A DNA stretch of 64,000 bases from a virus: IMG/VR virus record IMGVR_UViG_3300032307_000516, positions 1 to 64,000 of that record; one strand, given 5' to 3'. Every line of letters begins with the position of its first letter. Within the stretch, counting starts at the first letter, position 1. Below the pieces are notes generated by a model that saw only the letters and a list, made by a program, of their open reading frames with translations, searched no databases and had not been told where the DNA came from. Below, one piece after another: positions 1 to 64,000 of the stretch. The position numbers and the translations under genes are program-made.

Positions 1-3000
1 GGATCGTCAGGAACTAGTGGATCGTCAGGAACTAGTGGATCGTCAGGAACTAGTGGAACGTCAGGTACTAGTGGAACTAGTGGTTCAAGTGGAAGTTCTG
101 GATCTAGCGGTTCTTCTGGAACAAGAGGAACTTCCGGATCTAGTGGATCTTCAGGAACTTCCGGAGCTAGCGGATCGTCAGGAACTAGTGGATCGTCAGG
201 AACTAGTGGATCGTCAGGAACTAGTGGAACTTCCGGAGCTAGTGGATCGTCAGGAACTAGTGGAACATCAGGATCTAGTGGAACATCAGGATCTAGTGGA
301 ACATCAGGATCCTCAGGTTCTTCTGGTTCTTCTGGTTCTTCTGGATCATCTGGTTCTTCTGGATCTAGCGGAACATCTGGATCTTCAGGAACTAGTGGAA
401 CTTCAGGATCTTCTGGATCTAGTGGTTCTTCAGGAACTAGGGGAACTTCAGGAACTTCCGGATCTAGTGGAACTAGTGGTTCAAGCGGAACTTCAGGAGC
501 AGCAGGAGCTAGTGGATCCTCAGGAACTAGTGGAACATCAGGAGCTCCTGGACCAGGAGGAACAATAGCTTATTGTGGATCTTTTTACGATACAGCTATA
601 CAGACAAACGCTGGAGCTACAGCGACTAATTATTTTAGATACAATACTACAGATTTCGCATTAGGTGTTTCTATCCAAAACAGTAGCGAAATTACTATTG
701 ATAACGCTGGTACATATAACATACAATTTTCTGCACAGATTGATAAATCTGACTCAGGAAGTGACGTAATTGAAATATGGTTATCAAAAAATGGGTCAAA
801 TGTACCAGACTCATCAACAACTTTGGAAGTTGTCGGAAACAGCACAGAACTAGTAGCTGCTTGGAACTGGTTAGTAGAAGCTGAGGATGGTGATTATTAT
901 GAGATAGCTTGGCACTCGAATGACTTAAACGTTTTTATTCTTGCAAGAGGTACACAAACAAATCCAACAAGACCTGCTATACCTTCGGTAATTCTTACTG
1001 TATCACAGGTAACTTACACCCAGATTGGACCTACTGGAGGATCTGGAACTAGCGGAACTAGCGGTACCTCAGGATCTAGCGGTACCTCAGGATCTAGCGG
1101 ATCATCGGGATCTAGCGGATCATCGGGATCTAGCGGAAGTTCGGGAACAGGAGGAACATCTGGATCTTCTGGAACATCAGGATCTAGTGGTTCTTCTGGA
1201 ACATCTGGAACATCTGGATCTAGTGGAACATCTGGCTTAAGTGTTTCTGCAAGTTTTATGAGAGGATCTCGTTCAACTCAACAGACCACGGGATTAACTA
1301 CTAATAGCTTAGTTGTCTTTACACAAACTGATGTTTCAACGGGATCAGATATCTCATTAAATACTAGCACCGGACAGATTACACTTGCTGCTAATAAAAC
1401 TTATAGAATCTTAGGACAAGTTCCCAACGTGACTATATCAGGGGCTTCTGTTAGACCATCTTTCTGTTGGTATAATGAAACTACCGCTGCATATGTCGGA
1501 AGTGCTGCTTCTTATTACCAGCCATCAGATGCTGCCGGATTTGCTGCCGGGGGAGGTCTTTCAGACTTGGTTCTAACTACCACACAGACCACAGTAATTT
1601 CATACCGAATTTTAAGTACTAATAGCTCATTAACCGGTCTTGGTGGTAATGGTGACTTTGGATTAACTGGTTCTTATCCTTGGTTTGATATAGAGGTTAT
1701 ATCAGGGCATTCTCCTTTGTTAAGTGGAACATCTGGATCTTCAGGATCATCAGGTTCTTCAGGAACTAGTGGTTCTTCAGGTTCTAGTGGAACATCTGGC
1801 TCTTCAGGAACTAGTGGTTCTTCAGGTTCTAGTGGATCTTCGGGGACTAGAGGAACTTCAGGAACTTCGGGTTCTAGTGGAACATCTGGCTCTTCAGGAA
1901 CTAGTGGTTCTTCAGGATCTTCAGGATCTTCAGGAACTAGCGGTTCTTCAGGATCTTCCGGAACTAGTGGAACATCTGGCTCTTCGGGGACTAGAGGAAC
2001 TTCAGGAACTTCGGGTTCTAGTGGAACATCTGGCTCTTCAGGAACTAGTGGTTCTTCAGGTTCTTCAGGATCTTCAGGAACTAGTGGAACATCTGGCTCT
2101 TCAGGAACTAGCGGAACTTCAGGATCTTCCGGAACTAGTGGAACATCTGGCTCTTCGGGAACTAGCGGAACTTCAGGATCTTCAGGATCTAGTGGGTCTT
2201 CAGGATCTAGTGGAACATCAGGAACAACCCCAATAGGAGTTCTGAATTATCAGCAGACTCAAGGAACACAAGTAACAATCAATGCGGGTGCAACTGGTAC
2301 AGTAGTTAGCGCTCCTGCTATTACAACTACAGGCAAGGCAGTACAAATTTTAGTCACAGGAGATGCTAATCCAAATTCAGCAGCAGGGGGTTGGTGTAGA
2401 CTTCAATTATTCAGGGACTCTACTGCAATAGGAAAAATTGTACAGCCTGAGTCAAGTGCACAAAACGAAAATGTCCCTTATGCTTTAAACGTTATAGACG
2501 CACCTACAGCTGGGACATATACATATTCACTAAGGGCAACAACTGTAAGCGGAAGTAATTTTCAGTTCGGAGAATCAGATGGACCGGTGATAAATGTTAT
2601 AGAGCTAGCAGGTTCAGGATCTTCAGGAACATCCGGATCTTCAGGAACCTCAGGATCTAGTGGATCTTCAGGGTCGTCAGGAACTAGTGGAACATCTGGA
2701 TTTACGGTATTAAATAATACAGATAACAACGTTCTAACAGCAACTGGTGTTTCTGGCCAAGCCAACGGGGAATCTACCTTAACGTATGATGGAGTAACCC
2801 TTAAAATGCTTGCTCAATCGGGTGATGAAGGTGGCGAAATTTTCTTAAACAAACCGGTTACAAATAGTTCAATCAACACTGGTGTTACAATTGACATCTA
2901 TCAAAATAGACTTAGATTCTTCGAATCAGGAGGTTCTGCTAGAGGTGCTTATATTGACTTGACAACACAAGCCGCGGGAGTTGCTACGAACCTTTCACCA

Positions 3001-3426
3001 AATGCTTGGCTTTATGTAACAAGAAACACGAATCAAACTATAGGTTCAGGAAACTGGGGTAGCAGGGATATTATTTTTAATAATCAAGTTTATTCAAATA
3101 ATATAACATATAACACATCAACAGGAATAGCCACTCTAACAGCAGGGACTTATAGGATCACAGCAAGATTAGCTTGGAGTGCTGGAGCAACTTATCTAAT
3201 ACAATACTCATTGTTTGATAGCTCAAATAATCAATTGGGTCCAACTGTTGAACAGATACAGCCAACTTCAGGTAGTAATAACGTTAGTTCTGGTGATTTT
3301 GACATGATATATGATACAGCCTCTACGATAGACGTTAAAATTAGAACATTAAGTACTACCAATGCTTTATCCGGTGAGTTCATTAGAGGAGATCTGAATA
3401 CACAGTTCATTATTCAGAAGCTTTGA
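1..3426 (+). CDS. Gly-Ser/Thr triplet-repeat (collagen-like) fibre protein with C1q/BclA-like globular domains, 5'-truncated
   Basis: Frame 1 is open from base 1 (GSSGTS...) into the listed 823..3426 ORF. (G-S/T-S)n tracts alternate with beta-rich domains (GSFYDT..Q, AGTYNIQFSAQ). Confidence 0.75.
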   Translation, partial: GSSGTSGSSGTSGSSGTSGTSGTSGTSGSSGSSGSSGSSGTRGTSGSSGSSGTSGASGSSGTSGSSGTSGSSGTSGTSGASGSSGTSGTSGSSGTSGSSGTSGSSGSSGSSGSSGSSGSSGSSGTSGSSGTSGTSGSSGSSGSSGTRGTSGTSGSSGTSGSSGTSGAAGASGSSGTSGTSGAPGPGGTIAYCGSFYDTAIQTNAGATATNYFRYNTTDFALGVSIQNSSEITIDNAGTYNIQFSAQIDKSDSGSDVIEIWLSKNGSNVPDSSTTLEVVGNSTELVAAWNWLVEAEDGDYYEIAWHSNDLNVFILARGTQTNPTRPAIPSVILTVSQVTYTQIGPTGGSGTSGTSGTSGSSGTSGSSGSSGSSGSSGSSGSSGTGGTSGSSGTSGSSGSSGTSGTSGSSGTSGLSVSASFMRGSRSTQQTTGLTTNSLVVFTQTDVSTGSDISLNTSTGQITLAANKTYRILGQVPNVTISGASVRPSFCWYNETTAAYVGSAASYYQPSDAAGFAAGGGLSDLVLTTTQTTVISYRILSTNSSLTGLGGNGDFGLTGSYPWFDIEVISGHSPLLSGTSGSSGSSGSSGTSGSSGSSGTSGSSGTSGSSGSSGSSGTRGTSGTSGSSGTSGSSGTSGSSGSSGSSGTSGSSGSSGTSGTSGSSGTRGTSGTSGSSGTSGSSGTSGSSGSSGSSGTSGTSGSSGTSGTSGSSGTSGTSGSSGTSGTSGSSGSSGSSGSSGTSGTTPIGVLNYQQTQGTQVTINAGATGTVVSAPAITTTGKAVQILVTGDANPNSAAGGWCRLQLFRDSTAIGKIVQPESSAQNENVPYALNVIDAPTAGTYTYSLRATTVSGSNFQFGESDGPVINVIELAGSGSSGTSGSSGTSGSSGSSGSSGTSGTSGFTVLNNTDNNVLTATGVSGQANGESTLTYDGVTLKMLAQSGDEGGEIFLNKPVTNSSINTGVTIDIYQNRLRFFESGGSARGAYIDLTTQAAGVATNLSPNAWLYVTRNTNQTIGSGNWGSRDIIFNNQVYSNNITYNTSTGIATLTAGTYRITARLAWSAGATYLIQYSLFDSSNNQLGPTVEQIQPTSGSNNVSSGDFDMIYDTASTIDVKIRTLSTTNALSGEFIRGDLNTQFIIQKL

Positions 3427-3447
3427 TAATATTAGGATATATAAGTT

Positions 3448-3702
3448 ATGAATCATATCCAATTATTCGAGAATTTTATACCAGGAGGTAAAAAAGAATT
3501 TACTGATTCCGAAATTCAATATTATCAGAAATTATGGGATTGGCTTCACGATAAGTACAGATACAATAAATTCTTCTCCAGTCTTTGGGATAAAGTAAAG
3601 ACAAAAAAATCCCTAACTAGCAAACAATGGATTGAATTAGAATTTCTACTTAAAAACGGAAAATCTAGATACGAAGCTGGTATTCTACCTAATAATTATT
3701 AA
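3448..3702 (+). CDS. Hypothetical protein with capsid-targeting-like N-terminus (putative internal head protein)
   Basis: ORF starting MNHIQLFENF, with GATATATA motif at 3436. Confidence 0.55.
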   Translation: MNHIQLFENFIPGGKKEFTDSEIQYYQKLWDWLHDKYRYNKFFSSLWDKVKTKKSLTSKQWIELEFLLKNGKSRYEAGILPNNY

Positions 3703-3760
3703 TTTTACGAAACAAAACCTTAGTTTAATCTATAAAAAACAAAGGTTATTGTAATTCGAG

Positions 3761-4387
3761 ATGGTAAGAAAAAGAAATTGGGGTGTATCGAATGTTTTTT
3801 CTGAAGCACATAGAAGATGTCTTCCTGGAAATTTTTGTTTGTGGGATGTAGACGGTTTTATGTTAGACGGAACAGGAGAACCCTGTGCTATTTATGAAGG
3901 CAAATTCAAAATGGCAAGTGTAGATAGAGGTAACTTTATAGAATCTTTTTATCACTCGAATAATCTCCAGGCATCATTTCTAAGAAAGATGTCGCAAGTA
4001 ATACCAGTTTGGATATGCGAGGAATCAACCAATACCTGGTGGTATCTTCACAATACAATTCTAGTTAAAGGAGAAAATCCTGAAATGGATCTTTACAAGA
4101 CGGAAAATCGTATTTATGTTGAAGATATACTAAGACCCGGATTTTCTATGAATAATCCTTCTGGTATATTTGTAAGAACAGAAGGCGAAAAACCTTGTGA
4201 TCTTGTTGGAATTGCTGAAAGATTATCATATCTTTTAAATGTACCGACAGTTCTAGTTAATGATATTTTCGAGGAAGGACACGTACACTTTAAAAACCAA
4301 GACAAGGATATTCAATTAAAATCCGAAGTGCTAGAATCTTTTGAAGGCGATTGGTTGAATGACTGGAAAAATCTAGAAATTGTCTAA
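3761..4387 (+). CDS. Hypothetical protein, possible PD-(D/E)XK nuclease fold
   Basis: 208-aa ORF; the DVD...YEGK spacing is suggestive only. Confidence 0.45.
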   Translation: MVRKRNWGVSNVFSEAHRRCLPGNFCLWDVDGFMLDGTGEPCAIYEGKFKMASVDRGNFIESFYHSNNLQASFLRKMSQVIPVWICEESTNTWWYLHNTILVKGENPEMDLYKTENRIYVEDILRPGFSMNNPSGIFVRTEGEKPCDLVGIAERLSYLLNVPTVLVNDIFEEGHVHFKNQDKDIQLKSEVLESFEGDWLNDWKNLEIV

Positions 4388-4460
4388 GAAAATCCAAGAA
4401 TAAACCATTTATTCTGAAACTATACTCCCGCCTTTTAGATATGATAATAAAAGAATTTAT

Positions 4461-4814
4461 ATGCCTAAAAGTAGAGTAAGAAAGAAAAAAGGTAAACCGG
4501 TTAAGTATACTCCGAAGCCTCAGGGGATATCAAAAACTAAAATGAAACAGTTGATGGAGTTGATTGCAAAACAACAAGAATTGATGCAAGCACAGTCAAC
4601 AGAAACACCAGAACTTCGTGAAGGTGAAGGTGAACTTATTATTGGATCAGAATTTACAAAAAAATTAAATGTAAATCCTTCAACAGAGATTTTAGAAGGA
4701 CCTGGATTATCTGATATTAAAGAAGAGGTAAAAGAGAGTGAGAGAAAATCTGAAGAAATCTTAGAGGTTGCTCCAGATGCAGAAGAAGGACCAGTATCTG
4801 GAGAAGTAGAATAA
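4461..4814 (+). CDS. Hypothetical protein (basic N-terminus, acidic C-terminus)
   Basis: ORF with A-rich leader. Confidence 0.55.
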   Translation: MPKSRVRKKKGKPVKYTPKPQGISKTKMKQLMELIAKQQELMQAQSTETPELREGEGELIIGSEFTKKLNVNPSTEILEGPGLSDIKEEVKESERKSEEILEVAPDAEEGPVSGEVE

Positions 4815-4880
4815 TTCTACAACTCAGATCTTTACTGATCTTTAAAATGGTTATATACCATATCAAATAATCAAAGACTA

Positions 4881-5198
4881 ATGGATTCTATCAATGACGA
4901 AAAACTAAACGAAGCAATAAACGGTGGTAAAACAACACTGGTTTGGTTCTCAGCAGAATGGTGCGGACCATGCAAACTTCTAAGACCTCCTATGGAGAAG
5001 ATTTCTAAAGAACTTTCAGAGAGTTACAATTTCGTAAAAGCTGATGTTGGATCAGCATCAGAAACAACAAAAAGATTTGGTATTAGAAATATTCCAACGT
5101 GCGTTCTAACTAGAGACGGCGAAGAGATCGGAAGATTCTCTGGAGTAAAAAACGAAGAGCAAATAAAAAATTTTTTAGAGGAACATCGTTCTATTTGA
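4881..5198 (+). CDS. trxA: Thioredoxin
   Basis: WCGPC active site, IPT cis-Pro motif, 105 aa. Confidence 0.95.
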   Translation: MDSINDEKLNEAINGGKTTLVWFSAEWCGPCKLLRPPMEKISKELSESYNFVKADVGSASETTKRFGIRNIPTCVLTRDGEEIGRFSGVKNEEQIKNFLEEHRSI

Positions 5199-5207
5199 AA
5201 CTTTTAT

Positions 5208-5246
5208 TATATTTGCAGATAAATAATAAAAACACGTTCTTTAACA
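5208..5246 (+). promoter_or_regulatory. Bacteroidota-type -7 promoter element plus boxA-like antitermination site
   Basis: TATATTTG at 5208-5215; CGTTCTTTAACA at 5235-5246. Confidence 0.65.
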
Positions 5247-5483
5247 TACTTATTTTCTTGAAGCGGTTTAGAAGGTTACTTCACAACATGATAAACGCAG
5301 AAGGATTAGTTCTCCGGTTCTAATCTACACAGGTCTCAGTACTGCTATAGGTGAGGCGCTTCTATATTCTAAAGGATATAGGAGAAAAATCAGTAGCTCG
5401 GTTTAATTCACCTGACTAGAAATTCGGGAATGATTACCTCCCATAAGGAGGAACCACCTTTTAAAGATTTCTCAAGAAAGTAT
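5246..5483 (+). ncRNA. Y-RNA-like element 1 (long form)
   Basis: TTTCTTGA-AGCGG-TTTAGAAGGT-TACTTC ... ACCTTTTAAA-GATTTC-TCAAGAAAG. Terminal and inner stems pair; lies upstream of the TROVE gene. Confidence 0.7.
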
Positions 5484-5495
5484 TATTAATAAAAT

Positions 5496-5569
5496 AAACT
5501 CCGAAGCGGGAACAAGGATTACATCATTAAGGAAAAGAAAAACATCCTCGTTTATTATTCTCGGTTTTT
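5496..5569 (+). ncRNA. Y-RNA-like element 2 (short form)
   Basis: CCGA-AGCGG-GAACAAGGAT-TACATC ... ATCCTCGTTT-ATTATTC-TCGG. Confidence 0.65.
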
Positions 5570-5576
5570 AAATTAT

Positions 5577-5652
5577 TATTCTGAAGCGGGATAAAGAGTT
5601 ACTTCATATAACTTTGCACGAAAAAACGCTCTTTATCAAAATACTCAGGATA
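5577..5652 (+). ncRNA. Y-RNA-like element 3 (short form)
   Basis: TATTCTGA-AGCGG-GATAAAGAGT-TACTTC ... GCTCTTTATC-AAAATAC-TCAGGATA. Confidence 0.7.
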
Positions 5653-5659
5653 TAACTTT

Positions 5660-5696
5660 AAGGGGTTTGAACTACGGTTTAAACCCCTTTTTTATT
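5660..5696 (+). terminator. Intrinsic terminator between the Y-like array and the TROVE gene
   Basis: AAGGGGTTTGAAC-TACG-GTTTAAACCCCTT followed by a T-run. Confidence 0.8.
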
Positions 5697-5720
5697 GCGT
5701 AAAAATTAAAAATAAAATAT

Positions 5721-7367
5721 ATGTCAAGACTAGGCGAATTTGCTGACAAAAAAACAGCAATGCAAATTTTACAAAACTCCACTTACGGAGCACTAGGAGT
5801 AGAGAACTTCATGGGAGGGATATCTTACAGCTTATCACCTCTAAACACATTAAAGATTGTTGCTGCTTCTTCAATCTTTGGAGAACCACAATATTATAGA
5901 GATGGATTAGGTGCTCCTAGTAACCTTAGCACTATCTTGGACTATTCTATATTAGCTCCGATGTTCAAAGCAGAATCTGGAGCTTTAAAAGATAATCTGA
6001 GTGCTGTAGATATCTTCGAAGAAGCCATACAGGCAGCTTTAGACTTCGACTTTAAAGCAACATTGGATTTAGCTTTAGAACTCCGTAACGAGTACTATAT
6101 GCGTCTAAATCCAGCTGTAATATTTGTTAAAGCAAGTATGCACGAAGGTCGTCAGGAGTTCAACGAGAAAAATCCTGGGTACATGAAGATGATAGGTAAA
6201 GCTATTGCTCTTAGACCTGATGATTTAACAAATCAGTTCGAATACTATATGTATAAGAACGGAGGTAAAAAAGGTCTTTCATCTTTGGTGAAAAGAACTT
6301 GGGCAGAAAGACTTGCAGAATTCTCGCGTTACCAATTGAACAAATACAAGGGTAAAAGATTAATCGACCTTGTTCGTATCTCTCACGCTAAAAGTGAAGA
6401 TATTAATGAGCTAATGACAACTGGTACATTAAAAGTAGAAGAGTCAGAAAAAACATGGGAGATCTTAAGATCAGAAAAAAAATCATGGGAAGAGATTGTA
6501 AACACTATCTCAATCCCACATATGGCTCTTTTGAGAAACCTTAGAGGTATTTTTACTGAAGTCGAAGATCCTACACTTACTGCAAGAATTTTAACTCAGT
6601 TAAAAGGCGGTGTTATAAAAGGAAAACAATTCCCTTTTAGATATTGGTCAGCTTATAAAGCTGTATCCAATTCACAGATCCACCACAAACAACTTGTTTT
6701 GGATACTCTTGAAGAATGTTTAGACATCTCTGTAGAGAATATGCCTAAATTAAAAGGTAAAACGGTTTGTCTTTCTGATAACTCAGGATCTGCATGGGGT
6801 GCTTTCAATAGCGAATATGGATCAGTTACTGTAGCAGAGATTGCTAACTTGTCTTCATTAATTACATCACTACAATCTGATTCAGGAGAAGTTGGTGTAT
6901 TTGGGGATGATCTTTCATTGAAAGGAGTATCTAAAAGAAATGGCCTTCTTACACAATTAGAAGAAACTTCTAAAAGAGGTAGAGCTCAAGGAGGTGGTAC
7001 AGAAAATGGAATTTGGGTATTCTTTGATGAAGCCATCAAAAATAAAGTCCATTACGACAACATCTTTATCTATTCAGATATGCAAGCAGGTCACGGTAAT
7101 CTTTATGGACACGGACACACAGTAGGTAAAACTAAATTTGTCCACCCAAGAAAAGGCGGAACATACGTAGACGTACTTGCTATGGCTCAGGAATACAGAG
7201 ATAAAGTTAATCCTAAGGTTAATTTATTTACAGTTCAAGTAGGAGGTTACAACAACAGTGTTCTTCCTGAGGCTCTTTACAGAGGAGCAATATTAGCTGG
7301 TTGGACTGGTAAAGAACCTGTATTTGCTAAAGCAATTATAGACATTTGGGATTCAGTAGAAGCCTAA
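5721..7367 (+). CDS. rsr: TROVE-domain Ro60-like RNA-binding protein with C-terminal vWA domain
   Basis: Motifs ALLRNLR, QFPFRYWSAY, MIDAS-like DNSGS and IFIYSDMQ; 548 aa. Confidence 0.92.
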   Translation: MSRLGEFADKKTAMQILQNSTYGALGVENFMGGISYSLSPLNTLKIVAASSIFGEPQYYRDGLGAPSNLSTILDYSILAPMFKAESGALKDNLSAVDIFEEAIQAALDFDFKATLDLALELRNEYYMRLNPAVIFVKASMHEGRQEFNEKNPGYMKMIGKAIALRPDDLTNQFEYYMYKNGGKKGLSSLVKRTWAERLAEFSRYQLNKYKGKRLIDLVRISHAKSEDINELMTTGTLKVEESEKTWEILRSEKKSWEEIVNTISIPHMALLRNLRGIFTEVEDPTLTARILTQLKGGVIKGKQFPFRYWSAYKAVSNSQIHHKQLVLDTLEECLDISVENMPKLKGKTVCLSDNSGSAWGAFNSEYGSVTVAEIANLSSLITSLQSDSGEVGVFGDDLSLKGVSKRNGLLTQLEETSKRGRAQGGGTENGIWVFFDEAIKNKVHYDNIFIYSDMQAGHGNLYGHGHTVGKTKFVHPRKGGTYVDVLAMAQEYRDKVNPKVNLFTVQVGGYNNSVLPEALYRGAILAGWTGKEPVFAKAIIDIWDSVEA

Positions 7368-7383
7368 ATAAAACCATTATTTT

Positions 7384-7412
7384 AAATCCCTAGCATTGCT
7401 AGGGATTTTTTT
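7384..7412 (+). terminator. Intrinsic terminator
   Basis: AAATCCCTAGC-ATT-GCTAGGGATTT plus T-run. Confidence 0.85.
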
Positions 7413-7449
7413 GTGGGTTTCTACTAAGATATTGGATAAATATACTTGT

Positions 7450-7728
7450 ATGAAAAATTTAAAGACATTTGAGAATCATAGTTTCGAAGTTTACGATTCA
7501 GGTTCTAATATATTAAAAGGATACGGAGAAGAATTCCCATTTTCAAATTTATCCGTGGGAGACAAATTAGTTTATATGGGAACTCCATGTGAGGTTTACG
7601 AAGTATCTGATACTATTATTACATTACAGAATCTAAACCAAAATACAAAAAGATTTACTGTGAATCAAAACATGTTTAATAAAGGCGGATTTATCTCTAA
7701 AAAAGATACTCCAGCTAAACTCAAATAA
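7450..7728 (+). CDS. Hypothetical protein with capsid-targeting-like N-terminus
   Basis: ATG at 7450 (MKNLKTFENH) preferred; the TTG at 7396 lies inside the terminator. Confidence 0.6.
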   Translation: MKNLKTFENHSFEVYDSGSNILKGYGEEFPFSNLSVGDKLVYMGTPCEVYEVSDTIITLQNLNQNTKRFTVNQNMFNKGGFISKKDTPAKLK

Positions 7729-7737
7729 AAATAAAAA

Positions 7738-7884
7738 ATGGCTAAAACTAAAACTATCGATTCTAGCAAGTATTACAAGCATAGTACTAAGAAAAAAAGA
7801 CCTGGAATTCATTCCAAGTGTAAAAGTAGTGTAAGTAAGAATTCTAAGAACTATAAGAAAGCTTACGTTGGTCAGGGTAAATAA
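7738..7884 (+). CDS. Small Lys-rich protein ending in YxGQG (48 aa; not in ORF track)
   Basis: MAKTKTIDSSKYYKHSTKKKRPGIHSKCKSSVSKNSKNYKKAYVGQGK, A-rich leader. Confidence 0.65.
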   Translation: MAKTKTIDSSKYYKHSTKKKRPGIHSKCKSSVSKNSKNYKKAYVGQGK

Positions 7885-7909
7885 TAAGGATATATAAAAT
7901 AAAAAAAAG

Positions 7910-8260
7910 ATGAAACATCTAAGAATTTACGAACAATATGCAGAGGAAGTTATGCCAACGGAAGACACTGCAACTGATGTTCATTTCGAAACTGAAACTA
8001 CTGACTTTAAACCTACTGACGGAAATAGCGAAGGTAACTATATTGTTACTTTTCAAAATGCAGAAGGTGAAGATACAACAATAGAAATTGCTGGCGCTTC
8101 TGAGCCAGAATATGTTGGAAGTTCAATGGTAAGCAATATCGAGATGATCGAAGATTCAAGCTCTGACGGAAAAAAATATTCAATCGTTGGATATTACGAT
8201 GAAGTGCCTGGTCAAGACGGTGAATATGAGCTTAAAAAAGTACTAGTAGAAGAAATATAA
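7910..8260 (+). CDS. Acidic hypothetical protein with capsid-targeting-like N-terminus
   Basis: Starts MKHLRIYEQY; GATATATA at 7889. Confidence 0.6.
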   Translation: MKHLRIYEQYAEEVMPTEDTATDVHFETETTDFKPTDGNSEGNYIVTFQNAEGEDTTIEIAGASEPEYVGSSMVSNIEMIEDSSSDGKKYSIVGYYDEVPGQDGEYELKKVLVEEI

Positions 8261-8262
8261 TC

Positions 8263-8544
8263 ATGTCAATCAGAGTCTATTCAGGATACGATGAATTTAA
8301 GTTCGAGGAAGAAGAAATCTGCGAATATTTAGAATCCGATTTCTCAGATTCAAACGATGATGATGAATCAGATGATGTATTTTTTTATACTGAATCTAAA
8401 ATAGATTTTAGAGACGATGCTGATTTTTATATAATCTGTGATACAGAGGACGAGGAGACAGCAGAGGATATAGCTTCTTATTTAGGTAAGGCTAAAAAAA
8501 TAAATTTAGAAGATTTTAGGAAATCATTTTTTTATATAAGATAA
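8263..8544 (+). CDS. Acidic hypothetical protein
   Basis: 93-aa ORF directly after the upstream gene. Confidence 0.55.
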   Translation: MSIRVYSGYDEFKFEEEEICEYLESDFSDSNDDDESDDVFFYTESKIDFRDDADFYIICDTEDEETAEDIASYLGKAKKINLEDFRKSFFYIR

Positions 8545-8594
8545 AATATCTATATTTGTGAAACAAAACAACAAATAAGATATATAAAGTTTAA

Positions 8595-8654
8595 ATGAAA
8601 ACAATACTTAACATATTACCTTCAATATTAAGACCGTCGATAAGACGATCCTAA
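8595..8654 (+). CDS. Attenuator leader peptide 1 (MKTILNILPSILRPSIRRS)
   Basis: Rich in ATA, TTA, AGA, CCN and TCN codons; the stop codon overlaps the antiterminator strand. Confidence 0.8.
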   Translation: MKTILNILPSILRPSIRRS

Positions 8655-8732
8655 AGGTCCTGTGTTAATAAAAAATAATCATTAACTAAACCGGGACCTT
8701 TAAAAGTCTCGGTTTTTTTATGTTCTTTGACA
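8652..8732 (+). promoter_or_regulatory. Attenuator 1: antiterminator/terminator switch plus boxA
   Basis: TAAAGGTCCTG (8652-62) pairs with CGGGACCTTTA (8692-8702), competing with terminator AAACCGGGAC/GTCTCGGTTT plus T-run; TGTTCTTTGACA at 8721. Confidence 0.8.
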
Positions 8733-8749
8733 TGTTGGATTATCAAATT

Positions 8750-8836
8750 GGAGAGGTGGCAGAGCCTGGTTTATTGCACCGGTCTTGAAAACCGACGTAG
8801 TGAAAGCTACCGGGGGTTCGAATCCCTCCCTCTCCG
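8750..8836 (+). tRNA. tRNA-Ser(TGA)
   Basis: Cloverleaf, loop CTTGAAA, long variable arm. Confidence 0.95.
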
Positions 8837-8841
8837 CATTT

Positions 8842-8915
8842 GGTCCGCTAGCTCAGCTGGATAGAGCAACTGCCTTCTAAGCAGTAGGTCTCAGGTTCGA
8901 ATCCTGAGCGGATCA
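8842..8915 (+). tRNA. tRNA-Arg(TCT)
   Basis: Cloverleaf, loop CTTCTAA. Confidence 0.95.
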
Positions 8916-9082
8916 CACAAATCCCTCTGCCTAGCGCTGGGTATGGATCGAAGATAGAATATGCCTCTACACCGTAGACAGGTAGGATACCTCGGTATTC
9001 TTTAATGATATGCACACTTATTCTCCAAATCGTTGGTTGGCACAGTTTGTATGTTCTGGTGATACTTAAAGACATACAATTT

Positions 9083-9155
9083 CGGGATGTAGATCAGTTG
9101 GTAGATCGCCTGGTTTGGGACCAGGAGGCCCCAGGTTCGAGTCCTGGTATCCCGA
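9083..9155 (+). tRNA. tRNA-Pro(TGG)
   Basis: Cloverleaf, loop TTTGGGA, C1:G72. Confidence 0.95.
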
Positions 9156-9158
9156 CTA

Positions 9159-9221
9159 CGGAGGCTGTAAAGTCAAACAGTGAAGAATTTAAAGGATGAC
9201 ATCTTTAAATCCCTCCGACCA
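9159..9221 (+). ncRNA. CCA-ended tRNA-like mini-RNA with Pro-like acceptor end
   Basis: CGGAGG/CCTCCG-A-CCA closing two hairpins. Confidence 0.5.
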
Positions 9222-9222
9222 T

Positions 9223-9296
9223 AGAGGCGTAGCTCAATTGGTTAGAGCACATGCCTTATACGCATGCGGTCACGAGTTCGACTCTCGTCGTCTCTA
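9223..9296 (+). tRNA. tRNA-Ile(TAT)
   Basis: Cloverleaf, CATGC-CTTATAC-GCATG. Confidence 0.9.
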
Positions 9297-9300
9297 CTTA

Positions 9301-9374
9301 GGTCCCTTAGCTCAGTAGGTTAGAGCAACTGACTCATAATCAGTAGGTCCACGGTTCGAGCCCGTGAGGGACCA
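9301..9374 (+). tRNA. tRNA(CAT), probably Ile2 (lysidine type)
   Basis: Cloverleaf, loop CTCATAA, ileX-like acceptor GGTCCCT. Initiator and elongator Met tRNAs are found elsewhere in the window. Confidence 0.8.
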
Positions 9375-9465
9375 CAAAGATACGGATGAGATTTCTAAAT
9401 CTCCTACTTACTTATGAAAAGAAGGATTCCGTAACTAATACCATATAGTAGTGATGGTATTGTCT

Positions 9466-9548
9466 GCCCGGATGTTGAAATAGGTAGACAAGACGGACTT
9501 AAAATCCGTTGGCCATTGGTCGTGAGGGTTCAAGTCCCTCTCCGGGTA
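9466..9548 (+). tRNA. tRNA-Leu(TAA)
   Basis: Cloverleaf, loop CTTAAAA, variable arm. Confidence 0.95.
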
Positions 9549-9553
9549 CAAAT

Positions 9554-9660
9554 ATAATAGTGGCAGAGAGGCTTAATGCTGAGCATACATAGAGTCTGGG
9601 AATGTGGTATGTATGATACCTATACACGGGGACTCGCAGGTTCGAATCCTGTCTATTATA
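9554..9660 (+). ncRNA. Non-canonical tRNA-like RNA with expanded anticodon arm
   Basis: Acceptor ATAATAG/CTATTAT, D-arm, T-arm GCAGG-TTCGAAT-CCTGT; an 8-bp CATACATA/TATGTATG arm with 16-nt loop. Confidence 0.6.
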
Positions 9661-9663
9661 TAT

Positions 9664-9768
9664 ATAGGAGTGGCGGAAGCGTGATCTTTGCAAAGGTCCG
9701 ATAGATAGACGACAGGGTGTCATACCCGAGAATGAAAGTTCATATTGGTGCAAGTCCAATCTCCTGTA
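9664..9768 (+). ncRNA. Non-canonical tRNA-like RNA with D-loop insertion
   Basis: Acceptor ATAGGAG/CTCCTGT, T-arm ATTGG-TGCAAGT-CCAAT, GAAA-capped variable arm, extra hairpin in the D-loop. Confidence 0.55.
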
Positions 9769-9792
9769 CTTTTTTGATATATATAAAGAATC

Positions 9793-10164
9793 ATGAGTGA
9801 ACATATTAAGATATCAGGAATGGGTATAGAAATATACAAAAATGATATACCAGGTGTAAGATGGAATAAAGCTCAGTCTTTTGCTCAGATTCTTGGAGAT
9901 GGATGGAGATTACCAACTTTAGAAGAACTTGCTTTAATAAGATCAATAAGAAATATAGGTGATATAGGAAGATTTCCTGTAGAATATTCGGATTTTTCCG
10001 ATTCATATTACTGGAGTAACGAAGAACGCGAATTTACTACTAAAAAAATGATGGGAAGTAGTCTTAAAAGTACCTATGCTTACTTTTTTGATATGGCTGA
10101 AGGAACTTCTTCACACAATAAAAAGTCATACGAGCTTAGGGCTAGATTTGTTAGAGATATATAA
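9793..10164 (+). CDS. DUF1566/Lcl C-terminal-like domain protein
   Basis: GWRLPTLEEL and YYWS motifs. Confidence 0.75.
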   Translation: MSEHIKISGMGIEIYKNDIPGVRWNKAQSFAQILGDGWRLPTLEELALIRSIRNIGDIGRFPVEYSDFSDSYYWSNEEREFTTKKMMGSSLKSTYAYFFDMAEGTSSHNKKSYELRARFVRDI

Positions 10165-10167
10165 ATC

Positions 10168-10944
10168 ATGCCAACAACAAGAGCATTTGCATATAATCCA
10201 GCACAAGCAACAATTTCTGGAACTACAAATATAGGTACATTATGTGTAGGTGTATCTGCTTTAAATTACGGAGGAAATCCTGGTGGATTAACTTGGTGGA
10301 TGGGTCCGGACGAGGATAATTCTTATGTTATAGCTAAGGATGTGCCAACAGCAGACTTCCCTACTCCAGTAGGTAATGTTGGTAATGTACAATTTTGGAG
10401 ATGTTCTAACAACAGCTCAGAATTCACTAATCTTGTTACATTAATAAGTGGTACTACACAAGCATCTGCTTCTGCTGCTCAATCGTGGCTATCAACAAAT
10501 AATTATTGGACTAATTACACTAGCGGAGTAACTTTCTCACAACCTTTTGTAAATGGTACTGCACCAACAAATGCAGTAGAAACTGCTTGGAATACATTTA
10601 GAGCATCTTTAACAGGTTCTTATACACAATTTGTTGTATCTAATTCATTAGGGTTTAGTTTAACAGTAAGTCATGCTACTTCAGTACAGACTTTGGCAAA
10701 TGCACTAAGAAATGCAACAAATAATACCTCGGTAACTATAAACAGCGTAGTTTGGAGAGTAGGAACAGGATGTGGAACTCCTAAAATAGGTGGGGTTGCT
10801 GTTGAATTTTCCAACGTAGCAAGCTGTAGTTCATCAAGTACTATAGCATTTAGACCTATGATTAATAACTTAAACTGGGGAGGTATGGGTACAGGATCTA
10901 CTGTAGGACAGGCTTCACAAACAATGACACTAACATTTAGCTAA
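10168..10944 (+). CDS. Hypothetical Thr/Ser/Gly-rich virion-type protein
   Basis: 258-aa ORF with late-type motif upstream. Confidence 0.6.
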   Translation: MPTTRAFAYNPAQATISGTTNIGTLCVGVSALNYGGNPGGLTWWMGPDEDNSYVIAKDVPTADFPTPVGNVGNVQFWRCSNNSSEFTNLVTLISGTTQASASAAQSWLSTNNYWTNYTSGVTFSQPFVNGTAPTNAVETAWNTFRASLTGSYTQFVVSNSLGFSLTVSHATSVQTLANALRNATNNTSVTINSVVWRVGTGCGTPKIGGVAVEFSNVASCSSSSTIAFRPMINNLNWGGMGTGSTVGQASQTMTLTFS

Positions 10945-11096
10945 TGGAAACTTATAGAATAATAGACTTAAGAGTAACCCCAAATGAAATAGTACCAGGT
11001 AAGGAATCTGTTACTTTAGAAGAGGGACAATTATGGATAGACGAGAACGGAGGAGATTGTCCATTGTGCGACTATACGCTATTAATCAATGAATAA
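10944..11096 (+). CDS. Small hypothetical protein (50 aa; not in ORF track)
   Basis: TAATG overlap with the upstream gene; METYRIIDLRV...CPLCDYTLLINE. Confidence 0.5.
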   Translation: METYRIIDLRVTPNEIVPGKESVTLEEGQLWIDENGGDCPLCDYTLLINE

Positions 11097-11202
11097 ATGT
11101 AGATTTTTTAAAATAATTTGAAAAAAATACAAAAAACATTTTTTTAAACGGGAACTTTTCCGTACTTTTGGAGTATATAATAAAAAAGGAACAAAACTTT
11201 CA

Positions 11203-11292
11203 ATGAAACACTTTTTAAATATCGAAATGGATCTTCAGCTTCTAAAAGGAGACGAACGTCTTGAGGATACAAATAAGTGTCAGAGGAAATAA
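11203..11292 (+). CDS. Attenuator leader peptide 2 (MKHFLNIEMDLQLLKGDERLEDTNKCQRK)
   Basis: Core enriched in GAR, GAY and CTN codons; the 3' end carries the antiterminator strand. Confidence 0.75.
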   Translation: MKHFLNIEMDLQLLKGDERLEDTNKCQRK

Positions 11293-11362
11293 ATTTATAT
11301 AAAGATATAATTTAAACCTCTGATAACCTCAGAGGTTTTTTTGTTTTATACGCTCTTTGAAA
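11278..11362 (+). promoter_or_regulatory. Attenuator 2: antiterminator/terminator switch plus boxA
   Basis: TGTCAGAGG (11278-86) pairs with CCTCTGATA (11317-25), competing with AAACCTCTGA/TCAGAGGTTT plus T-run; CGCTCTTTGAAA at 11351. Confidence 0.78.
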
Positions 11363-11366
11363 TTAT

Positions 11367-11441
11367 GGTCCCTTCGTCTATCGGTTAGGACGTTAGGTTT
11401 TCATCCTAGAAAGAGGGGTTCGATTCCCCTAGGGACTACCA
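11367..11441 (+). tRNA. tRNA-Glu(TTC)
   Basis: Cloverleaf, loop TTTTCAT, encoded CCA. Confidence 0.92.
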
Positions 11442-11446
11442 GAAAA

Positions 11447-11520
11447 GGTCCTACAGTCCAGTTGGAGTGGACGCCGCCCTGTCACGGCGGAGATCGCGGG
11501 TTCGAGTCCCGCTAGGACCG
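11447..11520 (+). tRNA. tRNA-Asp(GTC)
   Basis: Cloverleaf, loop CTGTCAC, G73. Confidence 0.95.
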
Positions 11521-11618
11521 CTAAAACTTATGCTACATAGAGCAAAGCAGAAAGGTACGATCTGGTACACTATGAAGTACAAATAGAAAGTCAGATCATA
11601 AGTTTTAAAAAATTATAT

Positions 11619-11691
<73 letters not shown>

Positions 11692-11905
11692 CTAATAAGT
11701 TATTTGAAATATTTGCGAAAAGTTCGATGGAATCAATTATAGGTCCAGGGCACAAATCCGTGTGAGGAATCCAATTGATAGAAGAACCTTCTACTGAGTA
11801 ATGCACGTACACGTGATATCCATAGAAAAGTCCTAATAAGTTAAAGGCAAAGGAGTTGATAATACCGGTTAAAAACAACTTTATCTCTTTAGATAGCAAA
11901 TAAAT

Positions 11906-11985
11906 GCCCTCGTGGTGGAATTGGTAGACACGCTAGACTTAGGATCTAGTGCGAAAGCGTGAGAGTTCGAGTCTCTCCGAGGGTA
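11906..11985 (+). tRNA. tRNA-Leu(TAG)
   Basis: Cloverleaf, loop CTTAGGA, variable arm. Confidence 0.95.
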
Positions 11986-11987
11986 CT

Positions 11988-12485
11988 ATGAAAGTTATAT
12001 TTTTAGATTTTGATGGTGTTCTTAATCTTATACCTCAAGGACATGACTATTACGGAGGGATTTTTCACCCTGAATTTGTCGGCAACCTAGGTAGGATTAT
12101 AGAGGAAACTGGAGCAAAACTTGTGATAAGCTCTTCGTGGAGAACTATGGGATTGGAAAGACTTAGAATGATGTGGGAACATCGTTTATATCCAGGAGAC
12201 ATCATAGGAGTTACCCCAGATCTTAGATGGAGGACAAAAAAAGATGCTATGGAATTAAACGAAGTCGAGTACGTTAGAGGAGATGAAATAGAGTCATGGC
12301 TAAATCTACATCCGGAGGTAACTAATTATGTTATACTTGACGATGATGATGATATGTTACAATCACAAAGAATAAACTTTGTAAGAACATCTGATAATAT
12401 TAATCATCCTGATTGCATTGATATAGGATACGGATTAACTAATATTTGTTCTAACGATGCAATTAGAATTTTAAACAGAAAATAA
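11988..12485 (+). CDS. HAD phosphatase, Swiss-army-knife RNA-repair type (HAD_SAK_2-like)
   Basis: IFLDFDGV, ISSSWR, RGDEI and ILDD motifs; ATG at 11988 lies just after the tRNA. Confidence 0.85.
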   Translation: MKVIFLDFDGVLNLIPQGHDYYGGIFHPEFVGNLGRIIEETGAKLVISSSWRTMGLERLRMMWEHRLYPGDIIGVTPDLRWRTKKDAMELNEVEYVRGDEIESWLNLHPEVTNYVILDDDDDMLQSQRINFVRTSDNINHPDCIDIGYGLTNICSNDAIRILNRK

Positions 12486-13054
12486 TGAAAGTTATATTTT
12501 TAGATCATGATGGAGTAATTTGTCTTTCCCAGCAATTTGGTGGGCGTTACAAAAAGCAGACTAAAGCTAGAACTAAGCTTTCTCAAAACGTGATGGATTT
12601 TCCAGTCGATGCTAGATTTGATAACTTCGATAAGAAAGCTATTAAAGTTCTAAACCTAATCTTAGAAGATACTGGAGCTGAAATAGTTGTTTCTTCTGAT
12701 TGGAAGAACTGGGCAAATGTTGAAGAAATGGGCGAATATTACGAACAACAAGGTATAATTAAAAAGCCTATTGATTTTACACCTAGAGAATACACAATGC
12801 CAGAGAAACAAGAATGGCATCCAGACTGGGATTTAGAAGCATCAAGAACTTTAGAAATCCAAGAATGGCTAAAAGATCATCCAGAGGTTACTCATTGGGT
12901 AGCAATAGATGATTTAGATATGAGCTTTAAAGAGGTATCAAATAATAGAAGCGGTACTGGCTGGGGCTTAAAAAACTTTGTACACACCCCAAGTATCACT
13001 GAAGGGATTAAAAAAATGGGTATAAAAGAAAAAGTTTTAAAATTTTTAAAATAA
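12485..13054 (+). CDS. HAD phosphatase, HAD_SAK_2-like paralog
   Basis: IFLDHDGV, VSSDWK, RTLEI and AIDD motifs. Confidence 0.85.
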   Translation: MKVIFLDHDGVICLSQQFGGRYKKQTKARTKLSQNVMDFPVDARFDNFDKKAIKVLNLILEDTGAEIVVSSDWKNWANVEEMGEYYEQQGIIKKPIDFTPREYTMPEKQEWHPDWDLEASRTLEIQEWLKDHPEVTHWVAIDDLDMSFKEVSNNRSGTGWGLKNFVHTPSITEGIKKMGIKEKVLKFLK

Positions 13055-13137
13055 TTTCAAAAAACATTTTTTTATTTAAAAAATATATTGTACTTTTACG
13101 AAACTATTCTGGAAACAGGATATATAATTAAGAAAAA

Positions 13138-13245
13138 ATGAAAAACTGTAGTAAACATAACATCAATCGCATGAACAGTCAAATTAATGGCTGCTATCAA
13201 ACGGTGGCGTTTTGGGCTAAGGGGAAAGAACCCGATCGAAGCTAA
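13138..13245 (+). CDS. Attenuator leader peptide 3 (MKNCSKHNINRMNSQINGCYQTVAFWAKGKEPDRS)
   Basis: Codons 2-30 encode exactly the 16 amino-acid types served by tRNA operon 3. Confidence 0.85.
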   Translation: MKNCSKHNINRMNSQINGCYQTVAFWAKGKEPDRS

Positions 13246-13319
13246 TACAGAAAATCATAATTAGATATTTTGGAAAAGGCTTCGATTTAATCGAAGCCTT
13301 TTTTATTTGTTCTTTGACA
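13234..13319 (+). promoter_or_regulatory. Attenuator 3: antiterminator/terminator switch plus boxA
   Basis: GATCGAAGC (13234-42) pairs with GCTTCGATT (13279-87), competing with AAAAGGCTTCGA/TCGAAGCCTTTT; TGTTCTTTGACA at 13308. Confidence 0.82.
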
Positions 13320-13332
13320 TACTGGAAAAAAT

Positions 13333-13405
13333 GGTACCGTAGCTCAGTTGGTAGAGCACTAGACTGAAAATCTAGGTGTCGCCGGTTCGATTCCGGCCGG
13401 TACCA
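13333..13405 (+). tRNA. tRNA-Phe(GAA)
   Basis: Cloverleaf, loop CTGAAAA. Confidence 0.95.
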
Positions 13406-13476
13406 CAATACTAAACAAGAAATTGTCTCACTAAACTAATCATGTTTAGTATTACAAAAACAAGTTTAGTAACAAT

Positions 13477-13550
13477 GATCTCGTAGCTCAGTTGGCTAGA
13501 GCACCTCACTTTTAATGAGGGAGTCGAGGGTTCGAGCCCCTCCGGGATCA
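13477..13550 (+). tRNA. tRNA-Lys(TTT)
   Basis: Cloverleaf, loop CTTTTAA. Confidence 0.95.
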
Positions 13551-13556
13551 CTACAC

Positions 13557-13629
13557 ACGTCAGTAGCTCAATTGGTAGAGCGTTGGTCTCCAAAACCAAA
13601 GGTCGTAGGTTCGATTCCTACCTGGCGTG
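13557..13629 (+). tRNA. tRNA-Trp(CCA)
   Basis: Cloverleaf, loop CTCCAAA. Confidence 0.95.
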
Positions 13630-13635
13630 CTAAAA

Positions 13636-13708
13636 GGCTCTGTAGTTCAAGGGATTAGAATGGATCACTACGGATGATCTGATCCTGGTTCGAATCCAGG
13701 TGGAGTCT
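13636..13708 (+). tRNA. tRNA-Arg(ACG)
   Basis: Cloverleaf, loop CTACGGA. Confidence 0.9.
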
Positions 13709-13719
13709 CAAACAAATAA

Positions 13720-13791
13720 GGTCGTGTGGTCGAGTGGTTTAGGCACTAGTCTGCAAAACTAGTTATACTGGTTCAATTCCAGTCACGGCCT
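13720..13791 (+). tRNA. tRNA-Cys(GCA)
   Basis: Cloverleaf, loop CTGCAAA, U73. Confidence 0.93.
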
Positions 13792-13925
13792 CAAAAAATG
13801 TAAGAAGTATGAAAATAGTTATTGAAGGAAAAATGAAATCGTCGAATCACAGATTAAATGCGATTCCAGTTAAAATTGAAAGAAAAAATTCTCTAATCAA
13901 AAGAATCAAAAGATTGATTAATAAA

Positions 13926-14011
13926 GGAAAGTAATCTCAGATGGTGACGGGGCTCGCCTGCTAAGCGAAGCGTACCTTAATTGGTATTTGGTTCGATTCC
14001 AATTCTTTCCG
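13926..14011 (+). tRNA. tRNA-Ser(GCT), somewhat divergent
   Basis: Loop CTGCTAA, variable arm, G73; mismatches at stem ends. Confidence 0.8.
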
Positions 14012-14017
14012 CAACAT

Positions 14018-14091
14018 TGACATATAGCTCAGTTGGTTAGAGCGTTGATCTGATACGTCAAAGGTCGAAGGTTCGAATCCTTCTATGTCAA
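14018..14091 (+). tRNA. tRNA-Ile(GAT)
   Basis: Cloverleaf, loop CTGATAC. Confidence 0.93.
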
Positions 14092-14154
14092 CTTAAAAAT
14101 TATAAAAATGAAAAAAGAATTTGACAACTTGTAGGTTTAATTAAACCCTACAAG

Positions 14155-14346
14155 ATGAGTAAAAACACAAACAGAGCAAAACTGAACAAAGCAATGAATG
14201 GTAGAGAACACAGAAACATTTTAAATAATGCTCTTTATCCTCCATACAGTGAATATGATCACACATGGTGGCATGGAAATTTATCCAATCACAAATGGAG
14301 ATCATACAAAACCTGGAAACACAACAGAAAAACAAAATGGAAGTAA
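14155..14346 (+). CDS. Small basic Trp-rich protein inside the tRNA operon
   Basis: 63-aa ORF filling the tRNA spacer, ending KTWKHNRKTKWK. Confidence 0.55.
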   Translation: MSKNTNRAKLNKAMNGREHRNILNNALYPPYSEYDHTWWHGNLSNHKWRSYKTWKHNRKTKWK

Positions 14347-14357
14347 TTCCATTTTAC

Positions 14358-14430
14358 AGTCTCTTAGCTCAGTTGGTAGAGCGCTTGGTTTACATCCAAG
14401 ATGTCGGGGGTTCGAGCCCCTCAGGGACTA
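14358..14430 (+). tRNA. tRNA-Val(TAC)
   Basis: Cloverleaf, loop TTTACAT. Confidence 0.95.
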
Positions 14431-14433
14431 CAA

Positions 14434-14586
14434 GATTAGAAGCGGTAGATTTGGTTACTTCGCACTTTTAATGCCCGTGTCGGGGGTTCGAATCCCTCAT
14501 CTAGCTCCATAGCAGATCCTAGGATTTGTGCTAGATTAGCTCAGCGGTAGAGCAGGTTCCAAACCAAATCTAAATATTCTCTAATC
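14434..14586 (+). ncRNA. Y-RNA-like element 4 containing a circularly permuted tRNA-Lys(TTT)
   Basis: GATTAGA-AGCGG-TAGATTTGGT-TACTTC [tRNA 3' half, CCA, linker, tRNA 5' half] ACCAAATCTA-AATATTC-TCTAATC. Confidence 0.8.
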
Positions 14587-14592
14587 CTAATA

Positions 14593-14680
14593 TTGATTAG
14601 AAGCGGTGAAAGGGGTTACTTCTCAAAACCTTGTAAATTTTTGACCAAAAAACCACCCCGATTAAATATTCTCTAATCAA
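14593..14680 (+). ncRNA. Y-RNA-like element 5 (short form)
   Basis: TTGATTAGA-AGCGG...GGGGT-TACTTC...ACCCC...AATATTC-TCTAATCAA. Confidence 0.7.
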
Positions 14681-14684
14681 AACT

Positions 14685-14756
14685 GGGGATGTAGCTCAGC
14701 GGTAGAGCTCCCGACTGTTAATCGGTAGGTCGCTGGTTCGAATCCAGCCTTCCCCG
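14685..14756 (+). tRNA. tRNA-Asn(GTT)
   Basis: Cloverleaf, loop CTGTTAA, G73. Confidence 0.92.
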
Positions 14757-14792
14757 CAATTCAGAGTGTTGAGCAATTGGTTGCTCAGCTGA
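14756..14792 (+). repeat. Truncated duplicate of the tRNA-Tyr 5' half (direct repeat of 15940-15976)
   Basis: GCAATTCAGAGTGTTGAGCAATTGGTTGCTCAGCTGA versus GCACTTCGGAGTGTTGAGCAATTGGCTGCTCAGCTGA (3 mismatches). Confidence 0.85.
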
Positions 14793-14829
14793 TAAAAGAA
14801 TATATTATATTTAGATTCAATTTTAAGTT

Positions 14830-15765
14830 ATGACAGGATACCATATATACTACCAAACATCAGAAGATGGAGAATATGAGCAAATAAATTATTTAGTTCA
14901 ATTAGCTTCAATTTTAAATTGGAAAAAGAATTATGGCCCCATCAAATTGTATTGTAACCAAAGATTTCTAGAGTCTATATCCAAATATGGAATTGATAAA
15001 GAATATGATTTTATTGATACTGAGTATTTAGAATCAGTTCCATATAAAGATAGTATGTCGACATTTTGGAGCTTTTGCAAAATTTATGTCGCTAAAAAGA
15101 TTGTCGAAACTGAATCGGAATTTTGTATTTTAGATACTGATTTATGGATTCAAGCGCCTGACTTATTAAGTCAAGAACATGATTTAGTTTTACATCACGC
15201 TGAAGCTTATGATCTAAATTATGATCGCAACCCATATCCAGATCCTAGAAATTGGTTAATTGAGTCAGAGATAGAAGAATATGATTGGAATACCTCTCCC
15301 GCAAATTGCGCGATATTGTATTTTAAAAATAAAAGTAAAGAGTTAATAGATGCTTGGTATGAATTTGCAATTAAAATAGTAGAGCGTCATAAAGATAATA
15401 ATACAGAACCGAATTTGCGTTGCGGTACTATTTTTATCGAGCAACGTCTATTACCTACAATAGCAAAGAAAATGGGTATATCAATGACGGTCGTGTCTCC
15501 TTGTACTTATTTAACTTGGATACCAGCTTCATTGGCTGATGGGCGGGAATGGAGGCCTTCATTAGATTATTCAGAACGATCTTTATATATTGGTTCTAAT
15601 ATTAAACATGTATGGGGAGCAAAAAAGTTTTATTCTGAAAATTGGATTCGGGAGTTAATAATTGACAATGCTATGATAGGAATTAATTTAGTTCAGAATC
15701 AAGAAAGAAAGTATTTTAAGTTATACAGTGATGTGCATGAAGTGCATCCAAAAAAATATATTTAA
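14830..15765 (+). CDS. Putative GT-A fold nucleotide-diphospho-sugar transferase
   Basis: FWSFCKIY...ILDTDLW (DxD), NCAIL, IFIEQRLL and HVWG motifs. Confidence 0.65.
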   Translation: MTGYHIYYQTSEDGEYEQINYLVQLASILNWKKNYGPIKLYCNQRFLESISKYGIDKEYDFIDTEYLESVPYKDSMSTFWSFCKIYVAKKIVETESEFCILDTDLWIQAPDLLSQEHDLVLHHAEAYDLNYDRNPYPDPRNWLIESEIEEYDWNTSPANCAILYFKNKSKELIDAWYEFAIKIVERHKDNNTEPNLRCGTIFIEQRLLPTIAKKMGISMTVVSPCTYLTWIPASLADGREWRPSLDYSERSLYIGSNIKHVWGAKKFYSENWIRELIIDNAMIGINLVQNQERKYFKLYSDVHEVHPKKYI

Positions 15766-15851
15766 AATAAATTAAAAAATATTTGGTACTTACAAATGGT
15801 AACACCTTATATTTATATATAGTTAAAAAGAAATAGTTCTTTAAAAATATT

Positions 15852-15940
15852 GGAAGGGTGACAGAGTTGGTCTATCGCGCCGGTCTTGAAAACCGGTGAA
15901 CTCGAAAGGGTTCAGTGAGTTCGAATCCAACCTTCCCTCG
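15852..15940 (+). pseudogene. Degenerate tRNA-Ser(TGA)
   Basis: Anticodon and variable arms intact, but the T-stem and acceptor 3' strand are out of register. Confidence 0.7.
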
Positions 15941-15945
15941 CACTT

Positions 15946-16030
15946 CGGAGTGTTGAGCAATTGGCTGCTCAGCTGACTGTAAATCAGCCGCCTTACGGCA
16001 TTGGGGGTTCGAATCCCTCCGCTCCGACCA
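15946..16030 (+). tRNA. tRNA-Tyr(GTA) with C1:G72
   Basis: CGGAGTG/CGCTCCG-A-CCA, loop CTGTAAA, variable arm. Confidence 0.92.
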
Positions 16031-16033
16031 AAT

Positions 16034-16108
16034 GCAGGTATCGTATAACGGTCATTACTTCTGACTTCCAATCAGAAGATCTCGGTTCGATTCCGGGTAC
16101 CTGCTCCA
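16034..16108 (+). tRNA. tRNA-Gly(TCC)
   Basis: Cloverleaf, loop CTTCCAA, U73, CCA. Confidence 0.93.
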
Positions 16109-16111
16109 AAT

Positions 16112-16151
16112 GCCGGGTGATCCTCTCGTTGAATCACGAGAGCCGGCTCCA
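16112..16151 (+). ncRNA. CCA-ended 12-bp minihelix (tRNA top-half mimic)
   Basis: GCCGG-gtgatc-CTCTCGT-tgaatc-ACGAGAG-CCGGC-T-CCA. Confidence 0.55.
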
Positions 16152-16152
16152 C

Positions 16153-16226
16153 GGGGGATTAGCTCAGTTGGCTAGAGTACTTGCCTTGCACGCAAGGGGT
16201 CATCGGTTCGAATCCGATATCCTCCA
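16153..16226 (+). tRNA. tRNA-Ala(TGC)
   Basis: Cloverleaf, G3:U70, loop CTTGCAC. Confidence 0.95.
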
Positions 16227-16235
16227 CTTTTATAT

Positions 16236-16308
16236 GGCGAGTTAGCTCAGTTGGTAGAGCGTCGGAATCATACCCCGAAGGTCGGCAGTTCGAACCTGCC
16301 ACTCGCTA
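16236..16308 (+). tRNA. tRNA-Met(CAT), elongator
   Basis: Cloverleaf, loop ATCATAC. Confidence 0.88.
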
Positions 16309-16310
16309 CT

Positions 16311-16387
16311 GTGACGGTAGCTCAGTTGGTTAGAGCGTCTGATTGTGGTTCAGAAGGTCGGGGGTTCGATTCCCCTCTGTCACCCCA
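16311..16387 (+). tRNA. tRNA-His(GTG)
   Basis: Cloverleaf, loop TTGTGGT, C73, CCA; the -1 base is T rather than G. Confidence 0.92.
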
Positions 16388-16388
16388 T

Positions 16389-16461
16389 GCCTTTGTAGCT
16401 CAGCTGGTAGAGCGCTTCACTTGTAATGAAGATGTCGCAGGTTCGATCCCTGTCAAAGGCT
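16389..16461 (+). tRNA. tRNA-Thr(TGT)
   Basis: Cloverleaf, loop CTTGTAA. Confidence 0.95.
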
Positions 16462-16467
16462 CTATAA

Positions 16468-16540
16468 TGTCCTGTGGTGTAATTGGCAACACGTCTGATT
16501 TTGGTTCAGAAGAGTCCAGGTTCGAGCCCTGGCGGGACAT
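16468..16540 (+). tRNA. tRNA-Gln(TTG)
   Basis: Cloverleaf, loop TTTTGGT. Confidence 0.93.
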
Positions 16541-16586
16541 CTAAAAAATAAGATAAATACAATAACCAGTATGTAAAAATAGAGCT

Positions 16587-17075
16587 ATGAAAGTGCTAGT
16601 ATTAAATAATGACTTTACGCCTATAAGCGTTACCGATTTTGCCCGGGGATTTAAGCTTGTATATAAAGGTAAAGCAGAAATTTTAGAGCACGATGAACAA
16701 AACCCAATTGTTACTGATCAAAGCACCTACAAAAGACCATCAGTAATTCGACTTCTAAAGTATGTTGTTTTGCCTTTCAAAAAGCTAAAACCTACAAGGG
16801 AAAATATCTTTAAAAGAGATGAGATGAAATGTATCTATTGTGATACATCAAAAAATCTCACAATAGATCACGTTTTTCCCAGATCTAGAGGTGGTGGTAA
16901 CACATGGGAAAATTTAGCTACATGCTGTTCAAAATGTAACGGTAGAAAAGGAGATAGAACCCCGGAAGAAGCCGGAATGAAAATGAGACAAAAGCCATTT
17001 AAACCCGGATATGGCTATTTCATAAGGAATTTTTCCAAAGGAATAGATGTGTGGACAGCATATCTTCCAGATTAA
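16587..17075 (+). CDS. HNH endonuclease (McrA-like)
   Basis: CIYC...LTIDHVFPRSRGGGNTWENLATCCSKCN. Confidence 0.92.
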   Translation: MKVLVLNNDFTPISVTDFARGFKLVYKGKAEILEHDEQNPIVTDQSTYKRPSVIRLLKYVVLPFKKLKPTRENIFKRDEMKCIYCDTSKNLTIDHVFPRSRGGGNTWENLATCCSKCNGRKGDRTPEEAGMKMRQKPFKPGYGYFIRNFSKGIDVWTAYLPD

Positions 17076-17146
17076 TAATTTATAGGAATCGTTTTTTTTA
17101 TTCTAGAAGTTTCTATATTTTTATCATAACCAAAAATGTAAAATAT

Positions 17147-17698
17147 ATGAAATACTATTTAATCATCCTATTATCAGCATTTATAGGTTTTAATTCTTTC
17201 TCACAAAGTGCTATAGAAAAAGAGTTATTAAATCAGCTTAATGTTTATCGTAAAAGCAAAGGTTTAGGACCTATGTCTATCGATGCAAAATTATACGATG
17301 TAGCATTATATCATTCTAGATACTTAGAACAATGCGCAATAGTAGGACATAATACACATTATGATAAATTGCCTCACGATGAGCAGTTCGATATCAAAAA
17401 CCACAAAGAAATGAATACAGATCTTCGTGCTGCGATGTATCCAGATGGAAATATGTACGGGGAAATATCAATGCAATCTTTTTTAATCGATTCGACTGCT
17501 AATGTTACTAAAATATGTAAATCAATAATCGATCAATTCGCAGGGTCTCCAAATCACAAAGAAATCATGGTTACAGATTTTGGTACGGATAAAAGATTAA
17601 AACCAATTGTGGGTATTTCAGTAATACAGGTAAAATGCGATATTCCAGGAAACTATAAGTATGTCGTAAATATAGATTTCGGGGTTATTACTTTTTAA
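17147..17698 (+). CDS. Secreted CAP/SCP-domain protein
   Basis: Signal peptide from ATG 17147; LNVYRKSKGL, HSRY and SPNHKEIM motifs. Confidence 0.75.
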   Translation: MKYYLIILLSAFIGFNSFSQSAIEKELLNQLNVYRKSKGLGPMSIDAKLYDVALYHSRYLEQCAIVGHNTHYDKLPHDEQFDIKNHKEMNTDLRAAMYPDGNMYGEISMQSFLIDSTANVTKICKSIIDQFAGSPNHKEIMVTDFGTDKRLKPIVGISVIQVKCDIPGNYKYVVNIDFGVITF

Positions 17699-18983
17699 CA
17701 TCTCCTCCACAGGTTGCAGCTAAACTAAAAGCTGTACCTGCACAAGGTGAAAATACCACCATATCTAATGAGTCTTTTACAAATGTTTTATTTACTTTTA
17801 TAGTTATATCATCAATATCGACAACATTAGGCATTGGTAATTTTTTGGACTTTATTAAACTTGATGTGGTCATACCCGCTTTATTATCCGAATATGTAGT
17901 ATATTTGCTTATATCGTAAGTTGAGTATACCTCTATTTTTCCTTGAGCATCAAAGAAATTAGGATTTAATGATTTAATATCGCCTTTAAGTCCTAATTTT
18001 TTAATTCTTGCATTAATTCCATTAACTAGAGCGTTTCCTTTGTTGTATACTTCATTTAATGCTTTTTTGTAATCCTTGACCATATATGTTTTATTGTCTA
18101 TGATTCTTTTTTCTGGCATTAATCCGTTTCCTTTTTCTGCTTCTGCTTTTGCTTTAGTGAAAACCGCCTCATCATAAGGCTCTACTACCACTCCTCCTAA
18201 AGATCCGCAGAAAGGAGAAAGCCTATGTTCGTCGTTATATTTATAGAGGAATGAATCTGGTACAGTTTGTGGGTTGAAATTAATATTCATTACGTCTCCT
18301 GCTTTTGCTATGATATAAACATTCTTATCGTATCCAGCAAAGAAGTTCTCTGACGTACCTTTACCACCTCTTCCTGTAGTTGTTTTGTTACAAGAGACCT
18401 TTCTATCCTCTTCTATTTTTTCTCCCTCTGCATCGATACCTGATGATATCTTTTGATATTTTTTAAATTCCTCAGAATCCTTATCTGAGCCAGATTTATA
18501 CTCTGGACCTTGATTAGGTTTTGGTGTTTTTGTTATCTTAACCTTATTTTTAACATTAGCAAGGAAAGTCTCCTTCTCTTCTGTTTTAAGAGCTAGATAT
18601 TTAAAAAGTAAATCATTTATTATTCCCTCTAATGTTTCCAATCTTGCTTTAGCAAGTCCGGTATTTGATAGATCTGTATATCCGGATTCTTTTAAAGCAG
18701 CTTTCGCATTAGGTCCTAAAGGTACTTTACTTGTGGATGCTATTAGGTTAATATTAAGTCTTTGTCCTATATAGTCTTGTGATTTCATAATGGGCAATAT
18801 ACCTTTTCTGAAATCATTTTCTATTTTTTTTAAAGATTCCTCGCTAATATCTTTTTTTAAGAATTTACCGGAATCGAAATTAAAATCCCAGTCAACTTCT
18901 TGATTTCCTGGTTTTTCTTCCTCATATACTTTATTGTATGATTCGTTAATAAATTCTGTAAATGATAATACTGATCTTTTCAT
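17688..18983 (-). CDS. Hypothetical protein with capsid-targeting-like N-terminus
   Basis: Starts MKRSVLSFTEFINES; GATATATA upstream on the minus strand. Confidence 0.65.
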   Translation of the reverse strand: MKRSVLSFTEFINESYNKVYEEEKPGNQEVDWDFNFDSGKFLKKDISEESLKKIENDFRKGILPIMKSQDYIGQRLNINLIASTSKVPLGPNAKAALKESGYTDLSNTGLAKARLETLEGIINDLLFKYLALKTEEKETFLANVKNKVKITKTPKPNQGPEYKSGSDKDSEEFKKYQKISSGIDAEGEKIEEDRKVSCNKTTTGRGGKGTSENFFAGYDKNVYIIAKAGDVMNINFNPQTVPDSFLYKYNDEHRLSPFCGSLGGVVVEPYDEAVFTKAKAEAEKGNGLMPEKRIIDNKTYMVKDYKKALNEVYNKGNALVNGINARIKKLGLKGDIKSLNPNFFDAQGKIEVYSTYDISKYTTYSDNKAGMTTSSLIKSKKLPMPNVVDIDDITIKVNKTFVKDSLDMVVFSPCAGTAFSLAATCGGDVKK

Positions 18984-19061
18984 CTTAATATATTTTTATA
19001 TATATCCCTCATATTTTGGAATTTTTGGGATAATATTTAGTATAACAATAAAAAGAAATAT

Positions 19062-20126
19062 ATGCTATTTGACTTTGACGATATTCTTATCGAACCAGAA
19101 ATGCACACATCGATACTTTCTAGAAAAAAAGTAGACGTATTCGACGAGAAACAAATGCTCCCTCTTTTTACAGCTCCAATGGATACAGTAATTAGTATGG
19201 AAAATTGTGATTTTTTCAATTACGAAAGAATATACGGGATTATTCCAAGAAAGTTAAATTACGAATTAACAGACATCTCGACCGACTATAAAATGTGGTT
19301 TTCTTATGGTTTAGATGATTTTAAGAGACTTTTTATTGATAATAAGGCTAACATAGGTCTAGGAGAGAAAGCGTACGCCTTAATTGATATAGCGAACGGA
19401 CATATGAAGATTGTAAAAGATCTAGTTGAACAATCTAAAGAGATCTATGGAAGAAGCTTAGTTATTATGGTTGGTAATTGTGCTAATCCTTTAACTTATC
19501 TTTCTTTAGCACAGGCAGGAGCTGATTATGTTAGAATGGGTATTGGAAACGGAGCAGGATGTTTAACAACAGTACAAACTGGTGTTGGTTATCCTATGGC
19601 ATCACTTATTCACGAAACAGCAAAGATTCAGCAAGAGAGAAATCTACAAACTAAAATAGTTGCTGACGGGGGATTCAAAAAATATTCTGACGTTATAAAA
19701 GCTTTAGCTCTTGGAGCAGATTATGTAATGTTAGGTAGTATCCTTAATAAAGCTCTAGAAAGTTGTGGAGAGACGTATGAAGAGAATAGAAAATATGATT
19801 CTTGGACAGAGCCAGGAGAAAAAGTTGATCAGTACTCCAAAGATGTTTTTAACCAATTCGTTTCAGGTAAGAAATACTTTAAGAAGTTTAGAGGTATGTC
19901 TACGAAGGAGGTTCAGAAAAGCTTAGGTAAAACCGATCTAAAGACTTCCGAAGGAATCAGTAAGATGCAGCCTGTTGAATATACACTTAACGGATGGACA
20001 GAAAATTTCAAGGACTATCTTAAATCTGCAATGAGTTATACTGATTGTCTGACTCTAGGAGAATTTATTGGCAAAGTGAGGTTCAATAAAATCACTAAAA
20101 ATTCTATGGAAAGATACCTAAAATAG
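19062..20126 (+). CDS. IMP dehydrogenase/GMP reductase family protein
   Basis: APMDTV, DIANGH, GIGNGAGCLT, VADGG and FRGMST motifs. Confidence 0.9.
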   Translation: MLFDFDDILIEPEMHTSILSRKKVDVFDEKQMLPLFTAPMDTVISMENCDFFNYERIYGIIPRKLNYELTDISTDYKMWFSYGLDDFKRLFIDNKANIGLGEKAYALIDIANGHMKIVKDLVEQSKEIYGRSLVIMVGNCANPLTYLSLAQAGADYVRMGIGNGAGCLTTVQTGVGYPMASLIHETAKIQQERNLQTKIVADGGFKKYSDVIKALALGADYVMLGSILNKALESCGETYEENRKYDSWTEPGEKVDQYSKDVFNQFVSGKKYFKKFRGMSTKEVQKSLGKTDLKTSEGISKMQPVEYTLNGWTENFKDYLKSAMSYTDCLTLGEFIGKVRFNKITKNSMERYLK

Positions 20127-20167
20127 GAAACTAGCTCAGGTTTTTTAGTATAATAAGAAAAGATTTA

Positions 20168-20962
20168 ATGAAAAAGTTTGGAAGATTTAATGACGTGATC
20201 CGTTGGACCGCTCAGCAGATGTATGATTACTCATATATTGTTCATACTGAAAAATGGCAAGGAAAGGAAATCAAACACGATCCTAGATATGCTATGATCG
20301 AAACATTAAATCTTTCATTCTCTTGTCAGATGTCACCAGATATAAAAGTTATAGGTGAACAAATTAAACCTAATTTTGCATGGGCAGACGAACACTTCGA
20401 GGAAAGAGTTAGCGGTTCTCCTCTTAATCCACCTCCTTCTCATGTTCGTTGGCCTTATGCACAAAAAAATAATTCAGAATTTGGAGGAGAAGAAAAATTC
20501 TCACACACCTATCCTGAAAGAATCTGGCCTAAATATGGCGAATTAGATAGCAATAGTAAAGAGGAAAAGATCAAGGGTATCAGATATGATTATGGAGATT
20601 TTAGTGATGTTGTTGATTTAATGGTTAGAGAACCTTTCACCAGACAAGCATTTCTTCCTATCTGGTTTCCTGAAGATACCGGATCCGTTCACGGAGAAAG
20701 AGTACCTTGTACTATCGGATATCATTTCATAAGAAGAGGAGATTGGGTTCATGTTGTTTATTACATCAGATCTTGCGATTTCTTTAGACATTTCAGAGAC
20801 GATATTTATCTTTGTGCTAAAAAAGTATTTTGGTTAATTGAAGAATGTAAGAAAAAAGATCCAGAAAATTGGAAAGATGTAAAACCGGGAATGCTCACTA
20901 TGCACATTACCTCTTTACATGCTTGGGCATCTGAAAAGCCTATGCTTAAGAATTTATTATAA
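20168..20962 (+). CDS. Thymidylate-synthase-fold pyrimidine (hydroxy)methyltransferase
   Basis: TRQA, VPCT (catalytic Cys), YIRSCD and SLHAW motifs. Confidence 0.8.
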   Translation: MKKFGRFNDVIRWTAQQMYDYSYIVHTEKWQGKEIKHDPRYAMIETLNLSFSCQMSPDIKVIGEQIKPNFAWADEHFEERVSGSPLNPPPSHVRWPYAQKNNSEFGGEEKFSHTYPERIWPKYGELDSNSKEEKIKGIRYDYGDFSDVVDLMVREPFTRQAFLPIWFPEDTGSVHGERVPCTIGYHFIRRGDWVHVVYYIRSCDFFRHFRDDIYLCAKKVFWLIEECKKKDPENWKDVKPGMLTMHITSLHAWASEKPMLKNLL

Positions 20963-20975
20963 GGATATATAATAG

Positions 20976-21785
20976 ATGCTAAAACATCTAAGAGACTTTA
21001 AAAACTTCCTAAACGAATCTATAAGAATAGAGAAAGTAGATCCTGCGTCATATCAAGACGAGACTGTTACTGCTTTACCGTATTCAAAACTCATAGATGA
21101 AAATCGACAAGCGTTTCTTAAAAAAGTTGTAAGAATATCAGAGGATTTAGGAATAGATCCTTTATGGCTTATGCACACTATTTTTCATGAAAGCGAATTC
21201 GATCCAAAGAAAAAAGATAGGATGTCTGGAGCAGTTGGGCTTTTATCTTTTATGCCTTTAGTTATACAAAAATTTATAGATACAGAAAGCGGTAAAACTT
21301 TAACTCCCAATGATGTTCTACAGATGTCCAATATCGATCAACTAGATATTATTAGATCTTTTTATAAGGCCTGGTTCGAAAGAATGAGACTAAAAAAACC
21401 TATAGTAGCTGGAGATTTTGCAGCAATTACTTTTTATCCTGCAGTAATAAAAAAAGATTGGGAGTGGGAATTTCCGGATTATATTGTAGAAAAGAATAAC
21501 CAAATGTTTAAATCGTTCCCGTCAGGGGGTAGAACAAAGAAAGATTACTATGAATATATCGATCAGGTTTTTAAAAACGATAAAGAATATAGTGATTTTA
21601 GCGATAGACTACTAGGTAATTTTACAGGAGCTATAGCTGAGCCTGGAGAATATGAAAATAAAAAACCTTTAGAATATTATAGAGAACTTCTTACAAGTAT
21701 AGAAGACCCGGTTCTTAGTCAACAATCTCAAGCACAACTACAGGACCAACAAGAGACTGAAAAATTTAAACAATCAGACAAATAA
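20976..21785 (+). CDS. SLT-type lytic transglycosylase with capsid-targeting-like N-terminus
   Basis: FHESEFDP...SGAVGLLSFMP; starts MLKHLRDFKNFLNES. Confidence 0.75.
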   Translation: MLKHLRDFKNFLNESIRIEKVDPASYQDETVTALPYSKLIDENRQAFLKKVVRISEDLGIDPLWLMHTIFHESEFDPKKKDRMSGAVGLLSFMPLVIQKFIDTESGKTLTPNDVLQMSNIDQLDIIRSFYKAWFERMRLKKPIVAGDFAAITFYPAVIKKDWEWEFPDYIVEKNNQMFKSFPSGGRTKKDYYEYIDQVFKNDKEYSDFSDRLLGNFTGAIAEPGEYENKKPLEYYRELLTSIEDPVLSQQSQAQLQDQQETEKFKQSDK

Positions 21786-21796
21786 AAAACGAAGCT

Positions 21797-22063
21797 ATGA
21801 AATTTATTACTAATTTTTTTAAAAAACTGTTTGGTAAAACAGAAAAAAATATCGAAGATAAAGATATCGATATCAGAATAGAAATATGGGAGCCACCAAA
21901 GAATGTTGAGATCTATCAAGAAATAAGAGAAGATCACGAAAAATCCCAAGTAGAATTAAAACCAAAAAAGAAAAAACCTTCTAAGCCAAGAGCTAAAAAA
22001 GAGGATAATTCTAAACCAGTTGAAGCTCCTAAAAAAACCACAAGAAAGAAAAAATCGGAGTAA
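21797..22063 (+). CDS. Hypothetical Lys-rich protein
   Basis: 88-aa ORF. Confidence 0.5.
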   Translation: MKFITNFFKKLFGKTEKNIEDKDIDIRIEIWEPPKNVEIYQEIREDHEKSQVELKPKKKKPSKPRAKKEDNSKPVEAPKKTTRKKKSE

Positions 22064-22190
22064 TTCTTGGAACTTTTTAAGTCTTAGTTATATAATAATA
22101 GAACTAGAGGTTTCTAGTCACTTCCCGGTCAACAAACCGTAGAGCTTTCAGAAATGGACGCAAAGGAAGGGGCCAAATAAAATAATCTTT

Positions 22191-23039
22191 ATGTATTATT
22201 CAACGCCAAGTGGGATGTCGCAGTGTACTGCTAGCATCACAAGAAACAGAAACAGAGCCAAAATTTATGGCGATTCCATCTATCTGAAAGATGGAGAGAA
22301 CTTCGAGATTGAATTATTCAATCCAACCACAGCAAGGGTACTTGCGAAAATCACTATCAACGGTAAGTCAATTTCAAATTCAGGAATTGTATTAAAGCCA
22401 GGGGAAAGAGTTTACCTTGAAAGATTTATTGATTCCAACAATAAATTTGTTTTTGAAACCTACGAGGTTGAAAAATCTAACGAGGCTTTAAATGCTATTG
22501 TAGACAATGGATTAATCAAGATTGAGTTTTTTAACGAGATCACATTAAATTCTGGTTTTACCCTACAAGGATCAACAGGGTTTGGATCAACGATAACAAC
22601 CCTTGGTACTAATTATCAGTATACCTCACAAGGTCCTATTGGTACTGTTGGTCCTAGTGGTACAATAGGATTAAATAGTATAACTAACGATTCTTATTTC
22701 AATAATTCAACACTTACTGCATCTTTTGGAGGAACAACATCGAATAATATTTTCGTTACTACTTCAATGATAAATGAATCTATTAAGGGATCCAACGAAA
22801 GTAATTCTAAAGGAATTGAAACAGGAAGAATTGAGAAAGGTGAATCTAGCGAACAATCTTTCTCAACTACTAATGGTAATTTTAGCTATTTTCCTACAAC
22901 AACTATTTCTTATCGATTGTTACCAACTTCAGCAAAACCAGTAGAGACTTCTGAAATTAGAAACTATTGTACTGGATGTGGATCTAGAATAAAGAAATCC
23001 AGCTGGAAATTCTGCCCTTCGTGCGGTGAAAAATTCTAA
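22191..23039 (+). CDS. Hypothetical protein with C-terminal zinc ribbon
   Basis: YCTGCG...FCPSCG. Confidence 0.7.
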   Translation: MYYSTPSGMSQCTASITRNRNRAKIYGDSIYLKDGENFEIELFNPTTARVLAKITINGKSISNSGIVLKPGERVYLERFIDSNNKFVFETYEVEKSNEALNAIVDNGLIKIEFFNEITLNSGFTLQGSTGFGSTITTLGTNYQYTSQGPIGTVGPSGTIGLNSITNDSYFNNSTLTASFGGTTSNNIFVTTSMINESIKGSNESNSKGIETGRIEKGESSEQSFSTTNGNFSYFPTTTISYRLLPTSAKPVETSEIRNYCTGCGSRIKKSSWKFCPSCGEKF

Positions 23040-23049
23040 ACCTTACTAC

Positions 23050-23088
23050 ACAAAAAACCCAGGAGAGATCCTGGGTTTGTAGTTTTTA
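23050..23088. terminator. Bidirectional terminator between convergent genes
   Basis: AAACCCAGGA-GAGA-TCCTGGGTTT flanked by A- and T-runs. Confidence 0.7.
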
Positions 23089-23874
23089 TAGGTATTGTGA
23101 CCAGTCGTTAGCCATTTCAGCTTGAGAAATCTCCATATCAGTATAAGGTCTAATATTTTGTAATGGAGTTCCTTGGTAAGACATATAAGCATCTTTAGGA
23201 ACTGGGATTTGATATTGAGGTTCTCCTCCATATCCTCCGTACATACTAGCAGAAGCAGTAGATGGCATAGATCCAGTTTTAGGACCAAACATCCATTCAG
23301 TAAATTTAACACCAGTTTTTAAATTTCTTGCCTCTTTTTTAAGTGCTCTAATTTTTGAAGTATCTTTAGCTAGATTAGTAAGATGAGCACCTCCGTTAGT
23401 AACGAATTTTTTTAGAGATCCTAACATTTTACCAGTATAAGGCGCTATACCAGCGAACTTTGAAGTAAATTTAGCACTTTTAAAAAAAGCTGCTATTTTC
23501 GGGAAGAATTTTGCTACTAGATTTACCAATGGTTTTAGGATTGATCCTCCGATTGCTGCACCTTTTCCTAAAGCTTTAACAAGTAATGTACCACCAGCTC
23601 CGATGTATTGTCCGAAAATTGGAATTAATCCTATAGCACAAAGTCCTGCTAGAAGATATTCTCCCTGTTTAGCGTAAGAAACTAAGTTAATTCCCTCTGC
23701 TACCGAACCAACACCTGGAATCAAAGCTGCGAAGTCTAATACTGTATTATACCAATGCTCTAGTAATTGTGGATCCTCCGAATTGAGATAATCTAATGAT
23801 TCTTTTATCTGTTGAGGAGAAAAATGTATTTTGTTCTCTGATATAAATTGGTCTATAGACAATAAATTCTCCAT
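23086..23874 (-). CDS. Hydrophobic protein with pre-toxin-TG-like segment and capsid-targeting-like N-terminus
   Basis: LDFAALIPGVGSVAEGIN...IGLIPIFG; starts MENLLSIDQFISEN. Confidence 0.6.
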   Translation of the reverse strand: MENLLSIDQFISENKIHFSPQQIKESLDYLNSEDPQLLEHWYNTVLDFAALIPGVGSVAEGINLVSYAKQGEYLLAGLCAIGLIPIFGQYIGAGGTLLVKALGKGAAIGGSILKPLVNLVAKFFPKIAAFFKSAKFTSKFAGIAPYTGKMLGSLKKFVTNGGAHLTNLAKDTSKIRALKKEARNLKTGVKFTEWMFGPKTGSMPSTASASMYGGYGGEPQYQIPVPKDAYMSYQGTPLQNIRPYTDMEISQAEMANDWSQYL

Positions 23875-23936
23875 GAATTTTTTATTTTATATATCCCTGA
23901 TTCGAATCTTTTACATTTAGATACACTATAAATATC

Positions 23937-24293
23937 ATGTTATACAGATCAAATAAGATTTACGTCGACGATTCCTCAATACACGGGAGAGGAGTTTTTT
24001 GTTCCGATACAATAAAGCAAGGAGAAATTCTAGAGGAGTGCCACTTTTTCTTGGTTCCTCCTGGATTAGAATATCCAGCTATTTTACATGATCATTTTTT
24101 TAGCTGGCCAAAAAGGGGAGAGGGATTATGTATATGCCTTGGTTTTGGAAGCATATTTAATCATTCAGATTCGGGATTTAATGCAGACTGGGAAACAGAC
24201 ACACAGAAAAATAAAATAATATTTTTTGCTACACGAGAAATAAATCCAGGGGAAGAAATATTTACAAATTATCAAAAGCCTGGAAATATCTAA
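23937..24293 (+). CDS. SET-domain protein (putative lysine methyltransferase)
   Basis: HGRGVF, FNHS and ATREINPGEEIFTNY motifs. Confidence 0.9.
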   Translation: MLYRSNKIYVDDSSIHGRGVFCSDTIKQGEILEECHFFLVPPGLEYPAILHDHFFSWPKRGEGLCICLGFGSIFNHSDSGFNADWETDTQKNKIIFFATREINPGEEIFTNYQKPGNI

Positions 24294-24351
24294 GGAAACA
24301 TTTTTTTATAAACAAAATAATAGTTACATTTACACTAATAAAATAATCGAT

Positions 24352-24621
24352 ATGGACATGGATAACATAAAAAAACTCCAAGATTTAGAAGATCAAATCG
24401 ATGAACTCTATGATGAACAATCGAGAAAACTCTATAATTATATAGAGACGATGGGTGAAAAAGCTTTCGAAGAAGGAAGCCCTTTATATAAATTTAGAGA
24501 CTCAGATCTTTTTGAGAGATTGATTAATCATTTTGAACAATTGGAGGAATACGAGAAGTGTGCATTTTTAGTAAAGGCATCTTGGAATATTAAAAGATCT
24601 ATAATAGAGAGCCTTCTCTAA
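24352..24621 (+). CDS. Hypothetical protein with UVR-like EEYEKCA motif
   Basis: 89-aa ORF. Confidence 0.55.
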   Translation: MDMDNIKKLQDLEDQIDELYDEQSRKLYNYIETMGEKAFEEGSPLYKFRDSDLFERLINHFEQLEEYEKCAFLVKASWNIKRSIIESLL

Positions 24622-24663
24622 AAACTTGGAAACTTATTTGCTACTTTCTACTATAAATATAGT

Positions 24664-24942
24664 ATGGAAAGGGGCAAAAAATATATCAAAAGATCTGCTG
24701 ATGGTAGATATTTTGTTTACATAGAAAAACCTGAATACATTATTGATAAGGAGAAGAAAACAAAGCTATGGCTTTCTTCTCCTTTTTTGTTTTCTGAGGC
24801 ATTCGACGATAATCCAATCGAAGCAGAAAAAACCCTAAATGCTCTTATTGAATGGAACGAGGAATCTCAGGACTTTGAGTCTTGTTCTAAACTTCTTAAT
24901 CTTAAGAGAAGTTTTCAAAATAATTCAAAACCGTTGAATTAA
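24664..24942 (+). CDS. Hypothetical protein
   Basis: 92-aa ORF. Confidence 0.5.
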   Translation: MERGKKYIKRSADGRYFVYIEKPEYIIDKEKKTKLWLSSPFLFSEAFDDNPIEAEKTLNALIEWNEESQDFESCSKLLNLKRSFQNNSKPLN

Positions 24943-24977
24943 AACGGTTTAATGAGGGTATAATAAAGAAAATACTT

Positions 24978-25283
24978 ATGGAAGAAATTTTTGAAAGTGA
25001 AAATTTGCTCTGTGGAAGAATGATTTCTTATTCAAAATCTTCTTACCGAAACCAGTTCCCCGAAAATGAGGTTTACTTCAATGCAAACATCTTTGTTTTA
25101 GGAGAGGGTAAAGTTTGGTATGGTGATATTGATGTTACTAAGGATAAGGAAAAATTGGAAAATATAGCAAGTGAAATTGGGAAAGACTTATACATCCTTA
25201 GAGAAATGGATGGAAGATTTGGAAATGAAGAATTAAAAGACTCTGAAATTATTACTAGAGCAATGTGTAAAATAACTAAATAA
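24978..25283 (+). CDS. Hypothetical protein
   Basis: 101-aa ORF upstream of uvsX. Confidence 0.6.
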   Translation: MEEIFESENLLCGRMISYSKSSYRNQFPENEVYFNANIFVLGEGKVWYGDIDVTKDKEKLENIASEIGKDLYILREMDGRFGNEELKDSEIITRAMCKITK

Positions 25284-25293
25284 GAAAAATAAG

Positions 25294-26466
25294 ATGGCAA
25301 AAAAAGAATTTTCGTTTACAGAATTAGACAAAGCCCTTTCGAAGATCGATGGATTTGAAATGGGGTCAATTTTAGAAAATAATGATTTCTCCGAAGTCGG
25401 AGATTGGATTCCTACAGGTAACTATTTATTAAATGCTCAATTATCTGGTACTTTGTTCGGGGGTATTGCAAATAATAGATCAATGGGTATTGCAGGAGAT
25501 CCACAGACTGGTAAATCATTCTTATGTATGAATATCGTAAGAGAAGCACAGAAAAAAGGATACAACGTAATTTATTGTGATACCGAAGGTGCTATTGATA
25601 AGTCAGGAGCAAAAAAATTCGGTATCGATACTAATACAGTACGTTACCAACCTATCAAGACTATCTCAGATTTTAAAGTATTTGTTGCTAACTTGGTAGA
25701 CAAGGTTAAAGCATACAGAAAAGACGGAGCAGATCCTAAAATTGCTATCATTCTAGATTCACTTGGTATGTTATCAACAGATAAAGAAACTGGTGATGCT
25801 TTAAAAGGAAAAAGCGTAATGGATATGGGTATTAGATCTAAGGAATTAAGATCATTATTCAGAGTTATTACATTAGATCTTACAGCTGTTAAGATTCCAT
25901 TGATTTGTACAAACCACACGACTACAGGTAACATTGGAGGATTTATGCCAACGAAAGAAGCTGCTGGTGGTGACGGACCTATCTTCTCAATGAGTAATGT
26001 TATTATGCTTTCTAAAGCTCAGTTAAAAGAAGGAAGCGATAACACAAGAACTGGTATCGTTGTTACATCTACTCCAAAGAAAGCAAGATTTACTAGACCT
26101 TATCCTGTTAAATTCCACATTTCATTTATGAATGGTATGAATGCTTACGTTGGATTACAAGATTTTGTTTCTTGGGACATTTGCGGTATTGAGAGAGGAA
26201 AACTTGAAGTTGATAAGAAGACCGGAGAAATGGAATTTACACCTAATGCTTCATCAACACGTTGGGCAATTAAACACTTAGGAAAAACAGTTACCTCCTC
26301 ACAATTATTCTCCTCTGAAATATTTACTGATGAGGTTTTACATATGATTGACGAGAAAGCTATTAAGCCACATTTCTTATTACCAGATCTTTTCGATGAT
26401 AACGAATTAGCAATATTAGCTAATCCAGAGAGTGAAGAAGAAATAGAAGAGAATGGAGAAGAGTAA
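25294..26466 (+). CDS. uvsX: UvsX/RecA-like recombinase
   Basis: Walker A GDPQTGKS, DTE, ILDSLGML and NHT motifs. Confidence 0.92.
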   Translation: MAKKEFSFTELDKALSKIDGFEMGSILENNDFSEVGDWIPTGNYLLNAQLSGTLFGGIANNRSMGIAGDPQTGKSFLCMNIVREAQKKGYNVIYCDTEGAIDKSGAKKFGIDTNTVRYQPIKTISDFKVFVANLVDKVKAYRKDGADPKIAIILDSLGMLSTDKETGDALKGKSVMDMGIRSKELRSLFRVITLDLTAVKIPLICTNHTTTGNIGGFMPTKEAAGGDGPIFSMSNVIMLSKAQLKEGSDNTRTGIVVTSTPKKARFTRPYPVKFHISFMNGMNAYVGLQDFVSWDICGIERGKLEVDKKTGEMEFTPNASSTRWAIKHLGKTVTSSQLFSSEIFTDEVLHMIDEKAIKPHFLLPDLFDDNELAILANPESEEEIEENGEE

Positions 26467-26746
26467 ACTTAAAATGAAATATCTTCTGGGTATATGGAAG
26501 GATCTTCCAGAATACCCAACAAAGGAAGATGTTATCTATGAGCTTAATTCATATCTAATTAAAGATGGAAGACCTGATGGGGAATTTTCAGATCAGACTT
26601 TCAATTCGTTTTTACCTGAGAATTGGGAAAATGAAAAATTTGGGGATATGGTAAAAGAATTAATAGAGACAGAGATTTTTGAGAAGACTGAAAAAACATT
26701 AGGAAATAAAAATTGGTACAAAATAAAGGATAACCCACACTATTAA
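26453..26746 (+). CDS. Hypothetical protein
   Basis: ORF between uvsX and the helicase. Confidence 0.6.
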   Translation: MEKSKLKMKYLLGIWKDLPEYPTKEDVIYELNSYLIKDGRPDGEFSDQTFNSFLPENWENEKFGDMVKELIETEIFEKTEKTLGNKNWYKIKDNPHY

Positions 26747-26749
26747 AAA

Positions 26750-28051
26750 ATGCAGAATCAACACTTAGAAAATATTTGGTTTAAAGCGGTAATTGATAAT
26801 CCAGCTTATATTGAAGCAACTGAATCTAGCTACTTTAAGAATCCAGATTATCAAGAGGCTTTTAAAGTTGTAAAATCATTCTGGAAAAAATATCAGCAAA
26901 TTCCTAGCAAAAATCAAGTTAGGGAATCTGCTAAGCTTTTAAAGATTGAAGACAAACTTACTGATTCCCTATTGGAGTCTATGTGGTCTATATCATTAAG
27001 TGATTATGATCTAGATTGGTTACAACAAAACACTGAATCTTGGATAGAGTGGAAGACTCTCGAGAAAAGTGCGGTTGACTCTATTAATTACATTAAAAGT
27101 ACCGATGTAACTCCTGACAACATTAAAGATGTAATTAACACTTACAAATCCATCGTTGTTGACAGAAACAAGGTGGATTTCTCATTTGATATGGGATTAA
27201 ACTTTAATGATCCGGAAGCTCATAAACAATATGCTAACAGTACATTCTCCAGTGGATATGAATATATCGATTTCTGTCTGGGAGGAGGATTTTCTGCTAA
27301 ATCCCTGTATGTTCTATTAGGACAGCCAAAAGTTGGTAAAACATTATGGTTAGGTAATATTGCAACACAAGCAGTAAGGGCTTCTAATAATGTTGCTATC
27401 ATTACTCTAGAGCTTGGTGACAGAAAATACATGAAAAGATTAGGGTCTAATCTTTTAGGTATTAAAATGTCAGAATATAAGAACACAGCTGACAATGACG
27501 AGTTACTAAAGAAGAAAATTAGAAATATCGGATTTGACAATTTAGCAACTCCTGGTCAGTTGGTAGTAAAAGAATTCCCAACATCACAGGCATCTGCAAT
27601 TGACGTGGAAAACTGGCTTAGTAAAACTGAGCAGATAATGGGAATAAAATTTAAGATCGTTATTATAGACTACATTAATATTATGAAGAACTGGAGAAAT
27701 CCCAATTCAGAGAATACTTACATGAAGATCAAACAGATTGCAGAAGATCTTAGAGCTGCTGCACAAAGAAATGATTGGGCTATAGTAACTGCAACACAAA
27801 CAAAACAAAGCGAATTTGATGCTACAGATTTAAGTATGAATTCAGCATCAGAATCATCTGGGCTAGTAGCTACTGTTGATGGTATGTTTGGTATTATCCA
27901 AGATCCGTTAATGTATACCGCAGGTGAATATAAATTAAAGCTACTAGCAAACAGGGACGAAGGTTATAAAAACTCATACAAGAAATTCTTGGTTGATTAC
28001 AATTTTATGAGAATCTCAGAAGATCCCAATTCTCAAATAATGAATGATTGA
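26750..28051 (+). CDS. gp41-like DnaB-family replicative helicase
   Basis: GQPKVGKT, ITLE, IIDYINI, IAEDLR and TATQT motifs. Confidence 0.93.
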   Translation: MQNQHLENIWFKAVIDNPAYIEATESSYFKNPDYQEAFKVVKSFWKKYQQIPSKNQVRESAKLLKIEDKLTDSLLESMWSISLSDYDLDWLQQNTESWIEWKTLEKSAVDSINYIKSTDVTPDNIKDVINTYKSIVVDRNKVDFSFDMGLNFNDPEAHKQYANSTFSSGYEYIDFCLGGGFSAKSLYVLLGQPKVGKTLWLGNIATQAVRASNNVAIITLELGDRKYMKRLGSNLLGIKMSEYKNTADNDELLKKKIRNIGFDNLATPGQLVVKEFPTSQASAIDVENWLSKTEQIMGIKFKIVIIDYINIMKNWRNPNSENTYMKIKQIAEDLRAAAQRNDWAIVTATQTKQSEFDATDLSMNSASESSGLVATVDGMFGIIQDPLMYTAGEYKLKLLANRDEGYKNSYKKFLVDYNFMRISEDPNSQIMND

Positions 28052-28524
28052 TGAAAAAACAAAAAAAACTGATTGAAGATGATGCGAACGATCTTGACTT
28101 AAATCCAGAGATTGAGGATATAGAATCCAAAAACGTAGAATTAGAAGAATTCGAGGTTAACCCTAATCTAGACTATAGAAGTTTACAATCTACAGTCACT
28201 TACGAAGATGAGGAATATTTACATTCAGTTAAGCTGAATGATAAGATAGATGAGATCTTTTTAAAATCAAGATGGACAGTTATTAGTCCGAGTAAAAAGA
28301 TTCCTAAAGATCTTATTCCTTTAATATTCCAGGACATCCTTAAGGAATTAGAAGAAACTGAATTCACAATGGTAGAGAAATTTGTTGCAATATGTGACTA
28401 TACAGCTATTAATTACCAGAAAGCTTATGAATCTATCCATATGAAATATAAAGAGCTTATAGTTCAAGAAATGGACCAAAAATATGGGATTCTAGGCAAG
28501 AAAGGTATTAAAAAAATATTTTAA
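28048..28524 (+). CDS. Hypothetical protein, possibly gp33-like late transcription co-activator
   Basis: Acidic N-terminus and helical C-terminus loosely resembling gp33. Confidence 0.4.
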   Translation: MMKKQKKLIEDDANDLDLNPEIEDIESKNVELEEFEVNPNLDYRSLQSTVTYEDEEYLHSVKLNDKIDEIFLKSRWTVISPSKKIPKDLIPLIFQDILKELEETEFTMVEKFVAICDYTAINYQKAYESIHMKYKELIVQEMDQKYGILGKKGIKKIF

Positions 28525-29633
28525 TGTTAGATTTTCCAAAAATAAAGAGAGTAATTTTTATTACTGATACTCACTTAGGTGTAAGAAACAACTCTAACGA
28601 CTGGATAGAGATACATGAGGATTATTTTAAAAATTGGTTCATTCCATTATGTAAGAAGATTTATAGACCGGGAGACTGTTTAGTTCATCTCGGGGATGTT
28701 TATGATAGTAGGCAATCATTAAATCTTAGGGTACTTAATCTTGGAATAGATATTTTCGAAGAATTATCTGGTATCTTTAAAGACGGTATTTTTATAATAT
28801 GCGGAAACCATGACATTTATGGTAAAAATACCAACGAGGTTAACTCATTAAAATCTCTAAAATGGATCCCAAGAATTAAAATATTCGAAGAACCTGAAAC
28901 GATCCAGATGGGTCCAAAGAAAGTTTTCTTGATGCCATGGAGAAAAGATCACGAAGCAGAAAGAGAAACACTATCACAAGCAGAAAAACATGATTATATG
29001 TTCTGTCACACTGACGTAAAGGGACTTATGTTTAATAAGTTTGTTAGAATTGAAGCAGGACTTGAATATTCTGATATGGATAAATTTGAAAGAGTTTATT
29101 CTGGACATATACATTACTCACAAACATTTGGAAAAATGAGAATGCTCGGATCCCCGTATCAATTAACAAGATCTGATACAGATAATGCTAAAGGTATTAC
29201 AGTTTTAGATCTAGAAACAGGATTTGAAGAATACTACGAAAATAAATATTCTCCAAGATTTGTGAGAATGGCATTTGAACAAGTATTGAATTCTACGCCA
29301 TTAGAGTTAAATCCTATTTTTAAAAACAATTTTATAGACATATTAGTAGATCCTGAGGTTGCAGTTAAAGCACCACTGGGATTATTAACCGAATATGTTA
29401 ATCCTCCACTCAAGATATCCTTTACTCCTATTACTAATAACGAACAGGAAGTAGTAGATGAAGGATTTCACGATTTGGAAGGTAAGAGCTTTTCCATATT
29501 AGACTTGACACAATTGTATCTAGATAAATGCAATTATGAGGATGATAAGAAAACTAAGATTTATAAAGCGATAGAAAAACTTTTACATAAGGTTTCAGTC
29601 AAAGTAGAAGAAGATGAAGATACAGAAGATTGA
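28524..29633 (+). CDS. gp47-like Mre11/SbcD nuclease
   Basis: DTHLG, GDVYD, GNHD and SGHIH motifs. Confidence 0.93.
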   Translation: MLDFPKIKRVIFITDTHLGVRNNSNDWIEIHEDYFKNWFIPLCKKIYRPGDCLVHLGDVYDSRQSLNLRVLNLGIDIFEELSGIFKDGIFIICGNHDIYGKNTNEVNSLKSLKWIPRIKIFEEPETIQMGPKKVFLMPWRKDHEAERETLSQAEKHDYMFCHTDVKGLMFNKFVRIEAGLEYSDMDKFERVYSGHIHYSQTFGKMRMLGSPYQLTRSDTDNAKGITVLDLETGFEEYYENKYSPRFVRMAFEQVLNSTPLELNPIFKNNFIDILVDPEVAVKAPLGLLTEYVNPPLKISFTPITNNEQEVVDEGFHDLEGKSFSILDLTQLYLDKCNYEDDKKTKIYKAIEKLLHKVSVKVEEDEDTED

Positions 29634-31281
29634 GTGGAGAAACGTTGCCTCTTACGGTAATAAGATACAAATTTTAGAGTTACCTGAAAAATCTGGCCTT
29701 ATACAGGTTGTAGGTGAAAACGGAGTTGGTAAATCAACTATTTCGGATGTTATTACATTCGGCCTATACGGTAAATTGGAAGGAAAGAAACTAAAGGATA
29801 TTCCTAATAGATCTAACAAATCTGCGTGGATGAAGATCACGTTCGAACAGGACGGGAGAATCTACGAGGTCGAGAGAGGATTAGATCCATCACTTTTTCA
29901 GTTATCTATAGATGGAAATATCTACGACCAGGCAGGTAAGGATAACGTACAGGAATTTCTAACTAATGACATATTAAAGATTCCTTACTACGTTTTTAAT
30001 AATACGATATCGTTATCGATTAATGATTTCAAAAGCTTCCTCAAAATGAGCACAGCTGATAAGAAATTAATCATTGATAAGATATTTGGATTTTATATCC
30101 TAAATGAAATGAGAGATATTCTTAAGGAAGAAACAAAGAATATTAAATCATCAATAGACAGATTGTCAGGGGAGATATTTGCAACAGGAAGATCCATAGC
30201 AGCTTCTCAAAAGGAACTAGATGAATTACAACAGAAAATAGTAGAAAATGCTGGATCTGAAATAGAAAGTGCAGAGGAAAATCTAGAAAATTATAAAGAG
30301 TTACTTAAGCTACATTCGGATAAGCTTAAGGATTTTAGATCTAAAGAAAACGAAGCACAGAGAAACGTAACAAAATCATATGAGATTTTAAGTGATCTTT
30401 CTTCCAAAATAAAAGAGCTAGATTCTAAAATGAATCTATACAACAACGAAAAATGTCCAACTTGTGAATCTGATCTGTCTACGGATTTTCACAAAAATGT
30501 ATTTGACGATCTATCAAAAGCAAGGGAAAAATATACGGACGATCTTAAAGAACTAAAAAATAATTACGAGGATGCTAAAAAAGTTCAATCAGATTTAGCA
30601 ACTATTAAGAATGATCTGTTCACAAAAGGTGGTAAGATTGAGAGTGCAATAAGAACTTTACATGATAAACTAAAAACTCTTAAGACTGCTAAGAACAATG
30701 ACCAATTAAATTCCATACGTAAATTGTTAAATTCTGCTAATGATGATCTATCGGATTTCAACCAGGAAAAAACAGTATGGGAAGAAAGACAAATATGGGT
30801 TAAGACACTGGACGAAGTATTAAGCGAGAAGGGCGTTAAACAGCTCGCTATTAAGTCTATTCTTCCTTCCCTTAATAATGAGATACTCAATACACTTTTG
30901 TCTCTACATTTGCCTTATAAAGTAGTATTTAATGAAGAATTTAATGCACAGATATTTCATATGGGCGAGGAGATATCTTCACAGACTTTATCTACTGGAG
31001 AAATGAAAAAAGTTGACTTTGCAGTACTTGTAGCAATAATTAAGTTGATGAAGATTCGATTCTCTTCGGTTAACATCCTATTTCTAGATGAGATCTTTAG
31101 TTCTGTAGATCCCGACGGGGTTCACAGTATATTGAATACATTAAGAAAATTGTCGGACGATTTAAGTATGAACATCTTTGTAATTAATCATGCCCCGATG
31201 CCGACAGAGATATTCGATTATAAAATAGAAATCTCAAAGAGAAATAATTTCTCTGATATTGCTTTTGAAAAGCTATCTTAA
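29614..31281 (+). CDS. gp46-like Rad50/SbcC ATPase
   Basis: GENGVGKS, CPTC hook, LSTGE and FLDE motifs. Confidence 0.93.
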   Translation: MKIQKIEWRNVASYGNKIQILELPEKSGLIQVVGENGVGKSTISDVITFGLYGKLEGKKLKDIPNRSNKSAWMKITFEQDGRIYEVERGLDPSLFQLSIDGNIYDQAGKDNVQEFLTNDILKIPYYVFNNTISLSINDFKSFLKMSTADKKLIIDKIFGFYILNEMRDILKEETKNIKSSIDRLSGEIFATGRSIAASQKELDELQQKIVENAGSEIESAEENLENYKELLKLHSDKLKDFRSKENEAQRNVTKSYEILSDLSSKIKELDSKMNLYNNEKCPTCESDLSTDFHKNVFDDLSKAREKYTDDLKELKNNYEDAKKVQSDLATIKNDLFTKGGKIESAIRTLHDKLKTLKTAKNNDQLNSIRKLLNSANDDLSDFNQEKTVWEERQIWVKTLDEVLSEKGVKQLAIKSILPSLNNEILNTLLSLHLPYKVVFNEEFNAQIFHMGEEISSQTLSTGEMKKVDFAVLVAIIKLMKIRFSSVNILFLDEIFSSVDPDGVHSILNTLRKLSDDLSMNIFVINHAPMPTEIFDYKIEISKRNNFSDIAFEKLS

Positions 31282-31303
31282 ATCCCCTTCGGATATATAA
31301 AAC

Positions 31304-31723
31304 ATGGCAGAAGTATATCCAGCAGGTACCACAACAATTAGAAATCTTACACCAAGATATTATTACTTCTTGGTAGTAAAACCTGATTCTTTAGTAGACG
31401 ATATTCCACAGAAAGAATATTTTGTTTACCGATACAAGGTTTCAGTTTCTTCAAGTGATGGTATAGCATCGCTAAAAAATTATTTCACAGGAGAGGATCT
31501 AATAGAATGCAGATCTTTATCCGATGTTGAATATGCAACTGGTATTTTTCAGCATCCTGATTATACAAACAGCAATATGTCTCCTTTAACATTTAAGCTT
31601 AGGGATATTCCTATCTATTTACAATCAACCATAGGTACAATAGATCTTAATAAGGATCCTTACCAATACGGAAGTAAACCTATTATTACCGATAGTACTT
31701 CCGTAATATTAGACAATAATTAA
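31304..31723 (+). CDS. Hypothetical protein
   Basis: ORF after a GATATATA motif. Confidence 0.6.
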   Translation: MAEVYPAGTTTIRNLTPRYYYFLVVKPDSLVDDIPQKEYFVYRYKVSVSSSDGIASLKNYFTGEDLIECRSLSDVEYATGIFQHPDYTNSNMSPLTFKLRDIPIYLQSTIGTIDLNKDPYQYGSKPIITDSTSVILDNN

Positions 31724-31724
31724 T

Positions 31725-32561
31725 ATGAATTTTTTAGAAAAATTTAATACCGACGACGTATTCTTTAGAGGTGTTATACTAGGATTACTTAGTAAGCTGA
31801 ACGAGACAATAACTTACACACAGGTTAATTCAGATCAATCCAAGAGCACTATATACATTCCATTTTTCTACTCTATGGTAGGAGATGAGCCTTTCTTACA
31901 GGATTTCTATCTTTCATACGAAGATTGTGACGGTAATCCTGCTTTTGCTGAAGGTAACTATGACGTTGTTCCTAGAGGAATATTGGAAATGGGAGCAATA
32001 AGAATAGACACAGGAGGAGCAACTACTAAATATGTAAGAGCTTCTTATGTAAAAGAGGTAGAAAAAGAAACCGGAAGTGAAATGGTTACCTACTCATCTT
32101 ACTTAAATCCTATACCTTTAGGGATACAAGTAACAGCAAAGATAAAAGCAGATACCACACTAGATGCTTTTAAAATTCAACAGAGTGTATTAGAAATACT
32201 TTATAAGAGGTTCCAATATTTCTTTTATTATAAAGGATTTAGAGTTCCCGTTCAAGTTAGTTTACAAGATTCACCCCCAGATAAGCAGCCTAACAATTTC
32301 CAGATGTCTTATGGGTCACAAAGAGGTGAAGCAATAACACTTAGTTTTTCTATGGATTTAGAGACATATTTGCCTCAATTGGATCTTTCAACTGAAAGAT
32401 TTAGAGGAAATCTAATGCAAGGAGGAATAAAATTAAATGTAGAATTAGGTACTGCACCTACAGATAACAGTACGATCATAAGTGGATTAGGAATCTATGA
32501 TATCAATAAGGATATTACAGGAGTGACTGGGGCAACCGGTCAAGCTCCTTATAATCCTTAA
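31725..32561 (+). CDS. gp15-like tail terminator/sheath stabiliser
   Basis: IPFFYS, VPRG, NPIP and LSFSMDLETYLP pattern; context next to the neck gene. Confidence 0.6.
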   Translation: MNFLEKFNTDDVFFRGVILGLLSKLNETITYTQVNSDQSKSTIYIPFFYSMVGDEPFLQDFYLSYEDCDGNPAFAEGNYDVVPRGILEMGAIRIDTGGATTKYVRASYVKEVEKETGSEMVTYSSYLNPIPLGIQVTAKIKADTTLDAFKIQQSVLEILYKRFQYFFYYKGFRVPVQVSLQDSPPDKQPNNFQMSYGSQRGEAITLSFSMDLETYLPQLDLSTERFRGNLMQGGIKLNVELGTAPTDNSTIISGLGIYDINKDITGVTGATGQAPYNP

Positions 32562-32866
32562 GAATTTAACATCTGATCCTTATTAGAATCTTCTTTTTTT
32601 TCTGGCTCCATTTCTCCAATACCAGAATCCTTAGATTTTCTGTATCCTAAAAGTGCTGCCCCTATAGAGATAAAGATAATAGATTGAGTTAAAATATCTA
32701 CACTCTTATCTAAGAACATTTTATCTATACATCCAAGAAAGAAACAAATACCCCCAATAAATACAATATAAAGTCCAGCTGTACCACTTCCTGAAGTTTT
32801 ACCGTCGGAGTTTGAAGTAAGTTGACCGAAGCTAAACTTCTCCATTGCTGCTCTTAATTTTTTCAT
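32558..32866 (-). CDS. Small two-TM membrane protein (holin-like)
   Basis: Two hydrophobic helices and a charged C-terminus. Confidence 0.55.
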   Translation of the reverse strand: MKKLRAAMEKFSFGQLTSNSDGKTSGSGTAGLYIVFIGGICFFLGCIDKMFLDKSVDILTQSIIFISIGAALLGYRKSKDSGIGEMEPEKKEDSNKDQMLNS

Positions 32867-32905
32867 AACATTTTTACTGATATATATTACAAACAGAAAG
32901 CCAAA

Positions 32906-35098
32906 ATGGCAGAACTAATAGAATTTACATCAATAGGCAATTATAGGATAATCTCCTACAACGATTCATTTAAGAACGTACAAAGTTTTAATGGATGGAT
33001 TATAGATGCGACAGGTGAAAATCCACCTAGCATTTTTCTTTATCTTGAATTTAGATGGAGTATTAATGGAGATAACTGGTCTTTGTGGAGTGAATTAACA
33101 GAGCCAGCAGTTCAAACTCTTCCTATATCACCGTCGAATCCTTTATGGGTGGAAATAAGATTAACAGCTGCTTCGGACGAGAATTCTAGTCCTTATTTCC
33201 CTCCAGGAACTCCCCTAAGTCCGCCTATAATATTAAACGACTTTGAGCTGGATTTAACTTATGTTACGGTAGATCCTAGGGATCTAATGACCGCACCTCC
33301 TGCACCTATTTGTAGTAAAGAATTAACTAACTACCCCATAGTTTTTACAGACTGTGATTTTACATTTAAACCTTATGATATAAACAGGGCAATAAATCTT
33401 TACCAGGATTTAAGTAAGGTTGTAAATAACGTTTTTGGACACGAAGTAGTATATTATTCAGTACAACCACAAGGTAGAGGAAAAGATGTAGTATTAAAAG
33501 AGTATACATTGTTTGATGTTGTTGACGAGAAATGCGTTAAGGTAATGGTACCAAATAACCAATTTCCAGATGCAGCTTTAACATTCGATTCGTGGGGATT
33601 AAATTTTAATCAACCTTTTGAAATTCATATAGATAGAAAATATTTTGAAGGGATATTTGGTAAAGGATCCCAACCTAGAAAAAGAGATATTATCTATTTT
33701 CCAAGAACAAATAGGATCTATAGAATAGATTCAATGTATGTATTTAGGGACATAAATAACTATCCAGTATATTTTAAGATACAGCTAGTAAAATACGATG
33801 TACAAAAAAATACAACATTTACTGATGCTGCAGTTGGTACAGCATTGCACGATTACACAGTAAATACGCAGGATTTATTCGGAGCTGAGGTACAGAATCA
33901 GGAGACTGATGTAACTAAGCCTCAACAATATGCAGTTACTTCACAGAGAAGACTAGAAGATCCTATAAGATCTTACATAAATAAAGATCTTCCCATTATA
34001 GAATACGATTTAAACAATAACTGGACTATCGTATTTAACAATTATTATGATCTAGATAAAATCTTTATAGATGATCCGAACACAATAGATCCAGTATCTC
34101 CCGATTCTGGATGGACAGACGAAGAAAGGGATGCTGTTAGATGGAAAGCAGATCCAGTTCTTACCGCAACAGAGGAAAGATCTTTTATGTGTTGGTTTAG
34201 AACTAGAAATTATCTTGATAGAAGCAAATTAGTACCTAAGCCTGCACCTAAATTACCTATTACAATAGATAACATAGGAACCGGTGAAATAACTTACACA
34301 ACCTATCCTATACCACATAATTTCCATATTAGACCTAATCCTAACGGATATGTTTCAATTCTAGGCGATTCAACAAGATCTGGAGGATTTGAAATACTAA
34401 ATATTGTGGATTCTTTCAGATTTACTGTTAAGGATGGAGGTGCATCAGCACCTGTTAATACTGCTGGATGGAAAGCTCAGAAAGCTCAGTCTAGAATATT
34501 GTTCGATGGGTATTATAACGGACAAGGATTATATCTAGATTTCATCTGGAGCGGATCAAATCCAGTAGAAAGCCCAACAACTAATAACTATCTACAAACA
34601 GGTAGTTTTAGGATAAGGATAAATAACCTAGAGATCTCTTCTCCTTTTGGAGCGGGAATCGCAAGCACATTAGGTCCTTTTATACCTAGCGTTGACGATT
34701 GGTTTGGATTCGTTTTTAATTTCTCTAACGTTTTTAGACAATATTCAATTAAGGTGTGGAAGTTAACTTATGATCCAGAGAATCCAACAACTCAAACCTC
34801 GGATTTGAGTTTAGTACATTCTTTGGATGGAGTGACAACTCAGGCATATACATTTAATGTACCGCCTGTTATAGAAGAAAATTATGATAGTCCTTTTTAT
34901 GGAACTAATAATTATGCTTTTAAAACTAGATCTTGTCCTTTATGGGCAACGAACTATAGATTTTTTAAATACATGGTAGAAGAGGAAAAACAATCAACGA
35001 TTTTAAACCAAAATATAATAGATGATGCTCAGTTGGGTATTATTATAGATAACGCTAAACCGATACTGAAACTTCCAAAAGTTGCCAGAAACAGATAG
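32906..35098 (+). CDS. gp14-like neck protein with extra N- and C-terminal domains
   Basis: Central FGHEVVYY...SWGL...IDRKYF...PRKRDIIYFP segment. Confidence 0.65.
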   Translation: MAELIEFTSIGNYRIISYNDSFKNVQSFNGWIIDATGENPPSIFLYLEFRWSINGDNWSLWSELTEPAVQTLPISPSNPLWVEIRLTAASDENSSPYFPPGTPLSPPIILNDFELDLTYVTVDPRDLMTAPPAPICSKELTNYPIVFTDCDFTFKPYDINRAINLYQDLSKVVNNVFGHEVVYYSVQPQGRGKDVVLKEYTLFDVVDEKCVKVMVPNNQFPDAALTFDSWGLNFNQPFEIHIDRKYFEGIFGKGSQPRKRDIIYFPRTNRIYRIDSMYVFRDINNYPVYFKIQLVKYDVQKNTTFTDAAVGTALHDYTVNTQDLFGAEVQNQETDVTKPQQYAVTSQRRLEDPIRSYINKDLPIIEYDLNNNWTIVFNNYYDLDKIFIDDPNTIDPVSPDSGWTDEERDAVRWKADPVLTATEERSFMCWFRTRNYLDRSKLVPKPAPKLPITIDNIGTGEITYTTYPIPHNFHIRPNPNGYVSILGDSTRSGGFEILNIVDSFRFTVKDGGASAPVNTAGWKAQKAQSRILFDGYYNGQGLYLDFIWSGSNPVESPTTNNYLQTGSFRIRINNLEISSPFGAGIASTLGPFIPSVDDWFGFVFNFSNVFRQYSIKVWKLTYDPENPTTQTSDLSLVHSLDGVTTQAYTFNVPPVIEENYDSPFYGTNNYAFKTRSCPLWATNYRFFKYMVEEEKQSTILNQNIIDDAQLGIIIDNAKPILKLPKVARNR

Positions 35099-35112
35099 AA
35101 TAAGATTGGTAT

Positions 35113-35676
35113 ATGAGAAACCATATAAAGAAGTTTACACATTTTATTAGTGAGAGCATTGATCAATCCTCTTATCAATCAAATTACGAGGATTGGGAAA
35201 AAGGATTAATAATGGCCTGGGGTCATCTTCTTTACCTTGGATATCATGATCTGCCTTATAATATTAATAATATAGTATCCGAGGATGAAACGAGGGGATA
35301 CTTTGAGGAGTATTACTGGAATGCAGAGGATGATGAGGATCTTCGAGACTGGATGAGTAATAATCCGCCTACAGTAGGTAAAGGAGAAGCAATATTCGAC
35401 AAAAATAGACTGAATATGATGATGAACGATATTGCAATGAAGACAAGAACTTTAGATCCTATCACGATATATCGATACGAAGATCAGGACTACGAGGAGG
35501 GGTGGAACTCATACACTACTGATCCAGAATTAGATTATTCTAACGGAGGAAAGATAACTAAAAAGTCTTATATAATTCCTGCTGGATATCCAGTGATTTT
35601 TGCAGGTGGCATAGGAGATCGTGACGAAGTTATTATAAATCTTTCCAGTAGAGAAAAGAAAAAATTAATCAGATAA
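35113..35676 (+). CDS. Putative R-S-E ADP-ribosyltransferase-fold internal head protein
   Basis: TIYRY, WNSYTTD and RDEVII motifs; starts MRNHIKKFTHFISES. Confidence 0.5.
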   Translation: MRNHIKKFTHFISESIDQSSYQSNYEDWEKGLIMAWGHLLYLGYHDLPYNINNIVSEDETRGYFEEYYWNAEDDEDLRDWMSNNPPTVGKGEAIFDKNRLNMMMNDIAMKTRTLDPITIYRYEDQDYEEGWNSYTTDPELDYSNGGKITKKSYIIPAGYPVIFAGGIGDRDEVIINLSSREKKKLIR

Positions 35677-35724
35677 AGATATTTTATAAAAATCATCTAT
35701 TTCAGTCCTTAATATATAGAACAT

Positions 35725-36486
35725 ATGCCAAGAAGAAAACCGAAAAAACAAAATCTTTCGAAAGAGCAGGAACTTAATCTCAAGGATAAACTTGATGGGA
35801 TTATTTTGGCGGACGAAATGCTTTCAGGATTAAGTGCTCCTGATATTCCCCCAATGAAACCACAAAGATTCATAAATGTAGATTCAGTTAAAACAGAGGT
35901 AGAAGTGGAAGCTAGAGCAATATTAGATTCACTATCAAGGTTTTATAATGATATGGAAAATCTTCCTGCTGATAGTTATATCAAACACAAGCAAAAGATA
36001 GACGCATTAAGCATCTCTACAATGGCTTTTCAAATAAGAACTGCTCAGCACGCTATCTCAAAATTAGTTGAGGAGATAGATTCAGGAAGAATGGAGCCAA
36101 GATTATTCGAGGTTCTAGCTCAACTACAGAATCAGATCATGCAAATGCCTAAGAACTTTTCCAATTATATGTCACAAATGGAAAAGAACTACAAGCAGTT
36201 AAGAAGTGAATCTGAGGAAATAAACAAAGAAAACATAGAATTCGATTCAGATGGAAATCTAATGCAATCCAAGGATAATATGGACGCTCTTAAAGTTAGA
36301 GGAAACAAATCTCTAATGGAAAACCTACAGAATATGATGAAAAATGGCAGTATGGTTAAGGAAGCAGAAATAGTAATGCCTGATGACAATCTGATAAACC
36401 CTAAGACTAAGGACGGAGGAACCTCCGATCTTTTGGGCGGCGACGATGACGAGTACTTTGAAATAGAGGACGAAATCTTCGAATAA
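35725..36486 (+). CDS. Probable terminase small subunit (gp16-like)
   Basis: Immediately upstream of terL; PRLFEVLAQL helix. Confidence 0.65.
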   Translation: MPRRKPKKQNLSKEQELNLKDKLDGIILADEMLSGLSAPDIPPMKPQRFINVDSVKTEVEVEARAILDSLSRFYNDMENLPADSYIKHKQKIDALSISTMAFQIRTAQHAISKLVEEIDSGRMEPRLFEVLAQLQNQIMQMPKNFSNYMSQMEKNYKQLRSESEEINKENIEFDSDGNLMQSKDNMDALKVRGNKSLMENLQNMMKNGSMVKEAEIVMPDDNLINPKTKDGGTSDLLGGDDDEYFEIEDEIFE

Positions 36487-36496
36487 ATAGAAAAAT

Positions 36497-38299
36497 ATGG
36501 CTGAAGATAAATCTGGTAATAATTATTGGTCGACTGCAAAAGTTGAAGCTCTAATTTACAATGCGGAGGAGCACGGGGTAGACTATAAAGATATGGATAA
36601 CCCATTTCATGAAAACGACCCAGAGCTTAGAAAAGGTAACGTTCTTTTTGAATACACCGAATGGGAATTAGAGGAAATGCAAAAATGTGCCGCTGATGTG
36701 GTTTACTTTGCTAATAAGTATTGTCACGTTATGACCGACGAGGGAATTAGACAAATACAGCTAAGGGATTATCAGATACAAATTCTAAATCAGTACCAGT
36801 TCCATAGGAAAAATGTTTTCGTTTCTCCTAGACAATCTGGTAAAACCATTACTTCATCTATATTTCTTCTTTGGTATCTACTATTTAACTACGAAAAAAA
36901 TGCCATGATTATGGCGAACATTGGTGATACCGCTGCGGAATTAATGGATAAGATCAAGGTTATTATGAAGGGTCTTCCTTTCTTCTTAAAGCCCGGTCTA
37001 ATCGTTTATAACGTGATGACCATGAAATACGATAACGGATGTAGAATAATGGCTAAGACGACAACTAAAACATCGTCTATCGGTTATACAATCCACATGT
37101 TATACATGGATGAGTTCGCTCACATTAACCCGAACTTTATCAATCAGTTCTTCAAATCTGTTTATCCTACCATATCATCATCACAAATTGCAAGGGTTAT
37201 TATTACATCGACCCCAAATGGAATGAATAAATTCTGGGAGTTGTATAAAGGTGCAATCGACGGGGAAAATGAATTTAACCCAATTAGGGTAGAATGGTGG
37301 CAAATTCCAGGAAGAGATGAAGAATGGAGAAAGAAAGAAATAGCAGCATTAGGATCCGAGGAAGATTTTAATCAGGAATACGGATGCCAGTTCTTATCAT
37401 CTTCAAGGTTACTTTTAGATTCTCCTACACTTAAAAGATTAAAAACCAACGAGGAGAACTTTGTTTTTCACGAACTATCTCCTTTTGAGATGAGTCCTAT
37501 AGATTACACTCCTCTTTTATGGCACCCAAAATTTGATCCGACGTCAATATTTGAAAAAGATGCACAGAAATTCTATATTTCTATTGATACTGCAGGTGGA
37601 GGTGGAGGTGACTTTTCGGTAGTAAATATTTTTAAAGTTACACCTATGCCTACGAATAGTATAAAGAATAAAAAATTCTTTGAGGATGAAAGTGATTTCT
37701 TCTGTTTACTGCAAGTTGGTATCTACAGATCAAACACTGTACAGATTGAAGAGCTCAAAGCATTTGTAGAAATTTTAGTACTTCACGTTTTGGGAGAAGA
37801 AAATACAAGAATTGTATTGGAGATGGATTACAAAGGTGAGTTACTGATGGATAAATTACTTGACGGTGATGATTTTTATGATGAGATGTTCGTTTACACT
37901 AGACATTCAGAGGCTACGTCTAAATTAAGGCCCGGTGTAAAGCTAACAGTAAGAAACAAAGAAAAATTCTGTTATGATCTTAAAATAAATACTAGATCAT
38001 ATAAAATAATCCCCTCTGAGAAGAATACGATCCACGAATTAACAAATTTTGGTATAAATTCTAATGGAAGTTTCTCTAGTCAAATAGGAAAGGATGATAT
38101 AGCAATGACATTAGTTAATCTTAACTGTGTATTTGATAATGGAGATTTCCAAGAGACTGTATCAGAATTATATGATATTATTCCCGAAAAATTTAGAAAT
38201 CTAATAGAAGAAAGACTAAACGATTCAGTAGAAGCGACGCAAAATAGAAATAATGAGATGTCAAACTATACTTTCTTGAATGGCCTCCTTGATTCCTAA
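36497..38299 (+). CDS. terL: Terminase large subunit (gp17-like)
   Basis: LRDYQ, PRQSGKT, YMDEFAH, ITSTPNG, QEYGCQF and KDDIAM motifs. Confidence 0.95.
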   Translation: MAEDKSGNNYWSTAKVEALIYNAEEHGVDYKDMDNPFHENDPELRKGNVLFEYTEWELEEMQKCAADVVYFANKYCHVMTDEGIRQIQLRDYQIQILNQYQFHRKNVFVSPRQSGKTITSSIFLLWYLLFNYEKNAMIMANIGDTAAELMDKIKVIMKGLPFFLKPGLIVYNVMTMKYDNGCRIMAKTTTKTSSIGYTIHMLYMDEFAHINPNFINQFFKSVYPTISSSQIARVIITSTPNGMNKFWELYKGAIDGENEFNPIRVEWWQIPGRDEEWRKKEIAALGSEEDFNQEYGCQFLSSSRLLLDSPTLKRLKTNEENFVFHELSPFEMSPIDYTPLLWHPKFDPTSIFEKDAQKFYISIDTAGGGGGDFSVVNIFKVTPMPTNSIKNKKFFEDESDFFCLLQVGIYRSNTVQIEELKAFVEILVLHVLGEENTRIVLEMDYKGELLMDKLLDGDDFYDEMFVYTRHSEATSKLRPGVKLTVRNKEKFCYDLKINTRSYKIIPSEKNTIHELTNFGINSNGSFSSQIGKDDIAMTLVNLNCVFDNGDFQETVSELYDIIPEKFRNLIEERLNDSVEATQNRNNEMSNYTFLNGLLDS

Positions 38300-38378
38300 G
38301 GAAAGAATGATATATACATAGAAAAAGAAGTCTAAAGAAGCGAACTTCTTCGATATATAAAAAAAATAAAAATTAGAG

Positions 38379-41300
38379 ATGGCCAAACAAGTTAAACTTG
38401 ACTTATCACAATTCAAAGCATCTGGTGTTTACACTTTGGAGTTTGATGCTTCGGAAAATATTATAATCAACCCACAGACGATTCGTTTGGTAGTTGGTTA
38501 TTCTAATATTGGACCTTTTAATACTCCAGTATACTGCCCGGACATCACAACTTTTCAAGCAGTTTTTGGAGGAATTGATAAAACTCTAGAGAAAAAAGGA
38601 TCTTTTTTCCATAGATCTGTACTAACATGTTTAGGCAGCGGACCGGTATTTGCATTAAATCTTAGAATACTTAACAATACAGTAGATGTAAACGGAGATC
38701 CTGATTTTGCTGCTGGTGCTGATGTTGCTAGATATCGTGCTTTCTCTGTCGATACAGAAGAGCAAAATGGTAACAATGCAACAGGAGGATATTCAGACCC
38801 GTTAACAAAACAAGACAAATTAGTATCTTCTTACTATAATAAAGAGAAATTCTGGTTCCCAGATACTGATTATTTCTTAGCAACCGAGGATACATCAGGT
38901 TCAAAACCAGATTCTAGAAAACTATTCAGCTTAGTTAACATAGGACAAAATCCGGTAAGTATAATTGTTAGAAAATCTCTTGACTCGCCATTCCCTTTAA
39001 AAGGATTCGATATTACAGCTAGAGAATATTTTGGAGCTGATAACGTTCCTTCGTTCATGAATCAATATGATTACCTTTCAGATTGGTTTATTGATGTAAT
39101 TGCAATTAGCGGTAACTGGACAGATTATCAAGCTTTAGCAAATGATCCAGTTTACAGTACATATTTTACATCTAAAGGATTCATCAAGGCACAAATTGAC
39201 AATTTCTTAGCTCAAGACGGAATTAACATCGTTACAACTGTAACTGGTACACTTATTCCTAACTTTGTAGACCAAAACGGTACACTTAGATACATCCAGA
39301 CTTTGATTAATAACCAAGCCCAAACAACTGGTATCTTCTGTGCAGTTAACGAAGAAGCTTTAGATGATATAGAAAATAACTCTTCAGTAATTGACTTAGT
39401 GGGTCACCACTTAGTTGATGAACTTGGCGTAGATTCGGACATTTCAAATCCTAAAAATCTTAACTTCTTATCATACAGCCAAAATCTATTCGCAGATTTC
39501 ACTTATTATAAAAACGTTGCAGGGTCTACTGGAGGTACAGAAATTACAGATACCGGTATTTCACCTTCAACTGGATTTGATATCTTACCAGAAACCGGTA
39601 CTTTAGTGGAGGATACATTATTTAACGTAAGTGGAGACGCGGGTATACCTACAACTTTATGGGCTACTTTCGATGCTGCTGATAGAGATGGTGGAGCTAA
39701 CAATAATGCGTACATCTATCTGGAGACATTATTTACTAACCCGGTAGATCACGACGATCAAATTACAACATTAGAAGGATTTGTTACAACTAATAATAAT
39801 TCACCAGCTTCTAGATGGGTACTTGGTAAAGTTAAAAACCTACCAATACCAGGATATTTAGGATTTTATAATGGGGATCTTGTTAAATTAAAAATTGTAG
39901 AAGCTAAAACAATAACTAATTCAACCTTACCTGTAGGTCAAAGAACACAAATAAGACTATTATTATCGCACCCACTTGTTGGTTCAGGTGCTTCTACAAC
40001 ATATGTTGAGCCTTGGTACGAAACAAACAAGAGTACAGCTGATGCTTACCAAATCGGTAACCCAGATTACTTCGATAATGATGACGTTTTCTTCTCACCA
40101 GATATTCCAGTAGGAACTGATAGTTACTTAGCTTACGAGAACTCTGCAATGTATAGAGATTGGGTAAAAGGTAACATTAGTGATGGCGATATAGACTGGA
40201 AAGATAATACAGGATCATTGCTTCAATATCTTAAATTTGAGAATAACGTTGATAGAGATGGATTCAATATCTTAGTATGTAGAGCATATGCGGATGATAC
40301 ATTCACAACACCTGAAGTTATTGCAACTTGGGACACAACTTATGTTAGCTCACTTCCTGTAGGTACAAACGAAACAACAGGCGAAAGTTTCAATATCGTT
40401 TCAACTAACGGTAACCTTAGCGATTATGTTGACATTATTACTCAGCTAGCACCTAACATTATTGAAATGTCTGTTGCTGAGGCTAATTCATCAGGTATTA
40501 AAGTAGGTGATCTATTAGTTTCTACAGACACTCAAACTTATGATAATCCTTTAACTGAAAATTTACAGTCAAGATTAACAAGAGTACTTGAAGTTAAAAC
40601 AGTAGCTTCTGCTTCTTCACCTGGAGTTTATACAATCCAAGTTAAGACTGAAAGACCTATCCAACTTTACCCTGGTACAACTACTAGAGTATGGAAGTTT
40701 AAATCTATCCAAGAGTTTGTTACTTCATTCAACTTCACATATCTACCAGGAGCAGCTATTAAAGCAGCTTCAGTTCCAAACGGAACAGATACAAGAATGA
40801 ATGCTATCTTGGATGTACTTTACAATACTAACTTAGCTAGAACTCTTGCAGATACTGACGTTATTACATTCAGATACGTAGTAGATACATTTGATGGAGG
40901 TATTCAGCCAAACTGTAAATACCAACTTACAAGACTTGCTAAGAACAGACAAAAATGTATGGCAATCTGTAACGTACCTTCAATGCAGAAATTCTCAGAA
41001 TCAGTAGATCCTAGATTTACTTCTGCACCTACTGCAACAGATCCAGCTCCAATTTTACAAGCTAGATACATTGCAGATGGAGGTAATTTAAGTTTAAATC
41101 CTTCATTTACATTCTCTCTTCCTGACGAGGATCAAGGAGCTAAATTCTCTGGATTCTTTGCTCCATTCTTAACAATTAGAGATAATGGTAAGAACTTAAA
41201 CGTTCCACCAGCACCATACGTATCTAATAACTTCATCCGTAAGTTTATCACAGGTGAACCTTATTCAATCGTAGCAGGTGTTAAAAGAGGTATTATTTCA

Positions 41301-41789
41301 GCTGGTAACTTAGTTGGTCTAGAGTATGACTTCGATCTTCAAGATAGAGAATATCTAGAGCCTTTCGGTATCAACCCAATCATTCGTAAAAGAGGAGTTG
41401 GTGTAGTTATCTACGGTAACCAAACAAGCTACCAAAGAACTAACTCAGCATTTAATAACTTACACGTTAGAGATCTATTAATCACAGTAGAATCTGCAAT
41501 TGAAGAAATCTTAGCAAACTACGTTTTCGATTTCAACGAGGATTCAGTAAGACTTGAGATTAAAACTTTAGTAGATAACTACTTAACTGGAGTAAGATCA
41601 GTAGGAGGTATTTATAACTACTTAACTATTATGGACTCTTCTAACAATACTCCTGCAATCATCGATCAAAACATCGGTATCATAGACGTTATTATCGAAC
41701 CTGCAAGAGGAATTCACAAGTTTATTAATAGAATGACAGTTACTAGAACAGGTGGTATTGCTTCTGGAGGATTTATCCAATTTAGCTAA
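38379..41789 (+). CDS. Tail sheath protein (gp18-like)
   Basis: SGVYTLEFD N-terminus; GINPI, YGNQT, LHVRDLL and DFNEDSVR in the C-terminal sheath domain. Confidence 0.92.
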   Translation: MAKQVKLDLSQFKASGVYTLEFDASENIIINPQTIRLVVGYSNIGPFNTPVYCPDITTFQAVFGGIDKTLEKKGSFFHRSVLTCLGSGPVFALNLRILNNTVDVNGDPDFAAGADVARYRAFSVDTEEQNGNNATGGYSDPLTKQDKLVSSYYNKEKFWFPDTDYFLATEDTSGSKPDSRKLFSLVNIGQNPVSIIVRKSLDSPFPLKGFDITAREYFGADNVPSFMNQYDYLSDWFIDVIAISGNWTDYQALANDPVYSTYFTSKGFIKAQIDNFLAQDGINIVTTVTGTLIPNFVDQNGTLRYIQTLINNQAQTTGIFCAVNEEALDDIENNSSVIDLVGHHLVDELGVDSDISNPKNLNFLSYSQNLFADFTYYKNVAGSTGGTEITDTGISPSTGFDILPETGTLVEDTLFNVSGDAGIPTTLWATFDAADRDGGANNNAYIYLETLFTNPVDHDDQITTLEGFVTTNNNSPASRWVLGKVKNLPIPGYLGFYNGDLVKLKIVEAKTITNSTLPVGQRTQIRLLLSHPLVGSGASTTYVEPWYETNKSTADAYQIGNPDYFDNDDVFFSPDIPVGTDSYLAYENSAMYRDWVKGNISDGDIDWKDNTGSLLQYLKFENNVDRDGFNILVCRAYADDTFTTPEVIATWDTTYVSSLPVGTNETTGESFNIVSTNGNLSDYVDIITQLAPNIIEMSVAEANSSGIKVGDLLVSTDTQTYDNPLTENLQSRLTRVLEVKTVASASSPGVYTIQVKTERPIQLYPGTTTRVWKFKSIQEFVTSFNFTYLPGAAIKAASVPNGTDTRMNAILDVLYNTNLARTLADTDVITFRYVVDTFDGGIQPNCKYQLTRLAKNRQKCMAICNVPSMQKFSESVDPRFTSAPTATDPAPILQARYIADGGNLSLNPSFTFSLPDEDQGAKFSGFFAPFLTIRDNGKNLNVPPAPYVSNNFIRKFITGEPYSIVAGVKRGIISAGNLVGLEYDFDLQDREYLEPFGINPIIRKRGVGVVIYGNQTSYQRTNSAFNNLHVRDLLITVESAIEEILANYVFDFNEDSVRLEIKTLVDNYLTGVRSVGGIYNYLTIMDSSNNTPAIIDQNIGIIDVIIEPARGIHKFINRMTVTRTGGIASGGFIQFS

Positions 41790-41834
41790 TAAATTTGATG
41801 ATCAAAAAGAATGTTAAATATATAAAATAAAAAC

Positions 41835-42407
41835 ATGGCAGGATTACCACATTATTCAAGTTCGAAGGCTTCTATTAACAAGTTCGAACCAGTTTTCCTC
41901 AACCAGTTTGAGGTTACTATAAGTCCACCTGCGGGTGTGGCTATTCCGCAAGGAAATCCTGGAAGTAATAATATACTTCTAGAGCAAGTAACTAGAGTTT
42001 CTGGATTACAGGTAGATCAAAACCCAGGGGAGATCACACAGCAATATAAATTTGCTAAAAGATATTACGCTGGAGCAGCTCCACAAAGAACTGGTTTAGA
42101 TTGTGATATAGAGTTTGAAGTCAACTTAAATGATGACAATTCAATGTATGTTTTTAAAGTACTTCGTCAGTGGTCAGATTTAATTTACAATCCCCTAACA
42201 GGTGCAATGGGATTAAAAGCAGATTATGCTGGTAACATTTTAATAAATGTCTTTAATAAACAAGGAGATGTTTATAGAAAAATTAACCTTAGAGATTGCT
42301 TCCCTAGTACACCTATTACTGAAATGGCTTTAAATTACACTCAAACGTCTATTTACAAATTAAATGTTACTTGGGCAGTTGATTACTTTGATGACGTATT
42401 TATATAA
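41835..42407 (+). CDS. Tail tube protein (gp19-like), copy 1
   Basis: Follows the sheath gene; RQWSDLIYNPLTG and DCFP motifs. Confidence 0.85.
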   Translation: MAGLPHYSSSKASINKFEPVFLNQFEVTISPPAGVAIPQGNPGSNNILLEQVTRVSGLQVDQNPGEITQQYKFAKRYYAGAAPQRTGLDCDIEFEVNLNDDNSMYVFKVLRQWSDLIYNPLTGAMGLKADYAGNILINVFNKQGDVYRKINLRDCFPSTPITEMALNYTQTSIYKLNVTWAVDYFDDVFI

Positions 42408-42417
42408 TTAAAAAGAA

Positions 42418-42996
42418 ATGGCAGGATTACCACATTTTAGCTCCTCAAAGGCAGCGGTTCAATTATACGAACCAGTTTATCTTAACCAGTTCGAGGTTAT
42501 TATTCAACCTCCAGTTGGTGTAGGAAATCCTCAAGGAAACGGGGGAAGAACACTATTAGTAGAAAACGTTCTATCAGTAGCTGGTCTTGCAGTTGATAAA
42601 AACCCAGGATTAGCAGAACAAAGATACAAATTCTCTAGAAGAAGATATGCAGCAGCAGCTGTTGACGATACTGGTGTAAAAGTTAGAATCGATTTTGAGA
42701 CCAACTTAGACGACAATAACAGTAACTATGTTTTCAAAACATTACGTGAATGGTCAGATTTAATCTATAACCCATTAACTGGTGCTACTGGTATCAAATC
42801 AACATATGCAGGAGGAACTTATATTCTTATCTCCATCTTCAATAAACAAGGAGATGTATTCAGAAGAGTTAAGTTAGTTAACTGCTTCCCTGTAGATCAG
42901 ATCAAGGCAATGGACTTAGATTATACAAACGGAACAACTCCTTATAAAATATCTTTATCTTTTAGAGCAGACTATTTTGAAGATGTATTCAACTAA
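42418..42996 (+). CDS. Tail tube protein (gp19-like), copy 2
   Basis: Paralog of the upstream gene (MAGLPH, REWSDLIYNPLTG, NCFP). Confidence 0.85.
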   Translation: MAGLPHFSSSKAAVQLYEPVYLNQFEVIIQPPVGVGNPQGNGGRTLLVENVLSVAGLAVDKNPGLAEQRYKFSRRRYAAAAVDDTGVKVRIDFETNLDDNNSNYVFKTLREWSDLIYNPLTGATGIKSTYAGGTYILISIFNKQGDVFRRVKLVNCFPVDQIKAMDLDYTNGTTPYKISLSFRADYFEDVFN

Positions 42997-43025
42997 TTTG
43001 TAGATATTTCTTACAATAAATATAT

Positions 43026-43058
43026 AAATGGAGACCTTAGAGTCTCCATTTTTATTTT
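43026..43058 (+). terminator. Intrinsic terminator
   Basis: AAATGGAGAC-CTTAGA-GTCTCCATTT plus T-run. Confidence 0.8.
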
Positions 43059-43123
43059 AAAATGTTTTTGTTAATCTGGAAACTTAAACATAAAAATAGG
43101 TAAAAGAAATATAAGCAAATGAC

Positions 43124-44191
43124 ATGGTTGACCATTTAGACGACGAACTATTAAACGAACTGAGCAAGAAAGAGCAAGGTTCAAGATTTGAGTACGATCA
43201 ATTACAACAACAGGAATCTACTCCAGATCCAGATGTAGATGATGTAAATATTCCATCTTGGATCCCACAAGATTATCAAAAGCCTTCTGCTGAGGAGTTA
43301 ATACAAAGATCTGAACAAAATAACTCTCCTAATCTTGGAAAATCTACTAGAGTTCCTATGGGAATGGAGAGTGAGTGGAAGAATCTTCCACCTGAAACTT
43401 TACCATCCAAAGGATTTGGATATCCCGAAGGATTTGAAATTGCTATTAAACCAGCATCTGTTAAGGAAATTCGTCACTTTTCCACAGTAGATGATGACGA
43501 CAGAATAGATTTGGATGACAAATTAAACACAATCCTATCTAAATGTATGAAGATAAGATGGGACGGTGGATTTTTAGAAAATTATGATCTTTGGTACGAG
43601 GATAGATTCTTTATCATAATGTCAATCAGGGATTTAACATTCATCAAAGGTGAAAATAGGATTCTTCTTCCAGTCACTAAAAACTGTACAAAACCTGATT
43701 GTAATATAGCAGATCAGATAGAATTAAAAGCTAATCTTCTAGATAGTTTTGTAATCGATCCAGAGTTACTAAAAAGATACAGTAAAGACACATATTCTTT
43801 TAGATTTGTTCCCAAAGACGGAAGTCCAGATATGGATCTTTACATCCCTACAGTAGGTGTTACTACTTTATGTAGAAAAATACTTTCTGAAAAAAGGAGG
43901 AAAGGAAAGAAATTCGACGAGAGCTTCTCTAAAGTTGCAAGTTTTATTATTCCGGATTGGAGAAATCTAGACGAAAGACTTTATGACCAATACGAAAGGG
44001 CATCCAACGAATGGACTCCCTTACAATTTTCAATTGCAGATCAGATTAGTGAAAAAATAAATTTTGCAACTAAATCGAGAATCTATAGTAAATGTTCTAG
44101 CTGTGATGGGGAGGTCACAGCAGAAATATCATTTCCCGGAGGGTACAGATCCCTTTTCGTTATTTCAGATATCCTTAGCCAATTACTTTGA
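43124..44191 (+). CDS. gp26-like baseplate hub/tail assembly chaperone
   Basis: LPSKG, DRFFIIMSIR and two Cys pairs (CTKPDC, CSSC); position after the tail tubes. Confidence 0.65.
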   Translation: MVDHLDDELLNELSKKEQGSRFEYDQLQQQESTPDPDVDDVNIPSWIPQDYQKPSAEELIQRSEQNNSPNLGKSTRVPMGMESEWKNLPPETLPSKGFGYPEGFEIAIKPASVKEIRHFSTVDDDDRIDLDDKLNTILSKCMKIRWDGGFLENYDLWYEDRFFIIMSIRDLTFIKGENRILLPVTKNCTKPDCNIADQIELKANLLDSFVIDPELLKRYSKDTYSFRFVPKDGSPDMDLYIPTVGVTTLCRKILSEKRRKGKKFDESFSKVASFIIPDWRNLDERLYDQYERASNEWTPLQFSIADQISEKINFATKSRIYSKCSSCDGEVTAEISFPGGYRSLFVISDILSQLL

Positions 44192-44369
44192 TATTAAATT
44201 TAGGTTGTGGGAAGAATTTAAAGTATCTCTAGATTCTTTAGAAGCACTTCCTTTCTATGAATATCAGATCTATATAGATAAGCTAAACGAAAAGATAGAG
44301 AAAGAGAACAAAAAATCCGAACAAGGAGATTTAGTTGAAGCATTTTCATTTTCAAAGCCAAAAAGTTAA
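44106..44369 (+). CDS. gp51-like baseplate assembly protein (start uncertain; possible frameshift product)
   Basis: SLANYF...SLDSLEALPFYEYQIY pattern; overlaps the upstream ORF in the +1 frame. Confidence 0.6.
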   Translation: MGRSQQKYHFPEGTDPFSLFQISLANYFDIKFRLWEEFKVSLDSLEALPFYEYQIYIDKLNEKIEKENKKSEQGDLVEAFSFSKPKS

Positions 44370-44385
44370 ACTTTTTGGCTTTTTA
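44354..44385 (+). terminator. Intrinsic terminator
   Basis: AAAGCCAAAAAG/CTTTTTGGCTTT hairpin plus T-run. Confidence 0.7.
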
Positions 44386-44407
44386 GGTATATAAATAAAA
44401 AAACATT

Positions 44408-46072
44408 TTGGCAGGAGAAACAGGATCAGAATTCCCAGTTTTTAAAACTGAAGGCGGTGCTTTTGACAGAGCTAAGTTCAACGAGTCACTTTCCACTAGC
44501 GGAGGAGCTATAGGGGTAGACAGTAGCGTTCTTGATGCTTTAAAAGAAGCAAATAGTGTAGGGGATGCAGCAAAGAAATTTTTCAAGGGTGCTTTTGAAC
44601 AGAATTTAAAAGCATTAGATCCTGCTTATGATCCTCGAAGTGTATTTTATAGAGAAGCACGTTCACCTTCAGGATTATATCAGAAATCCATACAGAATAA
44701 AATAGATAACGGGGAAGCAATAGACGGAAAAGAAATTTTCGAAATGTCTAAGAAAGCTGCAGAGAAAAAGATTGCTAATGTGGCAATACTTAAAACAGGT
44801 AAAGTTACTGAGATTTTAGAAAATGTCGGATTTGACGACTTTAAGAGTTTTGATGCTTACGAAGATGTAAAAAGCGATTTTGATAGTAAGATCAAAGAGG
44901 ATAAGTTTAAGTTCGATTCAGTATTGGATGGATTTTGGCTTCTTCTGGATGATTTGAATAGCAAAGAGCCAATTCCAACACAAACATTACAATATTTAAA
45001 CAACCCCGAGAATAGCGCAATTCTGTCCGCTGTAGCTAAAGTGCTAGAATCAGAAGGATTCAATAGCGAAAGTGTTTTAGCTATGTCTAAAAGATACGAA
45101 GAAAGTTTAGCTAAACTTGTAGAAATATCTGAAAAGGGATCTGTTGAAGGAGCTAAAACCCCTGCAGAAGAAAAAAAGATTGAAACATCCTCTACTGCAA
45201 CAACAGAGGAACAAAAAGTAGGAGAAAAAAAAGAGGAAACTAAAGGTGGTGAAACAGGATCAACCCCTGTAGAATCTGCTAAAACCGAAACAACTGCGAC
45301 AACTACAGGAACAACAGGTACAGAAGCAAAAGGTACTACCCAAGAAAATACACTTGCTAACAAAACCGGAGAAGAGCCTAAGAAATTAGATGGAGTATCA
45401 GGTACTGGAGGTACAGAAAATAAAAGCCAGCCAGCATCAGCCGAAGTATCATCTAAGATAGACAATTTAATATCGAATCTTTTCGGCGTTAAAGGTGGTG
45501 CAGGGGGAACAGGAGCAGGAGCAGGTGGAACAGGAGCAGGTGGAACAGGAGCAGGAACAACTGGAGGAGCACAATCTCTAGAAAATAAATTGACAACAGC
45601 TGCTAGTAATACATCACAGGAAGTAAGATCTGCTATAGATAAAAATTTAGAATCATTGGGATTTAAAGCTAAATCGTCACCAAGTGGAAATTCTACTAGT
45701 ACTGTAGAAAATTTATCACCTAAGAATGAAACTTCTTCCACCCCTAAGGGTATAAAAGAAACAGAGACACAAAAGTTAAGTAGTGTGGCTCCTCCTGCGG
45801 AAAATAAGCCAACAGAGGAAACTACCACATCTACTACAACGCCAGTGAATTCTGAGACAGTAACTAATAAGGTATCGGCAGAAACGGCAAGTGTCAATTC
45901 CACCACAGGAAACGAGCAAACAAAGGGCGAAACTCCGAAAGAAACCGTTAGTTCTACAGGCAATGAAGACTTAAGTAAAAAAATGGAAACTATGGTTACA
46001 CTACTGACTCAATTGAATAATACACTCCAAGGACCTCTATTAGTAACCTCAACTTCAAAAAAAATTGACTAA
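44408..46072 (+). CDS. Hypothetical tail-associated protein with Thr/Gly/Glu low-complexity C-half
   Basis: 554-aa ORF, TTG start, TATAAATA upstream. Confidence 0.55.
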   Translation: MAGETGSEFPVFKTEGGAFDRAKFNESLSTSGGAIGVDSSVLDALKEANSVGDAAKKFFKGAFEQNLKALDPAYDPRSVFYREARSPSGLYQKSIQNKIDNGEAIDGKEIFEMSKKAAEKKIANVAILKTGKVTEILENVGFDDFKSFDAYEDVKSDFDSKIKEDKFKFDSVLDGFWLLLDDLNSKEPIPTQTLQYLNNPENSAILSAVAKVLESEGFNSESVLAMSKRYEESLAKLVEISEKGSVEGAKTPAEEKKIETSSTATTEEQKVGEKKEETKGGETGSTPVESAKTETTATTTGTTGTEAKGTTQENTLANKTGEEPKKLDGVSGTGGTENKSQPASAEVSSKIDNLISNLFGVKGGAGGTGAGAGGTGAGGTGAGTTGGAQSLENKLTTAASNTSQEVRSAIDKNLESLGFKAKSSPSGNSTSTVENLSPKNETSSTPKGIKETETQKLSSVAPPAENKPTEETTTSTTTPVNSETVTNKVSAETASVNSTTGNEQTKGETPKETVSSTGNEDLSKKMETMVTLLTQLNNTLQGPLLVTSTSKKID

Positions 46073-46129
46073 GGGGGTTTACTTTTTGAAAACAATCTAC
46101 TATATTTGTAAAAATAAAATCTAAATAAA

Positions 46130-46402
46130 ATGAGTAAAAATTACGAGATCACTAAGGAGCTAAGGCAGGCTTCATTAGAATTCCTAAAGGAGTTTGGGAA
46201 TTACCAAAAATGCCTAGAAATTTTAAGCGATGAAGAAAAATTAGAATTTACCGAAGAAGAAGTTAATGAAATATTGAATCTATTGGGCTCATTCAGATTA
46301 AGGGATGTCTTCAACATCGTAGAAAGATATAAAGTTGAAGTTACACCTTTAAAATCTCAAACTGATGAGCAATCAGAGCCTATCACAGGACAAGCAGAAT
46401 AA
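46130..46402 (+). CDS. Hypothetical protein
   Basis: ORF downstream of TATATTTG at 46101. Confidence 0.6.
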   Translation: MSKNYEITKELRQASLEFLKEFGNYQKCLEILSDEEKLEFTEEEVNEILNLLGSFRLRDVFNIVERYKVEVTPLKSQTDEQSEPITGQAE

Positions 46403-46802
46403 AGTCGATCGTTTATACTTAAAAATGGCTAAGGTATGGGCCGAGAATTCTCACTGTAAGAGAAGTCAGGTCGGGTGTCTTATTGTCAATAATCGACAAA
46501 TTATATCTGATGGATACAACGGAACACCTTCCGGATTTCCTAACAATTGTGAAGATTGCGACAACAACACATTACACACAGTATTACACGCTGAAGCCAA
46601 TGCTATTACTAAAATAGCTAAAAGTACGAACAGCGCAGAAGGTTCAACACTTTATGTGACTCTCTCACCATGTTTCGATTGTGCTAAACTTATAATTCAG
46701 GCAGGAATTAAAAGAATAGTATACTCTGAAGTTTATAGAAAGACAGATTCTTTTAAACTTTTCGAAGAAGCAGGTATAGAAATAAAACAAATGGATATTT
46801 AA
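46365..46802 (+). CDS. dCMP deaminase
   Basis: GYNG, HAEANAI and SPCFDC motifs. Confidence 0.95.
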   Translation: MSNQSLSQDKQNKVDRLYLKMAKVWAENSHCKRSQVGCLIVNNRQIISDGYNGTPSGFPNNCEDCDNNTLHTVLHAEANAITKIAKSTNSAEGSTLYVTLSPCFDCAKLIIQAGIKRIVYSEVYRKTDSFKLFEEAGIEIKQMDI

Positions 46803-46816
46803 AAAAATTAGAAAAA

Positions 46817-47434
46817 ATGGCAGTAAAAAACATTCAGGAATTAGCAGAAAGCTTTATGCGAACGTCGTCAGATAAAGACTTCGTAGAATTATATAAAAGA
46901 ATCAAACCAGGATTATTGAATCATTGTAAATCTATATTAATAGATACAGATGCAGCAGAGGATGCGGTATCGAATACAATGGCAAAGATCTGGACAAAAA
47001 TATCACAATACGATCCGCAGAGAGGTAATTTTTCTACATGGGTATACAATATAGCAAGAAACGAATCCTTAGTAATAAAAAAGAGTGAAGACCGTTATAT
47101 GCCAATAATACAGGAGATAGTTAAAAATAATGATGACGGAGAAGATACAGTTCAAAGAGTAAGTCATTATCAGGATAATATCTACAACTGTGATTATATT
47201 AGTAGTGAGGCAAATGAAATGGAGGATCTATACGAAAATGTATTAGAGAGAATGAAAGATCTTCCAGATATCTACAAAGATATTCTTTTCGACCGAGAGA
47301 TCTTAAGAATGAAATATCAAGAGATAGCTGATAAGCACGGAATGAAAAAAAGAGCTATTGCTACTAGAATACGTAGAGCTAGATTAAAAGTTAGAGAGAT
47401 GTTTCCTGGAGTTAATTTGACTTTCAACGATTGA
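46817..47434 (+). CDS. ECF-like sigma-70 family RNA polymerase sigma factor
   Basis: Region 2 AEDAV...FSTWVYNIARN; region 4 YQEIA...TRIRRAR. Confidence 0.9.
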   Translation: MAVKNIQELAESFMRTSSDKDFVELYKRIKPGLLNHCKSILIDTDAAEDAVSNTMAKIWTKISQYDPQRGNFSTWVYNIARNESLVIKKSEDRYMPIIQEIVKNNDDGEDTVQRVSHYQDNIYNCDYISSEANEMEDLYENVLERMKDLPDIYKDILFDREILRMKYQEIADKHGMKKRAIATRIRRARLKVREMFPGVNLTFND

Positions 47435-47492
47435 TCCCAATAAATCAGATTGTAACTTTTTCTTTCGTTTAATCTAAAAATAGAAAAGATTT

Positions 47493-47954
47493 ATGAATTA
47501 TCCTTTCAAAAGAGTTGTAATAGATATCAAAAATTATCTTTATATCCGTAGGATCATAAAGAAAAATCGAGATACTATTGAATGGCAAAAGTTTAAATTA
47601 AGAGTGGATTGGATCGGAAGAATCTATACGGTAATAAATCTTCCACCTGAGGTTTTATATTCACCGGATACACCCGAGGAAATTAGACCGGCTTATGTAC
47701 TTGAAGAATCCAAGCCTTTAAATGAATATTTAACAAGCTTAAATCTACAGGAAATAATACTTCCAAGTATTAATCCCATACCATCTTCTACTTCTTACCT
47801 ATTAACATATACCCCATATTTTCAAAGATTGTCGTTAAGATGGATCCTATACCGAACTATATTACTTCTAGTTCTTATTTGGACTCAAGTAAAATTTGGA
47901 TTTTTGGGATGGGTAGGATCACAACTAATTAATCTATATGAGTTTATCTTCTGA
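47493..47954 (+). CDS. Hypothetical membrane protein
   Basis: C-terminal hydrophobic segment. Confidence 0.6.
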   Translation: MNYPFKRVVIDIKNYLYIRRIIKKNRDTIEWQKFKLRVDWIGRIYTVINLPPEVLYSPDTPEEIRPAYVLEESKPLNEYLTSLNLQEIILPSINPIPSSTSYLLTYTPYFQRLSLRWILYRTILLLVLIWTQVKFGFLGWVGSQLINLYEFIF

Positions 47955-48696
47955 TATAAACATAACAAGACAAGCATATCCTTGGGGTAGAGCTTACATA
48001 ATAGAAGGAGCCGATGAGGCTCCTTTAATTTTACCATCTGTTACTACTATATTAAAACTAGTAGAAAATAAAAAATACGAAAAGCTCAGGAAAGAATTCG
48101 GTGAGAAAAGGTGGGAGAAGATACTTCACGATGCTGCGGAAAGGGGAACTGTCATGCACACCATGCTGGAGCTTTTTCTTTTGGAATGGGCAAAAGAAAA
48201 GAATGTTGACAGATCTTTAAAAAAAGCACAGATATTTGCAATCGAAGAATCTAGAAGAGATAACGGTAAATACCTAAAATATGTTGAGAAAGGTAGGAAT
48301 CTATTCTGGAATTTCTATCATGCTAAGTTCTGGGAAAATATCTCGGAAGTTGTAGACAATGAAGCATTTCTTTACACCACATTCAAAGGAGGATGGGCAG
48401 GAGCTTGCGATTTTGTTTATAGAGATTTAGAAATGAATCTAATAGTAGATGATTTTAAATCTTCAACCTCTCCTAAAGACGAGGAAGACATATTAAATTA
48501 CAAATTACAGATAGCTGCTTATATGTTTATGTGTGCTGAAAAATATGGTGAGGTTCCAAAGGTTGGAAAGATAAGGATAGCAAATGAACAGACCCCGGAT
48601 TTGCAAATATTTGAAGTCCACGATTATGAGCTAAAAGAATATCTTTCACAGTTTATTGAATTGGCTCAAAAATTTAGAAAAATACACTCCATATAA
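47938..48696 (+). CDS. PD-(D/E)XK exonuclease
   Basis: PSVTTIL, RGTVMH, AGACD, DDFKSS and QIAAY motifs. Confidence 0.88.
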   Translation: MSLSSDINITRQAYPWGRAYIIEGADEAPLILPSVTTILKLVENKKYEKLRKEFGEKRWEKILHDAAERGTVMHTMLELFLLEWAKEKNVDRSLKKAQIFAIEESRRDNGKYLKYVEKGRNLFWNFYHAKFWENISEVVDNEAFLYTTFKGGWAGACDFVYRDLEMNLIVDDFKSSTSPKDEEDILNYKLQIAAYMFMCAEKYGEVPKVGKIRIANEQTPDLQIFEVHDYELKEYLSQFIELAQKFRKIHSI

Positions 48697-48744
48697 GAAA
48701 CTTCTTATTATTTCCAAGTATAACAAACATAAAAAATATTTAAA

Positions 48745-49254
48745 ATGGCAAAGACTAAAATTAAAGAAGCAGCACCAGCTATTACTGAAGAACAAAACGA
48801 AGCAATCCTTGATAAGTTCATCACTAATGTAGATCAAGAAAAAGTTGCTTCAATCAGAAAAGATTTAGAGGACTTTAAAAAAAGTCTTACTGATAAGGAG
48901 TATGCAGTTTCAATGGATGCTAACTTATTAAAAAGATTTGACACATTCATGAACGAGGAAGTGGAATGGAGATCTAAAGAAGCATTAGGTGTTACTGAAA
49001 TTATTAAAAGAATCGAAGCCATTAAAAAAGAAGGAATTAAAGATGGTGTAGCATACTTAACAAATCTTGAAGTTGAGGCTTCTCACTATTTTCTTATGAA
49101 ATGGTCAGGAAAGGGATCTTCAGAAGTTAAGGATTTCATTTCTTTATGGAAAACTTTCGAAGAAACACTAGCTCTTATCCAACAAGATAACGCTGTAGTT
49201 AAAGACTTAGAACAACAATTAGCTGCTGCAGAACAAGGAGTAGAGATTGAATAA
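48745..49254 (+). CDS. Hypothetical helical protein
   Basis: 169-aa ORF followed by a terminator. Confidence 0.65.
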   Translation: MAKTKIKEAAPAITEEQNEAILDKFITNVDQEKVASIRKDLEDFKKSLTDKEYAVSMDANLLKRFDTFMNEEVEWRSKEALGVTEIIKRIEAIKKEGIKDGVAYLTNLEVEASHYFLMKWSGKGSSEVKDFISLWKTFEETLALIQQDNAVVKDLEQQLAAAEQGVEIE

Positions 49255-49278
49255 TTAATAACCTGCTACTATAATACT

Positions 49279-49309
49279 AAAGACTGGATTTAACTCCAGT
49301 CTTTTTTTT
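49279..49309 (+). terminator. Intrinsic terminator
   Basis: AAAGACTGGA/TCCAGTCTTT plus T-run. Confidence 0.8.
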
Positions 49310-49326
49310 GTGGATATATAGAGAGT

Positions 49327-50481
49327 ATGAAAAAGAAATTGTTTCCTTGGATAATAGCACTCTCGGCTTTAGCTGTCTCCGGATCTGCTGCATTCTATTC
49401 AGTATCAGGATTAGGTAAAATGTTTGCTGGAGCTTCTTTGCAAGTTATGGTTCTTGCAGGCAGTCTAGAATTTGCAAAACTTGTAACGGCTTCACTTTTG
49501 TACCAATATTGGACTTCTCTTAATAGATTGCTCAAAGTTTACCTATCTATAGCCACTCTTATTTTGATTTTAATAACGTCTGCTGGGATTTACGGGTTCT
49601 TGTCAGCTGCTTATCAAGAAACAGCTTTTAAAGTCCAGAATCAGGACAAAAACATCGAAATATTGGATAAGAATATTTCCATAATCAAAACTGAAATAGC
49701 CAATTACGAATCACAGGTTAAGCAGAAAAATGATAGGGTATCACAATTAACTACGATTAGAACAAATCTTCAATCCACACAGGATGTATTAATAGAAAAG
49801 GGGAAATCTACCAACGCTGTTAGACAGCAAATTAAAGATGTTGATTCAGAGATCAAAAGAGTAGATTCCGAGGTATCAGCACTTAATGATTCAATATCTT
49901 CTAAAAATAGTAAAATATCTTTAATCGAAACCAATAAACTAGACGTATCCTCCGACTCAGATCTTGCTAAAGAAGTTGGACCACTTAAATATATTGCCGA
50001 ATTAACTGGAAAGGGATTGGGTGAGATTGTGAATTGGTATATTATAGTACTGATGCTAGTTTTTGATCCACTAGCAATAGCTTTAGTTATTGCTGCAAAC
50101 TTTGCATTTCAGAAATCCAAAGATGACGAGGGAGTAGATACAAAAAATAAAATAACAGAAGAAAACAAAAAAGATGATATGAAAGATGTAGCTAAAAAAT
50201 TATGGGGGACTTTAACCAAATTTACAAGAAGAAAAAACAAATCCTCTAATGAAGATACCAAGGATCCAATTATAGAAGAAGCACTTACTCCGAAAAAGGA
50301 ATCACCTTTCATATCTGTTTCTGATATAGTCAAAGAAGATTTGGTAGATAATAAGAATGAGGAGGAGATTCAAGAGAGTGAAGAGGATAAATACAATAGG
50401 GAAATGGAAGAATATAAGAGAAGAAGGGATAGATTCAGAAACAATCCTGGAAACCAAGGCCCATTAAGAAGAACGAGATGA
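49327..50481 (+). CDS. Membrane-anchored coiled-coil protein
   Basis: Three N-terminal TMs (LEFAK, GIYGFLS), coiled coil, EVGPLKYIA and VFDPLA. Confidence 0.75.
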   Translation: MKKKLFPWIIALSALAVSGSAAFYSVSGLGKMFAGASLQVMVLAGSLEFAKLVTASLLYQYWTSLNRLLKVYLSIATLILILITSAGIYGFLSAAYQETAFKVQNQDKNIEILDKNISIIKTEIANYESQVKQKNDRVSQLTTIRTNLQSTQDVLIEKGKSTNAVRQQIKDVDSEIKRVDSEVSALNDSISSKNSKISLIETNKLDVSSDSDLAKEVGPLKYIAELTGKGLGEIVNWYIIVLMLVFDPLAIALVIAANFAFQKSKDDEGVDTKNKITEENKKDDMKDVAKKLWGTLTKFTRRKNKSSNEDTKDPIIEEALTPKKESPFISVSDIVKEDLVDNKNEEEIQESEEDKYNREMEEYKRRRDRFRNNPGNQGPLRRTR

Positions 50482-51062
50482 TAAAACCAATTTATACAAC
50501 AAATCCGGAGTACATAAAGTTCTTAGATTGTAATCCTGCGGTCTATAGAAGAGTAGCATTCCAATCTTGTAATTTAGATATAAAAGAAGGATCAAAGGTT
50601 TTGTCTACTATATCATTATGTGACTTTAAATTGGAATCATTAGGAAGCGGGGATCTTGGAGGATGTGGAGGATCTTTAAAAAGAAATATAACTTTAAAAG
50701 CTTCTTCTAATTATGTACTAACAGCGCCGGAAGTAGGTCAAGAGCAAGGGGAGGTTCAGCTGATTGTAATAAAGGTTAAGTACGATAGTAAAATAGATCC
50801 AGCGGATAGGTATTTGACTTGGGAATATAAGGGAAATGCTTATCCTATAAATTCTCTTATGGTTTTAACCGGTAGAACAGAACCAGGGATACCTTGGCAA
50901 GGATGGGATTTAAGTTATTACTCTAACAATCCTCCTTCTCCAGACTTTTCACCCCATATATTTCCACCGATTACTTCTCCGGATTTAACTTTCGGAGGTA
51001 TTATGTTTACCAACCCTAATCAGTCTTATGATGCTGAACTAGAAATATTTGTTTTTAACTAA
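50478..51062 (+). CDS. Hypothetical structural protein
   Basis: Paralog of the next gene (FQxCNL, ISLCD, GWDL, GG..NP). Confidence 0.65.
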   Translation: MIKPIYTTNPEYIKFLDCNPAVYRRVAFQSCNLDIKEGSKVLSTISLCDFKLESLGSGDLGGCGGSLKRNITLKASSNYVLTAPEVGQEQGEVQLIVIKVKYDSKIDPADRYLTWEYKGNAYPINSLMVLTGRTEPGIPWQGWDLSYYSNNPPSPDFSPHIFPPITSPDLTFGGIMFTNPNQSYDAELEIFVFN

Positions 51063-51616
51063 TGGCTACACCACCTCTAGTATGTAATACTATTCCTTTC
51101 GAAGGAGCTATCTTCCAAAGATGTAACCTACAGGTTATTAACGGAACAACTGTAATTAGAGAAATCTCTTTATGTGACACAGACATAACGATAAACAATT
51201 TTTCGAGCTTTTCTGGATGCGTCTATGGTAACTCGACACTTCTATTAAACTCTGAAGGACTTGGAGAGCTTTCTTTTATAATGATAAAAGCAACATATCC
51301 TACTACTTTACCAGTAGCTAGTAGATTTATAAATATAATCTATGATGGAGCTTATTTGCCGATGTCAAATTTAACTATATTAACAGGCAATCCTAGTGAT
51401 TATTCACCAAATTTTCCAGGTAGAGGATGGGATTTAGATCCTAATGGAAGCGATATCGAATCTCCTTTCTTCAGCCAAGGAGGTATGTTACTCTATAATC
51501 CTCATAGTGTTAGGGTAAACGTTGAGGTGATATTAGCTGGAGGATTTTCAACTTCCAACGGATCATCAAACGATTTTATCGTTTCGGAAGATGGAGATTT
51601 TATAATGTCCGAATAA
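51062..51616 (+). CDS. Hypothetical structural protein
   Basis: Paralog of the previous gene. Confidence 0.65.
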   Translation: MATPPLVCNTIPFEGAIFQRCNLQVINGTTVIREISLCDTDITINNFSSFSGCVYGNSTLLLNSEGLGELSFIMIKATYPTTLPVASRFINIIYDGAYLPMSNLTILTGNPSDYSPNFPGRGWDLDPNGSDIESPFFSQGGMLLYNPHSVRVNVEVILAGGFSTSNGSSNDFIVSEDGDFIMSE

Positions 51617-51629
51617 AAAAAATTATAAA

Positions 51630-52865
51630 ATGTCGAATAGAAAAAGACCTATATCTAATTATCCAACCGCTGAACAATTTACAGATGGTGATTTTTTATT
51701 GGGGCTGCACGAGGGAAAAACATCCAAATTTCCTCAAACAATAATAACTTCAGCAGGTCCTACAGGTGATAGCGGAACCAGTGGAACATCAGGATTATCT
51801 GCTTTAGGCTTACCATCAAAAGTTATTTTTACTGATAATACAGGATGGACATATGATGGAACTGCGGGAACTAATACTAAAACTTTCACATTCTCAACTC
51901 CATTTCAAAATACCAACTATTCTGCGGATTTAATTTGGCAACTTGCGGACTTTGATGCTACCGCTCATAGTAATAGTTTTAGTGATAATTTTGGGTCAGT
52001 AATATTCCTAAATAAAACAGCATCTTCAATAGATGTTGAATTTGATTATGTTTCATCCGATATATCGGGATTACCAGGTTTTAATGCCCGTTTAGTTTTG
52101 ATTGCAGAAGGGGAAAGTAATGGGTCAGGTATAAATGGTACATCGGGCACTAGCGGAACATCAGGATCAAGTGGAGCCAGTGGTTCTTCAGGTACTTCAG
52201 GAACATCAGGAATAAATGGAACTAGCGGATCTTCTGGAACATCAGGATCTTCTGGAACATCAGGAACTAGTGGATCTTCTGGAACATCAGGAACTAGTGG
52301 ATCTTCTGGAACATCAGGTTCATCGGGTACTTCTGGAACATCAGGAACTAGTGGATCTTCGGGAACATCAGGATCTTCGGGAACATCAGGATCTTCGGGA
52401 ACATCAGGAACTAGTGGATCTTCTGGAACATCAGGTTCATCGGGTACTTCTGGAACATCAGGATCTAGTGGCACAGCAGGAACTTCAGGATCTAGCGGAA
52501 CTTCTTTTTCGTCACCCTATACTGGAAACATACAAATAAACGGACAGGCGTGGATTACTGCTGACGCAAACGGAAACACCACATCAACAACAGCTGTTGA
52601 TTGGAATAATGGAAATATACAGACCTTCACACTAAACGCTAACCCAACAACTTTTACTTTTAGCAACGGACAAGCAGGAGCTACTTACATTTTAATAATA
52701 AGACAAAATTCCTCAGGTTCATATACAGTGAGCTGGCCTGGAACAGTAGCTTGGTCTGGAGCTTCAACTCCAACTATGACTCCAACCGCTAATAGATATG
52801 ATGTTTATACATTTATTTATGATGGTACTAAATACTTTGGATCGTATGTACAAAACTTTACGTAA
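51630..52865 (+). CDS. Gly-Ser/Thr repeat fibre protein
   Basis: (GTS/GSS)n tract followed by a VDWNNGN...WPGTVAW domain. Confidence 0.75.
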   Translation: MSNRKRPISNYPTAEQFTDGDFLLGLHEGKTSKFPQTIITSAGPTGDSGTSGTSGLSALGLPSKVIFTDNTGWTYDGTAGTNTKTFTFSTPFQNTNYSADLIWQLADFDATAHSNSFSDNFGSVIFLNKTASSIDVEFDYVSSDISGLPGFNARLVLIAEGESNGSGINGTSGTSGTSGSSGASGSSGTSGTSGINGTSGSSGTSGSSGTSGTSGSSGTSGTSGSSGTSGSSGTSGTSGTSGSSGTSGSSGTSGSSGTSGTSGSSGTSGSSGTSGTSGSSGTAGTSGSSGTSFSSPYTGNIQINGQAWITADANGNTTSTTAVDWNNGNIQTFTLNANPTTFTFSNGQAGATYILIIRQNSSGSYTVSWPGTVAWSGASTPTMTPTANRYDVYTFIYDGTKYFGSYVQNFT

Positions 52866-54265
52866 TGATAGTATTTCCGTTTTCTTTTCTATCTGTTCAG
52901 AATAGTTTAATACTGGACTGGGACATACAAAATCAATCATCATATTCAGGAAGCGGATCAACTATAACGGATCTAAGAGGAAATTCTAACGGGACATTAG
53001 TTGGAACAATAGACTACACCTCAGGATACCCTAGTTATTTAACTATTCAGGGTAGCAGCAGTGAGTATATTGTTTCGTCTGTTAATCTAAACTCCAAATT
53101 ATCCCCTACCAATACAGGAACTTCAATATCATATTTTCTTTGGGTTTACCCTACAGGAAACGGTGTTATATTAAACGAACAAGGAACAACGACACCCGCT
53201 AGTAGCTGGCACGATACACAAATTGAAATTGTATCTGGATCATTGAAATTTAGGCTCTGGCAATTAGCTTCTCCTTTTTTAACCTCCAGTACTAGTATAA
53301 CTTTAAATACATGGAATCACATAGGATTAACCTATGATGGTACTAATTTAATCGCATACCTAAACGGGTCGCAAGTAGCTTCCACAACTTCTTTTTCGAG
53401 GCTTACGCCTTACAACGATGGCAGTGGAGTAGGCTTATATTATTCCCTAGGAGCAACTGACAACGCTACAAATATGGGTGACGGCAACGGTGCTACATTT
53501 AGATTCGGCTCATTTCGTGTATATAACACAGGATTAACAGGAACTCAAGTTTTGAATCTTTACAACGACACTAAATCTAGCTACAGCATAGTTACTGATA
53601 GTCTTTTCATGAAATTAGATGCGTCTAATTACACTAGGGGAACTTGGATTGATGAAACAGGTAACGGAAATAATGCAACAATCAACGGAGCTACTTGGCT
53701 GTCATCAGACGGAGGAATATTTGATTTAGATGGTTCTAGTAATACTATTAGTATACCTAATAACTCGTCATTATCCTTATCTGCATCAGTACAAAAAACA
53801 ATACAGGTTTGGGTTAAATTTGACACTTTACCTGCATTGAATGTACAGATTCCAGTCTTTGGTAAGCTTTCTTCTAATTATGGATTTGATGGATATTGGG
53901 GCGGTTTATATTCTAATAGCGGTTTAGTAAGATGTGTTACCAATGGAACAGGTGCACAGAAAATATCTAATTCATCTCTAACAGTTAACTCTAATACATG
54001 GTACCTATTTACTTTTGTTTCACAAATATCATCAACTAGCAATACAACTAAGGTTTATATTAATACTACTGAATACATTACTACTGCTCACGGATCTGAT
54101 TCATATTCGGAATCTAACCCGCTTTATTTGGGATGGATCGGATCTGGTGTTGGATCTGCATACCTTAACGGAAAGATAGGAGCCTGTTATTTCTACACAA
54201 AAGGATTAAGCGTATCGGAGATTACTACAAACTACAATGCTACAAAATCTAAATACGGTTTATAA
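52865..54265 (+). CDS. Tandem LamG/concanavalin-A-like domain protein
   Basis: Two lectin-like domains (WNHIGLTYDG, WYLFTFV). Confidence 0.82.
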   Translation: MIVFPFSFLSVQNSLILDWDIQNQSSYSGSGSTITDLRGNSNGTLVGTIDYTSGYPSYLTIQGSSSEYIVSSVNLNSKLSPTNTGTSISYFLWVYPTGNGVILNEQGTTTPASSWHDTQIEIVSGSLKFRLWQLASPFLTSSTSITLNTWNHIGLTYDGTNLIAYLNGSQVASTTSFSRLTPYNDGSGVGLYYSLGATDNATNMGDGNGATFRFGSFRVYNTGLTGTQVLNLYNDTKSSYSIVTDSLFMKLDASNYTRGTWIDETGNGNNATINGATWLSSDGGIFDLDGSSNTISIPNNSSLSLSASVQKTIQVWVKFDTLPALNVQIPVFGKLSSNYGFDGYWGGLYSNSGLVRCVTNGTGAQKISNSSLTVNSNTWYLFTFVSQISSTSNTTKVYINTTEYITTAHGSDSYSESNPLYLGWIGSGVGSAYLNGKIGACYFYTKGLSVSEITTNYNATKSKYGL

Positions 54266-54267
54266 AA

Positions 54268-55617
54268 ATGATAGTATTTCCGTTTTCTTTTACTAAATCT
54301 ACCTCAACTTTAGCCGAGGGTTTAATAATTAAGCTAGATGCTAATGATACATCTAGTTATCCAGGTACAGGAACTAGCGTATTTAATTTACAAAGCGGAT
54401 CTTATAACCACACTTTATCTGGAGCTACATACACTATTCTTGATGGTATTAAATGCTTTGATTGTACAACAGGAACTAATAGAGTTGTGGTAGATAGCAC
54501 AGGTCCCACTTTACCAACCACTGGATACACATACATTACTTGGGCGAGAGTGATATCGAGCAATTCTTCTTTTAGAACCTTACTCTACACGAACTCTCCA
54601 AAATATACACCAATCACCGTACCTAGTGGTACAGATACACTCGGATATTGGGATACGCAGTTCAGAACTTCTGGATATAATCTGACTTCCTCCGAAGAAA
54701 CCTGGGTTCAATTCTCTGTAGTAGGTGATAACTCATCGCAAACATTTTATATCAACGGTGGTCAGGTAGGAAGTACAATTGCTTACGGTTCAGGAGGAAC
54801 TACTCACTGGGGATGGGGTAATAATGATAATACAGTACAGCCTTGGGGTCATGTTGCTAATTTATATTATTACAATAGAAAACTAAGCCTATCTGAAATA
54901 GTAGATCAGTATAATACATTATCCCCAACTTTCTATAACTATGTAAGATCAAATTTAGTTTTATATTTTGATCCGAATAATCCATCTAGCTACGTTTCAG
55001 GATCTACTGTAAATGATCTTTCCGGTAATTCATTAAACGGAACTTTAAGTAGTGTTACATATACAACGCCATCATTCAATTTCGATGGAGCATCATCTCA
55101 AATATCAATCGCAGATAATTCTTTATTAGAGCCAGGAAGTGGTAGCTTCACAGTGGAGGTTTGGGTCAATCAATCTGTATCCGGTAATGATGTTGTACTT
55201 GGTAAATTTAATAACGGAGGCCTTGCACAAAATGTAAGTTACAGTATAAGAACAACAGGTACAACATTTTATGCACAAATAGGATCAGGAAGTGGCAGTG
55301 GTTCGACATTATATATTAATAGCACAAACTTCACTGGAACACTAAACACGTGGTACCAAATTGTTTATGTATTTAAAAACGGAGGAACTAAAACATTAGA
55401 AACTTTCGTAAATGGTTCAAGCATCGGTACTGTAAGCCATAATTTATCAAGCATACTAAATTCAACTAATCCTCTTTATATTGGAAGTTACAATGGAGGT
55501 GAATATTCTCAATGGTTTGCTGGTAAAATAGGAATTACAAGAATCTATAATAAAGCTCTAGATAGTTCAGAAATAGTACAGAATTTTGAAAATGATGCCT
55601 CTAGATATGGACTTTAG
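54268..55617 (+). CDS. Tandem LamG/concanavalin-A-like domain protein, paralog
   Basis: Same MIVFPFSF start; WYQIVYV and RIYNKAL motifs. Confidence 0.82.
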   Translation: MIVFPFSFTKSTSTLAEGLIIKLDANDTSSYPGTGTSVFNLQSGSYNHTLSGATYTILDGIKCFDCTTGTNRVVVDSTGPTLPTTGYTYITWARVISSNSSFRTLLYTNSPKYTPITVPSGTDTLGYWDTQFRTSGYNLTSSEETWVQFSVVGDNSSQTFYINGGQVGSTIAYGSGGTTHWGWGNNDNTVQPWGHVANLYYYNRKLSLSEIVDQYNTLSPTFYNYVRSNLVLYFDPNNPSSYVSGSTVNDLSGNSLNGTLSSVTYTTPSFNFDGASSQISIADNSLLEPGSGSFTVEVWVNQSVSGNDVVLGKFNNGGLAQNVSYSIRTTGTTFYAQIGSGSGSGSTLYINSTNFTGTLNTWYQIVYVFKNGGTKTLETFVNGSSIGTVSHNLSSILNSTNPLYIGSYNGGEYSQWFAGKIGITRIYNKALDSSEIVQNFENDASRYGL

Positions 55618-55769
55618 GCTATAAATTAAATAAATCTTAGTAAATTATATGATACATACAATAGTATCAACAATAAATAATCTAATAATACCTTAGATGC
55701 AATTTCCGATAAAGCTAATCTAGGAAAATCTTTCTAGATGATGATATATACTAAAAAAGCAAATTAAAA

Positions 55770-58100
55770 ATGGAAAAAAATATTAATCCAGAGATCAACA
55801 GATTAAACATGGAAACATCTAAGCAAGCAGCGGATTCTCTTAGAGAGTGGGCAGGTCTAGGTGCTTCTAAAGCTCCTGTTGCTTCTTCTTTCCTTAATGG
55901 ATCGACTTCTCAAATGCTTAAAGAATCAAATAACAATGATTTTTCACCAAAATCAAAAGGAAATACATCTTTTAGTTTCGGACTTACTAACACAGTTTCA
56001 GCACTTAAAAATTCGAGTATTTATGAATTACCAGCAGGTAAAATTCTTCTTGAAAAATACGAATTCCTTCTTTTTAATAAGGGTATCTCTGAAGCTTTCT
56101 TAATCGAAGGATTAATTGAAGACCTTAGATCTTTTTCTTGGGAAAATTCAGTTGCACCGGTTTTAGAAAACTTATCTGACACTTATGAAAAAAATAGAAG
56201 AGAGGTTGAGGTTTTAAAAACATATGAAACTATCAAAGGAACTTCTGGGAAAGAATTATTCTCTGATGCAACTTCTCAAATGAAAAATTGGTTAGTATCT
56301 GAAAGAAGAACATCAGATACTTTAATCCATGGTCTTAAAAGATTTGGGTTTAATCCAATGGTTAGAAATTTAGTTAGTTTCCTTTCCATTTATGAAAATA
56401 ATGAAACTGGTAAATTTAACGTAGGATATGATAATGATGTTTGTGAAGTTACTAACATTTATTCACCAGTTCACGTAAACGAGAACGAATCTATATTCTA
56501 TGCTTCTGGTAAATTCTTCAAATTAGATGGAGATACTAATAGCATCTTCGAATGCGAAATGGACGATGTTCCTGCTGAACTTTCTGACAAAGCTCAAGTA
56601 TTAGCTGATAGAGATATTAAAATTGGTAACAATAAGATCTCTTTAAATCTTGGAAATAATAGAATAGAGATCGTATTTGAAAACGAGTCTAAAAACATTT
56701 ACTTTGACGGTAAACAAATAAATGAGGAAGATCTTCCAGCAGTAGTTAGTGTTTCAACCAATAATCTATTAGAAGGATCAAATCACAAGATTGCAAAAGC
56801 GGTATTTGTTTCTAATGTAGCTGAAGAATTAGTTGATCTTGACTTCGGTAAGAAGATCAAATCTAAAATCTACGAAGGAGTAGAAGCTAACATCTTCAAA
56901 ATCGAAGGTAAAATATACGTACAAACTGTTAATCCTTCAATGAGACTTAACAAAATGTATGAAGCAAATGCAACTCAAGCTATTAACATCGTACAAGATT
57001 TCCTTAAATATGATATCTCTGAATCTCTTACAGAATTCTTAGACGGAGAAAAAGCTTTCTTAAGCATCATGAAAAATGATAAGAAAGAGATCGTTAATAA
57101 TATTGAAATCTTAGAAAGTGAATTAAGAAAAATAGACCAAGCTAAGGAACAAAATCCTTTACTCGCAAATTCTCAAGAATTAAATTCTTTACAAGAGGGA
57201 ATCGAAAACGAAATTGAATCTCTTAAAGATAGATGGAATCAAATTAATGTCGAGATTTCTAGATTCGAGAATAAAGCTAAAGTGGTTGATTCAGTTAATG
57301 AAGATATGGGATATCCAATTGACACTGAAGTTAGAGTAAAAAGAAATGGTGTTAAAGGTAAAGTAATAGGTGTTGACGGAAGCTCAAAAACTTATACAGT
57401 GCTTTTTAAGGAGGGTAAGACCGGAGAATATTTTTTCTCTGACGTAGAGGATCTTACCGACGAAGTAGAAAACTATGATATTAAAGCACCTGAATTAGAT
57501 CTTGAATTTAGCGCGGATCTTACAAACGAGTCAGAGGAAAACTTTGCAGCTGCTCCAGATAAAGCATCTGCTAGCCACTACGATAAAGTTTTTATGAGTA
57601 TGTACAAAAAACATTTATCTGCTGCTCCTGATAAAAAAACTGGAGCATCTCCTAAATTTGTTGAAGATTCAAAGAATGCTAATTTAGCTTCTGTTTCGAA
57701 TTCAGGAAAAAAATCACCTTTAACTGGAAGAGGAGTTAAAAACGTTTCTGGAATGGCTACTTCACCTAAAGGAAGTGCAGGAAAGGGTAAAAACTTTATA
57801 GATAATCCTTCAAATGCAGATTTAGCTGATGCACCTGGATCTAAAATTAAAACTCCAGGTAAATTCATTCAGGATCTTAAAAATATGAATTTGTCTTTAA
57901 AAGAAAGCCAAAAAAATTCACACATCGAAAAGGCTCCTAAAGCAAAAGTTGAGAAGCCAAAAAAATTCATAGAAAACGAAGATGATGCTAATTTAGCTGA
58001 TGCTCACGGTAACAGCAAAAAAAATGGTAAAAAATTCGTAGAAGATATGAATAGAGCAGGACTTTCTAAAGCACCTGCTTCGAAATCAAAAAAAAAGTAA
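55770..58100 (+). CDS. Large hypothetical late protein with C-terminal (N/D)AxLA(D/S)AP-like repeats
   Basis: 776-aa ORF, GATATATA upstream, ending in A AAA AAG TAA. Confidence 0.7.
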   Translation: MEKNINPEINRLNMETSKQAADSLREWAGLGASKAPVASSFLNGSTSQMLKESNNNDFSPKSKGNTSFSFGLTNTVSALKNSSIYELPAGKILLEKYEFLLFNKGISEAFLIEGLIEDLRSFSWENSVAPVLENLSDTYEKNRREVEVLKTYETIKGTSGKELFSDATSQMKNWLVSERRTSDTLIHGLKRFGFNPMVRNLVSFLSIYENNETGKFNVGYDNDVCEVTNIYSPVHVNENESIFYASGKFFKLDGDTNSIFECEMDDVPAELSDKAQVLADRDIKIGNNKISLNLGNNRIEIVFENESKNIYFDGKQINEEDLPAVVSVSTNNLLEGSNHKIAKAVFVSNVAEELVDLDFGKKIKSKIYEGVEANIFKIEGKIYVQTVNPSMRLNKMYEANATQAINIVQDFLKYDISESLTEFLDGEKAFLSIMKNDKKEIVNNIEILESELRKIDQAKEQNPLLANSQELNSLQEGIENEIESLKDRWNQINVEISRFENKAKVVDSVNEDMGYPIDTEVRVKRNGVKGKVIGVDGSSKTYTVLFKEGKTGEYFFSDVEDLTDEVENYDIKAPELDLEFSADLTNESEENFAAAPDKASASHYDKVFMSMYKKHLSAAPDKKTGASPKFVEDSKNANLASVSNSGKKSPLTGRGVKNVSGMATSPKGSAGKGKNFIDNPSNADLADAPGSKIKTPGKFIQDLKNMNLSLKESQKNSHIEKAPKAKVEKPKKFIENEDDANLADAHGNSKKNGKKFVEDMNRAGLSKAPASKSKKK

Positions 58101-58348
58101 ATACACAAAAAATAATTGAGTCTGTTACCGGCAATCCTGAAGAGGGGCTTGGTAACAGACTCAATTTTATTTTAGACGATTTGAAAGATTGTCTAATAAA
58201 AATAGAAGAATTGGAAACTTCTAGTAAGGAACACGGTAAGATAGGAATAGAAACAATTAGAAATTCTAGGAAAGATTTGGAACAATTAAGGGTAAATTTA
58301 GAAAAACAACTGCAAAAGCTCCAAAATAATCTCCCAGAAGAACAATGA
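58097..58348 (+). CDS. -1 frame extension (83 codons) of the upstream gene, no ATG
   Basis: Open from the slippery site to a TGA overlapping the next ATG; coiled-coil-like sequence. Confidence 0.55.
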   Translation, partial: VNTQKIIESVTGNPEEGLGNRLNFILDDLKDCLIKIEELETSSKEHGKIGIETIRNSRKDLEQLRVNLEKQLQKLQNNLPEEQ

Positions 58349-58701
58349 TCTACGTAAAAAACAAAGAACTAAAAAGAGCACTTTTAGAAAGCAAAGAAAA
58401 AGGCCAGCTCACAGGAGAAACCGTTGAAATGTTTACACTTATAGTAAACGGTATGTCCAAAACCCATTCCTATAGAGATAACGAAGACAGAGAAGACTGT
58501 ATATCCTCAGGATTAGAGGATTTAGTTAAATACTGGAATCGTTACGATCCAGCAAAATCGGATAATCCATTTGCATTCATATCTCAAATAGCACACAACG
58601 GGATGAAAAAAGGATGGAAAAAAATTCACCCACCAAAATCAATTAAAACTATTCCTTTCTCGAGAATAGTAAGAGAAGAGAACTCCGTCTATAACGTTTA
58701 A
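58345..58701 (+). CDS. gp55-like late sigma factor (short)
   Basis: YVKNKEL, REDCIS and YDPAKSDNPFAFISQIAHN motifs. Confidence 0.8.
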   Translation: MIYVKNKELKRALLESKEKGQLTGETVEMFTLIVNGMSKTHSYRDNEDREDCISSGLEDLVKYWNRYDPAKSDNPFAFISQIAHNGMKKGWKKIHPPKSIKTIPFSRIVREENSVYNV

Positions 58702-58703
58702 TT

Positions 58704-59192
58704 GTGGATATTAAAAAGTTAAAACCGAATGGAAAGTGGAAGTCTGGTAAATATTTTCCAAACAACCCAGAAAAGTACATCGGTGATATCCATAATATAA
58801 TATACAGAAGCTCTTGGGAAAGAAAATTTTGTCAATATTGTGACATAAATCCTAACATATTAAAATGGAGTTCTGAACCTCTTTCAATACCTTATTGGAG
58901 TCCTATCGATAAGAAAGAGCATAAATATTTTGTTGATTACTATATACAAGTAAAAAAAGCAGATCAAACAATAGAAAATTGGTTTATAGAGATCAAACCT
59001 GAAAATCAATACGACATAACAAAGCGTCCACAAGAACCTACCGGTAATTTAACTGAAAAGAAAATCAGAAATTATAATGAGAAGCTTAAGACGTGGATAA
59101 TAAATAGAGCAAAGTTTGAAGCTGCAACAAGATTTGCCGAAGCAAGAGGTTATAAATTTGGAGCTATCAACGAAAGCTTTATAATGAGATGA
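58704..59192 (+). CDS. gp4-like head completion nuclease
   Basis: NPEKYIGD, YRSSWE, WSSE, EIKP and NRAKF motifs. Confidence 0.92.
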   Translation: MDIKKLKPNGKWKSGKYFPNNPEKYIGDIHNIIYRSSWERKFCQYCDINPNILKWSSEPLSIPYWSPIDKKEHKYFVDYYIQVKKADQTIENWFIEIKPENQYDITKRPQEPTGNLTEKKIRNYNEKLKTWIINRAKFEAATRFAEARGYKFGAINESFIMR

Positions 59193-59782
59193 AACCTTTT
59201 AAAGATCAATTTGAAGATTATCAATTAAGCATTTCTGGATTATCCTCGTTAGCAGAGGAATCTTTTATGTTTTGGTTTAAAAATTTTGTAAACCAGAAGA
59301 GCCAATTTAATCCCCTTGACTTTTTACCTGGTAAATTTTATTCTTTTGAATACAACGATGTATTGGAAAAGAATAAAAAATTCATAAATAAAAGACCAGT
59401 TATATTCTTTACTGGATTTATGAACTACGAGAATAAGCAAGCTTTTAGTGGTATAGATATAATATTGATGCCACCTATTTTTAGGTTAGCATTTTTTTCA
59501 AGAATACAATCTGTTTACCAGGATATAATAGAATCTAACATAAGAAAGGTAGAGAATGGAGAGAATCTCGGGCAAATGCCTCTTAAGACTGATTACGAAA
59601 CTCTAGATATCATTATGAAAGGCATACCATATAAAAATACATATAGGGCATGGGATTTAAAAAAAGTTCGTGATGTAATGGAAATTCCCTACGAAGATTG
59701 GACTAGAATAGTATATCTACATACTAGGTCAATTCAAGGGACCCCGATAGAAGAGATATATACTAAAAACTCAAAGATCTAA
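59189..59782 (+). CDS. gp2-like DNA end protector
   Basis: PGKFYSFEY, PVIF and EIPYEDW motifs; follows gp4. Confidence 0.65.
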   Translation: MKPFKDQFEDYQLSISGLSSLAEESFMFWFKNFVNQKSQFNPLDFLPGKFYSFEYNDVLEKNKKFINKRPVIFFTGFMNYENKQAFSGIDIILMPPIFRLAFFSRIQSVYQDIIESNIRKVENGENLGQMPLKTDYETLDIIMKGIPYKNTYRAWDLKKVRDVMEIPYEDWTRIVYLHTRSIQGTPIEEIYTKNSKI

Positions 59783-61404
59783 TGGCTGGATTTACAGACG
59801 GAAATAAAACTTTTTTTAGCTCTATCGTTGATAGTATTAAAAAGGTTAGTAGCTTCGGGATGGCTTATGAGGATCTTGTTATAAAGAATTCGCAAGCTGT
59901 AGGTGTTACTGAAGCACAATTCTTACAAAAAGGAGGTATCAAAGATGAGGCTTTCCTTTTTGGATTAAGAAGAGCTGATACCTCAACAAAACAGTATATA
60001 GCTTATTTCGATAAGGATTATAAAAACAAAAGACATTACCTACAAGGATTTGCACAGAATCCCGAGATTGAATTTATCTTGGATACCATATGTGACGAAT
60101 CTATTGTATATGACGAAAAGAACTTCTGGGCTTATTTCTCTTTCATGCAGCACGAAGATGTTGATGAAGAGACATACAAGAAAGTACAAAAGAGATACAG
60201 AGAGATTTACAATCTATTTGGATTCAATCAAGATATTTTAGCTTGGCACCTTTACAGAAAATTCTTAGTAGAAGGTATCTTATCATTCGAAATTGTTTTC
60301 GATAAAAAAGGTAAGAACATCGTAGGATTTAAAGAATTGGATCCAGCATCTCTGGTACCAACTGTAGAGCAACAACCAGATGGAAGCTATATTGATATTT
60401 GGATTCAATATCCAGACAATCCGTCTTTGACAAGAAAACTTTACGATTCTCAGATAATTTATATAAGTTACGCAAAAGGAGGTGGTACATCATCTAGAGT
60501 AAGTTATGTTGAAAGAATGATTAGATCTTTTAACCTCCTGAGAATCATGGAACACACAAGAATCATATGGAACGTGATGAATTCATCATATCGTATGGCA
60601 ATGACAGTTCCTATCGGTACTAAATCACCACAAAAAGCTAAGCAAACTCTCGGAGAACTTATGTCTATCTATAAAGAAGATATAAGATTAAATACAGACA
60701 GTGGAGAATTAACAGTAGACGGAAGACCTAAAATACAATTCTTTAAAAACTATTTAATGCCTTCATCACCTAACGGAACTCCTGATATACAACCTTTAGC
60801 AGGAGCTGGTGATGCAACAGCATTTAGTGATACAACAGCATTAAAATATTTTGCTAATAAACTTCGAATGGATTCAAAAATTCCGGTAACACGATTTGGA
60901 AGGGAAGAATCAGGATCCGAAGGTACAATTACATTCGCAGCAGAGGGGGTTGATCAAGAAGAAATCAGATTTGGTAAATTCATTAACAGATTAAGATCTA
61001 TTTACCAGGACATACTTATGAAGCCTTTATGGGTTCAGTTCTGTTTAGATTTTCCTGAATTAAAGAAAGATTATATCCTTAAATCGGAATTTGGTCTAGA
61101 TTATGTTAAGGAGAACATGTTTAGAGAATCTAAAGATATGGAAGTAATGACCGCAAGAAAGGATCAGGTGATTAAAATATCTGCTCTTAAAAATTCAGAA
61201 GGCAAAAATTACTTCAGTATGGATTTCCTTATAGATCGATTCCTAGGAATGACCAATCAGGATTTATTAGATAATAAAAAAGCTAAAGAAAAAGCTGCCG
61301 AAGCAAAAAAAGAGGCTGAAGGAGCAACAGGAGCTGAAGGAGCTACTGGTGCTGAAGGAGCTACCGGAGGCGAAGAAGGCGGAGGCGAAGAATTCAAATT
61401 ATAA
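59782..61404 (+). CDS. Portal protein (gp20-like), copy 1
   Basis: PEIEFILDTICDE, SYVERMIRSFNLLRIME, KYFANKL and EEIRFGKFINRLR motifs. Confidence 0.9.
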   Translation: MAGFTDGNKTFFSSIVDSIKKVSSFGMAYEDLVIKNSQAVGVTEAQFLQKGGIKDEAFLFGLRRADTSTKQYIAYFDKDYKNKRHYLQGFAQNPEIEFILDTICDESIVYDEKNFWAYFSFMQHEDVDEETYKKVQKRYREIYNLFGFNQDILAWHLYRKFLVEGILSFEIVFDKKGKNIVGFKELDPASLVPTVEQQPDGSYIDIWIQYPDNPSLTRKLYDSQIIYISYAKGGGTSSRVSYVERMIRSFNLLRIMEHTRIIWNVMNSSYRMAMTVPIGTKSPQKAKQTLGELMSIYKEDIRLNTDSGELTVDGRPKIQFFKNYLMPSSPNGTPDIQPLAGAGDATAFSDTTALKYFANKLRMDSKIPVTRFGREESGSEGTITFAAEGVDQEEIRFGKFINRLRSIYQDILMKPLWVQFCLDFPELKKDYILKSEFGLDYVKENMFRESKDMEVMTARKDQVIKISALKNSEGKNYFSMDFLIDRFLGMTNQDLLDNKKAKEKAAEAKKEAEGATGAEGATGAEGATGGEEGGGEEFKL

Positions 61405-61407
61405 GAG

Positions 61408-63057
61408 ATGGCTGGATTTTTAGATAACATAGGTAAATTTAACCCAAACGTATCAAGGATACTAAAAACTATTAGTGGACTTGGATCTTTTGGTATGGAT
61501 TACAAGGACATGGTAATTCAAGACTCTATGGCTATCGGTATATCCGAAGCAGATCTTAGAGAAAGATTTGGATTTAGCGGGGATGATGAGGACTTCATCT
61601 ACAGTATTGCTGCACAAGATACTACGAACAGAAAGTATATTGCATATTTCGATAAGGATTATCCTTTTAAAAGAGACTTCTTAAGAACATTTGCTCTGAA
61701 TGCTGAAATAGAATACATCTTAGACACTATTTGTGATGAGGGTATAGTATATGATGAAAAGAACTTCTTTTGTCACAATGCGATGCTTAGTATGGATTTA
61801 CAGGACGAAGTAATAAAAGCTCTTAGAAAGAATTTCAGAAAGCTATACGTACTTCATAATTTTGCAAACGGATTAACTGCATGGCAATACTTCAGACAGT
61901 TATTAGTAGAAGGATTCTTAGCATTTGAAATAATATATTCTAGTGATGGTAAAGAAATCGTAGGATTTAAAGAATTGGATGCTATAAGTCTTACACCTGC
62001 AGTAGAGAAAAAAGCTGACGGGACTAGAGAAACCATATGGTGGCAGTACTACGGAGAAACGACTAGACAAAGAAGATTGTTAGATGCGCAAGTTATTTAT
62101 ATCTCTTATGCTAAAGCAAATACTGTTTCTAGAACTTCTTATGTTGAACGTCTTATCAGATCTTATAACTTATTAAAGATTATGGAGCATTCCAGAATTA
62201 TATGGAATGTGATGAACGCTCAGTATAGAATTAAAATGACGGTTCCTATTGGAAGTAAGTCACCACAAAAGGCAAAAGAGACTTTAGGTGAACTTATGTC
62301 AGTTTACAAAGAGGATATTAAATTAGATACAACTTCGGGGGAACTTGCTATTAATGGCAGGCCTGATCTTCAATTTTACAAAAATTACTTATTTCCTCAG
62401 CAAGGAGGAGATTCAGTTAAAGTTGAAACAATAAATGCACAAGGACCAAACCTAAACGTAATGGATTCTGTTCTTTATTTCTATAACAAACTAAGACAGG
62501 ATTCAAAAATTCCTTACAACAGGTTCTCATCACGATTTGGGGTAGGAGCTAACAACGTATTTCATACCGCTGCAGATGGTGCAGAAAGGGATGAGGTTAG
62601 ATTCTCTAAGTTTATCACTAGATTAAGATCGATATTTCAGGAAATAGTTGTTAAGCCATTATGGATTCAAATGTGTCTTGAATTCCCACATTTAAAAAAC
62701 GATACAGAATTTAGAAGCCAAATAGGTATTAAATTTGAAAGTGATAACACATTCGGGGAATCTAGAGAGATAGAACAATTACTCAAAAAGATAGATTTTG
62801 TAACAGCCCTTGGGGAGATAAAAGAAACTGTTAACGATGAGGAAATACAATACTTTAATCAAGACTTCCTTATTGAAAGATGGCTAGGTCTTCCTAATGA
62901 CGATATACAAATGAATAAAACATATCTGGAAAAAGATAAGGAAGAAGGACAAGGAGCAGCTACTGGAGCAGCACCAGCAGAAGGTGGAGAAGCAGCTACC
63001 GGAGCAGCACCAGCAGAGGGTGAAGCACCAGCAGAAACACCAGCAGAAGGAGCATAA
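61408..63057 (+). CDS. Portal protein (gp20-like), copy 2
   Basis: Full-length paralog with the same motifs (RDEVRFSKFITRLR). Confidence 0.9.
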   Translation: MAGFLDNIGKFNPNVSRILKTISGLGSFGMDYKDMVIQDSMAIGISEADLRERFGFSGDDEDFIYSIAAQDTTNRKYIAYFDKDYPFKRDFLRTFALNAEIEYILDTICDEGIVYDEKNFFCHNAMLSMDLQDEVIKALRKNFRKLYVLHNFANGLTAWQYFRQLLVEGFLAFEIIYSSDGKEIVGFKELDAISLTPAVEKKADGTRETIWWQYYGETTRQRRLLDAQVIYISYAKANTVSRTSYVERLIRSYNLLKIMEHSRIIWNVMNAQYRIKMTVPIGSKSPQKAKETLGELMSVYKEDIKLDTTSGELAINGRPDLQFYKNYLFPQQGGDSVKVETINAQGPNLNVMDSVLYFYNKLRQDSKIPYNRFSSRFGVGANNVFHTAADGAERDEVRFSKFITRLRSIFQEIVVKPLWIQMCLEFPHLKNDTEFRSQIGIKFESDNTFGESREIEQLLKKIDFVTALGEIKETVNDEEIQYFNQDFLIERWLGLPNDDIQMNKTYLEKDKEEGQGAATGAAPAEGGEAATGAAPAEGEAPAETPAEGA

Positions 63058-63147
63058 TATCGGAACTTAGTATTTTAAGCAGAGTATAATAATAGAATAC
63101 TTTTTATTATTAAGTAGGAATTTCTACATTTGCTTAAAATTTGTCCA

Positions 63148-64000
63148 ATGAAAAAAGAACTCAGAATATTACTAGAGATTGAATCGTCGACCGGAAATGG
63201 ATCTCAAAAAATTAAACAGGATCTTATAAAGAATAACTATTCACCAATCCTTGAATATTTTCTAAAAGTTGCATTAGATCCATTCCTTACTACGAAGTTA
63301 CATAAACTAGAAGTAATAGAGGAATCACCATATTTAGTTGGAGATGATTATAATCCATTCGATAAATTCAAAGATCTAACATCTAGGCTTTTTATAGCCC
63401 CAGCTCCCAACGATAAGTTTAGGGAAGAAGCATTCGAATTAGTAAATTGTGTAGATCTTTCGTTTGATGAAAGAAAGATCCTAGGAAAAATCCTAACTAA
63501 AAGATTAAATATTGGTATAGGTGCTAAGCTAATCAATAAGGCTTTTGGTAAAGAAGTTATACCAGATCCTAGTCTAATGCTAGCACAGGATGACGAAGAC
63601 GAAATAAAAAAATGGAGTTCAATCGTGTGTGAAGAAAAATATGATGGAGTTAGAGTTATCGCATTTGTTTCTGGTAAAGAAGTTAAGTTCTACACAAGAG
63701 CATTTAACGAGATTCCTAATCACTATTTAGAAAAAATAGCAGGTGAATGTTTAGGAATGATCAAAAATTCTCAATTACAAGGAGATTGGTTTTTTGATGG
63801 AGAACTTACTGATCTAGATAGAAAGAGTGTATCTGGAAAAGTTAATCAGATGCTAAAAGGGAAACCTATGAATTCCATAGGTGACGAACTTATATTTAAT
63901 GTATTTGATCTGGAAGATGCAGATACTCTTAAAACAGGCAAGGGTATAATTCCGTTTGATATTAGAAGACAATCCCTAGAGGGTGTTTTTAGCACGTATA
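63148..64000 (+). CDS. ATP-dependent DNA ligase, 3'-truncated
   Basis: ATG at 63148; MLA, EEKYDGVR, FFDGEL and VFD motifs; TACATTTG promoter element at 63125. Confidence 0.92.
   Translation, partial: MKKELRILLEIESSTGNGSQKIKQDLIKNNYSPILEYFLKVALDPFLTTKLHKLEVIEESPYLVGDDYNPFDKFKDLTSRLFIAPAPNDKFREEAFELVNCVDLSFDERKILGKILTKRLNIGIGAKLINKAFGKEVIPDPSLMLAQDDEDEIKKWSSIVCEEKYDGVRVIAFVSGKEVKFYTRAFNEIPNHYLEKIAGECLGMIKNSQLQGDWFFDGELTDLDRKSVSGKVNQMLKGKPMNSIGDELIFNVFDLEDADTLKTGKGIIPFDIRRQSLEGVFSTY

What the first reader, a model, noticed from the sequence alone, without database searches (positions are those of the whole stretch)
11203..11362. Attenuator 2 senses Glu/Asp/Leu(CTN)/Met
Codons 8-22 are GAA ATG GAT CTT cag CTT CTA aaa gga GAC GAA cgt CTT GAG GAT. 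Eleven of 15 match the amino acids of the operon Glu(TTC), Asp(GTC), fMet(CAT), Leu(TAG). Codons 26-28 (TGTCAGAGG) copy the terminator's 3' strand and can sequester its 5' strand. The internal ATG would be read by elongator Met. Loss of initiator tRNA would instead be sensed as failure to initiate, which also leaves the antiterminator free (inference).
Basis: partly seen in the sequence, partly recalled or inferred. Interest (0 to 1): 0.8.

Follow-up and report, generated by a model that had tools for sequence, protein, structure and literature searches.

The report
Leader-peptide switch before phage tRNA genes
A short translated mini-gene and two competing RNA hairpins sit just before this phage's Glu-Asp-fMet-Leu tRNA genes, and they probably let transcription into those genes only when ribosomes move slowly; no such control of tRNA genes turned up in print.

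Summary
A 29-codon ORF (11203-11292) ends 3 nt after a 7-nt copy (11280-11286) of the 3' arm of a strong intrinsic terminator (11314-11338). tRNA-Glu starts 28 nt after that terminator.

In 13 distinct relatives:
- The frame stays open, and all 6 indels inside it are multiples of 3.
- Codon positions 1, 2 and 3 vary equally, so the frame is kept but the peptide is not.
- Terminator and antiterminator both stay paired. One base of the shared arm changed together with both of its alternative partners.
- The two states are nearly equal in energy in four of the seven variants folded.

I read this as a ribosome-dependent transcription attenuator gating tRNA-Glu, Asp, fMet and Leu(TAG), and probably two HAD_SAK_2 genes behind them.

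The codon claim is weaker:
- Glu/Asp/Leu(CTN) codons are 10 of 28 against a 16% background (P 0.01). Under strict wobble the count is 7 of 28 (P 0.09).
- Relatives range from 19 to 41%.
- The invariant Leu-Glu-Asp core overlaps a conserved helix, so codon choice and RNA structure are confounded.
- The internal ATG occurs in 1 of 13 variants, so Met sensing is not supported.
- Sensing of the initiator tRNA is untested.

This scan has noted the same kind of leader on other phage DNA. Three literature searches, plus a term search inside the 2021 Anabaena tRNA-array paper, found no published account. Nothing here is experimental.

The parts
11163..11181 (+). Promoter or gene-start elements: TACTTTTG (11163-11170, fits TAnnTTTG) and GTATATAAT (11173-11181).
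   Evidence: Sequence. The region is conserved in relatives. GTATATAAT is one letter away from GRTATATAW, which occurs 14 times in the window against 5.3 expected and lies 3-12 nt before gene starts, including leaders 1 and 3. The TAnnTTTG consensus for Bacteroidota promoters is recalled, not tested.
11203..11292 (+). Leader ORF of 29 codons plus TAA, MKHFLNIEMDLQLLKGDERLEDTNKCQRK.
   Evidence: The frame is open in 13 of 13 distinct variants, while frames 2 and 3 carry 1-4 stops each. All 6 gap runs inside the ORF are multiples of 3. Variable columns by codon position are 21, 21 and 22 of 28.
11208..11280 (+). Stem A, a long-range helix enclosing codons 3-26 (11208-11213 with 11275-11280; 11220-11223 with 11266-11269). 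Possible pause hairpin.
   Evidence: Folds. 90% of cells are paired against 27-49% when the partners are slid, and 3 pairs changed on both sides. The pause role is inference.
11279..11286 (+). 5' arm of the antiterminator (GTCAGAGG, codons 26-28), ending 3 nt before the stop codon.
   Evidence: (I12, D2). In L174 and L166 this arm changed in step with the terminator arm.
11290..11314 (+). A/U-rich inner hairpin of the antiterminator. It begins at the stop codon.
   Evidence: Folds. Helix 2 has 90% of cells paired and 3 pairs changed on both sides.
11314..11347 (+). Intrinsic terminator: AAACCTCTGA / loop TAACC / TCAGAGGTTT, then TTTTGTTTT. Its 5' arm (11317-11324) is shared with the antiterminator.
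   Evidence: -12.7 to -13.0 kcal/mol. 98.5% of cells are paired in 13 variants, with one U-A to G-C exchange.
11353..11363 (+). boxA-like word CTCTTTGAAAT, between the terminator and tRNA-Glu.
   Evidence: The exact word YTCTTTGAMAT occurs 3 times in 64 kb, each time just behind one of the three leader terminators. The function is inferred from likeness to the rrn boxA, which is recalled.
11367..11986 (+). The gated tRNA genes: Glu(TTC) 11367-11441, Asp(GTC) 11447-11521, initiator Met(CAT) 11619-11692, Leu(TAG) 11906-11986.
   Evidence: The same order follows the leader in the relatives.
11988..13054 (+). Two HAD_SAK_2 genes (11988-12485 and 12485-13054). The first starts 2 nt after tRNA-Leu, so both are probably in the same transcription unit.
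   Evidence: Pfam PF18143, E 6.5e-27 and 9.3e-23. Co-transcription is inferred from spacing only.

Best explanation
This is a ribosome-dependent (leader-peptide) transcription attenuator for the phage's Glu-Asp-fMet-Leu(TAG) tRNA operon.

Proposed sequence of events:
1. Transcription starts at the gene-start motif near 11163-11181.
2. The 29-codon ORF is translated while RNA polymerase moves on.
3. If the ribosome runs to the stop codon (11290-11292), it sits on GTCAGAGG (11279-11286). The shared arm CCTCTGA (11317-11323) then pairs downstream, the terminator forms and transcription stops 20-30 nt before tRNA-Glu.
4. If the ribosome is held back at codons 8-21 or so, or never loads, GTCAGAGG pairs with CCTCTGA, the terminator cannot form, and polymerase reads through. 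It passes the boxA-like word into the tRNA genes and probably the two HAD_SAK_2 genes.

The most likely cue is slow decoding of the Glu, Asp and Leu(CTN) codons that make up 10 of the 28 codons. The operon would then be made on demand and would shut itself off.

Shown in silico: the ORF, both helices, their conservation and covariation, and the fixed linkage to these tRNAs.
Inferred: that translation sets the switch, and that the cue is codon-specific. I put the switch at about 0.55-0.6 and codon-specific Glu/Asp/Leu sensing at about 0.4.
For: 1. Layout: a gene-start motif, an ORF, a strong terminator, then 28 nt to tRNA-Glu with no promoter-like motif in between.

2. Translation of the frame. 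It is open in 13 of 13 distinct variants (24-31 codons; GTG start in L174). Frames 2 and 3 always carry stops. All 6 indels inside the ORF are multiples of 3, and the only 1-nt indel lies after the stop. There is no third-position excess (21, 21 and 22 of 28). So the frame is kept and the peptide is not.

3. Mutually exclusive helices.
- Terminator: 98.5% of cells paired.
- Antiterminator: 91.6% paired against 33-47% when slid, with 5 pairs changed on both sides; 2 of 500 shuffles reach this.
- Column 125 of the shared arm is U in the window clade and G in L174 and L166. Its terminator partner (column 135) and its antiterminator partner (column 86) both went from A to C.

4. Position of the arm. 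The best complement to the terminator's 5' arm lies within 12 nt of the stop codon in 11 of 13 variants, and these 11 include all three clades. In L087 and L214 a second site at codons 9-11 scores a little better.

5. Balance of the two states. They lie within about 1 kcal/mol in the window, L084, L194 and L166. The terminator state is favoured by 3-7.5 kcal/mol in L089, L211 and L174.

6. Linkage. Of the 21 loci carrying the leader, tRNAs were called in 19. tRNA-Glu follows in all 19 and tRNA-Asp comes next in 18; L214 is cut there. The other two, L086 and L093, lie on contigs whose tRNAs were called. L062 lacks both the leader and this operon.

7. Codons.
- 10 of 28, P 0.0098.
- Off-target operon codon sets give P 0.35-0.97 for this leader.
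- Leaders 1 and 3 match their own operons (P 1e-5 and 0.006) and not operon 2.
- The divergent L174 has 12 of 29 (P 0.0011).
- Leader 1 against leader 2 contrasts give Fisher P 0.0003, 0.006 and 0.03 in the three clades.
Against: - There are no experimental data. No RNA contig of the four runs laid covered the leader.
- The codon match is the weakest of the three leaders. Strict wobble gives 7 of 28 (P 0.088). L194 has 5 of 26 and L211 has 5 of 23, which is no excess. L166 has 8 of 30 (P 0.10).
- The variants share ancestry, so their P values are not independent.
- The invariant Leu-Glu-Asp core overlaps the conserved inner helix of stem A (GAUA 11266-11269 with UAUC 11220-11223). RNA structure alone could therefore keep those codons.
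- There is no run of identical regulatory codons as in the his, leu or trp leaders.
- The covariation rests on two divergent sequences (L174, L166) that probably share one event. In L174 the arm duplex alone is not better than shuffles (P 0.19).
- Stem A does not compete with the antiterminator. An untranslated leader would therefore read through, unlike the trp leader.
- It is unknown which RNA polymerase transcribes this region and whether it is coupled to ribosomes.
Confidence: 0.55

Rival explanations
1. The same ribosome-dependent switch, but it gauges translation in general rather than Glu, Asp or Leu decoding. The cue would be ribosome supply, initiation or any slow-down. The Glu/Asp/Leu content would be a by-product of the RNA helices and of shared ancestry.
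For: - The codon excess is modest and absent in L194 and L211.
- The invariant Leu-Glu-Asp codons lie in a conserved helix.
- There is no run of one codon.
- The untranslated leader already favours or equals the antiterminator state in 4 of 7 variants, so any failure to translate opens the gate.
Against: - Each of the three leaders matches its own operon and not the others.
- The contrast holds in the divergent L174 and L166.
- The variable middle of the leader keeps Glu, Asp and Leu at shifting positions.
- Outside codon 5, every Leu codon of the 11 window-clade variants is CTN, although TTA is the commonest Leu codon of the phage. L174 and L166 also carry TTA or TTG.
Confidence: 0.2
2. There is no switch. 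The ORF is an ordinary small gene or an incidental frame with its own terminator. The tRNAs are made from leaky readthrough or from an unrecognised promoter. The upstream copy of the terminator arm is incidental.
For: - Small ORFs followed by terminators are common in phage genomes.
- The terminator scan of the region is not enriched overall (8 found against 5.8 expected).
- There is no expression data for the leader.
Against: - The frame is kept without conserving the peptide, which does not fit a functional protein.
- The arm copy and the stop codon keep their relative position in three clades and co-vary with the terminator.
- The two states are near-equal in energy.
- The same layout recurs before three tRNA clusters, with unrelated ORFs and stems.
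- The 28 nt between the terminator and tRNA-Glu hold no gene-start motif, only the word shared by all tRNA clusters.
- The peptide has no match at E<8 in 50,697 phage records.
Confidence: 0.12
3. A factor-driven attenuator. A phage or host protein or RNA (in the manner of PyrR, TRAP or a riboswitch ligand) chooses between the two helices, and the ORF is not what is read.
For: The alternative helices by themselves fit any attenuator class. The best sub-threshold Rfam hit is the PyrR binding site (24.3 bits against a cut-off of 54, E 0.2), which is no evidence of membership.
Against: - This reading does not need a conserved open frame, in-frame-only indels or a fixed spacing between stop codon and arm, yet all three are present.
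- No Rfam family reaches its threshold.
- Apart from the arms there is no conserved unpaired sequence block that could serve as a binding site.
Confidence: 0.08

Closest known systems
Multivalent leader-peptide attenuators of enterobacterial amino-acid operons (thrL for Thr and Ile; ilvL for Ile, Val and Leu; also trpL, hisL, leuL, pheL). Recalled from textbook knowledge.
   Same: A short translated ORF at the 5' end, an intrinsic terminator before the regulated genes, and an antiterminator that shares one strand with the terminator. A ribosome at the stop codon masks the antiterminator's 5' strand. The regulatory codons are a mixture of several amino acids.
   Different: - The regulated genes are tRNAs (and perhaps RNA-repair-type phosphatases), not biosynthetic enzymes.
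- The element lies in a phage with Bacteroidota-type signals.
- There is no run of identical codons.
- The upstream helix (stem A) does not compete with the antiterminator, so 'no translation' should give readthrough.
- No sequence or structure match to the Rfam leader families: Phe_leader 21.7 bits against 55, His_leader 15.7 against 49.
pheM leader of the pheST operon (phenylalanyl-tRNA synthetase) in E. coli. Recalled.
   Same: A leader-peptide attenuator that gates a component of the translation apparatus in response to decoding of its own codons.
   Different: It controls a synthetase gene rather than tRNA genes, and it reads a single amino acid from a run of Phe codons.
The silent tRNA array (trn operon) of Anabaena PCC 7120, induced under translational stress. 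PMC8421152: search listing plus a term search of its text. PMC10272220: abstract read.
   Same: An extra set of tRNA genes that is off by default and switched on when translation is impaired.
   Different: Control there is by the RHH repressor TrcR at the promoter (abstract). The words 'attenuat', 'leader peptide' and 'terminator' occur 0 times in the 2021 paper. It is cellular, not phage.
T-box riboswitches. Recalled.
   Same: A terminator/antiterminator choice that reports on tRNA status.
   Different: A T-box binds uncharged tRNA directly and needs no ORF. No T-box match at any threshold used here. This leader is much shorter and carries a conserved frame.
The rrn-type boxA antitermination site. 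Recalled; the 12-letter rrnB word was found in PMC2176067.
   Same: The word after the terminator shares the core GCTCTTT and precedes untranslated structured RNA genes, as in rRNA operons.
   Different: It lies downstream of the leader terminator, so it cannot be what overrides that terminator. Binding of NusB/S10 is untested.

Membership tests
Ribosome-mediated (leader-peptide) transcription attenuator | A short ORF in the 5' leader, kept open in relatives | tested here: met
   ORF 11203-11292. Open in 13 of 13 distinct variants, with in-frame indels only (6 of 6); the other two frames are closed.
Ribosome-mediated (leader-peptide) transcription attenuator | An intrinsic terminator between the ORF and the regulated genes | tested here: met
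   A 10-bp stem plus a T run at 11314-11347. 98.5% of cells are paired across the variants. tRNA-Glu starts at 11367.
Ribosome-mediated (leader-peptide) transcription attenuator | An antiterminator helix that excludes the terminator by sharing a strand with it, supported by covariation | tested here: met
   11279-11286 pairs with 11317-11324. 91.6% of cells are paired and 5 pairs changed on both sides. One shared-arm base co-varies with both of its partners. The covariation comes from only two divergent sequences.
Ribosome-mediated (leader-peptide) transcription attenuator | The stop codon is placed so that a terminating ribosome masks the antiterminator strand | tested here: met
   The arm ends 3 nt before TAA in the window. 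In L174 it abuts the stop codon and in L166 it overlaps it. The ribosome footprint is taken from established knowledge and was not measured.
Ribosome-mediated (leader-peptide) transcription attenuator | Regulatory codons enriched for the amino acids tied to the regulated genes | tested here: inconclusive
   10 of 28 (P 0.0098) with four-way reading of CTN, 7 of 28 (P 0.088) under strict wobble. P<0.05 in 6 of 13 variants. The operon-2 set is the best of the four operon codon sets in 11 of 13. Confounded with stem A.
Ribosome-mediated (leader-peptide) transcription attenuator | Readthrough depends on translation of the leader and rises when the cognate charged tRNA is short | not testable with these tools
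   This needs reporter fusions, 3'-end mapping or ribosome profiling in an infected host. The RNA contigs laid gave no cover of the leader.
Rfam amino-acid leader families (Trp, His, Leu, Thr, Phe leaders) | A score at or above the family's gathering threshold | tested here: not met
   No non-tRNA family at gathering in the 64 kb. With the loose threshold, Phe_leader scores 21.7 against 55 and His_leader 15.7 against 49.
T-box riboswitch | A match to the T-box model (Stem I, specifier and T-box sequence) | tested here: not met
   Not among the matches up to E 10 in 11100-11370, nor at gathering.
rrn-type boxA antitermination site | A boxA word ahead of untranslated RNA genes, bound by NusB/S10 | tested here: inconclusive
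   The exact word YTCTTTGAMAT occurs only behind the three leader terminators. Near-copies head cluster 4 and the Y-like RNAs. Binding is not testable here.

The most novel reading that the evidence does not exclude
The phage runs a demand-driven supply of tRNAs. Each tRNA block is gated by a translated 'test strip' written in the codons that the block serves. Attenuator 2 in particular couples slow decoding of Glu, Asp and Leu codons (or failed initiation) to the making of replacement Glu, Asp, initiator and Leu tRNAs, together with two RNA-repair-type HAD phosphatases. This would work as a sense-and-resupply circuit against loss of tRNAs, for instance through host anticodon nucleases.
Probability: 0.3. 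Interest if true: 0.85.

Novelty: new variant of a known kind. Interest (0 to 1): 0.65.

Why it matters
tRNA genes are usually thought to be controlled at the promoter, by growth rate, the stringent response or repressors such as TrcR. A leader-peptide attenuator in front of tRNA genes would close a direct loop: the ribosome measures how well a codon set is decoded, and the answer sets the supply of the tRNAs for those codons.

In a phage this would explain how a large tRNA set can be carried yet made only when needed. It would also link phage tRNAs to the depletion or cleavage of host tRNAs during infection.

The element is about 190 nt long and self-contained, and it has clear mutational predictions, so the idea can be tested directly. 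It would also be a compact codon-responsive switch for engineering.

Tried and rejected
- **RNA evidence.** One search for runs found only small shares (0.14 or less). Laying X1, X2, X8 and X19 gave cover on the tRNAs, mostly from other organisms, and on 11734-11902. It gave none on 11146-11350. These are contigs, so the gap says nothing about expression of the leader.
- **Metagenome scan.** Of the 120 loci returned, 11 were real relatives by BLAST and the rest were chance matches.
- **HAD protein scan.** The closest homologues (L003-L009, 57-74% identical) have no tRNA within 4 kb, so they gave nothing on the leader.
- **Cultured relatives.** blastn of 8600-13400 against 50,697 phage records matched only tRNA genes. 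tblastn with the peptide gave nothing below E 8.
- **A promoter between terminator and tRNA.** I considered TTTG-type and sigma-70-type readings of the word after the terminator. I rejected them because the spacing to the tRNA varies (7, 16 and 22 nt), there is no matching upstream element, and the sigma-70 scan is not enriched (31 found against 31.9 expected).
- **Stem A as an anti-antiterminator, as in trp 1:2.** Rejected. It overlaps the arm by only 2 nt and coexists with the antiterminator in the minimum-energy fold.
- **The internal ATG as a Met sensor.** Rejected: 1 of 13 variants.
- **Spacer 11520-11910.** Rfam and folding gave no family and z -0.69.
- **Supplements.** Supplementary files of the papers were not opened.

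Full report
**Where it lies.** The window is the first 64 kb of a 72-kb IMG/VR virus record rated about 25% complete. It carries 26 tRNA genes in four clusters. It also carries a TROVE/Ro60 gene, two HAD_SAK_2 genes and an HNH gene. The finding sits in front of the second cluster: Glu(TTC) at 11367, Asp(GTC) at 11447, Met(CAT) at 11619 and Leu(TAG) at 11906.

**The observation.**
- The ORF is 11203-11292, 29 codons plus TAA, and codons 8-22 are as quoted.
- Eleven of those 15 match the operon's amino acids. Ten remain without the internal ATG, which an initiator cannot read. Seven remain under strict wobble, where tRNA-Leu(UAG) does not read CTT.
- The phage's own tRNA set has a single U34 tRNA for seven of the eight four-codon boxes and tRNA-Arg(ACG) for the eighth. 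This makes four-way reading the fairer assumption, but it is an assumption.
- Over the whole ORF, 10 of 28 codons are Glu/Asp/CTN against 16.2% in 48 long ORFs (P 0.0098). Strict wobble gives 7 of 28 (P 0.088).
- 2.3% of 14,957 gene windows reach 10. None of 2,157 reaches 10 within 15 codons. 2 of 201 short ORFs reach the fraction, one of them being the leader itself.
- TCAGAGG at 11280-11286 copies 11329-11335 and is complementary to 11317-11323. 6 of 500 shuffles give as strong a duplex.

**Anatomy.**
- *Upstream.* TACTTTTG lies at 11163-11170 and GTATATAAT at 11173-11181. The latter is one letter off GRTATATAW, which occurs 14 times in the window against 5.3 expected (0 of 100 shuffles reach 14). 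On the + strand that word lies 3-12 nt before gene starts, including leaders 1 and 3.
- *Downstream of the ORF.* A 10-bp terminator (11314-11338) with a T run, then CTCTTTGAAAT (11353-11363), then tRNA-Glu.
- *The word after the terminator.* The exact word YTCTTTGAMAT occurs three times in 64 kb, each time just behind the terminator that precedes tRNA clusters 1, 2 and 3. Near-copies head cluster 4, which has no leader, and the Y-RNA-like copies at 5237. It looks like an rrn-type boxA (recalled), suited to carrying polymerase through untranslated structured RNA. It lies after the leader terminator, so it is not what overrides that terminator.
- *The fold.* The minimum-energy fold of 11203-11350 does not contain the terminator. 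It contains an antiterminator: GUCAGAGG (11279-11286) with CCUCUGAU (11317-11324), stacked on an A/U hairpin that begins at the stop codon. It also contains a long-range helix (stem A) enclosing codons 3-26. The fold has z -3.0 against shuffles.
- *Forced states.* The terminator state is -32.0 kcal/mol and the antiterminator state -32.1 kcal/mol.

**Relatives.**
- *How they were found.* Protein-anchored scans, three DNA patterns in IMG/VR and one metagenome scan gave 21 loci with this leader. Together with the window they make 13 distinct sequences.
- *Ascertainment.* Two of the IMG/VR patterns did not ask for the arms and returned the same 10 loci. The invariance of the arms in that clade is therefore not an artefact of the search.
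- *Divergent members.* L174 and L166 are only 68-69% identical to the window and have a different terminator stem.
- *Linkage.* tRNAs were called in 19 of the 21 loci. tRNA-Glu follows the leader in all 19, and tRNA-Asp comes next in 18 (L214 is cut there). tRNA-Leu(TAG) lies in the cluster in 14 of the 19. Four of the other five end early and one, L174, shows none within 2.5 kb. L062 runs from cluster 1 to cluster 3 with neither this leader nor this operon.

**Is the frame read?**
- The frame is open in 13 of 13 variants, at 24-31 codons; 12 start with ATG and L174 with GTG.
- Frames 2 and 3 carry 1-4 stops in every variant.
- All six gap runs inside the ORF are 3 or 15 nt long. The only 1-nt gap lies just after the stop.
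- Variable columns are spread evenly over codon positions (21, 21 and 22 of 28).
- A frame that is kept while its peptide is free to change is what one expects of a leader peptide. It argues against a functional small protein.
- tblastn finds no relative of the peptide in cultured phages.

**Are the helices real?**

| Helix | Cells paired | When partners are slid | Pairs changed on both sides |
|---|---|---|---|
| Terminator | 98.5% | 21-60% | 1 (U-A to G-C) |
| Antiterminator | 91.6% | 33-47% | 5 (2 of 500 shuffles reach this) |
| Stem A | 90% | 27-49% | 3 |

- The most telling column is 125 of the shared arm. It is U in the window clade and G in L174 and L166. Both of its alternative partners, column 135 in the terminator and column 86 at the ORF end, went from A to C.
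- The arm keeps its place next to the stop codon in all three clades.
- Limits: the covariation comes from two sequences that probably share one event. In L174 the arm duplex alone is no better than shuffles (P 0.19).

**Mechanism.**
- With a ribosome footprint of about 12-15 nt on either side of the decoding site (established knowledge), a ribosome at the stop codon covers 11279-11286 but not 11314. The terminator then forms.
- A ribosome held at codons 8-21 leaves the arm free, the antiterminator forms first, and polymerase reads into the tRNA genes.
- The two HAD_SAK_2 genes start 2 nt after tRNA-Leu and end at leader 3's promoter, so they probably belong to the same unit.
- Stem A does not compete with the antiterminator. 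It may act as a pause hairpin that lets a ribosome catch up; this is inference.
- Because nothing blocks the antiterminator when no ribosome is present, failure to initiate would also open the gate.

**Which cue?**
- *Own operon versus the others.* This leader gives P 0.0098 for its own operon and 0.35-0.97 for the other three codon sets. Leader 1 gives 1.2e-5 and leader 3 gives 0.006 for their own sets, and both are depleted for operon 2.
- *Divergent clades.* The leader-1 homologues have 12 of 22 operon-1 codons and 2 of 22 operon-2 codons. The leader-2 homologues have 12 of 29 (L174) and 8 of 30 (L166) operon-2 codons. Fisher tests of the leader 1 against leader 2 contrast give 0.0003, 0.006 and 0.03 in the three clades.
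- *The variable middle.* Within the window clade the middle of the ORF changes freely yet keeps Glu, Asp and Leu at shifting positions. Apart from codon 5, all its Leu codons are CTN, although TTA is the commonest Leu codon of the phage.
- *Evidence against.* The excess reaches P<0.05 in only 6 of 13 variants and is absent in L194 and L211. The variants are not independent. The one invariant block, Leu-Glu-Asp (found in 3.1% of gene windows), overlaps the conserved inner helix of stem A, so structure and codon choice cannot be separated by sequence alone. The internal ATG occurs only in the window.

**What is known.**
- No Rfam family other than tRNA reaches its threshold.
- Two full-text searches for leader-peptide or attenuator control of tRNA operons or phage tRNAs listed nothing relevant among the 30 papers shown.
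- The nearest case in print that I found is the silent tRNA array of Anabaena, which is induced under translational stress. It is controlled by the repressor TrcR (abstract). The 2021 paper holds none of 'attenuat', 'leader peptide' or 'terminator'.
- Earlier notes of this scan describe the same kind of leader in this genome (leaders 1 and 3) and in several other phage genomes. These are unchecked AI notes and I do not count them as evidence.

**Verdict.** The element is a real, conserved two-state RNA switch joined to a translated frame, placed so as to gate a tRNA operon. Its kind is known (leader-peptide attenuation), but I found no published account of its target. That it reads Glu, Asp and Leu decoding specifically is plausible but is the least secure step. 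Met sensing is not supported.

Noticed in passing
window 11711-11902: The spacer between tRNA-fMet and tRNA-Leu(TAG) stands letter for letter in contigs of two RNA libraries (X1: 11734-11902; X2: 11735-11868) and with 6 differences in a third (X19). X1 also shows a joint from 11902 back to 11711 with CC in between. This may be a stable, perhaps circular or permuted, small RNA. No Rfam family matches, and the fold has z -0.69.
   Followed up: partly
window 11988-13054: Two tandem HAD_SAK_2 genes (the HAD domain of RNA-repair proteins) start 2 nt after tRNA-Leu(TAG) and end at leader 3's promoter. They probably share the attenuator-2 transcription unit. The closest homologues in other phages (L003-L009) have no tRNA within 4 kb.
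   Followed up: partly
window, 14 sites (for example 7889, 8579, 9776, 10156, 13119): GRTATATAW occurs 14 times against 5.3 expected and lies 3-12 nt before gene starts on the + strand. It is likely a phage promoter or start element. Leader 2 has a one-mismatch copy at 11173-11181.
   Followed up: partly
L085, L095, L214, L160, L116, L211 (between the boxA-like word and tRNA-Glu): These relatives carry an extra insert of about 100-130 nt with its own closing stem and T run between the leader and tRNA-Glu. It could be a further small structured RNA or a second terminator-like hairpin.
   Followed up: no
L174:2868-3015(-) and L166:1283-1436(+): The two divergent leader peptides end in Pro-Pro-Gly just before the stop codon, on top of the antiterminator arm. 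That motif is known to slow ribosomes, which would prolong masking of the arm. This is inference only.
   Followed up: no
L087 and L214, codons 9-11 of the leader: In the short variants a second stretch inside the ORF pairs with the terminator's 5' arm slightly better (-12.3 and -11.8 kcal/mol) than the arm at the ORF end.
   Followed up: no
window 8595-8651 and 11203-11223: Leaders 1 and 2 share the N-terminal pattern M-K-x-[I/F]-L-N-I, and L-N-I is kept in all leader-2 variants. This points to a common origin or a shared requirement at the start of the frame.
   Followed up: no
window 15766-15850 and 5237-5247: tRNA cluster 4 has a boxA-like word (GTTCTTTAAAAAT) but no leader ORF or terminator. 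TTCTTTAACAT also heads the Y-RNA-like copies next to the TROVE/Ro60 gene (5721-7367).
   Followed up: no
window 9550-9790, 13935-14017, 14434-14680: These are tRNA-like stretches with T-arm-like GGTTCGAATCC words that ARAGORN and Rfam do not call. Earlier notes of the scan read some of them as Y-RNA-like.
   Followed up: no

What the first reader, a model, noticed from the sequence alone, without database searches (positions are those of the whole stretch)
13138..13319. Attenuator 3: one leader lists all 16 amino acids of its operon
Codons 2-30 encode K,N,C,S(AGT),H,I(ATC/ATT),R(CGC),M,Q,G,Y,T,V,A,F,W. This is exactly the set of 16 intact downstream tRNAs (Phe, Lys, Trp, Arg-ACG, Cys, Ser-GCT, Ile-GAT, Val, Asn, Tyr, Gly, Ala, Met, His, Thr, Gln). 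No Leu, ATA, AGA or TCN codon occurs. E, P and D appear only in the last codons, next to or within the antiterminator strand, where a stalled ribosome would cover that strand. This would act as a 16-input OR gate.
Basis: partly seen in the sequence, partly recalled or inferred. Interest (0 to 1): 0.92.

Follow-up and report, generated by a model that had tools for sequence, protein, structure and literature searches.

The report
Codon-checklist switch gating phage tRNA genes
A 35-codon mini-gene in front of a lake phage's largest block of tRNA genes is spelled with exactly the amino acids those tRNAs carry and is wired to a switchable transcription stop, so the phage probably makes these tRNAs only when ribosomes read their codons slowly.

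Summary
ORF 13138-13245 (35 codons) uses all 16 codon families of the tRNAs behind it in codons 2-26. It has no Leu, ATA, AGR or TCN codon, and Glu/Pro/Asp come only at codons 31-33. Under the phage's own codon usage this has P about 1.5e-7. It is the only such 34-codon window among 32,344 in six frames. The last codons (13234-13243) pair with the 5' arm of the strongest intrinsic terminator (13271-13305). A ribosome at the stop, or at codons 31-35, masks that strand. Relatives keep the 16-family list while residues move. Across 46-48 unrelated leader/tRNA-array pairs from uncultured phages, leaders list their own operon's tRNAs far above controls, but not in their last six codons. Cultured Cellulophaga phage phi4:1 shows the same three-way design. 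Best reading: a trp/his-style ribosome-mediated attenuator, here multivalent, gating tRNA genes according to tRNA supply. All evidence is computational. I found no paper describing it (nine searches). This scan has reported the same class, and homologues of this leader, on other DNA before. Caveats: Ser-GCT is a sub-threshold call, a Ser-TGA-like copy and a 1.1-kb insert interrupt the operon, and each sense input has few codons.

The parts
13091..13098 (+). Promoter-like -7 box (TACTTTTA here; TACTTTTG or TACATTTG in relatives), about 40 bases before the leader's ATG
   Evidence: Read and in the alignment. Exact TAnnTTTG boxes lie at the same distance before leaders 1 and 2 (8551 and 11163). 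That this consensus is the Bacteroidota housekeeping -7 box is recalled, not tested.
13138..13245 (+). Leader ORF: 35 sense codons plus TAA
   Evidence: Kept open in 11 distinct relatives, with indels only in multiples of three.
13141..13224 (+). Sensing part, codons 2-29: 16 codon families, all read by operon-3 tRNAs, with no foreign codon
   Evidence: A stall at codon 26 leaves the antiterminator free.
13228..13236 (+). Codons 31-33 (GAA CCC GAT; Glu, Pro, Asp): foreign codons in the non-sensing tail
   Evidence: Codon 31 varies among relatives (E, K, D), as shown.
13234..13243 (+). Region 2: antiterminator strand inside codons 33-35 and the first base of the stop
   Evidence: it pairs with 13278-13287 (10 pairs); standard pairs are kept in 109 of 110 cells across 11 distinct relatives.
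13248..13272 (+). Small spacer hairpin enclosed by the antiterminator
   Evidence: Folds.
13271..13305 (+). Intrinsic terminator (regions 3:4): 16 pairs, loop of 3, T-rich tail
   Evidence: Top-ranked terminator in 8000-17500. dG -19.2 kcal/mol. One compensatory C:G to T:A change among relatives.
13309..13320 (+).
   Evidence: Conserved in the 7 aligned relatives. A 17-base pattern containing it precedes a tRNA array in 47 of 115 IMG/VR pattern hits. Its function was not tested.
13333..14757 (+). Proximal tRNAs: Phe, Lys, Trp, Arg-ACG, Cys, (Ser-GCT 13926-14012, sub-threshold), Ile-GAT, Val, Asn
14758..15850 (+). Insert absent from relatives, with ORF 14830-15765 (weak DUF6734 match)
   Evidence: gaps of 1093 against 4 bases. 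(Pfam E = 2.7e-4, under the cut-off).
15851..15939 (+). Ser-TGA-like copy, probably degenerate
15946..16541 (+). Distal tRNAs: Tyr, Gly, Ala, Met, His, Thr, Gln
8595..8715 (+). Sister unit 1: leader MKTILNILPSILRPSIRRS plus terminator 8688-8715, before Ser-TGA, Arg-TCT, Pro, Ile-TAT, Met, Leu-TAA
   Evidence: 13 of 18 codons, P = 5.4e-6.
11203..11338 (+). Sister unit 2: leader MKHFLNIEMDLQLLKGDERLEDTNKCQRK plus terminator 11314-11338, before Glu, Asp, Met, Leu-TAG
   Evidence: 10 of 27 codons, P = 0.0098.

Best explanation
This is a ribosome-mediated (leader-peptide) transcription attenuator that gates a phage tRNA operon. Transcription starts about 30-35 bases before the ATG, and a ribosome translates the 35-codon leader. 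If every codon is decoded promptly, the ribosome reaches the last codons or the stop and covers region 2 (13234-13243). The terminator 13271-13305 then forms and RNA polymerase stops before tRNA-Phe. If the ribosome waits at any of codons 2 to about 29 because the cognate aminoacyl-tRNA is scarce, region 2 stays free. It pairs with the terminator's 5' arm and polymerase reads on into the tRNA genes. Those codons cover all 16 families decoded by the operon's tRNAs and no others, so shortage of any one of the 16 raises synthesis of the whole set. This is a multivalent, demand-driven feedback on tRNA supply. With no ribosome at all the antiterminator also forms, so the default state is ON. Shown: ORF, codon match, terminator, complementary strand, conservation, and the generality of the design. 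Inferred: translation of the ORF, coupling of transcription to translation, the sensing itself, and the physiological trigger. Candidate triggers are loss of host tRNAs during infection or their cleavage by host defence nucleases.
For: 1. Codon list. 30 of 33 non-Met codons are read by operon-3 tRNAs (phage ORF fraction 0.618, P = 1.9e-4). Only 1 and 2 codons belong to operons 1 and 2. Leaders 1 and 2 favour their own operons instead: 13 of 18, P = 5.4e-6, and 10 of 27, P = 0.0098. Joint chance of full coverage with at most 3 foreign codons is 1.5e-7, and this is the only such window in the 72-kb genome.
2. Structure. The three best terminators of 8000-17500 lie just behind the three leaders. 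The 2:3 helix forms with no ribosome or with a stall 10 codons before the stop. It is lost with a ribosome at the stop or 4 codons before it.
3. Relatives. In 11 distinct sequences the ORF stays open. L007 and L008 differ at many residues and by two 3-base deletions, yet codons 2-27 still hold exactly the 16 amino acids. Changes at positions 10 and 13 (I, T, K) stay inside the set. Terminator pair 9 switches C:G to T:A while region 2 keeps pairing through G.U.
4. Generality. In 299 fetched loci plus this genome there are 117 terminator-then-tRNA sites, 114 of them with a 12-70 codon ORF ending beside the stem. In 48 clusters under 50% identity, 804 of 1525 leader codons match the operon's own tRNAs. 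Permuted operons give 634 +/- 28, z = 6.1, and 0 of 20,000 permutations reach the observed value. Mantel-Haenszel OR is 4.74. 410 of 466 operon families are listed in the leader, against 421 of 686 families without a tRNA. With each locus's own long ORFs as background, 40 of 46 leaders match better (P = 1e-8) and 44 of 46 list more of the operon's families (P = 1e-12).
5. Geometry. The best complement to the terminator's 5' arm ends within -30 to +15 of the stop in 37 of 48 clusters. The last 6 codons match at 0.49 (expectation 0.52) and earlier codons at 0.71, Fisher P = 4.6e-8.
6. Covariation. L029's operon is reduced to Trp, Ile, Phe, Gly, Asp and Gln. All 8 of its leader substitutions go to G, F, I, D, F, Q, W, G.
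7. Cultured phage. Cellulophaga phage phi4:1 has three such leaders that list 7 of 7, 8 of 8 and 5 of 5 families of their own operons. Arg is CGT before Arg-ACG and AGA before Arg-TCT.
Against: There is no experimental evidence. The RNA-library contigs are uninformative. Each family has only 1-5 codons, whereas classical attenuators use runs, so sensitivity per tRNA may be low unless depletion is severe. The 2:3 helix (10 pairs, two of them G.U) is weaker than the terminator (-19.2 kcal/mol). No RNA polymerase pause site or firm 1:2 hairpin was identified: one search pairs 13209-13215 with 13236-13242, but one search does not. In this phage a 1.1-kb insert with an ORF separates the leader from eight of the 16 tRNAs. 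Ser-GCT is a sub-threshold call, and a Ser-TGA-like gene in the operon has no codon in the leader. Some relatives have lost tRNAs while the leader is unchanged: L426, and L018, L020, L039 and L050. Leader 2's match is modest. The family search pattern fixed region 2, which biases the pair counts. The clusters may still share ancestry. Within-genome contrasts and the own-ORF background lessen that concern but do not remove it.
Confidence: 0.75

Rival explanations
1. Same attenuator hardware, but a general gauge of translation. Any slowing of ribosomes (antibiotics, stress, loss of factors) opens it, and the amino-acid variety of the leader has no link to the particular tRNAs downstream.
For: Leader 3 contains 19 of the 20 amino acids overall. 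The default fold without ribosomes is the antiterminator. The Anabaena tRNA array is induced by general translational stress (PMC8421152, passages read).
Against: Specificity argues against it. The three leaders of this phage each prefer their own operon down to the isoacceptor box, as do those of phi4:1 and L172 and L241. The permutation and own-ORF controls agree.
Confidence: 0.1
2. Same attenuator, but the physiological signal is amino-acid starvation (charging) and not the amount of tRNA.
For: Ribosome stalling reports aminoacyl-tRNA, so uncharged tRNA would stall the ribosome as well. This is how the classical trp/his attenuators work (established knowledge, recalled).
Against: Making more tRNA does not relieve an amino-acid shortage. 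The regulated genes are tRNAs, and isoacceptor boxes of one amino acid (Arg, Leu, Ser, Ile) are split between leaders exactly as the tRNA genes are. That split makes sense only for sensing tRNA species.
Confidence: 0.08
3. No regulation. The terminator merely insulates the tRNA operon from upstream transcription, and the ORF is a chance frame or encodes a small protein that acts elsewhere.
For: Short ORFs ending near a terminator are common in AT-rich DNA: 114 of 117 sites have one. Rfam finds no known leader family here.
Against: P is about 1.5e-7 for the codon set. A promoter-like box lies between the upstream gene and the leader. The peptide sequence is not conserved between families, but its composition tracks the tRNAs. 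Region 2 sits at the ORF's end in most families.
Confidence: 0.04
4. Direct RNA-tRNA sensing in the manner of a T-box, without a ribosome. Codon-like triplets in the leader RNA would pair with anticodons.
For: The triplets are complementary to the anticodons of the tRNAs downstream.
Against: The triplets lie in one frame between an ATG and a stop, and that frame is kept through 3-base indels. No T-box match appears in the Rfam search at E up to 1. Sixteen specifier sites in about 80 bases has no structural precedent (recalled).
Confidence: 0.03

Closest known systems
Multivalent leader-peptide attenuators of enterobacterial amino-acid operons (thr leader for Thr+Ile; ilvGMEDA leader for Ile+Leu+Val), and the trp, his, leu and pheA leaders (recalled; the general mechanism is described in PMC3082878 and PMC1183508, passages and abstract seen)
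   Same: A short translated leader whose codons name what the operon supplies. An antiterminator strand at the ORF's end competes with an intrinsic terminator. A stalled ribosome gives readthrough. More than one input is possible.
   Different: The regulated genes are tRNAs, not enzymes. There are 16 inputs, each with 1-5 scattered codons and no runs. Isoacceptor boxes are resolved, not only amino acids. No firm 1:2 hairpin exists, so the default without translation is readthrough. The element is encoded by phages. No Rfam leader family matches this site.
Inducible long tRNA array (trn operon) of Anabaena sp. PCC 7120 (PMC8421152; PMC10272220; passages read)
   Same: A supernumerary, horizontally mobile tRNA array that is kept low and is induced when translation is impaired. 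This is the same demand-driven logic.
   Different: Control there is at the promoter, through direct repeats and the repressor TrcR. In both papers the words 'attenuat', 'leader' and 'terminator' occur 0 times in the main text. There is no codon list.
Cys-rich small ORFs that sense tRNA-Cys cleavage by VapC4 in Mycobacterium tuberculosis, and poly-Cys leaderless ORF attenuators in mycobacteria (seen only as a reference entry and an abstract start)
   Same: Ribosome stalling in a small upstream ORF reports the depletion of a particular tRNA or amino acid and changes expression of the genes downstream.
   Different: One input (Cys). The downstream genes are stress or Cys genes, not the depleted tRNA itself. 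The mechanism was not compared here.
T-box riboswitches (recalled)
   Same: They sense a specific tRNA and switch between a terminator and an antiterminator.
   Different: A T-box binds tRNA directly, without a ribosome, has one specifier codon and controls synthetase or amino-acid genes. There is no T-box match here.

Membership tests
Ribosome-mediated (leader-peptide) transcription attenuator | Short ORF with start and stop between the promoter and the regulated genes | tested here: met
   The frame is conserved in 11 distinct relatives.
Ribosome-mediated (leader-peptide) transcription attenuator | Regulatory codons cognate to what the operon supplies | tested here: met
   Here the codons are cognate to the tRNAs themselves.
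Ribosome-mediated (leader-peptide) transcription attenuator | Intrinsic terminator between the leader and the first regulated gene | tested here: met
   (16 pairs plus T-rich tail). (-19.2 kcal/mol).
Ribosome-mediated (leader-peptide) transcription attenuator | Alternative antiterminator helix whose 5' strand is covered by a ribosome that finishes the leader | tested here: met
   The same placement is seen in 37 of 48 clusters.
Ribosome-mediated (leader-peptide) transcription attenuator | 1:2 pause or anti-antiterminator hairpin that synchronises polymerase and ribosome | tested here: inconclusive
   pairs 13209-13215 with 13236-13242. The constrained folds prefer 2:3 even without a ribosome.
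Ribosome-mediated (leader-peptide) transcription attenuator | Readthrough in vivo responds to translation of the leader | not testable with these tools
   Only contigs of RNA libraries were available.
Ribosome-mediated (leader-peptide) transcription attenuator | Regulated genes encode amino-acid biosynthesis or aminoacyl-tRNA synthetase functions (the classical scope) | tested here: not met
   The genes downstream are tRNAs.
Rfam leader families (Thr_leader, His_leader, Trp_leader and others) | Score at or above the family's gathering score | tested here: not met
   There is no leader-family match at 13100-13330. The only one in 8000-17500 is Thr_leader at 22.9 bits (gathering 55) on leader 1.
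T-box riboswitch | T-box covariance-model match (specifier loop plus T-box sequence) | tested here: not met
   No T-box hit at E up to 1.
boxA/Nus-type processive antitermination site | boxA consensus bound by NusB/NusE ahead of untranslated RNA genes | not tested
The motif at 13309-13320 is conserved and recurs before tRNA arrays.

The most novel reading that the evidence does not exclude
Codon-matched leader attenuators are a general, so far unpublished control layer of phage tRNA arrays. They occur in many unrelated phages of Bacteroidota-like hosts, including cultured Cellulophaga phages. They turn each tRNA block into a closed-loop homeostat, in which the ribosome itself assays every tRNA species the block encodes, isoacceptor by isoacceptor. 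Their main use would be to refill the tRNA pool when host tRNAs are degraded, or are cleaved by anticodon-nuclease defences during infection. The unusual choice of the rarest synonymous codons in leader 3 would then be tuning for sensitivity.
Probability: 0.35. Interest if true: 0.92.

Novelty: new variant of a known kind. Interest (0 to 1): 0.85.

Why it matters
How phages regulate their tRNA genes, and why they carry them at all, is an old open question. A leader that lists the tRNAs it controls would be the first case of tRNA genes governed by ribosome-mediated attenuation. It would also be the most multivalent attenuator known, with 16 inputs, and it would give direct evidence that phages monitor decoding capacity codon by codon. 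It makes the 'tRNA depletion versus codon compensation' debate testable. The codon list predicts exactly which depletions should induce which operon. Cellulophaga baltica with phage phi4:1 offers a cultured system that has the same design.

Tried and rejected
1. I recalled that the E. coli tRNA-Phe genes pheU and pheV might have Phe-rich leaders. I read both loci in K-12. pheU follows a plain promoter region (sequence read) and pheV lies 105 bases after yqgA (annotation). No leader or attenuator is annotated or fits, so I dropped this precedent.
2. Searches of cultured phages with the tRNA region and the upstream gene gave only tRNA-level or weak matches. One search gave the Cellulophaga lead through tRNA-Trp.
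None of its 120 loci has a tRNA within 200 bases downstream. This says nothing about absence in bacteria and did not identify the host.
4. RNA evidence. One search found six RNA runs, each holding about 0.10-0.11 of the sampled words. I laid four of them. One contig of X15 covers 13119-13265, and one of X16 covers 13294-13409 and then 13474-13556. These are contigs, DNA carry-over is possible, and assembly breaks at hairpins are expected. I draw no conclusion on transcription or termination.
5. The sigma-70 consensus scan gave no more promoter-like sites than shuffles.
6. An internal promoter before 15851 was suspected by eye. No exact TAnnTTTG box lies there. The question stays open.
7. Annotated gp076 of phi4:1 looked like a fourth leader. 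By my reading it overlaps a tRNA-Ser(TGA)-like stretch, so I did not count it.
8. Literature. Searches found no account of leader-peptide attenuation of tRNA genes. Passages were read in PMC3082878, PMC2965389, PMC10264068, PMC10272220 and PMC8421152. Subscription journals are not covered.
Full report
OBSERVATION. The window is the first 64 kb of a single 72,049-base contig. It is AT-rich and almost all genes run on the + strand. It carries a T4-type terminase, portal and sheath, so it is a tailed phage. ARAGORN finds 26 tRNAs in three blocks. The ORF at 13138-13245 reads MKNCSKHNINRMNSQINGCYQTVAFWAKGKEPDRS*. Codons 2-30 use only the 16 families Lys, Asn, Cys, Ser-AGY, His, Ile-ATY, Arg-CGN, Met, Gln, Gly, Tyr, Thr, Val, Ala, Phe and Trp, and all 16 are present by codon 26. 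There is no Leu, ATA, AGR or TCN codon. GAA, CCC and GAT are codons 31-33.

The tRNAs downstream are Phe, Lys, Trp, Arg-ACG, Cys, Ile-GAT, Val, Asn, Tyr, Gly, Ala, Met, His, Thr and Gln. A Ser-GCT at 13926-14012 is called by ARAGORN only at a lowered threshold (Rfam 38.3 bits on the tRNA-Sec model). ARAGORN also calls a Ser-TGA at 15851-15939. This copy scores poorly (32.7 bits against 51.5 for the operon-1 copy), and by my reading it has a mismatched T stem.

CHANCE. I used the codon usage of 62 long ORFs of the same genome (19,610 codons). The 16 families make up 0.62 of codons, and several are rare: Arg-CGN 0.004, Cys 0.008, His 0.011, Trp 0.013. The chance that 34 codons hold all 16 is 3.3e-5. 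With at most three foreign codons it is 1.5e-7. For 29 codons with none foreign it is 5.5e-10. None of 17,502 windows of 34 codons within real ORFs reaches 16. Of 32,344 stop-free windows in six frames, four do, and all four overlap this ORF.

The match is specific. 30 of 33 non-Met codons belong to operon 3, against 1 and 2 for operons 1 and 2. Leader 1 (8595-8654) has 13 of 18 codons for operon 1 (P = 5.4e-6), including four ATA, two TTA and two AGA. Leader 2 (11203-11292) has 10 of 27 for operon 2 (P = 0.0098). Together the three leaders divide the genetic code as the three tRNA blocks do.

ANATOMY. The three best intrinsic terminators in 8000-17500 lie directly behind the three leaders. 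For leader 3 the terminator is 13271-13305 (16 pairs, -19.2 kcal/mol). Bases 13234-13243, which are codons 33-35 and the first base of the stop, pair with 13278-13287, the terminator's 5' arm. The two strands enclose a small hairpin.

In constrained folds this antiterminator forms when no ribosome is present and when a ribosome is stalled ten codons before the stop. It is cut to six pairs for a stall six codons before the stop. It is gone for a stall four codons before the stop or at the stop. I took the ribosome to cover about 13 bases 3' of the A-site codon, which is recalled knowledge. So codons 2 to about 29 can sense, and codons 31-35, where Glu, Pro and Asp lie, cannot.

Upstream lies a TACTTTTA box at 13091-13098. 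Relatives have TACTTTTG or TACATTTG there. Exact TAnnTTTG boxes stand at the same distance before leaders 1 and 2. Only 2 of 62 ORFs have a Shine-Dalgarno-like motif. Both features are, from recall, typical of Bacteroidota. Behind the terminator lies the conserved motif GTTCTTTGACAT (13309-13320).

RELATIVES OF THIS LEADER. The upstream gene (12485-13054) has 356 relatives in IMG/VR, of which 80 were fetched. A pattern from the leader found 13 contigs. In 11 distinct sequences the frame is kept. L007 and L008 differ from the window at many residues and by two 3-base deletions: Thr moved to position 12, Met to 22 and Val to 27. Yet codons 2-27 still hold exactly the 16 amino acids, followed by KEPDRS.

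Single changes at positions 10 and 13 go to I, T or K, all inside the set. Codon 31, in the tail, varies among E, K and D. Terminator pair 9 shows a compensatory C:G to T:A change in 5 of 11 sequences, and region 2 keeps pairing there through G.U. The search pattern fixed part of region 2, which biases this count. In relatives Asn and Tyr are 4 bases apart. The 1093-base insert of the window (14758-15850, with an ORF that has a weak DUF6734 match) is therefore secondary, and the 16 tRNAs were originally one array.

A WIDER CLASS. I scanned IMG/VR for the post-terminator motif and pooled the hits with the other loci then fetched. In 299 loci plus this genome there are 117 sites where an intrinsic terminator directly precedes the first tRNA of an array. 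Of these, 114 have a 12-70 codon ATG ORF ending within -60 to +10 of the stem, and there are 80 distinct peptides. The ORF was chosen as the longest one, without regard to its content.

After clustering at under 50% identity (48 clusters), 804 of 1525 leader codons are read by the operon's own tRNAs. With operon sets permuted the count is 634 +/- 28 (maximum 749, and 0 of 20,000 permutations reach 804). The Mantel-Haenszel odds ratio is 4.74. 410 of 466 operon families are listed in their leader, against 421 of 686 families that have no tRNA in the operon.

Phage tRNA sets follow phage codon usage, so I also used each locus's own long ORFs as background. 40 of 46 leaders match better than that background (Wilcoxon P = 1e-8). 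44 of 46 list more of the operon's families than same-length windows of the locus's own ORFs do (P = 1e-12). Fifteen leaders with six or more families, from several lineages (two of them at a cut locus end), list every family of their operon, for example 17 of 17, 16 of 16, 14 of 14 and 13 of 13. Within genomes that carry two or three pairs, each leader prefers its own operon (WIN, L172, L241, L091).

The best complement to the terminator's 5' arm exceeds shuffles (z > 2) in 23 of 48 clusters. It ends within -30 to +15 of the stop in 37 of 48. In 31 complete clusters the last six codons match the operon at 0.49, the level expected from pooled composition (0.52). Earlier codons match at 0.71 (Fisher P = 4.6e-8). 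In L029, whose operon is reduced to Trp, Ile, Phe, Gly, Asp and Gln, all eight substitutions against the family consensus lead to G, F, I, D, F, Q, W, G. Other relatives lost tRNAs without any leader change (L018, L020, L039, L050; L426).

A CULTURED EXAMPLE. tRNA-Trp is 91.5% identical to that of Cellulophaga phages phi4:1 and phi17:2. In phi4:1 (NC_021788; host Cellulophaga baltica) the tRNA array is split into three blocks.

- Block A: leader MKIQRLHLQELEQPIISGGTGV plus a terminator, before Pro, Glu, Gln, His, Leu-TAG, Leu-TAA and Arg-ACG.
- Block B: a frame inside annotated gp075, VQLTKTGITVIDKTKGARAYLGDTVIG if it starts at GTG (the start is uncertain). It precedes Ala, Lys, Ile, Gly, Met, Asp, Thr, Val, Arg-TCT and Met.
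- Block C: leader MKTNYCTYNNSNWSFSYDTGSVCTLGSDGLIG plus a terminator, before Tyr, Ser-GCT, Asn, Trp and Phe.

These leaders list 7 of 7, 8 of 8 and 5 of 5 families of their own operons, with diagonal P values of 5e-3, 2e-4 and 2e-2 and off-diagonal values at or under background. Arg is CGT in leader A (Arg-ACG) and AGA in leader B (Arg-TCT).

MECHANISM. The best reading is a classical ribosome-mediated attenuator turned to a new task. A ribosome that decodes the whole list in time hides region 2, and the terminator forms. A ribosome that waits for any listed aminoacyl-tRNA leaves region 2 free, and polymerase enters the tRNA genes. Without translation the switch is open, which makes sense for genes that restore translation. 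Isoacceptor boxes of Arg, Leu, Ser and Ile are split between leaders as the genes are, so the quantity sensed is most likely the tRNA species and not the amino acid.

Leader 3 also uses the rarest synonymous codons of its four-codon boxes (CGC, GGC, ACG, GTG, GCG, GGG; each 0.05-0.07 of its family; P = 5e-5). This could raise sensitivity or could merely serve RNA structure. That question is open.

WHAT IS NOT SHOWN. Translation of the ORF, coupling to transcription, and any response to tRNA levels are all untested. RNA-library contigs touch the leader, but they cannot show transcript ends. Few codons per input, a weak 2:3 helix, no identified pause site, the insert in this phage, the sub-threshold Ser-GCT and the extra Ser-TGA-like gene are all real caveats.

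KNOWN SYSTEMS AND NOVELTY. Nine literature searches and passages of five papers gave no account of leader-peptide attenuation of tRNA genes. The nearest analogue in logic is the Anabaena trn array, which is induced under translational stress. It is controlled at the promoter by repeats and the repressor TrcR. The nearest in mechanism are the multivalent thr and ilv leaders (recalled). Rfam has no matching family here.

This scan has reported the same class on other genomes since October 2026. It has also reported homologues of this very leader in relatives. Those notes agree with what I found and also report finding no paper. I rate this a new variant of a known kind of switch, of high interest, and supported by sequence statistics and comparative evidence only.

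Noticed in passing
window 13141-13224: Leader 3 uses the rarest synonymous codons of its four-codon boxes (CGC, GGC, ACG, GTG, GCG, GGG; each 0.05-0.07 of its family in phage ORFs). Given the families, P = 5e-5. Leaders 1 and 2 show no such bias. This may tune sensitivity or may be forced by RNA structure.
   Followed up: partly
L434 (Cellulophaga phage phi4:1, NC_021788) 2432-2553, 3392-3530, 5138-5286: This cultured phage has three codon-matched leader-plus-terminator units that divide its tRNA array. Annotated gp075 overlaps the second unit. Annotated gp076 seems to overlap a tRNA-Ser(TGA)-like stretch and not a gene.
   Followed up: yes
window 13309-13320; also 8722-8733 and 11345-11356: The motif GTTCTTTGACAT (GCTCTTTGAAAT after leader 2) lies between each terminator and the first tRNA. 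A 17-base pattern containing it precedes a tRNA array in 47 of 115 IMG/VR pattern hits, many of them without a terminator in front. It may be a boxA-like antitermination or processing site.
   Followed up: partly
window 5721-7367 and 14434-14680: There is a TROVE (Ro60-like) protein (Pfam E = 1.2e-9). Weak Y-RNA-like (YrlA) Rfam matches lie inside tRNA operon 3 (14474-14558, 28.3 bits against gathering 69), beside a sub-threshold tRNA-like stretch at 14444-14506.
   Followed up: no
window 59782-61404 and 61408-63057: Two adjacent genes both match the T4-type portal protein over its full length (Pfam Portal_T4, E = 4e-58 and 2e-61). Tandem portal paralogues are unusual.
   Followed up: no
window 11949-12485 and 12485-13054: Two adjacent paralogue-sized ORFs start right after tRNA-Leu of operon 2. 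The second has 356 relatives in IMG/VR. 33 of the 80 fetched loci carry tRNAs in the fetched flanks, mostly arrays. The family was not scanned against Pfam here.
   Followed up: no
window 14758-15939: A 1.1-kb insert (ORF 14830-15765) plus a degenerate copy of the operon-1 Ser-TGA gene splits operon 3 in this phage only. It looks like a rearrangement that carried in a piece of operon 1's start.
   Followed up: partly
window 823-3426: A large ORF with collagen triple-helix repeats (Pfam E = 8e-33, five stretches), probably a fibre protein.
   Followed up: no

Follow-up and report, generated by a model that had tools for sequence, protein, structure and literature searches.

In the two-piece permuted tmRNA of alpha-proteobacteria and some cyanobacteria, the linker is cut, leaving a tRNA-like domain whose CCA end is free and that consists of two base-paired pieces; tmRNA is charged with alanine and acts on the ribosome with SmpB, without having an anticodon arm. 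Algal and archaeal permuted tRNA precursors are cut by the splicing endonuclease at a bulge-helix-bulge motif, ligated to a circle and opened again, finally giving decoding tRNAs. Such circularly permuted tRNA genes are said to have been described by Soma in 2007 and by others in Cyanidioschyzon merolae and in some archaea. For the bacterial YrlA RNAs, Chen et al. (2014, PMC4201824) report that nearly all genes are located within 4 kb of the Ro gene, and they describe a 5′ motif GNCGAAN0-1G thought to contact Ro as well as a less conserved “V” stem-loop directly following the motif YUAY. The YrlA RNA of Mycobacterium smegmatis is described there as an RNase P substrate, both in the cell and in vitro, giving a CCA end and two halves that are both bound to Ro. 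As partner of the tRNA-like half, an elbow-reading tRNA-binding protein is expected by Wang et al. (2018, bioRxiv 10.1101/312249).

The DNA stretch analyzed here, in the following called the window, comprises 64,000 nucleotides of an uncultured virus (positions 1 to 64,000 of IMG/VR record IMGVR_UViG_3300032307_000516). A complete circularly permuted tRNA-Lys(UUU) carried inside a Y-RNA-like stem had been predicted in it from the sequence. This element, Y2, can most likely be understood as a YrlA-class Y RNA in which a full tRNA mimic is tethered to Ro, and its relatives in phages and bacteria bear on how the whole family is to be read.

Anatomy and genomic context of Y2

On inspection, all parts listed in the original prediction were found within 14434-14586 (Table 1), giving a Y-RNA-like stem that bears a complete but circularly permuted cloverleaf with the break between tRNA positions 28 and 29. 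Joining 14556 to 14462 in silico indeed rebuilds the cloverleaf, as the re-joined module is called tRNA-Lys(ttt) by ARAGORN. In native order, 14434-14586 is called a tRNA neither by ARAGORN nor by the Rfam tRNA model (RF00005), and across the window Rfam finds only tRNAs at gathering scores. Native-order elements of the family are sometimes called a tRNA by tRNA finders. The T arm of Y2 lies 5′ of the D arm with an acceptor-like stem in between, and the nucleotides for the tertiary pairs are present (U8, A14, G15:C48, G18-G19 and the T-loop). Including U-CCA, the full linker has 24 nt.

The Ro gene invoked in the prediction is present as well, encoding a protein 53.5% identical to gp540 of Bacillus phage G, which is annotated as TROVE ribonucleoprotein. 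Y2 is located 7.07 kb downstream of this gene on the same strand, compared with the up to 4 kb reported for nearly all YrlA genes, and within an array of 26 tRNA genes that also includes two RNA-repair-type HAD_SAK_2 genes. The predicted recurrence of the scaffold is borne out by the smaller Y3, which shares its 13-nt 5′ end and its 15-nt 3′ end with Y2. Between 13306 and 16700, terminator-like sites were not found, and a sigma-70 promoter scan gave nothing convincing. Y2 would probably be made within the tRNA-array transcript and freed by the enzymes trimming the neighboring tRNAs, with its 5′ end resulting from 3′ processing of tRNA-Val and the 3′ end of Y3 from an RNase P cut at the 5′ end of tRNA-Asn. 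RNA ligase, CCA-adding enzyme and PNPase were not found in a Pfam scan of 30 of the 61 listed open reading frames (at least 110 aa), nor in an NCBIfam scan of nine frames, eight of which are also in the Pfam set; as the record is only about 25% complete, their absence from the virus cannot be claimed.

Four RNA-library runs, all in the form of assembled contigs, were compared with the element. One 319-nt contig (depth 5.4) covers 14426-14748 without a break, for which DNA carry-over is a possible source. A joint between 14556 and 14462 was not among the matches listed for these contigs, which can show neither ends nor rare joined forms. Joints listed with intervening letters were discarded, as they came from ordinary tRNAs of other organisms, which match because D and T arms are conserved.

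Table 1. Features of the Y2 locus and of the Bacillus phage G element; paired percentages and two-sided changes refer to alignment A3.
Feature	Position	Strand	Details
Ro60/TROVE protein gene, presumed partner	5721-7367	+	Pfam TROVE E 1.2e-9; PDB TROVE chains E 8.6e-11
Ordinary tRNA-Lys(UUU)	13477-13551		Same array as Y2
tRNA-Val(UAC)	14358-14431	+	Ends 2 nt before Y2; ARAGORN and Rfam
Y2, whole, probable YrlA-type Y RNA	14434-14586	+	153 nt; full-length relatives via covariance model R1
S1 basal helix, 5′ strand	14434-14440	+	Partner 14580-14586; helix 1, 91.4% paired; two-sided changes in 7/7 pairs
5′ internal-loop motif AGCGGUAG	14441-14448	+	Likely Ro-contact region; same stretch in Y3
S2 upper scaffold helix, 5′ strand	14446-14456	+	Partner 14562-14572; helix 2, 83.4% paired; two-sided changes in 8/8 pairs
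Conserved junction motif GUUACUUC	14454-14461	+	Includes YUAY of Chen et al. (2014); final 5 nt are the single strand into the hairpin
Lower anticodon arm	14462-14474	+	3-bp stem (tRNA 29-31/39-41) and 7-nt loop CUUUUAA (32-38); helix 6, 98.2% paired
tRNA positions 42-43, CC	14475-14476	+	Partner GG 14555-14556 (27-28); helix 7, 99.4% paired
Variable loop, 5 nt	14477-14481	+	Terminal C is the partner of G15; sequence inspection
T arm	14482-14498	+	Helix 8, 100% paired
Acceptor 3′ strand, 7 nt	14499-14505	+	Followed by U at discriminator place and CCA, 14506-14509
Remaining linker, 20 nt	14510-14529	+	7-bp hairpin 14512-14518/14523-14529, abutting acceptor 5′ strand
Acceptor 5′ strand	14530-14536	+	Followed by U8-A9; helices 9 and 10 (14530-14556 region), 97.6% and 100% paired
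D arm	14539-14553	+	Followed by A26 and GG 14555-14556
3′ part	14557-14586	+	5-nt junction strand, S2 3′ strand, 7-nt internal loop, S1 3′ strand
Y3, second Y RNA, YrlB-like, no tRNA-like module	14595-14678	+	34.1 bits to model R1; 8 nt after Y2
tRNA-Asn(GUU)	14685-14757	+	6 nt after Y3; ARAGORN and Rfam
Bacillus phage G element, unannotated	JN638751.1 405193-405348		91.2 bits to Y2-built model

Relatives and class assignment

The proposed comparison with the YrlA model gave a divided result: RF02553 is the best non-tRNA match (14474-14558, covering T, acceptor and D arms plus the closing pairs), albeit with only 28.3 bits where 69 are required for gathering. As the 14 related loci tested (10 bacterial) all stayed below this score as well, the Rfam model misses such RNAs and appears to be narrow, making its score a weak criterion. 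With 48 loci containing Ro relatives collected for comparison, model R1, built from Y2, finds full-length relatives in these loci at 39 to 177 bits. Conversely, among the matches listed, 61 of 76 loci with full elements found by motif alone have a Ro homologue within the few kb stored. At least 120 stretches of viral and at least 120 of genomic sequence contain the junction motif YUAY/GUUACUUC too, and GUUACUU as well as the 5′ motifs are common to Ro-linked relatives from many phyla. Assignment of Y2 to the YrlA class is probable, as part of the explanation favored below. Annotations overlook such elements, which are overlaid by small “hypothetical” genes in Gordonia phage Rabbitrun and lie in a blank region in Bacillus phage G.

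The homologue in locus L010 is 88% identical to Y2 and shows compensating changes in the acceptor stem; despite the replaced acceptor region, anticodon loop and hairpin stem are identical. In the loci with the closest Ro relatives (91% identical; L005, L006 and L012), Y2 is missing at the syntenic place and only Y3 is kept, for example in L006 directly after tRNA-Val with Y2 missing in between, and Y2 is thus dispensable. Y3 is kept in L006, L010 and L012. A search for near-identical phage genomes matched 142 records, only over tRNA stretches corresponding to 3% of the query, and did not give an annotated close relative. A comparison of segment identity between supposedly close pairs was dropped, as the filter let through 141 pairs that are not orthologues; T arm, D arm and junction motif are too conserved for this test to be informative.

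Fold and covariation

Folded as a single sequence, Y2 reaches –46.4 kcal/mol (z –3.62), which is better than all of 200 shuffles. This fold recovers S1 and S2, the three arms of the tRNA-like module (T, acceptor and D) and the hairpin of the linker. The fold does not include the 3-bp/7-nt hairpin or the CC:GG pairs, 14462-14465 being paired with 14477-14480 instead, so that the split anticodon arm rests on comparison and not on energy. This comparison is provided by alignment A3, comprising 80 aligned Y2 relatives and ten helices, in which both the hairpin and the two closing pairs are formed nearly throughout (Table 1). Two-sided changes occur in 35 to 38 sequences for each of the hairpin pairs and in 48 and 16 sequences for the closing pairs. 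The whole A3 structure is 92.5% paired, compared with 57.4% in shuffles and 38.7 to 47.0% when partners are slid, and all ten helices are backed by covariation across the 80 sequences. The motif AGCGGUAG is a variant of the family consensus G-C-G-N-A-G with one base extra (column counts in A3: G 70/80, C 56/80, G 59/80, A 48/80 and G 47/80). It is a near but not exact match to GNCGAAN0-1G, an exact GCCGAAG being found in some of the 80 relatives.

A split anticodon arm across the family

Of 132 elements from phages and bacteria, 90 have the split arm, i.e., a 3-bp hairpin with a 7-nt loop plus 2 bp closed by the strand following the D arm; shuffles yield 4.5 on average and 12 at most. Loops of these 90 elements have the hallmarks of tRNA anticodon loops, with U33 in 87, a purine at 37 in 86, A38 in 85 and G32 in none, and 36 different triplets are found at the anticodon place. 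As in real tRNAs, G36 is mostly followed by G37 (16/19) and other bases at 36 by A37 (65/71). In each of the five loci bearing two full elements, the loops differ from each other. Many loops end in GGA, possibly a motif of other meaning. The anticodon stem shows no particular similarity to that of an ordinary tRNA with the same anticodon, since the identity between element and such a tRNA of the same locus (about 3.1 of 10 positions after subtracting ARAGORN calls on the element itself) is no higher than to unrelated tRNAs (3.17).

Judged by its position behind UUAC (14455-14458), the Y2 hairpin occupies the exact place of the “V” stem-loop of Chen et al. (2014). Given this match and the split arms in the 90 elements, the anticodon-like loop is the norm of the family and not a peculiarity of Y2. 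The contrast originally drawn with established YrlA RNAs, in which the anticodon arm was held to be replaced by the Ro-binding stem, can accordingly not be maintained. A complete but rearranged tRNA including an anticodon arm is common to most Y2 relatives in phages and bacteria. This family-wide reading of the V loop seems to be unpublished, albeit reviews or the supplementary alignments of Chen et al. (2014) might already have it.

CCA, linker and acceptor stem

The acceptor stem of Y2 has 7 bp and is followed by U-CCA, position –1 is U and position +1 is G, and the encoded CCA compares with only 4 of the 26 ordinary tRNA genes of the window. Of 41 long-linker relatives, 8 have N-CCA directly behind an acceptor stem of 7 bp (binomial p 2e-7 versus 1/64), a count that leaves out the case of the cultured Bacillus phage G. 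In 91 of the 132 relatives, the acceptor stem is closed by a loop of up to 9 nt; therefore, a free end is no need of the family. The L010 homologue has a closed 9-bp acceptor stem without CCA, and the linker hairpin of Y2 is not conserved in it. In addition, the RNA-library contig, representing a near-identical variant, has C>T at 14508, so that the CCA is probably lost there, judging from this one contig. Regarding the conservation in homologues that the original prediction had asked about, the anticodon loop hence stood in L010, while the internal CCA is not conserved.

Discussion

According to the reading that we consider the most likely, Y2 is a YrlA-class RNA presenting a full tRNA mimic from a Ro tether. 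The basal stem and the conserved internal loop would bind the Ro60/TROVE protein of the phage itself. The upper part starts with the lower anticodon arm and the variable loop, continues via T arm, acceptor 3′ strand, linker, acceptor 5′ strand and D arm, and ends with the two uppermost anticodon-stem pairs. As no base is left between them, the 3-bp hairpin is expected to stack on the two closing pairs, so that a regular anticodon stem of 5 bp with a loop of 7 nt would result; the Ro-binding stem would exit sideways at the 28/29 nick via two 5-nt single strands. As in other Y RNAs, the tRNA-like module would be the effector side, with Ro at the other end, showing the whole tRNA shape including the anticodon loop to a tRNA-binding factor. 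Moreover, Y2 may be opened by RNase P at a predicted site between 14529 and 14530 and trimmed to CCA, giving a two-piece RNA as with the M. smegmatis YrlA.

Extending this to the family is possible but tentative. The V stem-loop could be a true anticodon arm and YrlA RNAs in general complete circularly permuted tRNAs, with the Ro stem grafted at 28/29 and an effector reading the anticodon loop. Phages might then carry panels of Ro-tethered tRNAs with different anticodons that bait, divert or sense defense nucleases and other anticodon-loop enzymes, and in the long-linker CCA subclass, to which Y2 and the Bacillus phage G element belong, RNase P might open the linker, leaving a tRNA in two pieces whose end is free and possibly chargeable. 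Y2 itself is an addition from an uncultured phage to the known YrlA RNA family, and the wider family result matters more. If most YrlA RNAs have a proper anticodon stem-loop, candidate partners widen from elbow-reading proteins to anticodon-loop nucleases, modification enzymes and synthetases. In that case, the partner question can be addressed directly with loop mutants.

The decoy idea has also to be weighed for Y2 on its own, where it is a statement on the effector and compatible with the Ro-tethered mimic. PrrC and PARIS target tRNA-Lys, and the Ro-tethered tRNA-Lys(UUU)-like loop might soak up a host nuclease of this type or another anticodon-loop enzyme or report its activity, thereby sparing the tRNA-Lys of phage and host. 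We regard this as conceivable, though rather doubtful. It would fit the loops keeping tRNA hallmarks and tRNA-like 36/37 combinations while the triplet varies, their differing within each two-element locus, the loop and stem shared with L010 and the RNA-repair-type genes of the array; and Hughes et al. (2020, PMC7790460) suggest that YrlA in Salmonella may competitively inhibit an anticodon nuclease. However, the hairpin-less Salmonella YrlA was not cut by the nuclease studied, according to the same paper, and most of the triplets seen do not correspond to any known nuclease target. Five of the 90 loops even have triplets with A34, which are rarely used by bacteria, the anticodon stems do not copy those of same-anticodon tRNAs, and the recurrent GGA ending may mean something else.

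That Y2 is a chargeable two-piece tRNA is unlikely. In this case, RNase P and 3′ trimming would open the linker and LysRS, recognizing the UUU loop, would charge the CCA end of the still Ro-bound RNA. tRNA-Lys normally has A73, while U is the discriminator base in Y2. The acceptor features given above, the encoded CCA being scarce among the ordinary tRNA genes, the enrichment of N-CCA in long-linker relatives and its presence in Bacillus phage G would suit charging, as would the RNase P-cut M. smegmatis RNA, for which aminoacylation was raised as a possibility (Chen et al., 2014). Nevertheless, the CCA is lost in L010 and probably in the near-identical variant, most acceptor stems of the family are closed and the 7-bp linker hairpin may hinder 3′ trimming, leaving charging possible for the long-linker minority only.

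A permuted tRNA gene proper, from which a decoding tRNA-Lys(UUU) would result by scaffold removal, ligation of 28 to 29 and opening of the linker as in red algae, is highly improbable. The gene order is permuted, the pieces meet without gap or overlap and the possibility was raised for YrlA RNAs generally (Wang et al., 2018). But the junction of Y2 is an 11-bp helix followed by a symmetric 5-nt/5-nt internal loop, i.e., two 5-nt single strands flank the helix, and does not have the 3-nt bulges 4 bp apart of a bulge-helix-bulge; and, according to Wang et al. (2018), no splicing endonuclease has been reported in bacteria. The product would also be redundant, as an ordinary tRNA-Lys(UUU) is encoded in the same array and, likewise, in 14 of the 27 cases that could be tested, the stored locus also encodes an ordinary tRNA with the anticodon of the element; bacteria, in which the family is common, presumably have full tRNA sets. 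The mostly closed acceptor stems, Y2 being missing from the closest relatives and the lack of an RNA ligase among the 30 of 61 frames scanned, in a record about 25% complete, point in the same direction. Thus, the suggestion of a precursor spliced to a mature tRNA is disfavored. Finally, a functionless remnant of two tandem tRNA genes can practically be dismissed: although Y2 lies within a tRNA array and tandem-tRNA junctions weakly match both YrlA models, as Chen et al. (2014) warn, its acceptor strands pair with each other, covariation of the scaffold helices already contradicts a remnant, L010 conserves the element with compensating acceptor changes and the GUUACUU and 5′ motifs extend to Ro-linked relatives of many phyla.

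Comparison with known systems

Like the permuted tRNA genes of Cyanidioschyzon merolae and some archaea, Y2 has the 3′ half upstream of the 5′ half, an acceptor closed by a linker and paired transcript ends, whereas it differs by its presumed Ro-binding stem, the redundant ordinary tRNA-Lys and a junction with neither bulge-helix-bulge nor known enzyme. With two-piece tmRNA it can be likened in the permuted gene and, if its linker is cut as proposed, a CCA-ended two-piece domain, but tmRNA has neither anticodon arm nor Ro-binding stem.

With the YrlA RNAs of Salmonella Typhimurium and other bacteria, as described by Chen et al. (2014), Wang et al. (2018; structure 6CU1) and RF02553, Y2 shares the stem formed by the ends, presumed to bind Ro in Y2, the T arm 5′ of the D arm with the acceptor in between, YUAY, a variant of the 5′ G-C-G motif, the location on the same strand as Ro and a smaller second Y RNA adjoining. 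In the Salmonella YrlA, YUAY is not followed by a hairpin, and the RNA is stated to be without anticodon loop or free CCA end, whereas Y2 has this hairpin, a 7-bp acceptor stem and an encoded CCA, and, as part of a phage tRNA array, lies 7 kb away from Ro. The M. smegmatis YrlA has a 7-bp acceptor stem like Y2, comparing by description and not by sequence, since two of its primer sequences given by Chen et al. (2014) did not find an exact match in the genome collection. According to that paper, the last two letters of its CCA are added post-transcriptionally, while they are encoded in Y2.

The Bacillus phage G element is located among tRNA genes, with the TROVE gene gp540 following about 2 kb downstream; this phage also has an annotated tRNA-CCA pyrophosphorylase, and a tmRNA nearby. 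In contrast to Y2, its loop is AUUAUGA, with another triplet and G at 37, the linker hairpin is absent and the acceptor stem starts with C:G. It agrees with Y2 in the 5′ motif, the GUUACUUC junction, the 3-bp/7-nt hairpin plus 2 bp and the 7-bp acceptor stem, which is followed in phage G by A-CCA and a long A/U-rich linker.

Genomic Surroundings and Anatomy of the Element

The sequence, 64 kb from the start of an IMG/VR virus record (72 kb, completeness rated at about 25%), stems from a tailed phage, as it codes for a large terminase of T4 type, proteins resembling RecA and DnaB, an SbcC-like ATPase and proteins with collagen repeats. One ORF encodes a Ro60/TROVE protein (Pfam TROVE, E 1.2e-9; PDB TROVE chains, E 8.6e-11) sharing 53.5% identity with gp540 of Bacillus phage G, and two adjacent tandem ORFs located between tRNA clusters contain the HAD domain known from RNA-repair proteins of the "Swiss Army Knife" type (Pfam PF18143, E 8e-27 and 9e-23). 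The element studied, Y2 (153 nt), lies within the third tRNA cluster, where it starts 2 nt past a tRNA-Val. Its companion Y3, beginning 8 nt past the Y2 end and followed after 6 nt by tRNA-Asn, is a second copy of the Y2 scaffold without tRNA-like module, having in common with Y2 a 13-nt 5' end, a 15-nt 3' end and the junction motif GUUACUUC. Y3 resembles YrlB, and its inner part folds weakly (z -0.80). Upstream of the third cluster, one terminator-like hairpin is present, and from there up to position 16700 no further one was found; Y2 is likely co-transcribed with the cluster tRNAs. An 11-nt box, TTCTTTGACAT, occurs twice, each time just upstream of a cluster's first tRNA, and is a putative promoter for transcription of the tRNAs and Y RNAs. 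The second box comes after the terminator-like hairpin and a T run, and the arrangement at the first is similar by eye.

Positions of features in the window
Feature	Position	Remark
Ro60/TROVE ORF	5721-7367 (+)	
TTCTTTGACAT box	8723-8733, 13310-13320	
PF18143 ORFs	11949-12485, 12485-13054	
Terminator-like hairpin	13271-13305	
Mechanical ORF, 41 aa	13809-13934	
Possible degenerate scaffold copy	13852-13898	5' motif with 3 mismatches, 3' motif exact
tRNA-like region	~13923-14012	by eye
Y2	14434-14586 (+)	YrlA-type Y RNA
Outer stem	14434-14440 with 14580-14586	then internal loop
Second scaffold helix	14446-14456 with 14562-14572	then 5-nt single strand
Hairpin	14462-14474	3-bp stem, 7-nt loop CUUUUAA
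CC	14475-14476	then 5-nt variable loop
T arm	14482-14498	
Acceptor 3' strand	14499-14509	7 nt, then U and CCA
Linker remainder		20 nt after CCA, 7-bp hairpin inside
Acceptor 5' strand	14530-14536	complementary to 3' strand; then UA, D arm, A
GG	14555-14556	
Y3	14595-14678	

Besides, a possible degenerate third scaffold copy falls within a 41-aa mechanical ORF. A further region appears tRNA-like by eye, with pairing acceptor ends, a T arm, the loop CUGCUAA and an apparent long variable arm of the Ser GCU type; it was called neither by ARAGORN nor by the Rfam tRNA model, and a YrlA-model hit of 23 bits, 13962-14077, overlaps it.

In native order, Y2 was not called by ARAGORN, though 26 tRNA genes were found across the window, and Rfam at gathering scores returned 25 tRNAs and no other family. 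All parts of the permuted tRNA-Lys(UUU) listed in the original prediction are present at the positions given there, and its rebuilt cloverleaf was confirmed, as the halves reordered by script (14556 joined to 14462, tRNA positions 28/29) are identified by ARAGORN as tRNA-Lys(ttt). In the minimum-energy fold of Y2 (-46.4 kcal/mol, z -3.62, beating 200 of 200 shuffles), the two scaffold helices form, as do the linker hairpin and the acceptor, D and T arms. However, 14462-14465 are paired with 14477-14480 in place of the 3-bp hairpin and the CC:GG pairs, so that this split anticodon arm (hairpin with 7-nt loop plus two closing pairs) rests on comparison and not on energy. The hairpin is situated below the 27:43 and 28:42 pairs, with zero bases in between, rather than in the stretch from position 44 to the T stem. 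In both length and conserved bases, its loop matches an anticodon loop. Most simply, this can be read as a three-way junction, where stacking of the hairpin on the two closing pairs yields a regular anticodon arm, with the Ro-binding stem exiting at the nick.

Family Assignment and Close Relatives

Judged by its position after the YUAY motif, the Ro linkage, the 5' motif and the companion Y3, Y2 belongs to the YrlA family (bacterial Y RNA-like A), members of which were reported near Ro in 254 bacteria and 22 phages (Chen 2014, PMC4201824), and its hairpin is the published V stem-loop. The comparison with the Rfam YrlA model proposed in the original prediction gave a match, albeit at 28.3 bits and below the gathering score of 69. 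This is no argument against membership, since RF02553 reached its gathering score in 0 of 14 related loci that each bear a full element (bacterial L181, L185, L187, L197, L202, L211, L222, L238, L248, and L250; viral L066, L102, L115, and L120). At the same time, tRNA tools call native-order elements (L102 by the Rfam tRNA model at 29.5 bits, 8 loci similarly by ARAGORN), hence both missed and false annotation are a risk.

A Ro-protein scan of viral contigs yielded 48 loci (26-91% identity), among which blastn found a full-length Y2 copy in one only (L010; 88.3% identity, 154 columns). Here, scaffold, hairpin and the T and D arms differ by just two substitutions, and a different sequence stands in the acceptor region, whose strands remain paired via compensating changes (9 bp closed by a 13-nt loop). 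Loss of anticodon loop and CCA in homologs, along with no processing at the linker, had been named as the sign of an ordinary mimic; in this copy the loop is kept, but the CCA is absent. Three loci have Ro proteins 89-91% identical. In one of them (L006), tRNA-Val is directly followed by a Y3-type RNA and then tRNA-Asn, and in the other two (L005 and L012) blastn and covariance model give a Y3-type match only; therefore, Y2 is missing from the syntenic place in the closest relatives. Y3 is kept in L006, L010, and L012. An RNA-library contig spanning 14426-14748 differs at six positions, including C>T at 14508 destroying the CCA, which calls for caution as it is one contig at depth 5.4.

A Split Anticodon Arm as Common Rule

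A covariance model built from the two copies, window and L010, gave full-length matches in many Ro loci, with a compensated hairpin stem and other triplets in the 7-nt loop. Scanning for the plain pattern GUUACUUC with a T-loop start 20-27 nt downstream matched at least 120 viral-contig and at least 120 bacterial-genome stretches, the phyla among the matches listed being Actinomycetota, Bacteroidota, Acidobacteriota, Bacillota, Pseudomonadota, Verrucomicrobiota, and others. From the matches listed and the Ro loci, a parser requiring T arm, 7-nt acceptor pairing (at least 6/7), D arm and, 20-36 nt ahead of the T stem, TTAC extracted 132 distinct elements. All five pairs in the register 3 bp/7-nt loop/3 bp/2 bp are formed in 90 of these, compared with a mean of 4.5 and a maximum of 12 fits when shuffling the upstream 24 nt (500 trials). 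Among Ro-anchored loci, which were not motif-selected, 11 of 20 elements fit fully and most others are one pair short. Of the 90 re-joined modules, ARAGORN identified 88 as tRNA bearing the expected anticodon, which is partly circular as the parser itself seeks parts resembling a tRNA. When 80 covariance-model matches were aligned, an alignment fitted to the model and so somewhat biased toward structure, the hairpin is 98.2% and the two closing pairs are 99.4% paired, and for each pair 16-48 sequences have changes on both sides. Over the entire structure, pairing reaches 92.5%, versus 57.4% in shuffles and 38.7-47.0% with partners slid. Among the matches listed, a Ro homologue was found within the stored few kb in 61 of 76 motif-found loci with full element (43/50 viral, 18/26 bacterial).

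Within the 90 fitting elements, position 33 is U in 87, 37 a purine in 86 and 38 A in 85, while position 32 is C in 62, A in 18, U in 10 and never G. Positions 34-36 show 36 different triplets (most commonly GUU 16, GCU 9, UUU 7, and CAU 6), with A34 in 5 elements. G36 is followed by G37 in 16 of 19 cases, and another base at 36 by A37 in 65 of 71. About a fifth of the loops end in GGA irrespective of triplet (16/90 with G36 G37, nearly always A38). tRNAs methylated at G37 follow a G36-G37 rule, which the GGA ending fits, but it could also be a separate loop motif.

Elements are also present in cultured phages. Bacillus phage G bears an unannotated one (JN638751.1, 405193-405348; locus L300, 9723-9878) about 2 kb upstream of the TROVE gene, with 7-bp acceptor stem, A-CCA and long linker, located between gp538 and gp539, with TROVE gp540, a tmRNA gene and an annotated tRNA-CCA pyrophosphorylase gene nearby. 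In Gordonia phage Rabbitrun (NC_060133.1; L301, 3455-3647), an element whose loop reads AUUUUAA immediately precedes the Ro gene gp95 and overlaps the two small "hypothetical" genes gp93 and gp94, whose annotation is therefore doubtful. As the hairpin of a relative in Streptomyces phage BRock is short and not anticodon-like, the split-arm rule, although fitting many relatives, is common but not universal.

Acceptor End and CCA

The acceptor stem is closed by at most 9 nt, often a tetraloop, in 91 of the 132 elements, and 41 have a linker of at least 10 nt. N-CCA follows the 7-bp stem in 8 of these 41 (binomial p 2e-7 versus 1/64) and in 2 of the 91; in the long-linker class, A is the commonest discriminator (20/41) and C the commonest next base (23/41). 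Among the ordinary tRNA genes of the window, 4 of 26 encode CCA at the 3' end. The Y2 CCA is part of a recurrent pattern among relatives, which is not retained even among its nearest ones.

Possible Function

Y2 is probably a Ro-tethered complete tRNA mimic freed from the tRNA-array transcript. It would be transcribed within the array and then released, its tRNA-shaped half recruiting a tRNA-binding factor while tethered to Ro, and the Y2 copy may be opened by RNase P. The tRNA-like domain of Salmonella YrlA has been suggested to competitively inhibit an anticodon nuclease (Hughes 2020, PMC7790460), and Y2 might, with lower probability, be bait or decoy for anticodon-loop enzymes: the loop is kept against a fast-changing acceptor end, triplets vary and the loops differ in 5 of 5 loci with two full elements, whereas the anticodon stems do not replicate the stems of the corresponding ordinary tRNAs. 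That a two-piece form is charged is conceivable for the long-linker class only and appears improbable. Splicing into a decoding tRNA is very improbable, given that an ordinary tRNA-Lys(UUU) is already in the same array, 14 of 27 testable relatives duplicate an anticodon of their own locus, acceptor stems are closed in most relatives, neither a cleavage motif nor an enzyme is known and the closest relatives do without Y2.

Comparison With Known Y RNAs

Y2 is an addition to the YrlA family. What the original prediction observed is confirmed, and its interpretation is supported in part: it holds for a YrlA-like Y RNA with a permuted complete tRNA, but the retained anticodon loop considered special is the family rule. 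This rule merits attention because viewing the V loop as split anticodon arm narrows down what the partner of Y RNAs in bacteria and phages could be. The passages covered from the literature on YrlA and anticodon contain no description of the V loop as anticodon loop, though reviews or supplements beyond them might, and among publications on permuted tRNA and bacteriophage, none is on Y RNAs by title. Acceptor, anticodon-stem and variable-loop regions of YrlA RNAs vary in size, and Salmonella YrlA is described without anticodon loop and without free CCA (Wang 2018, bioRxiv 10.1101/312249). For M. smegmatis YrlA, RNase P cutting and a CCA end have been shown (Chen 2014, PMC4201824), and the recurrent CCA pattern would be compatible with a similar opening of the linker.
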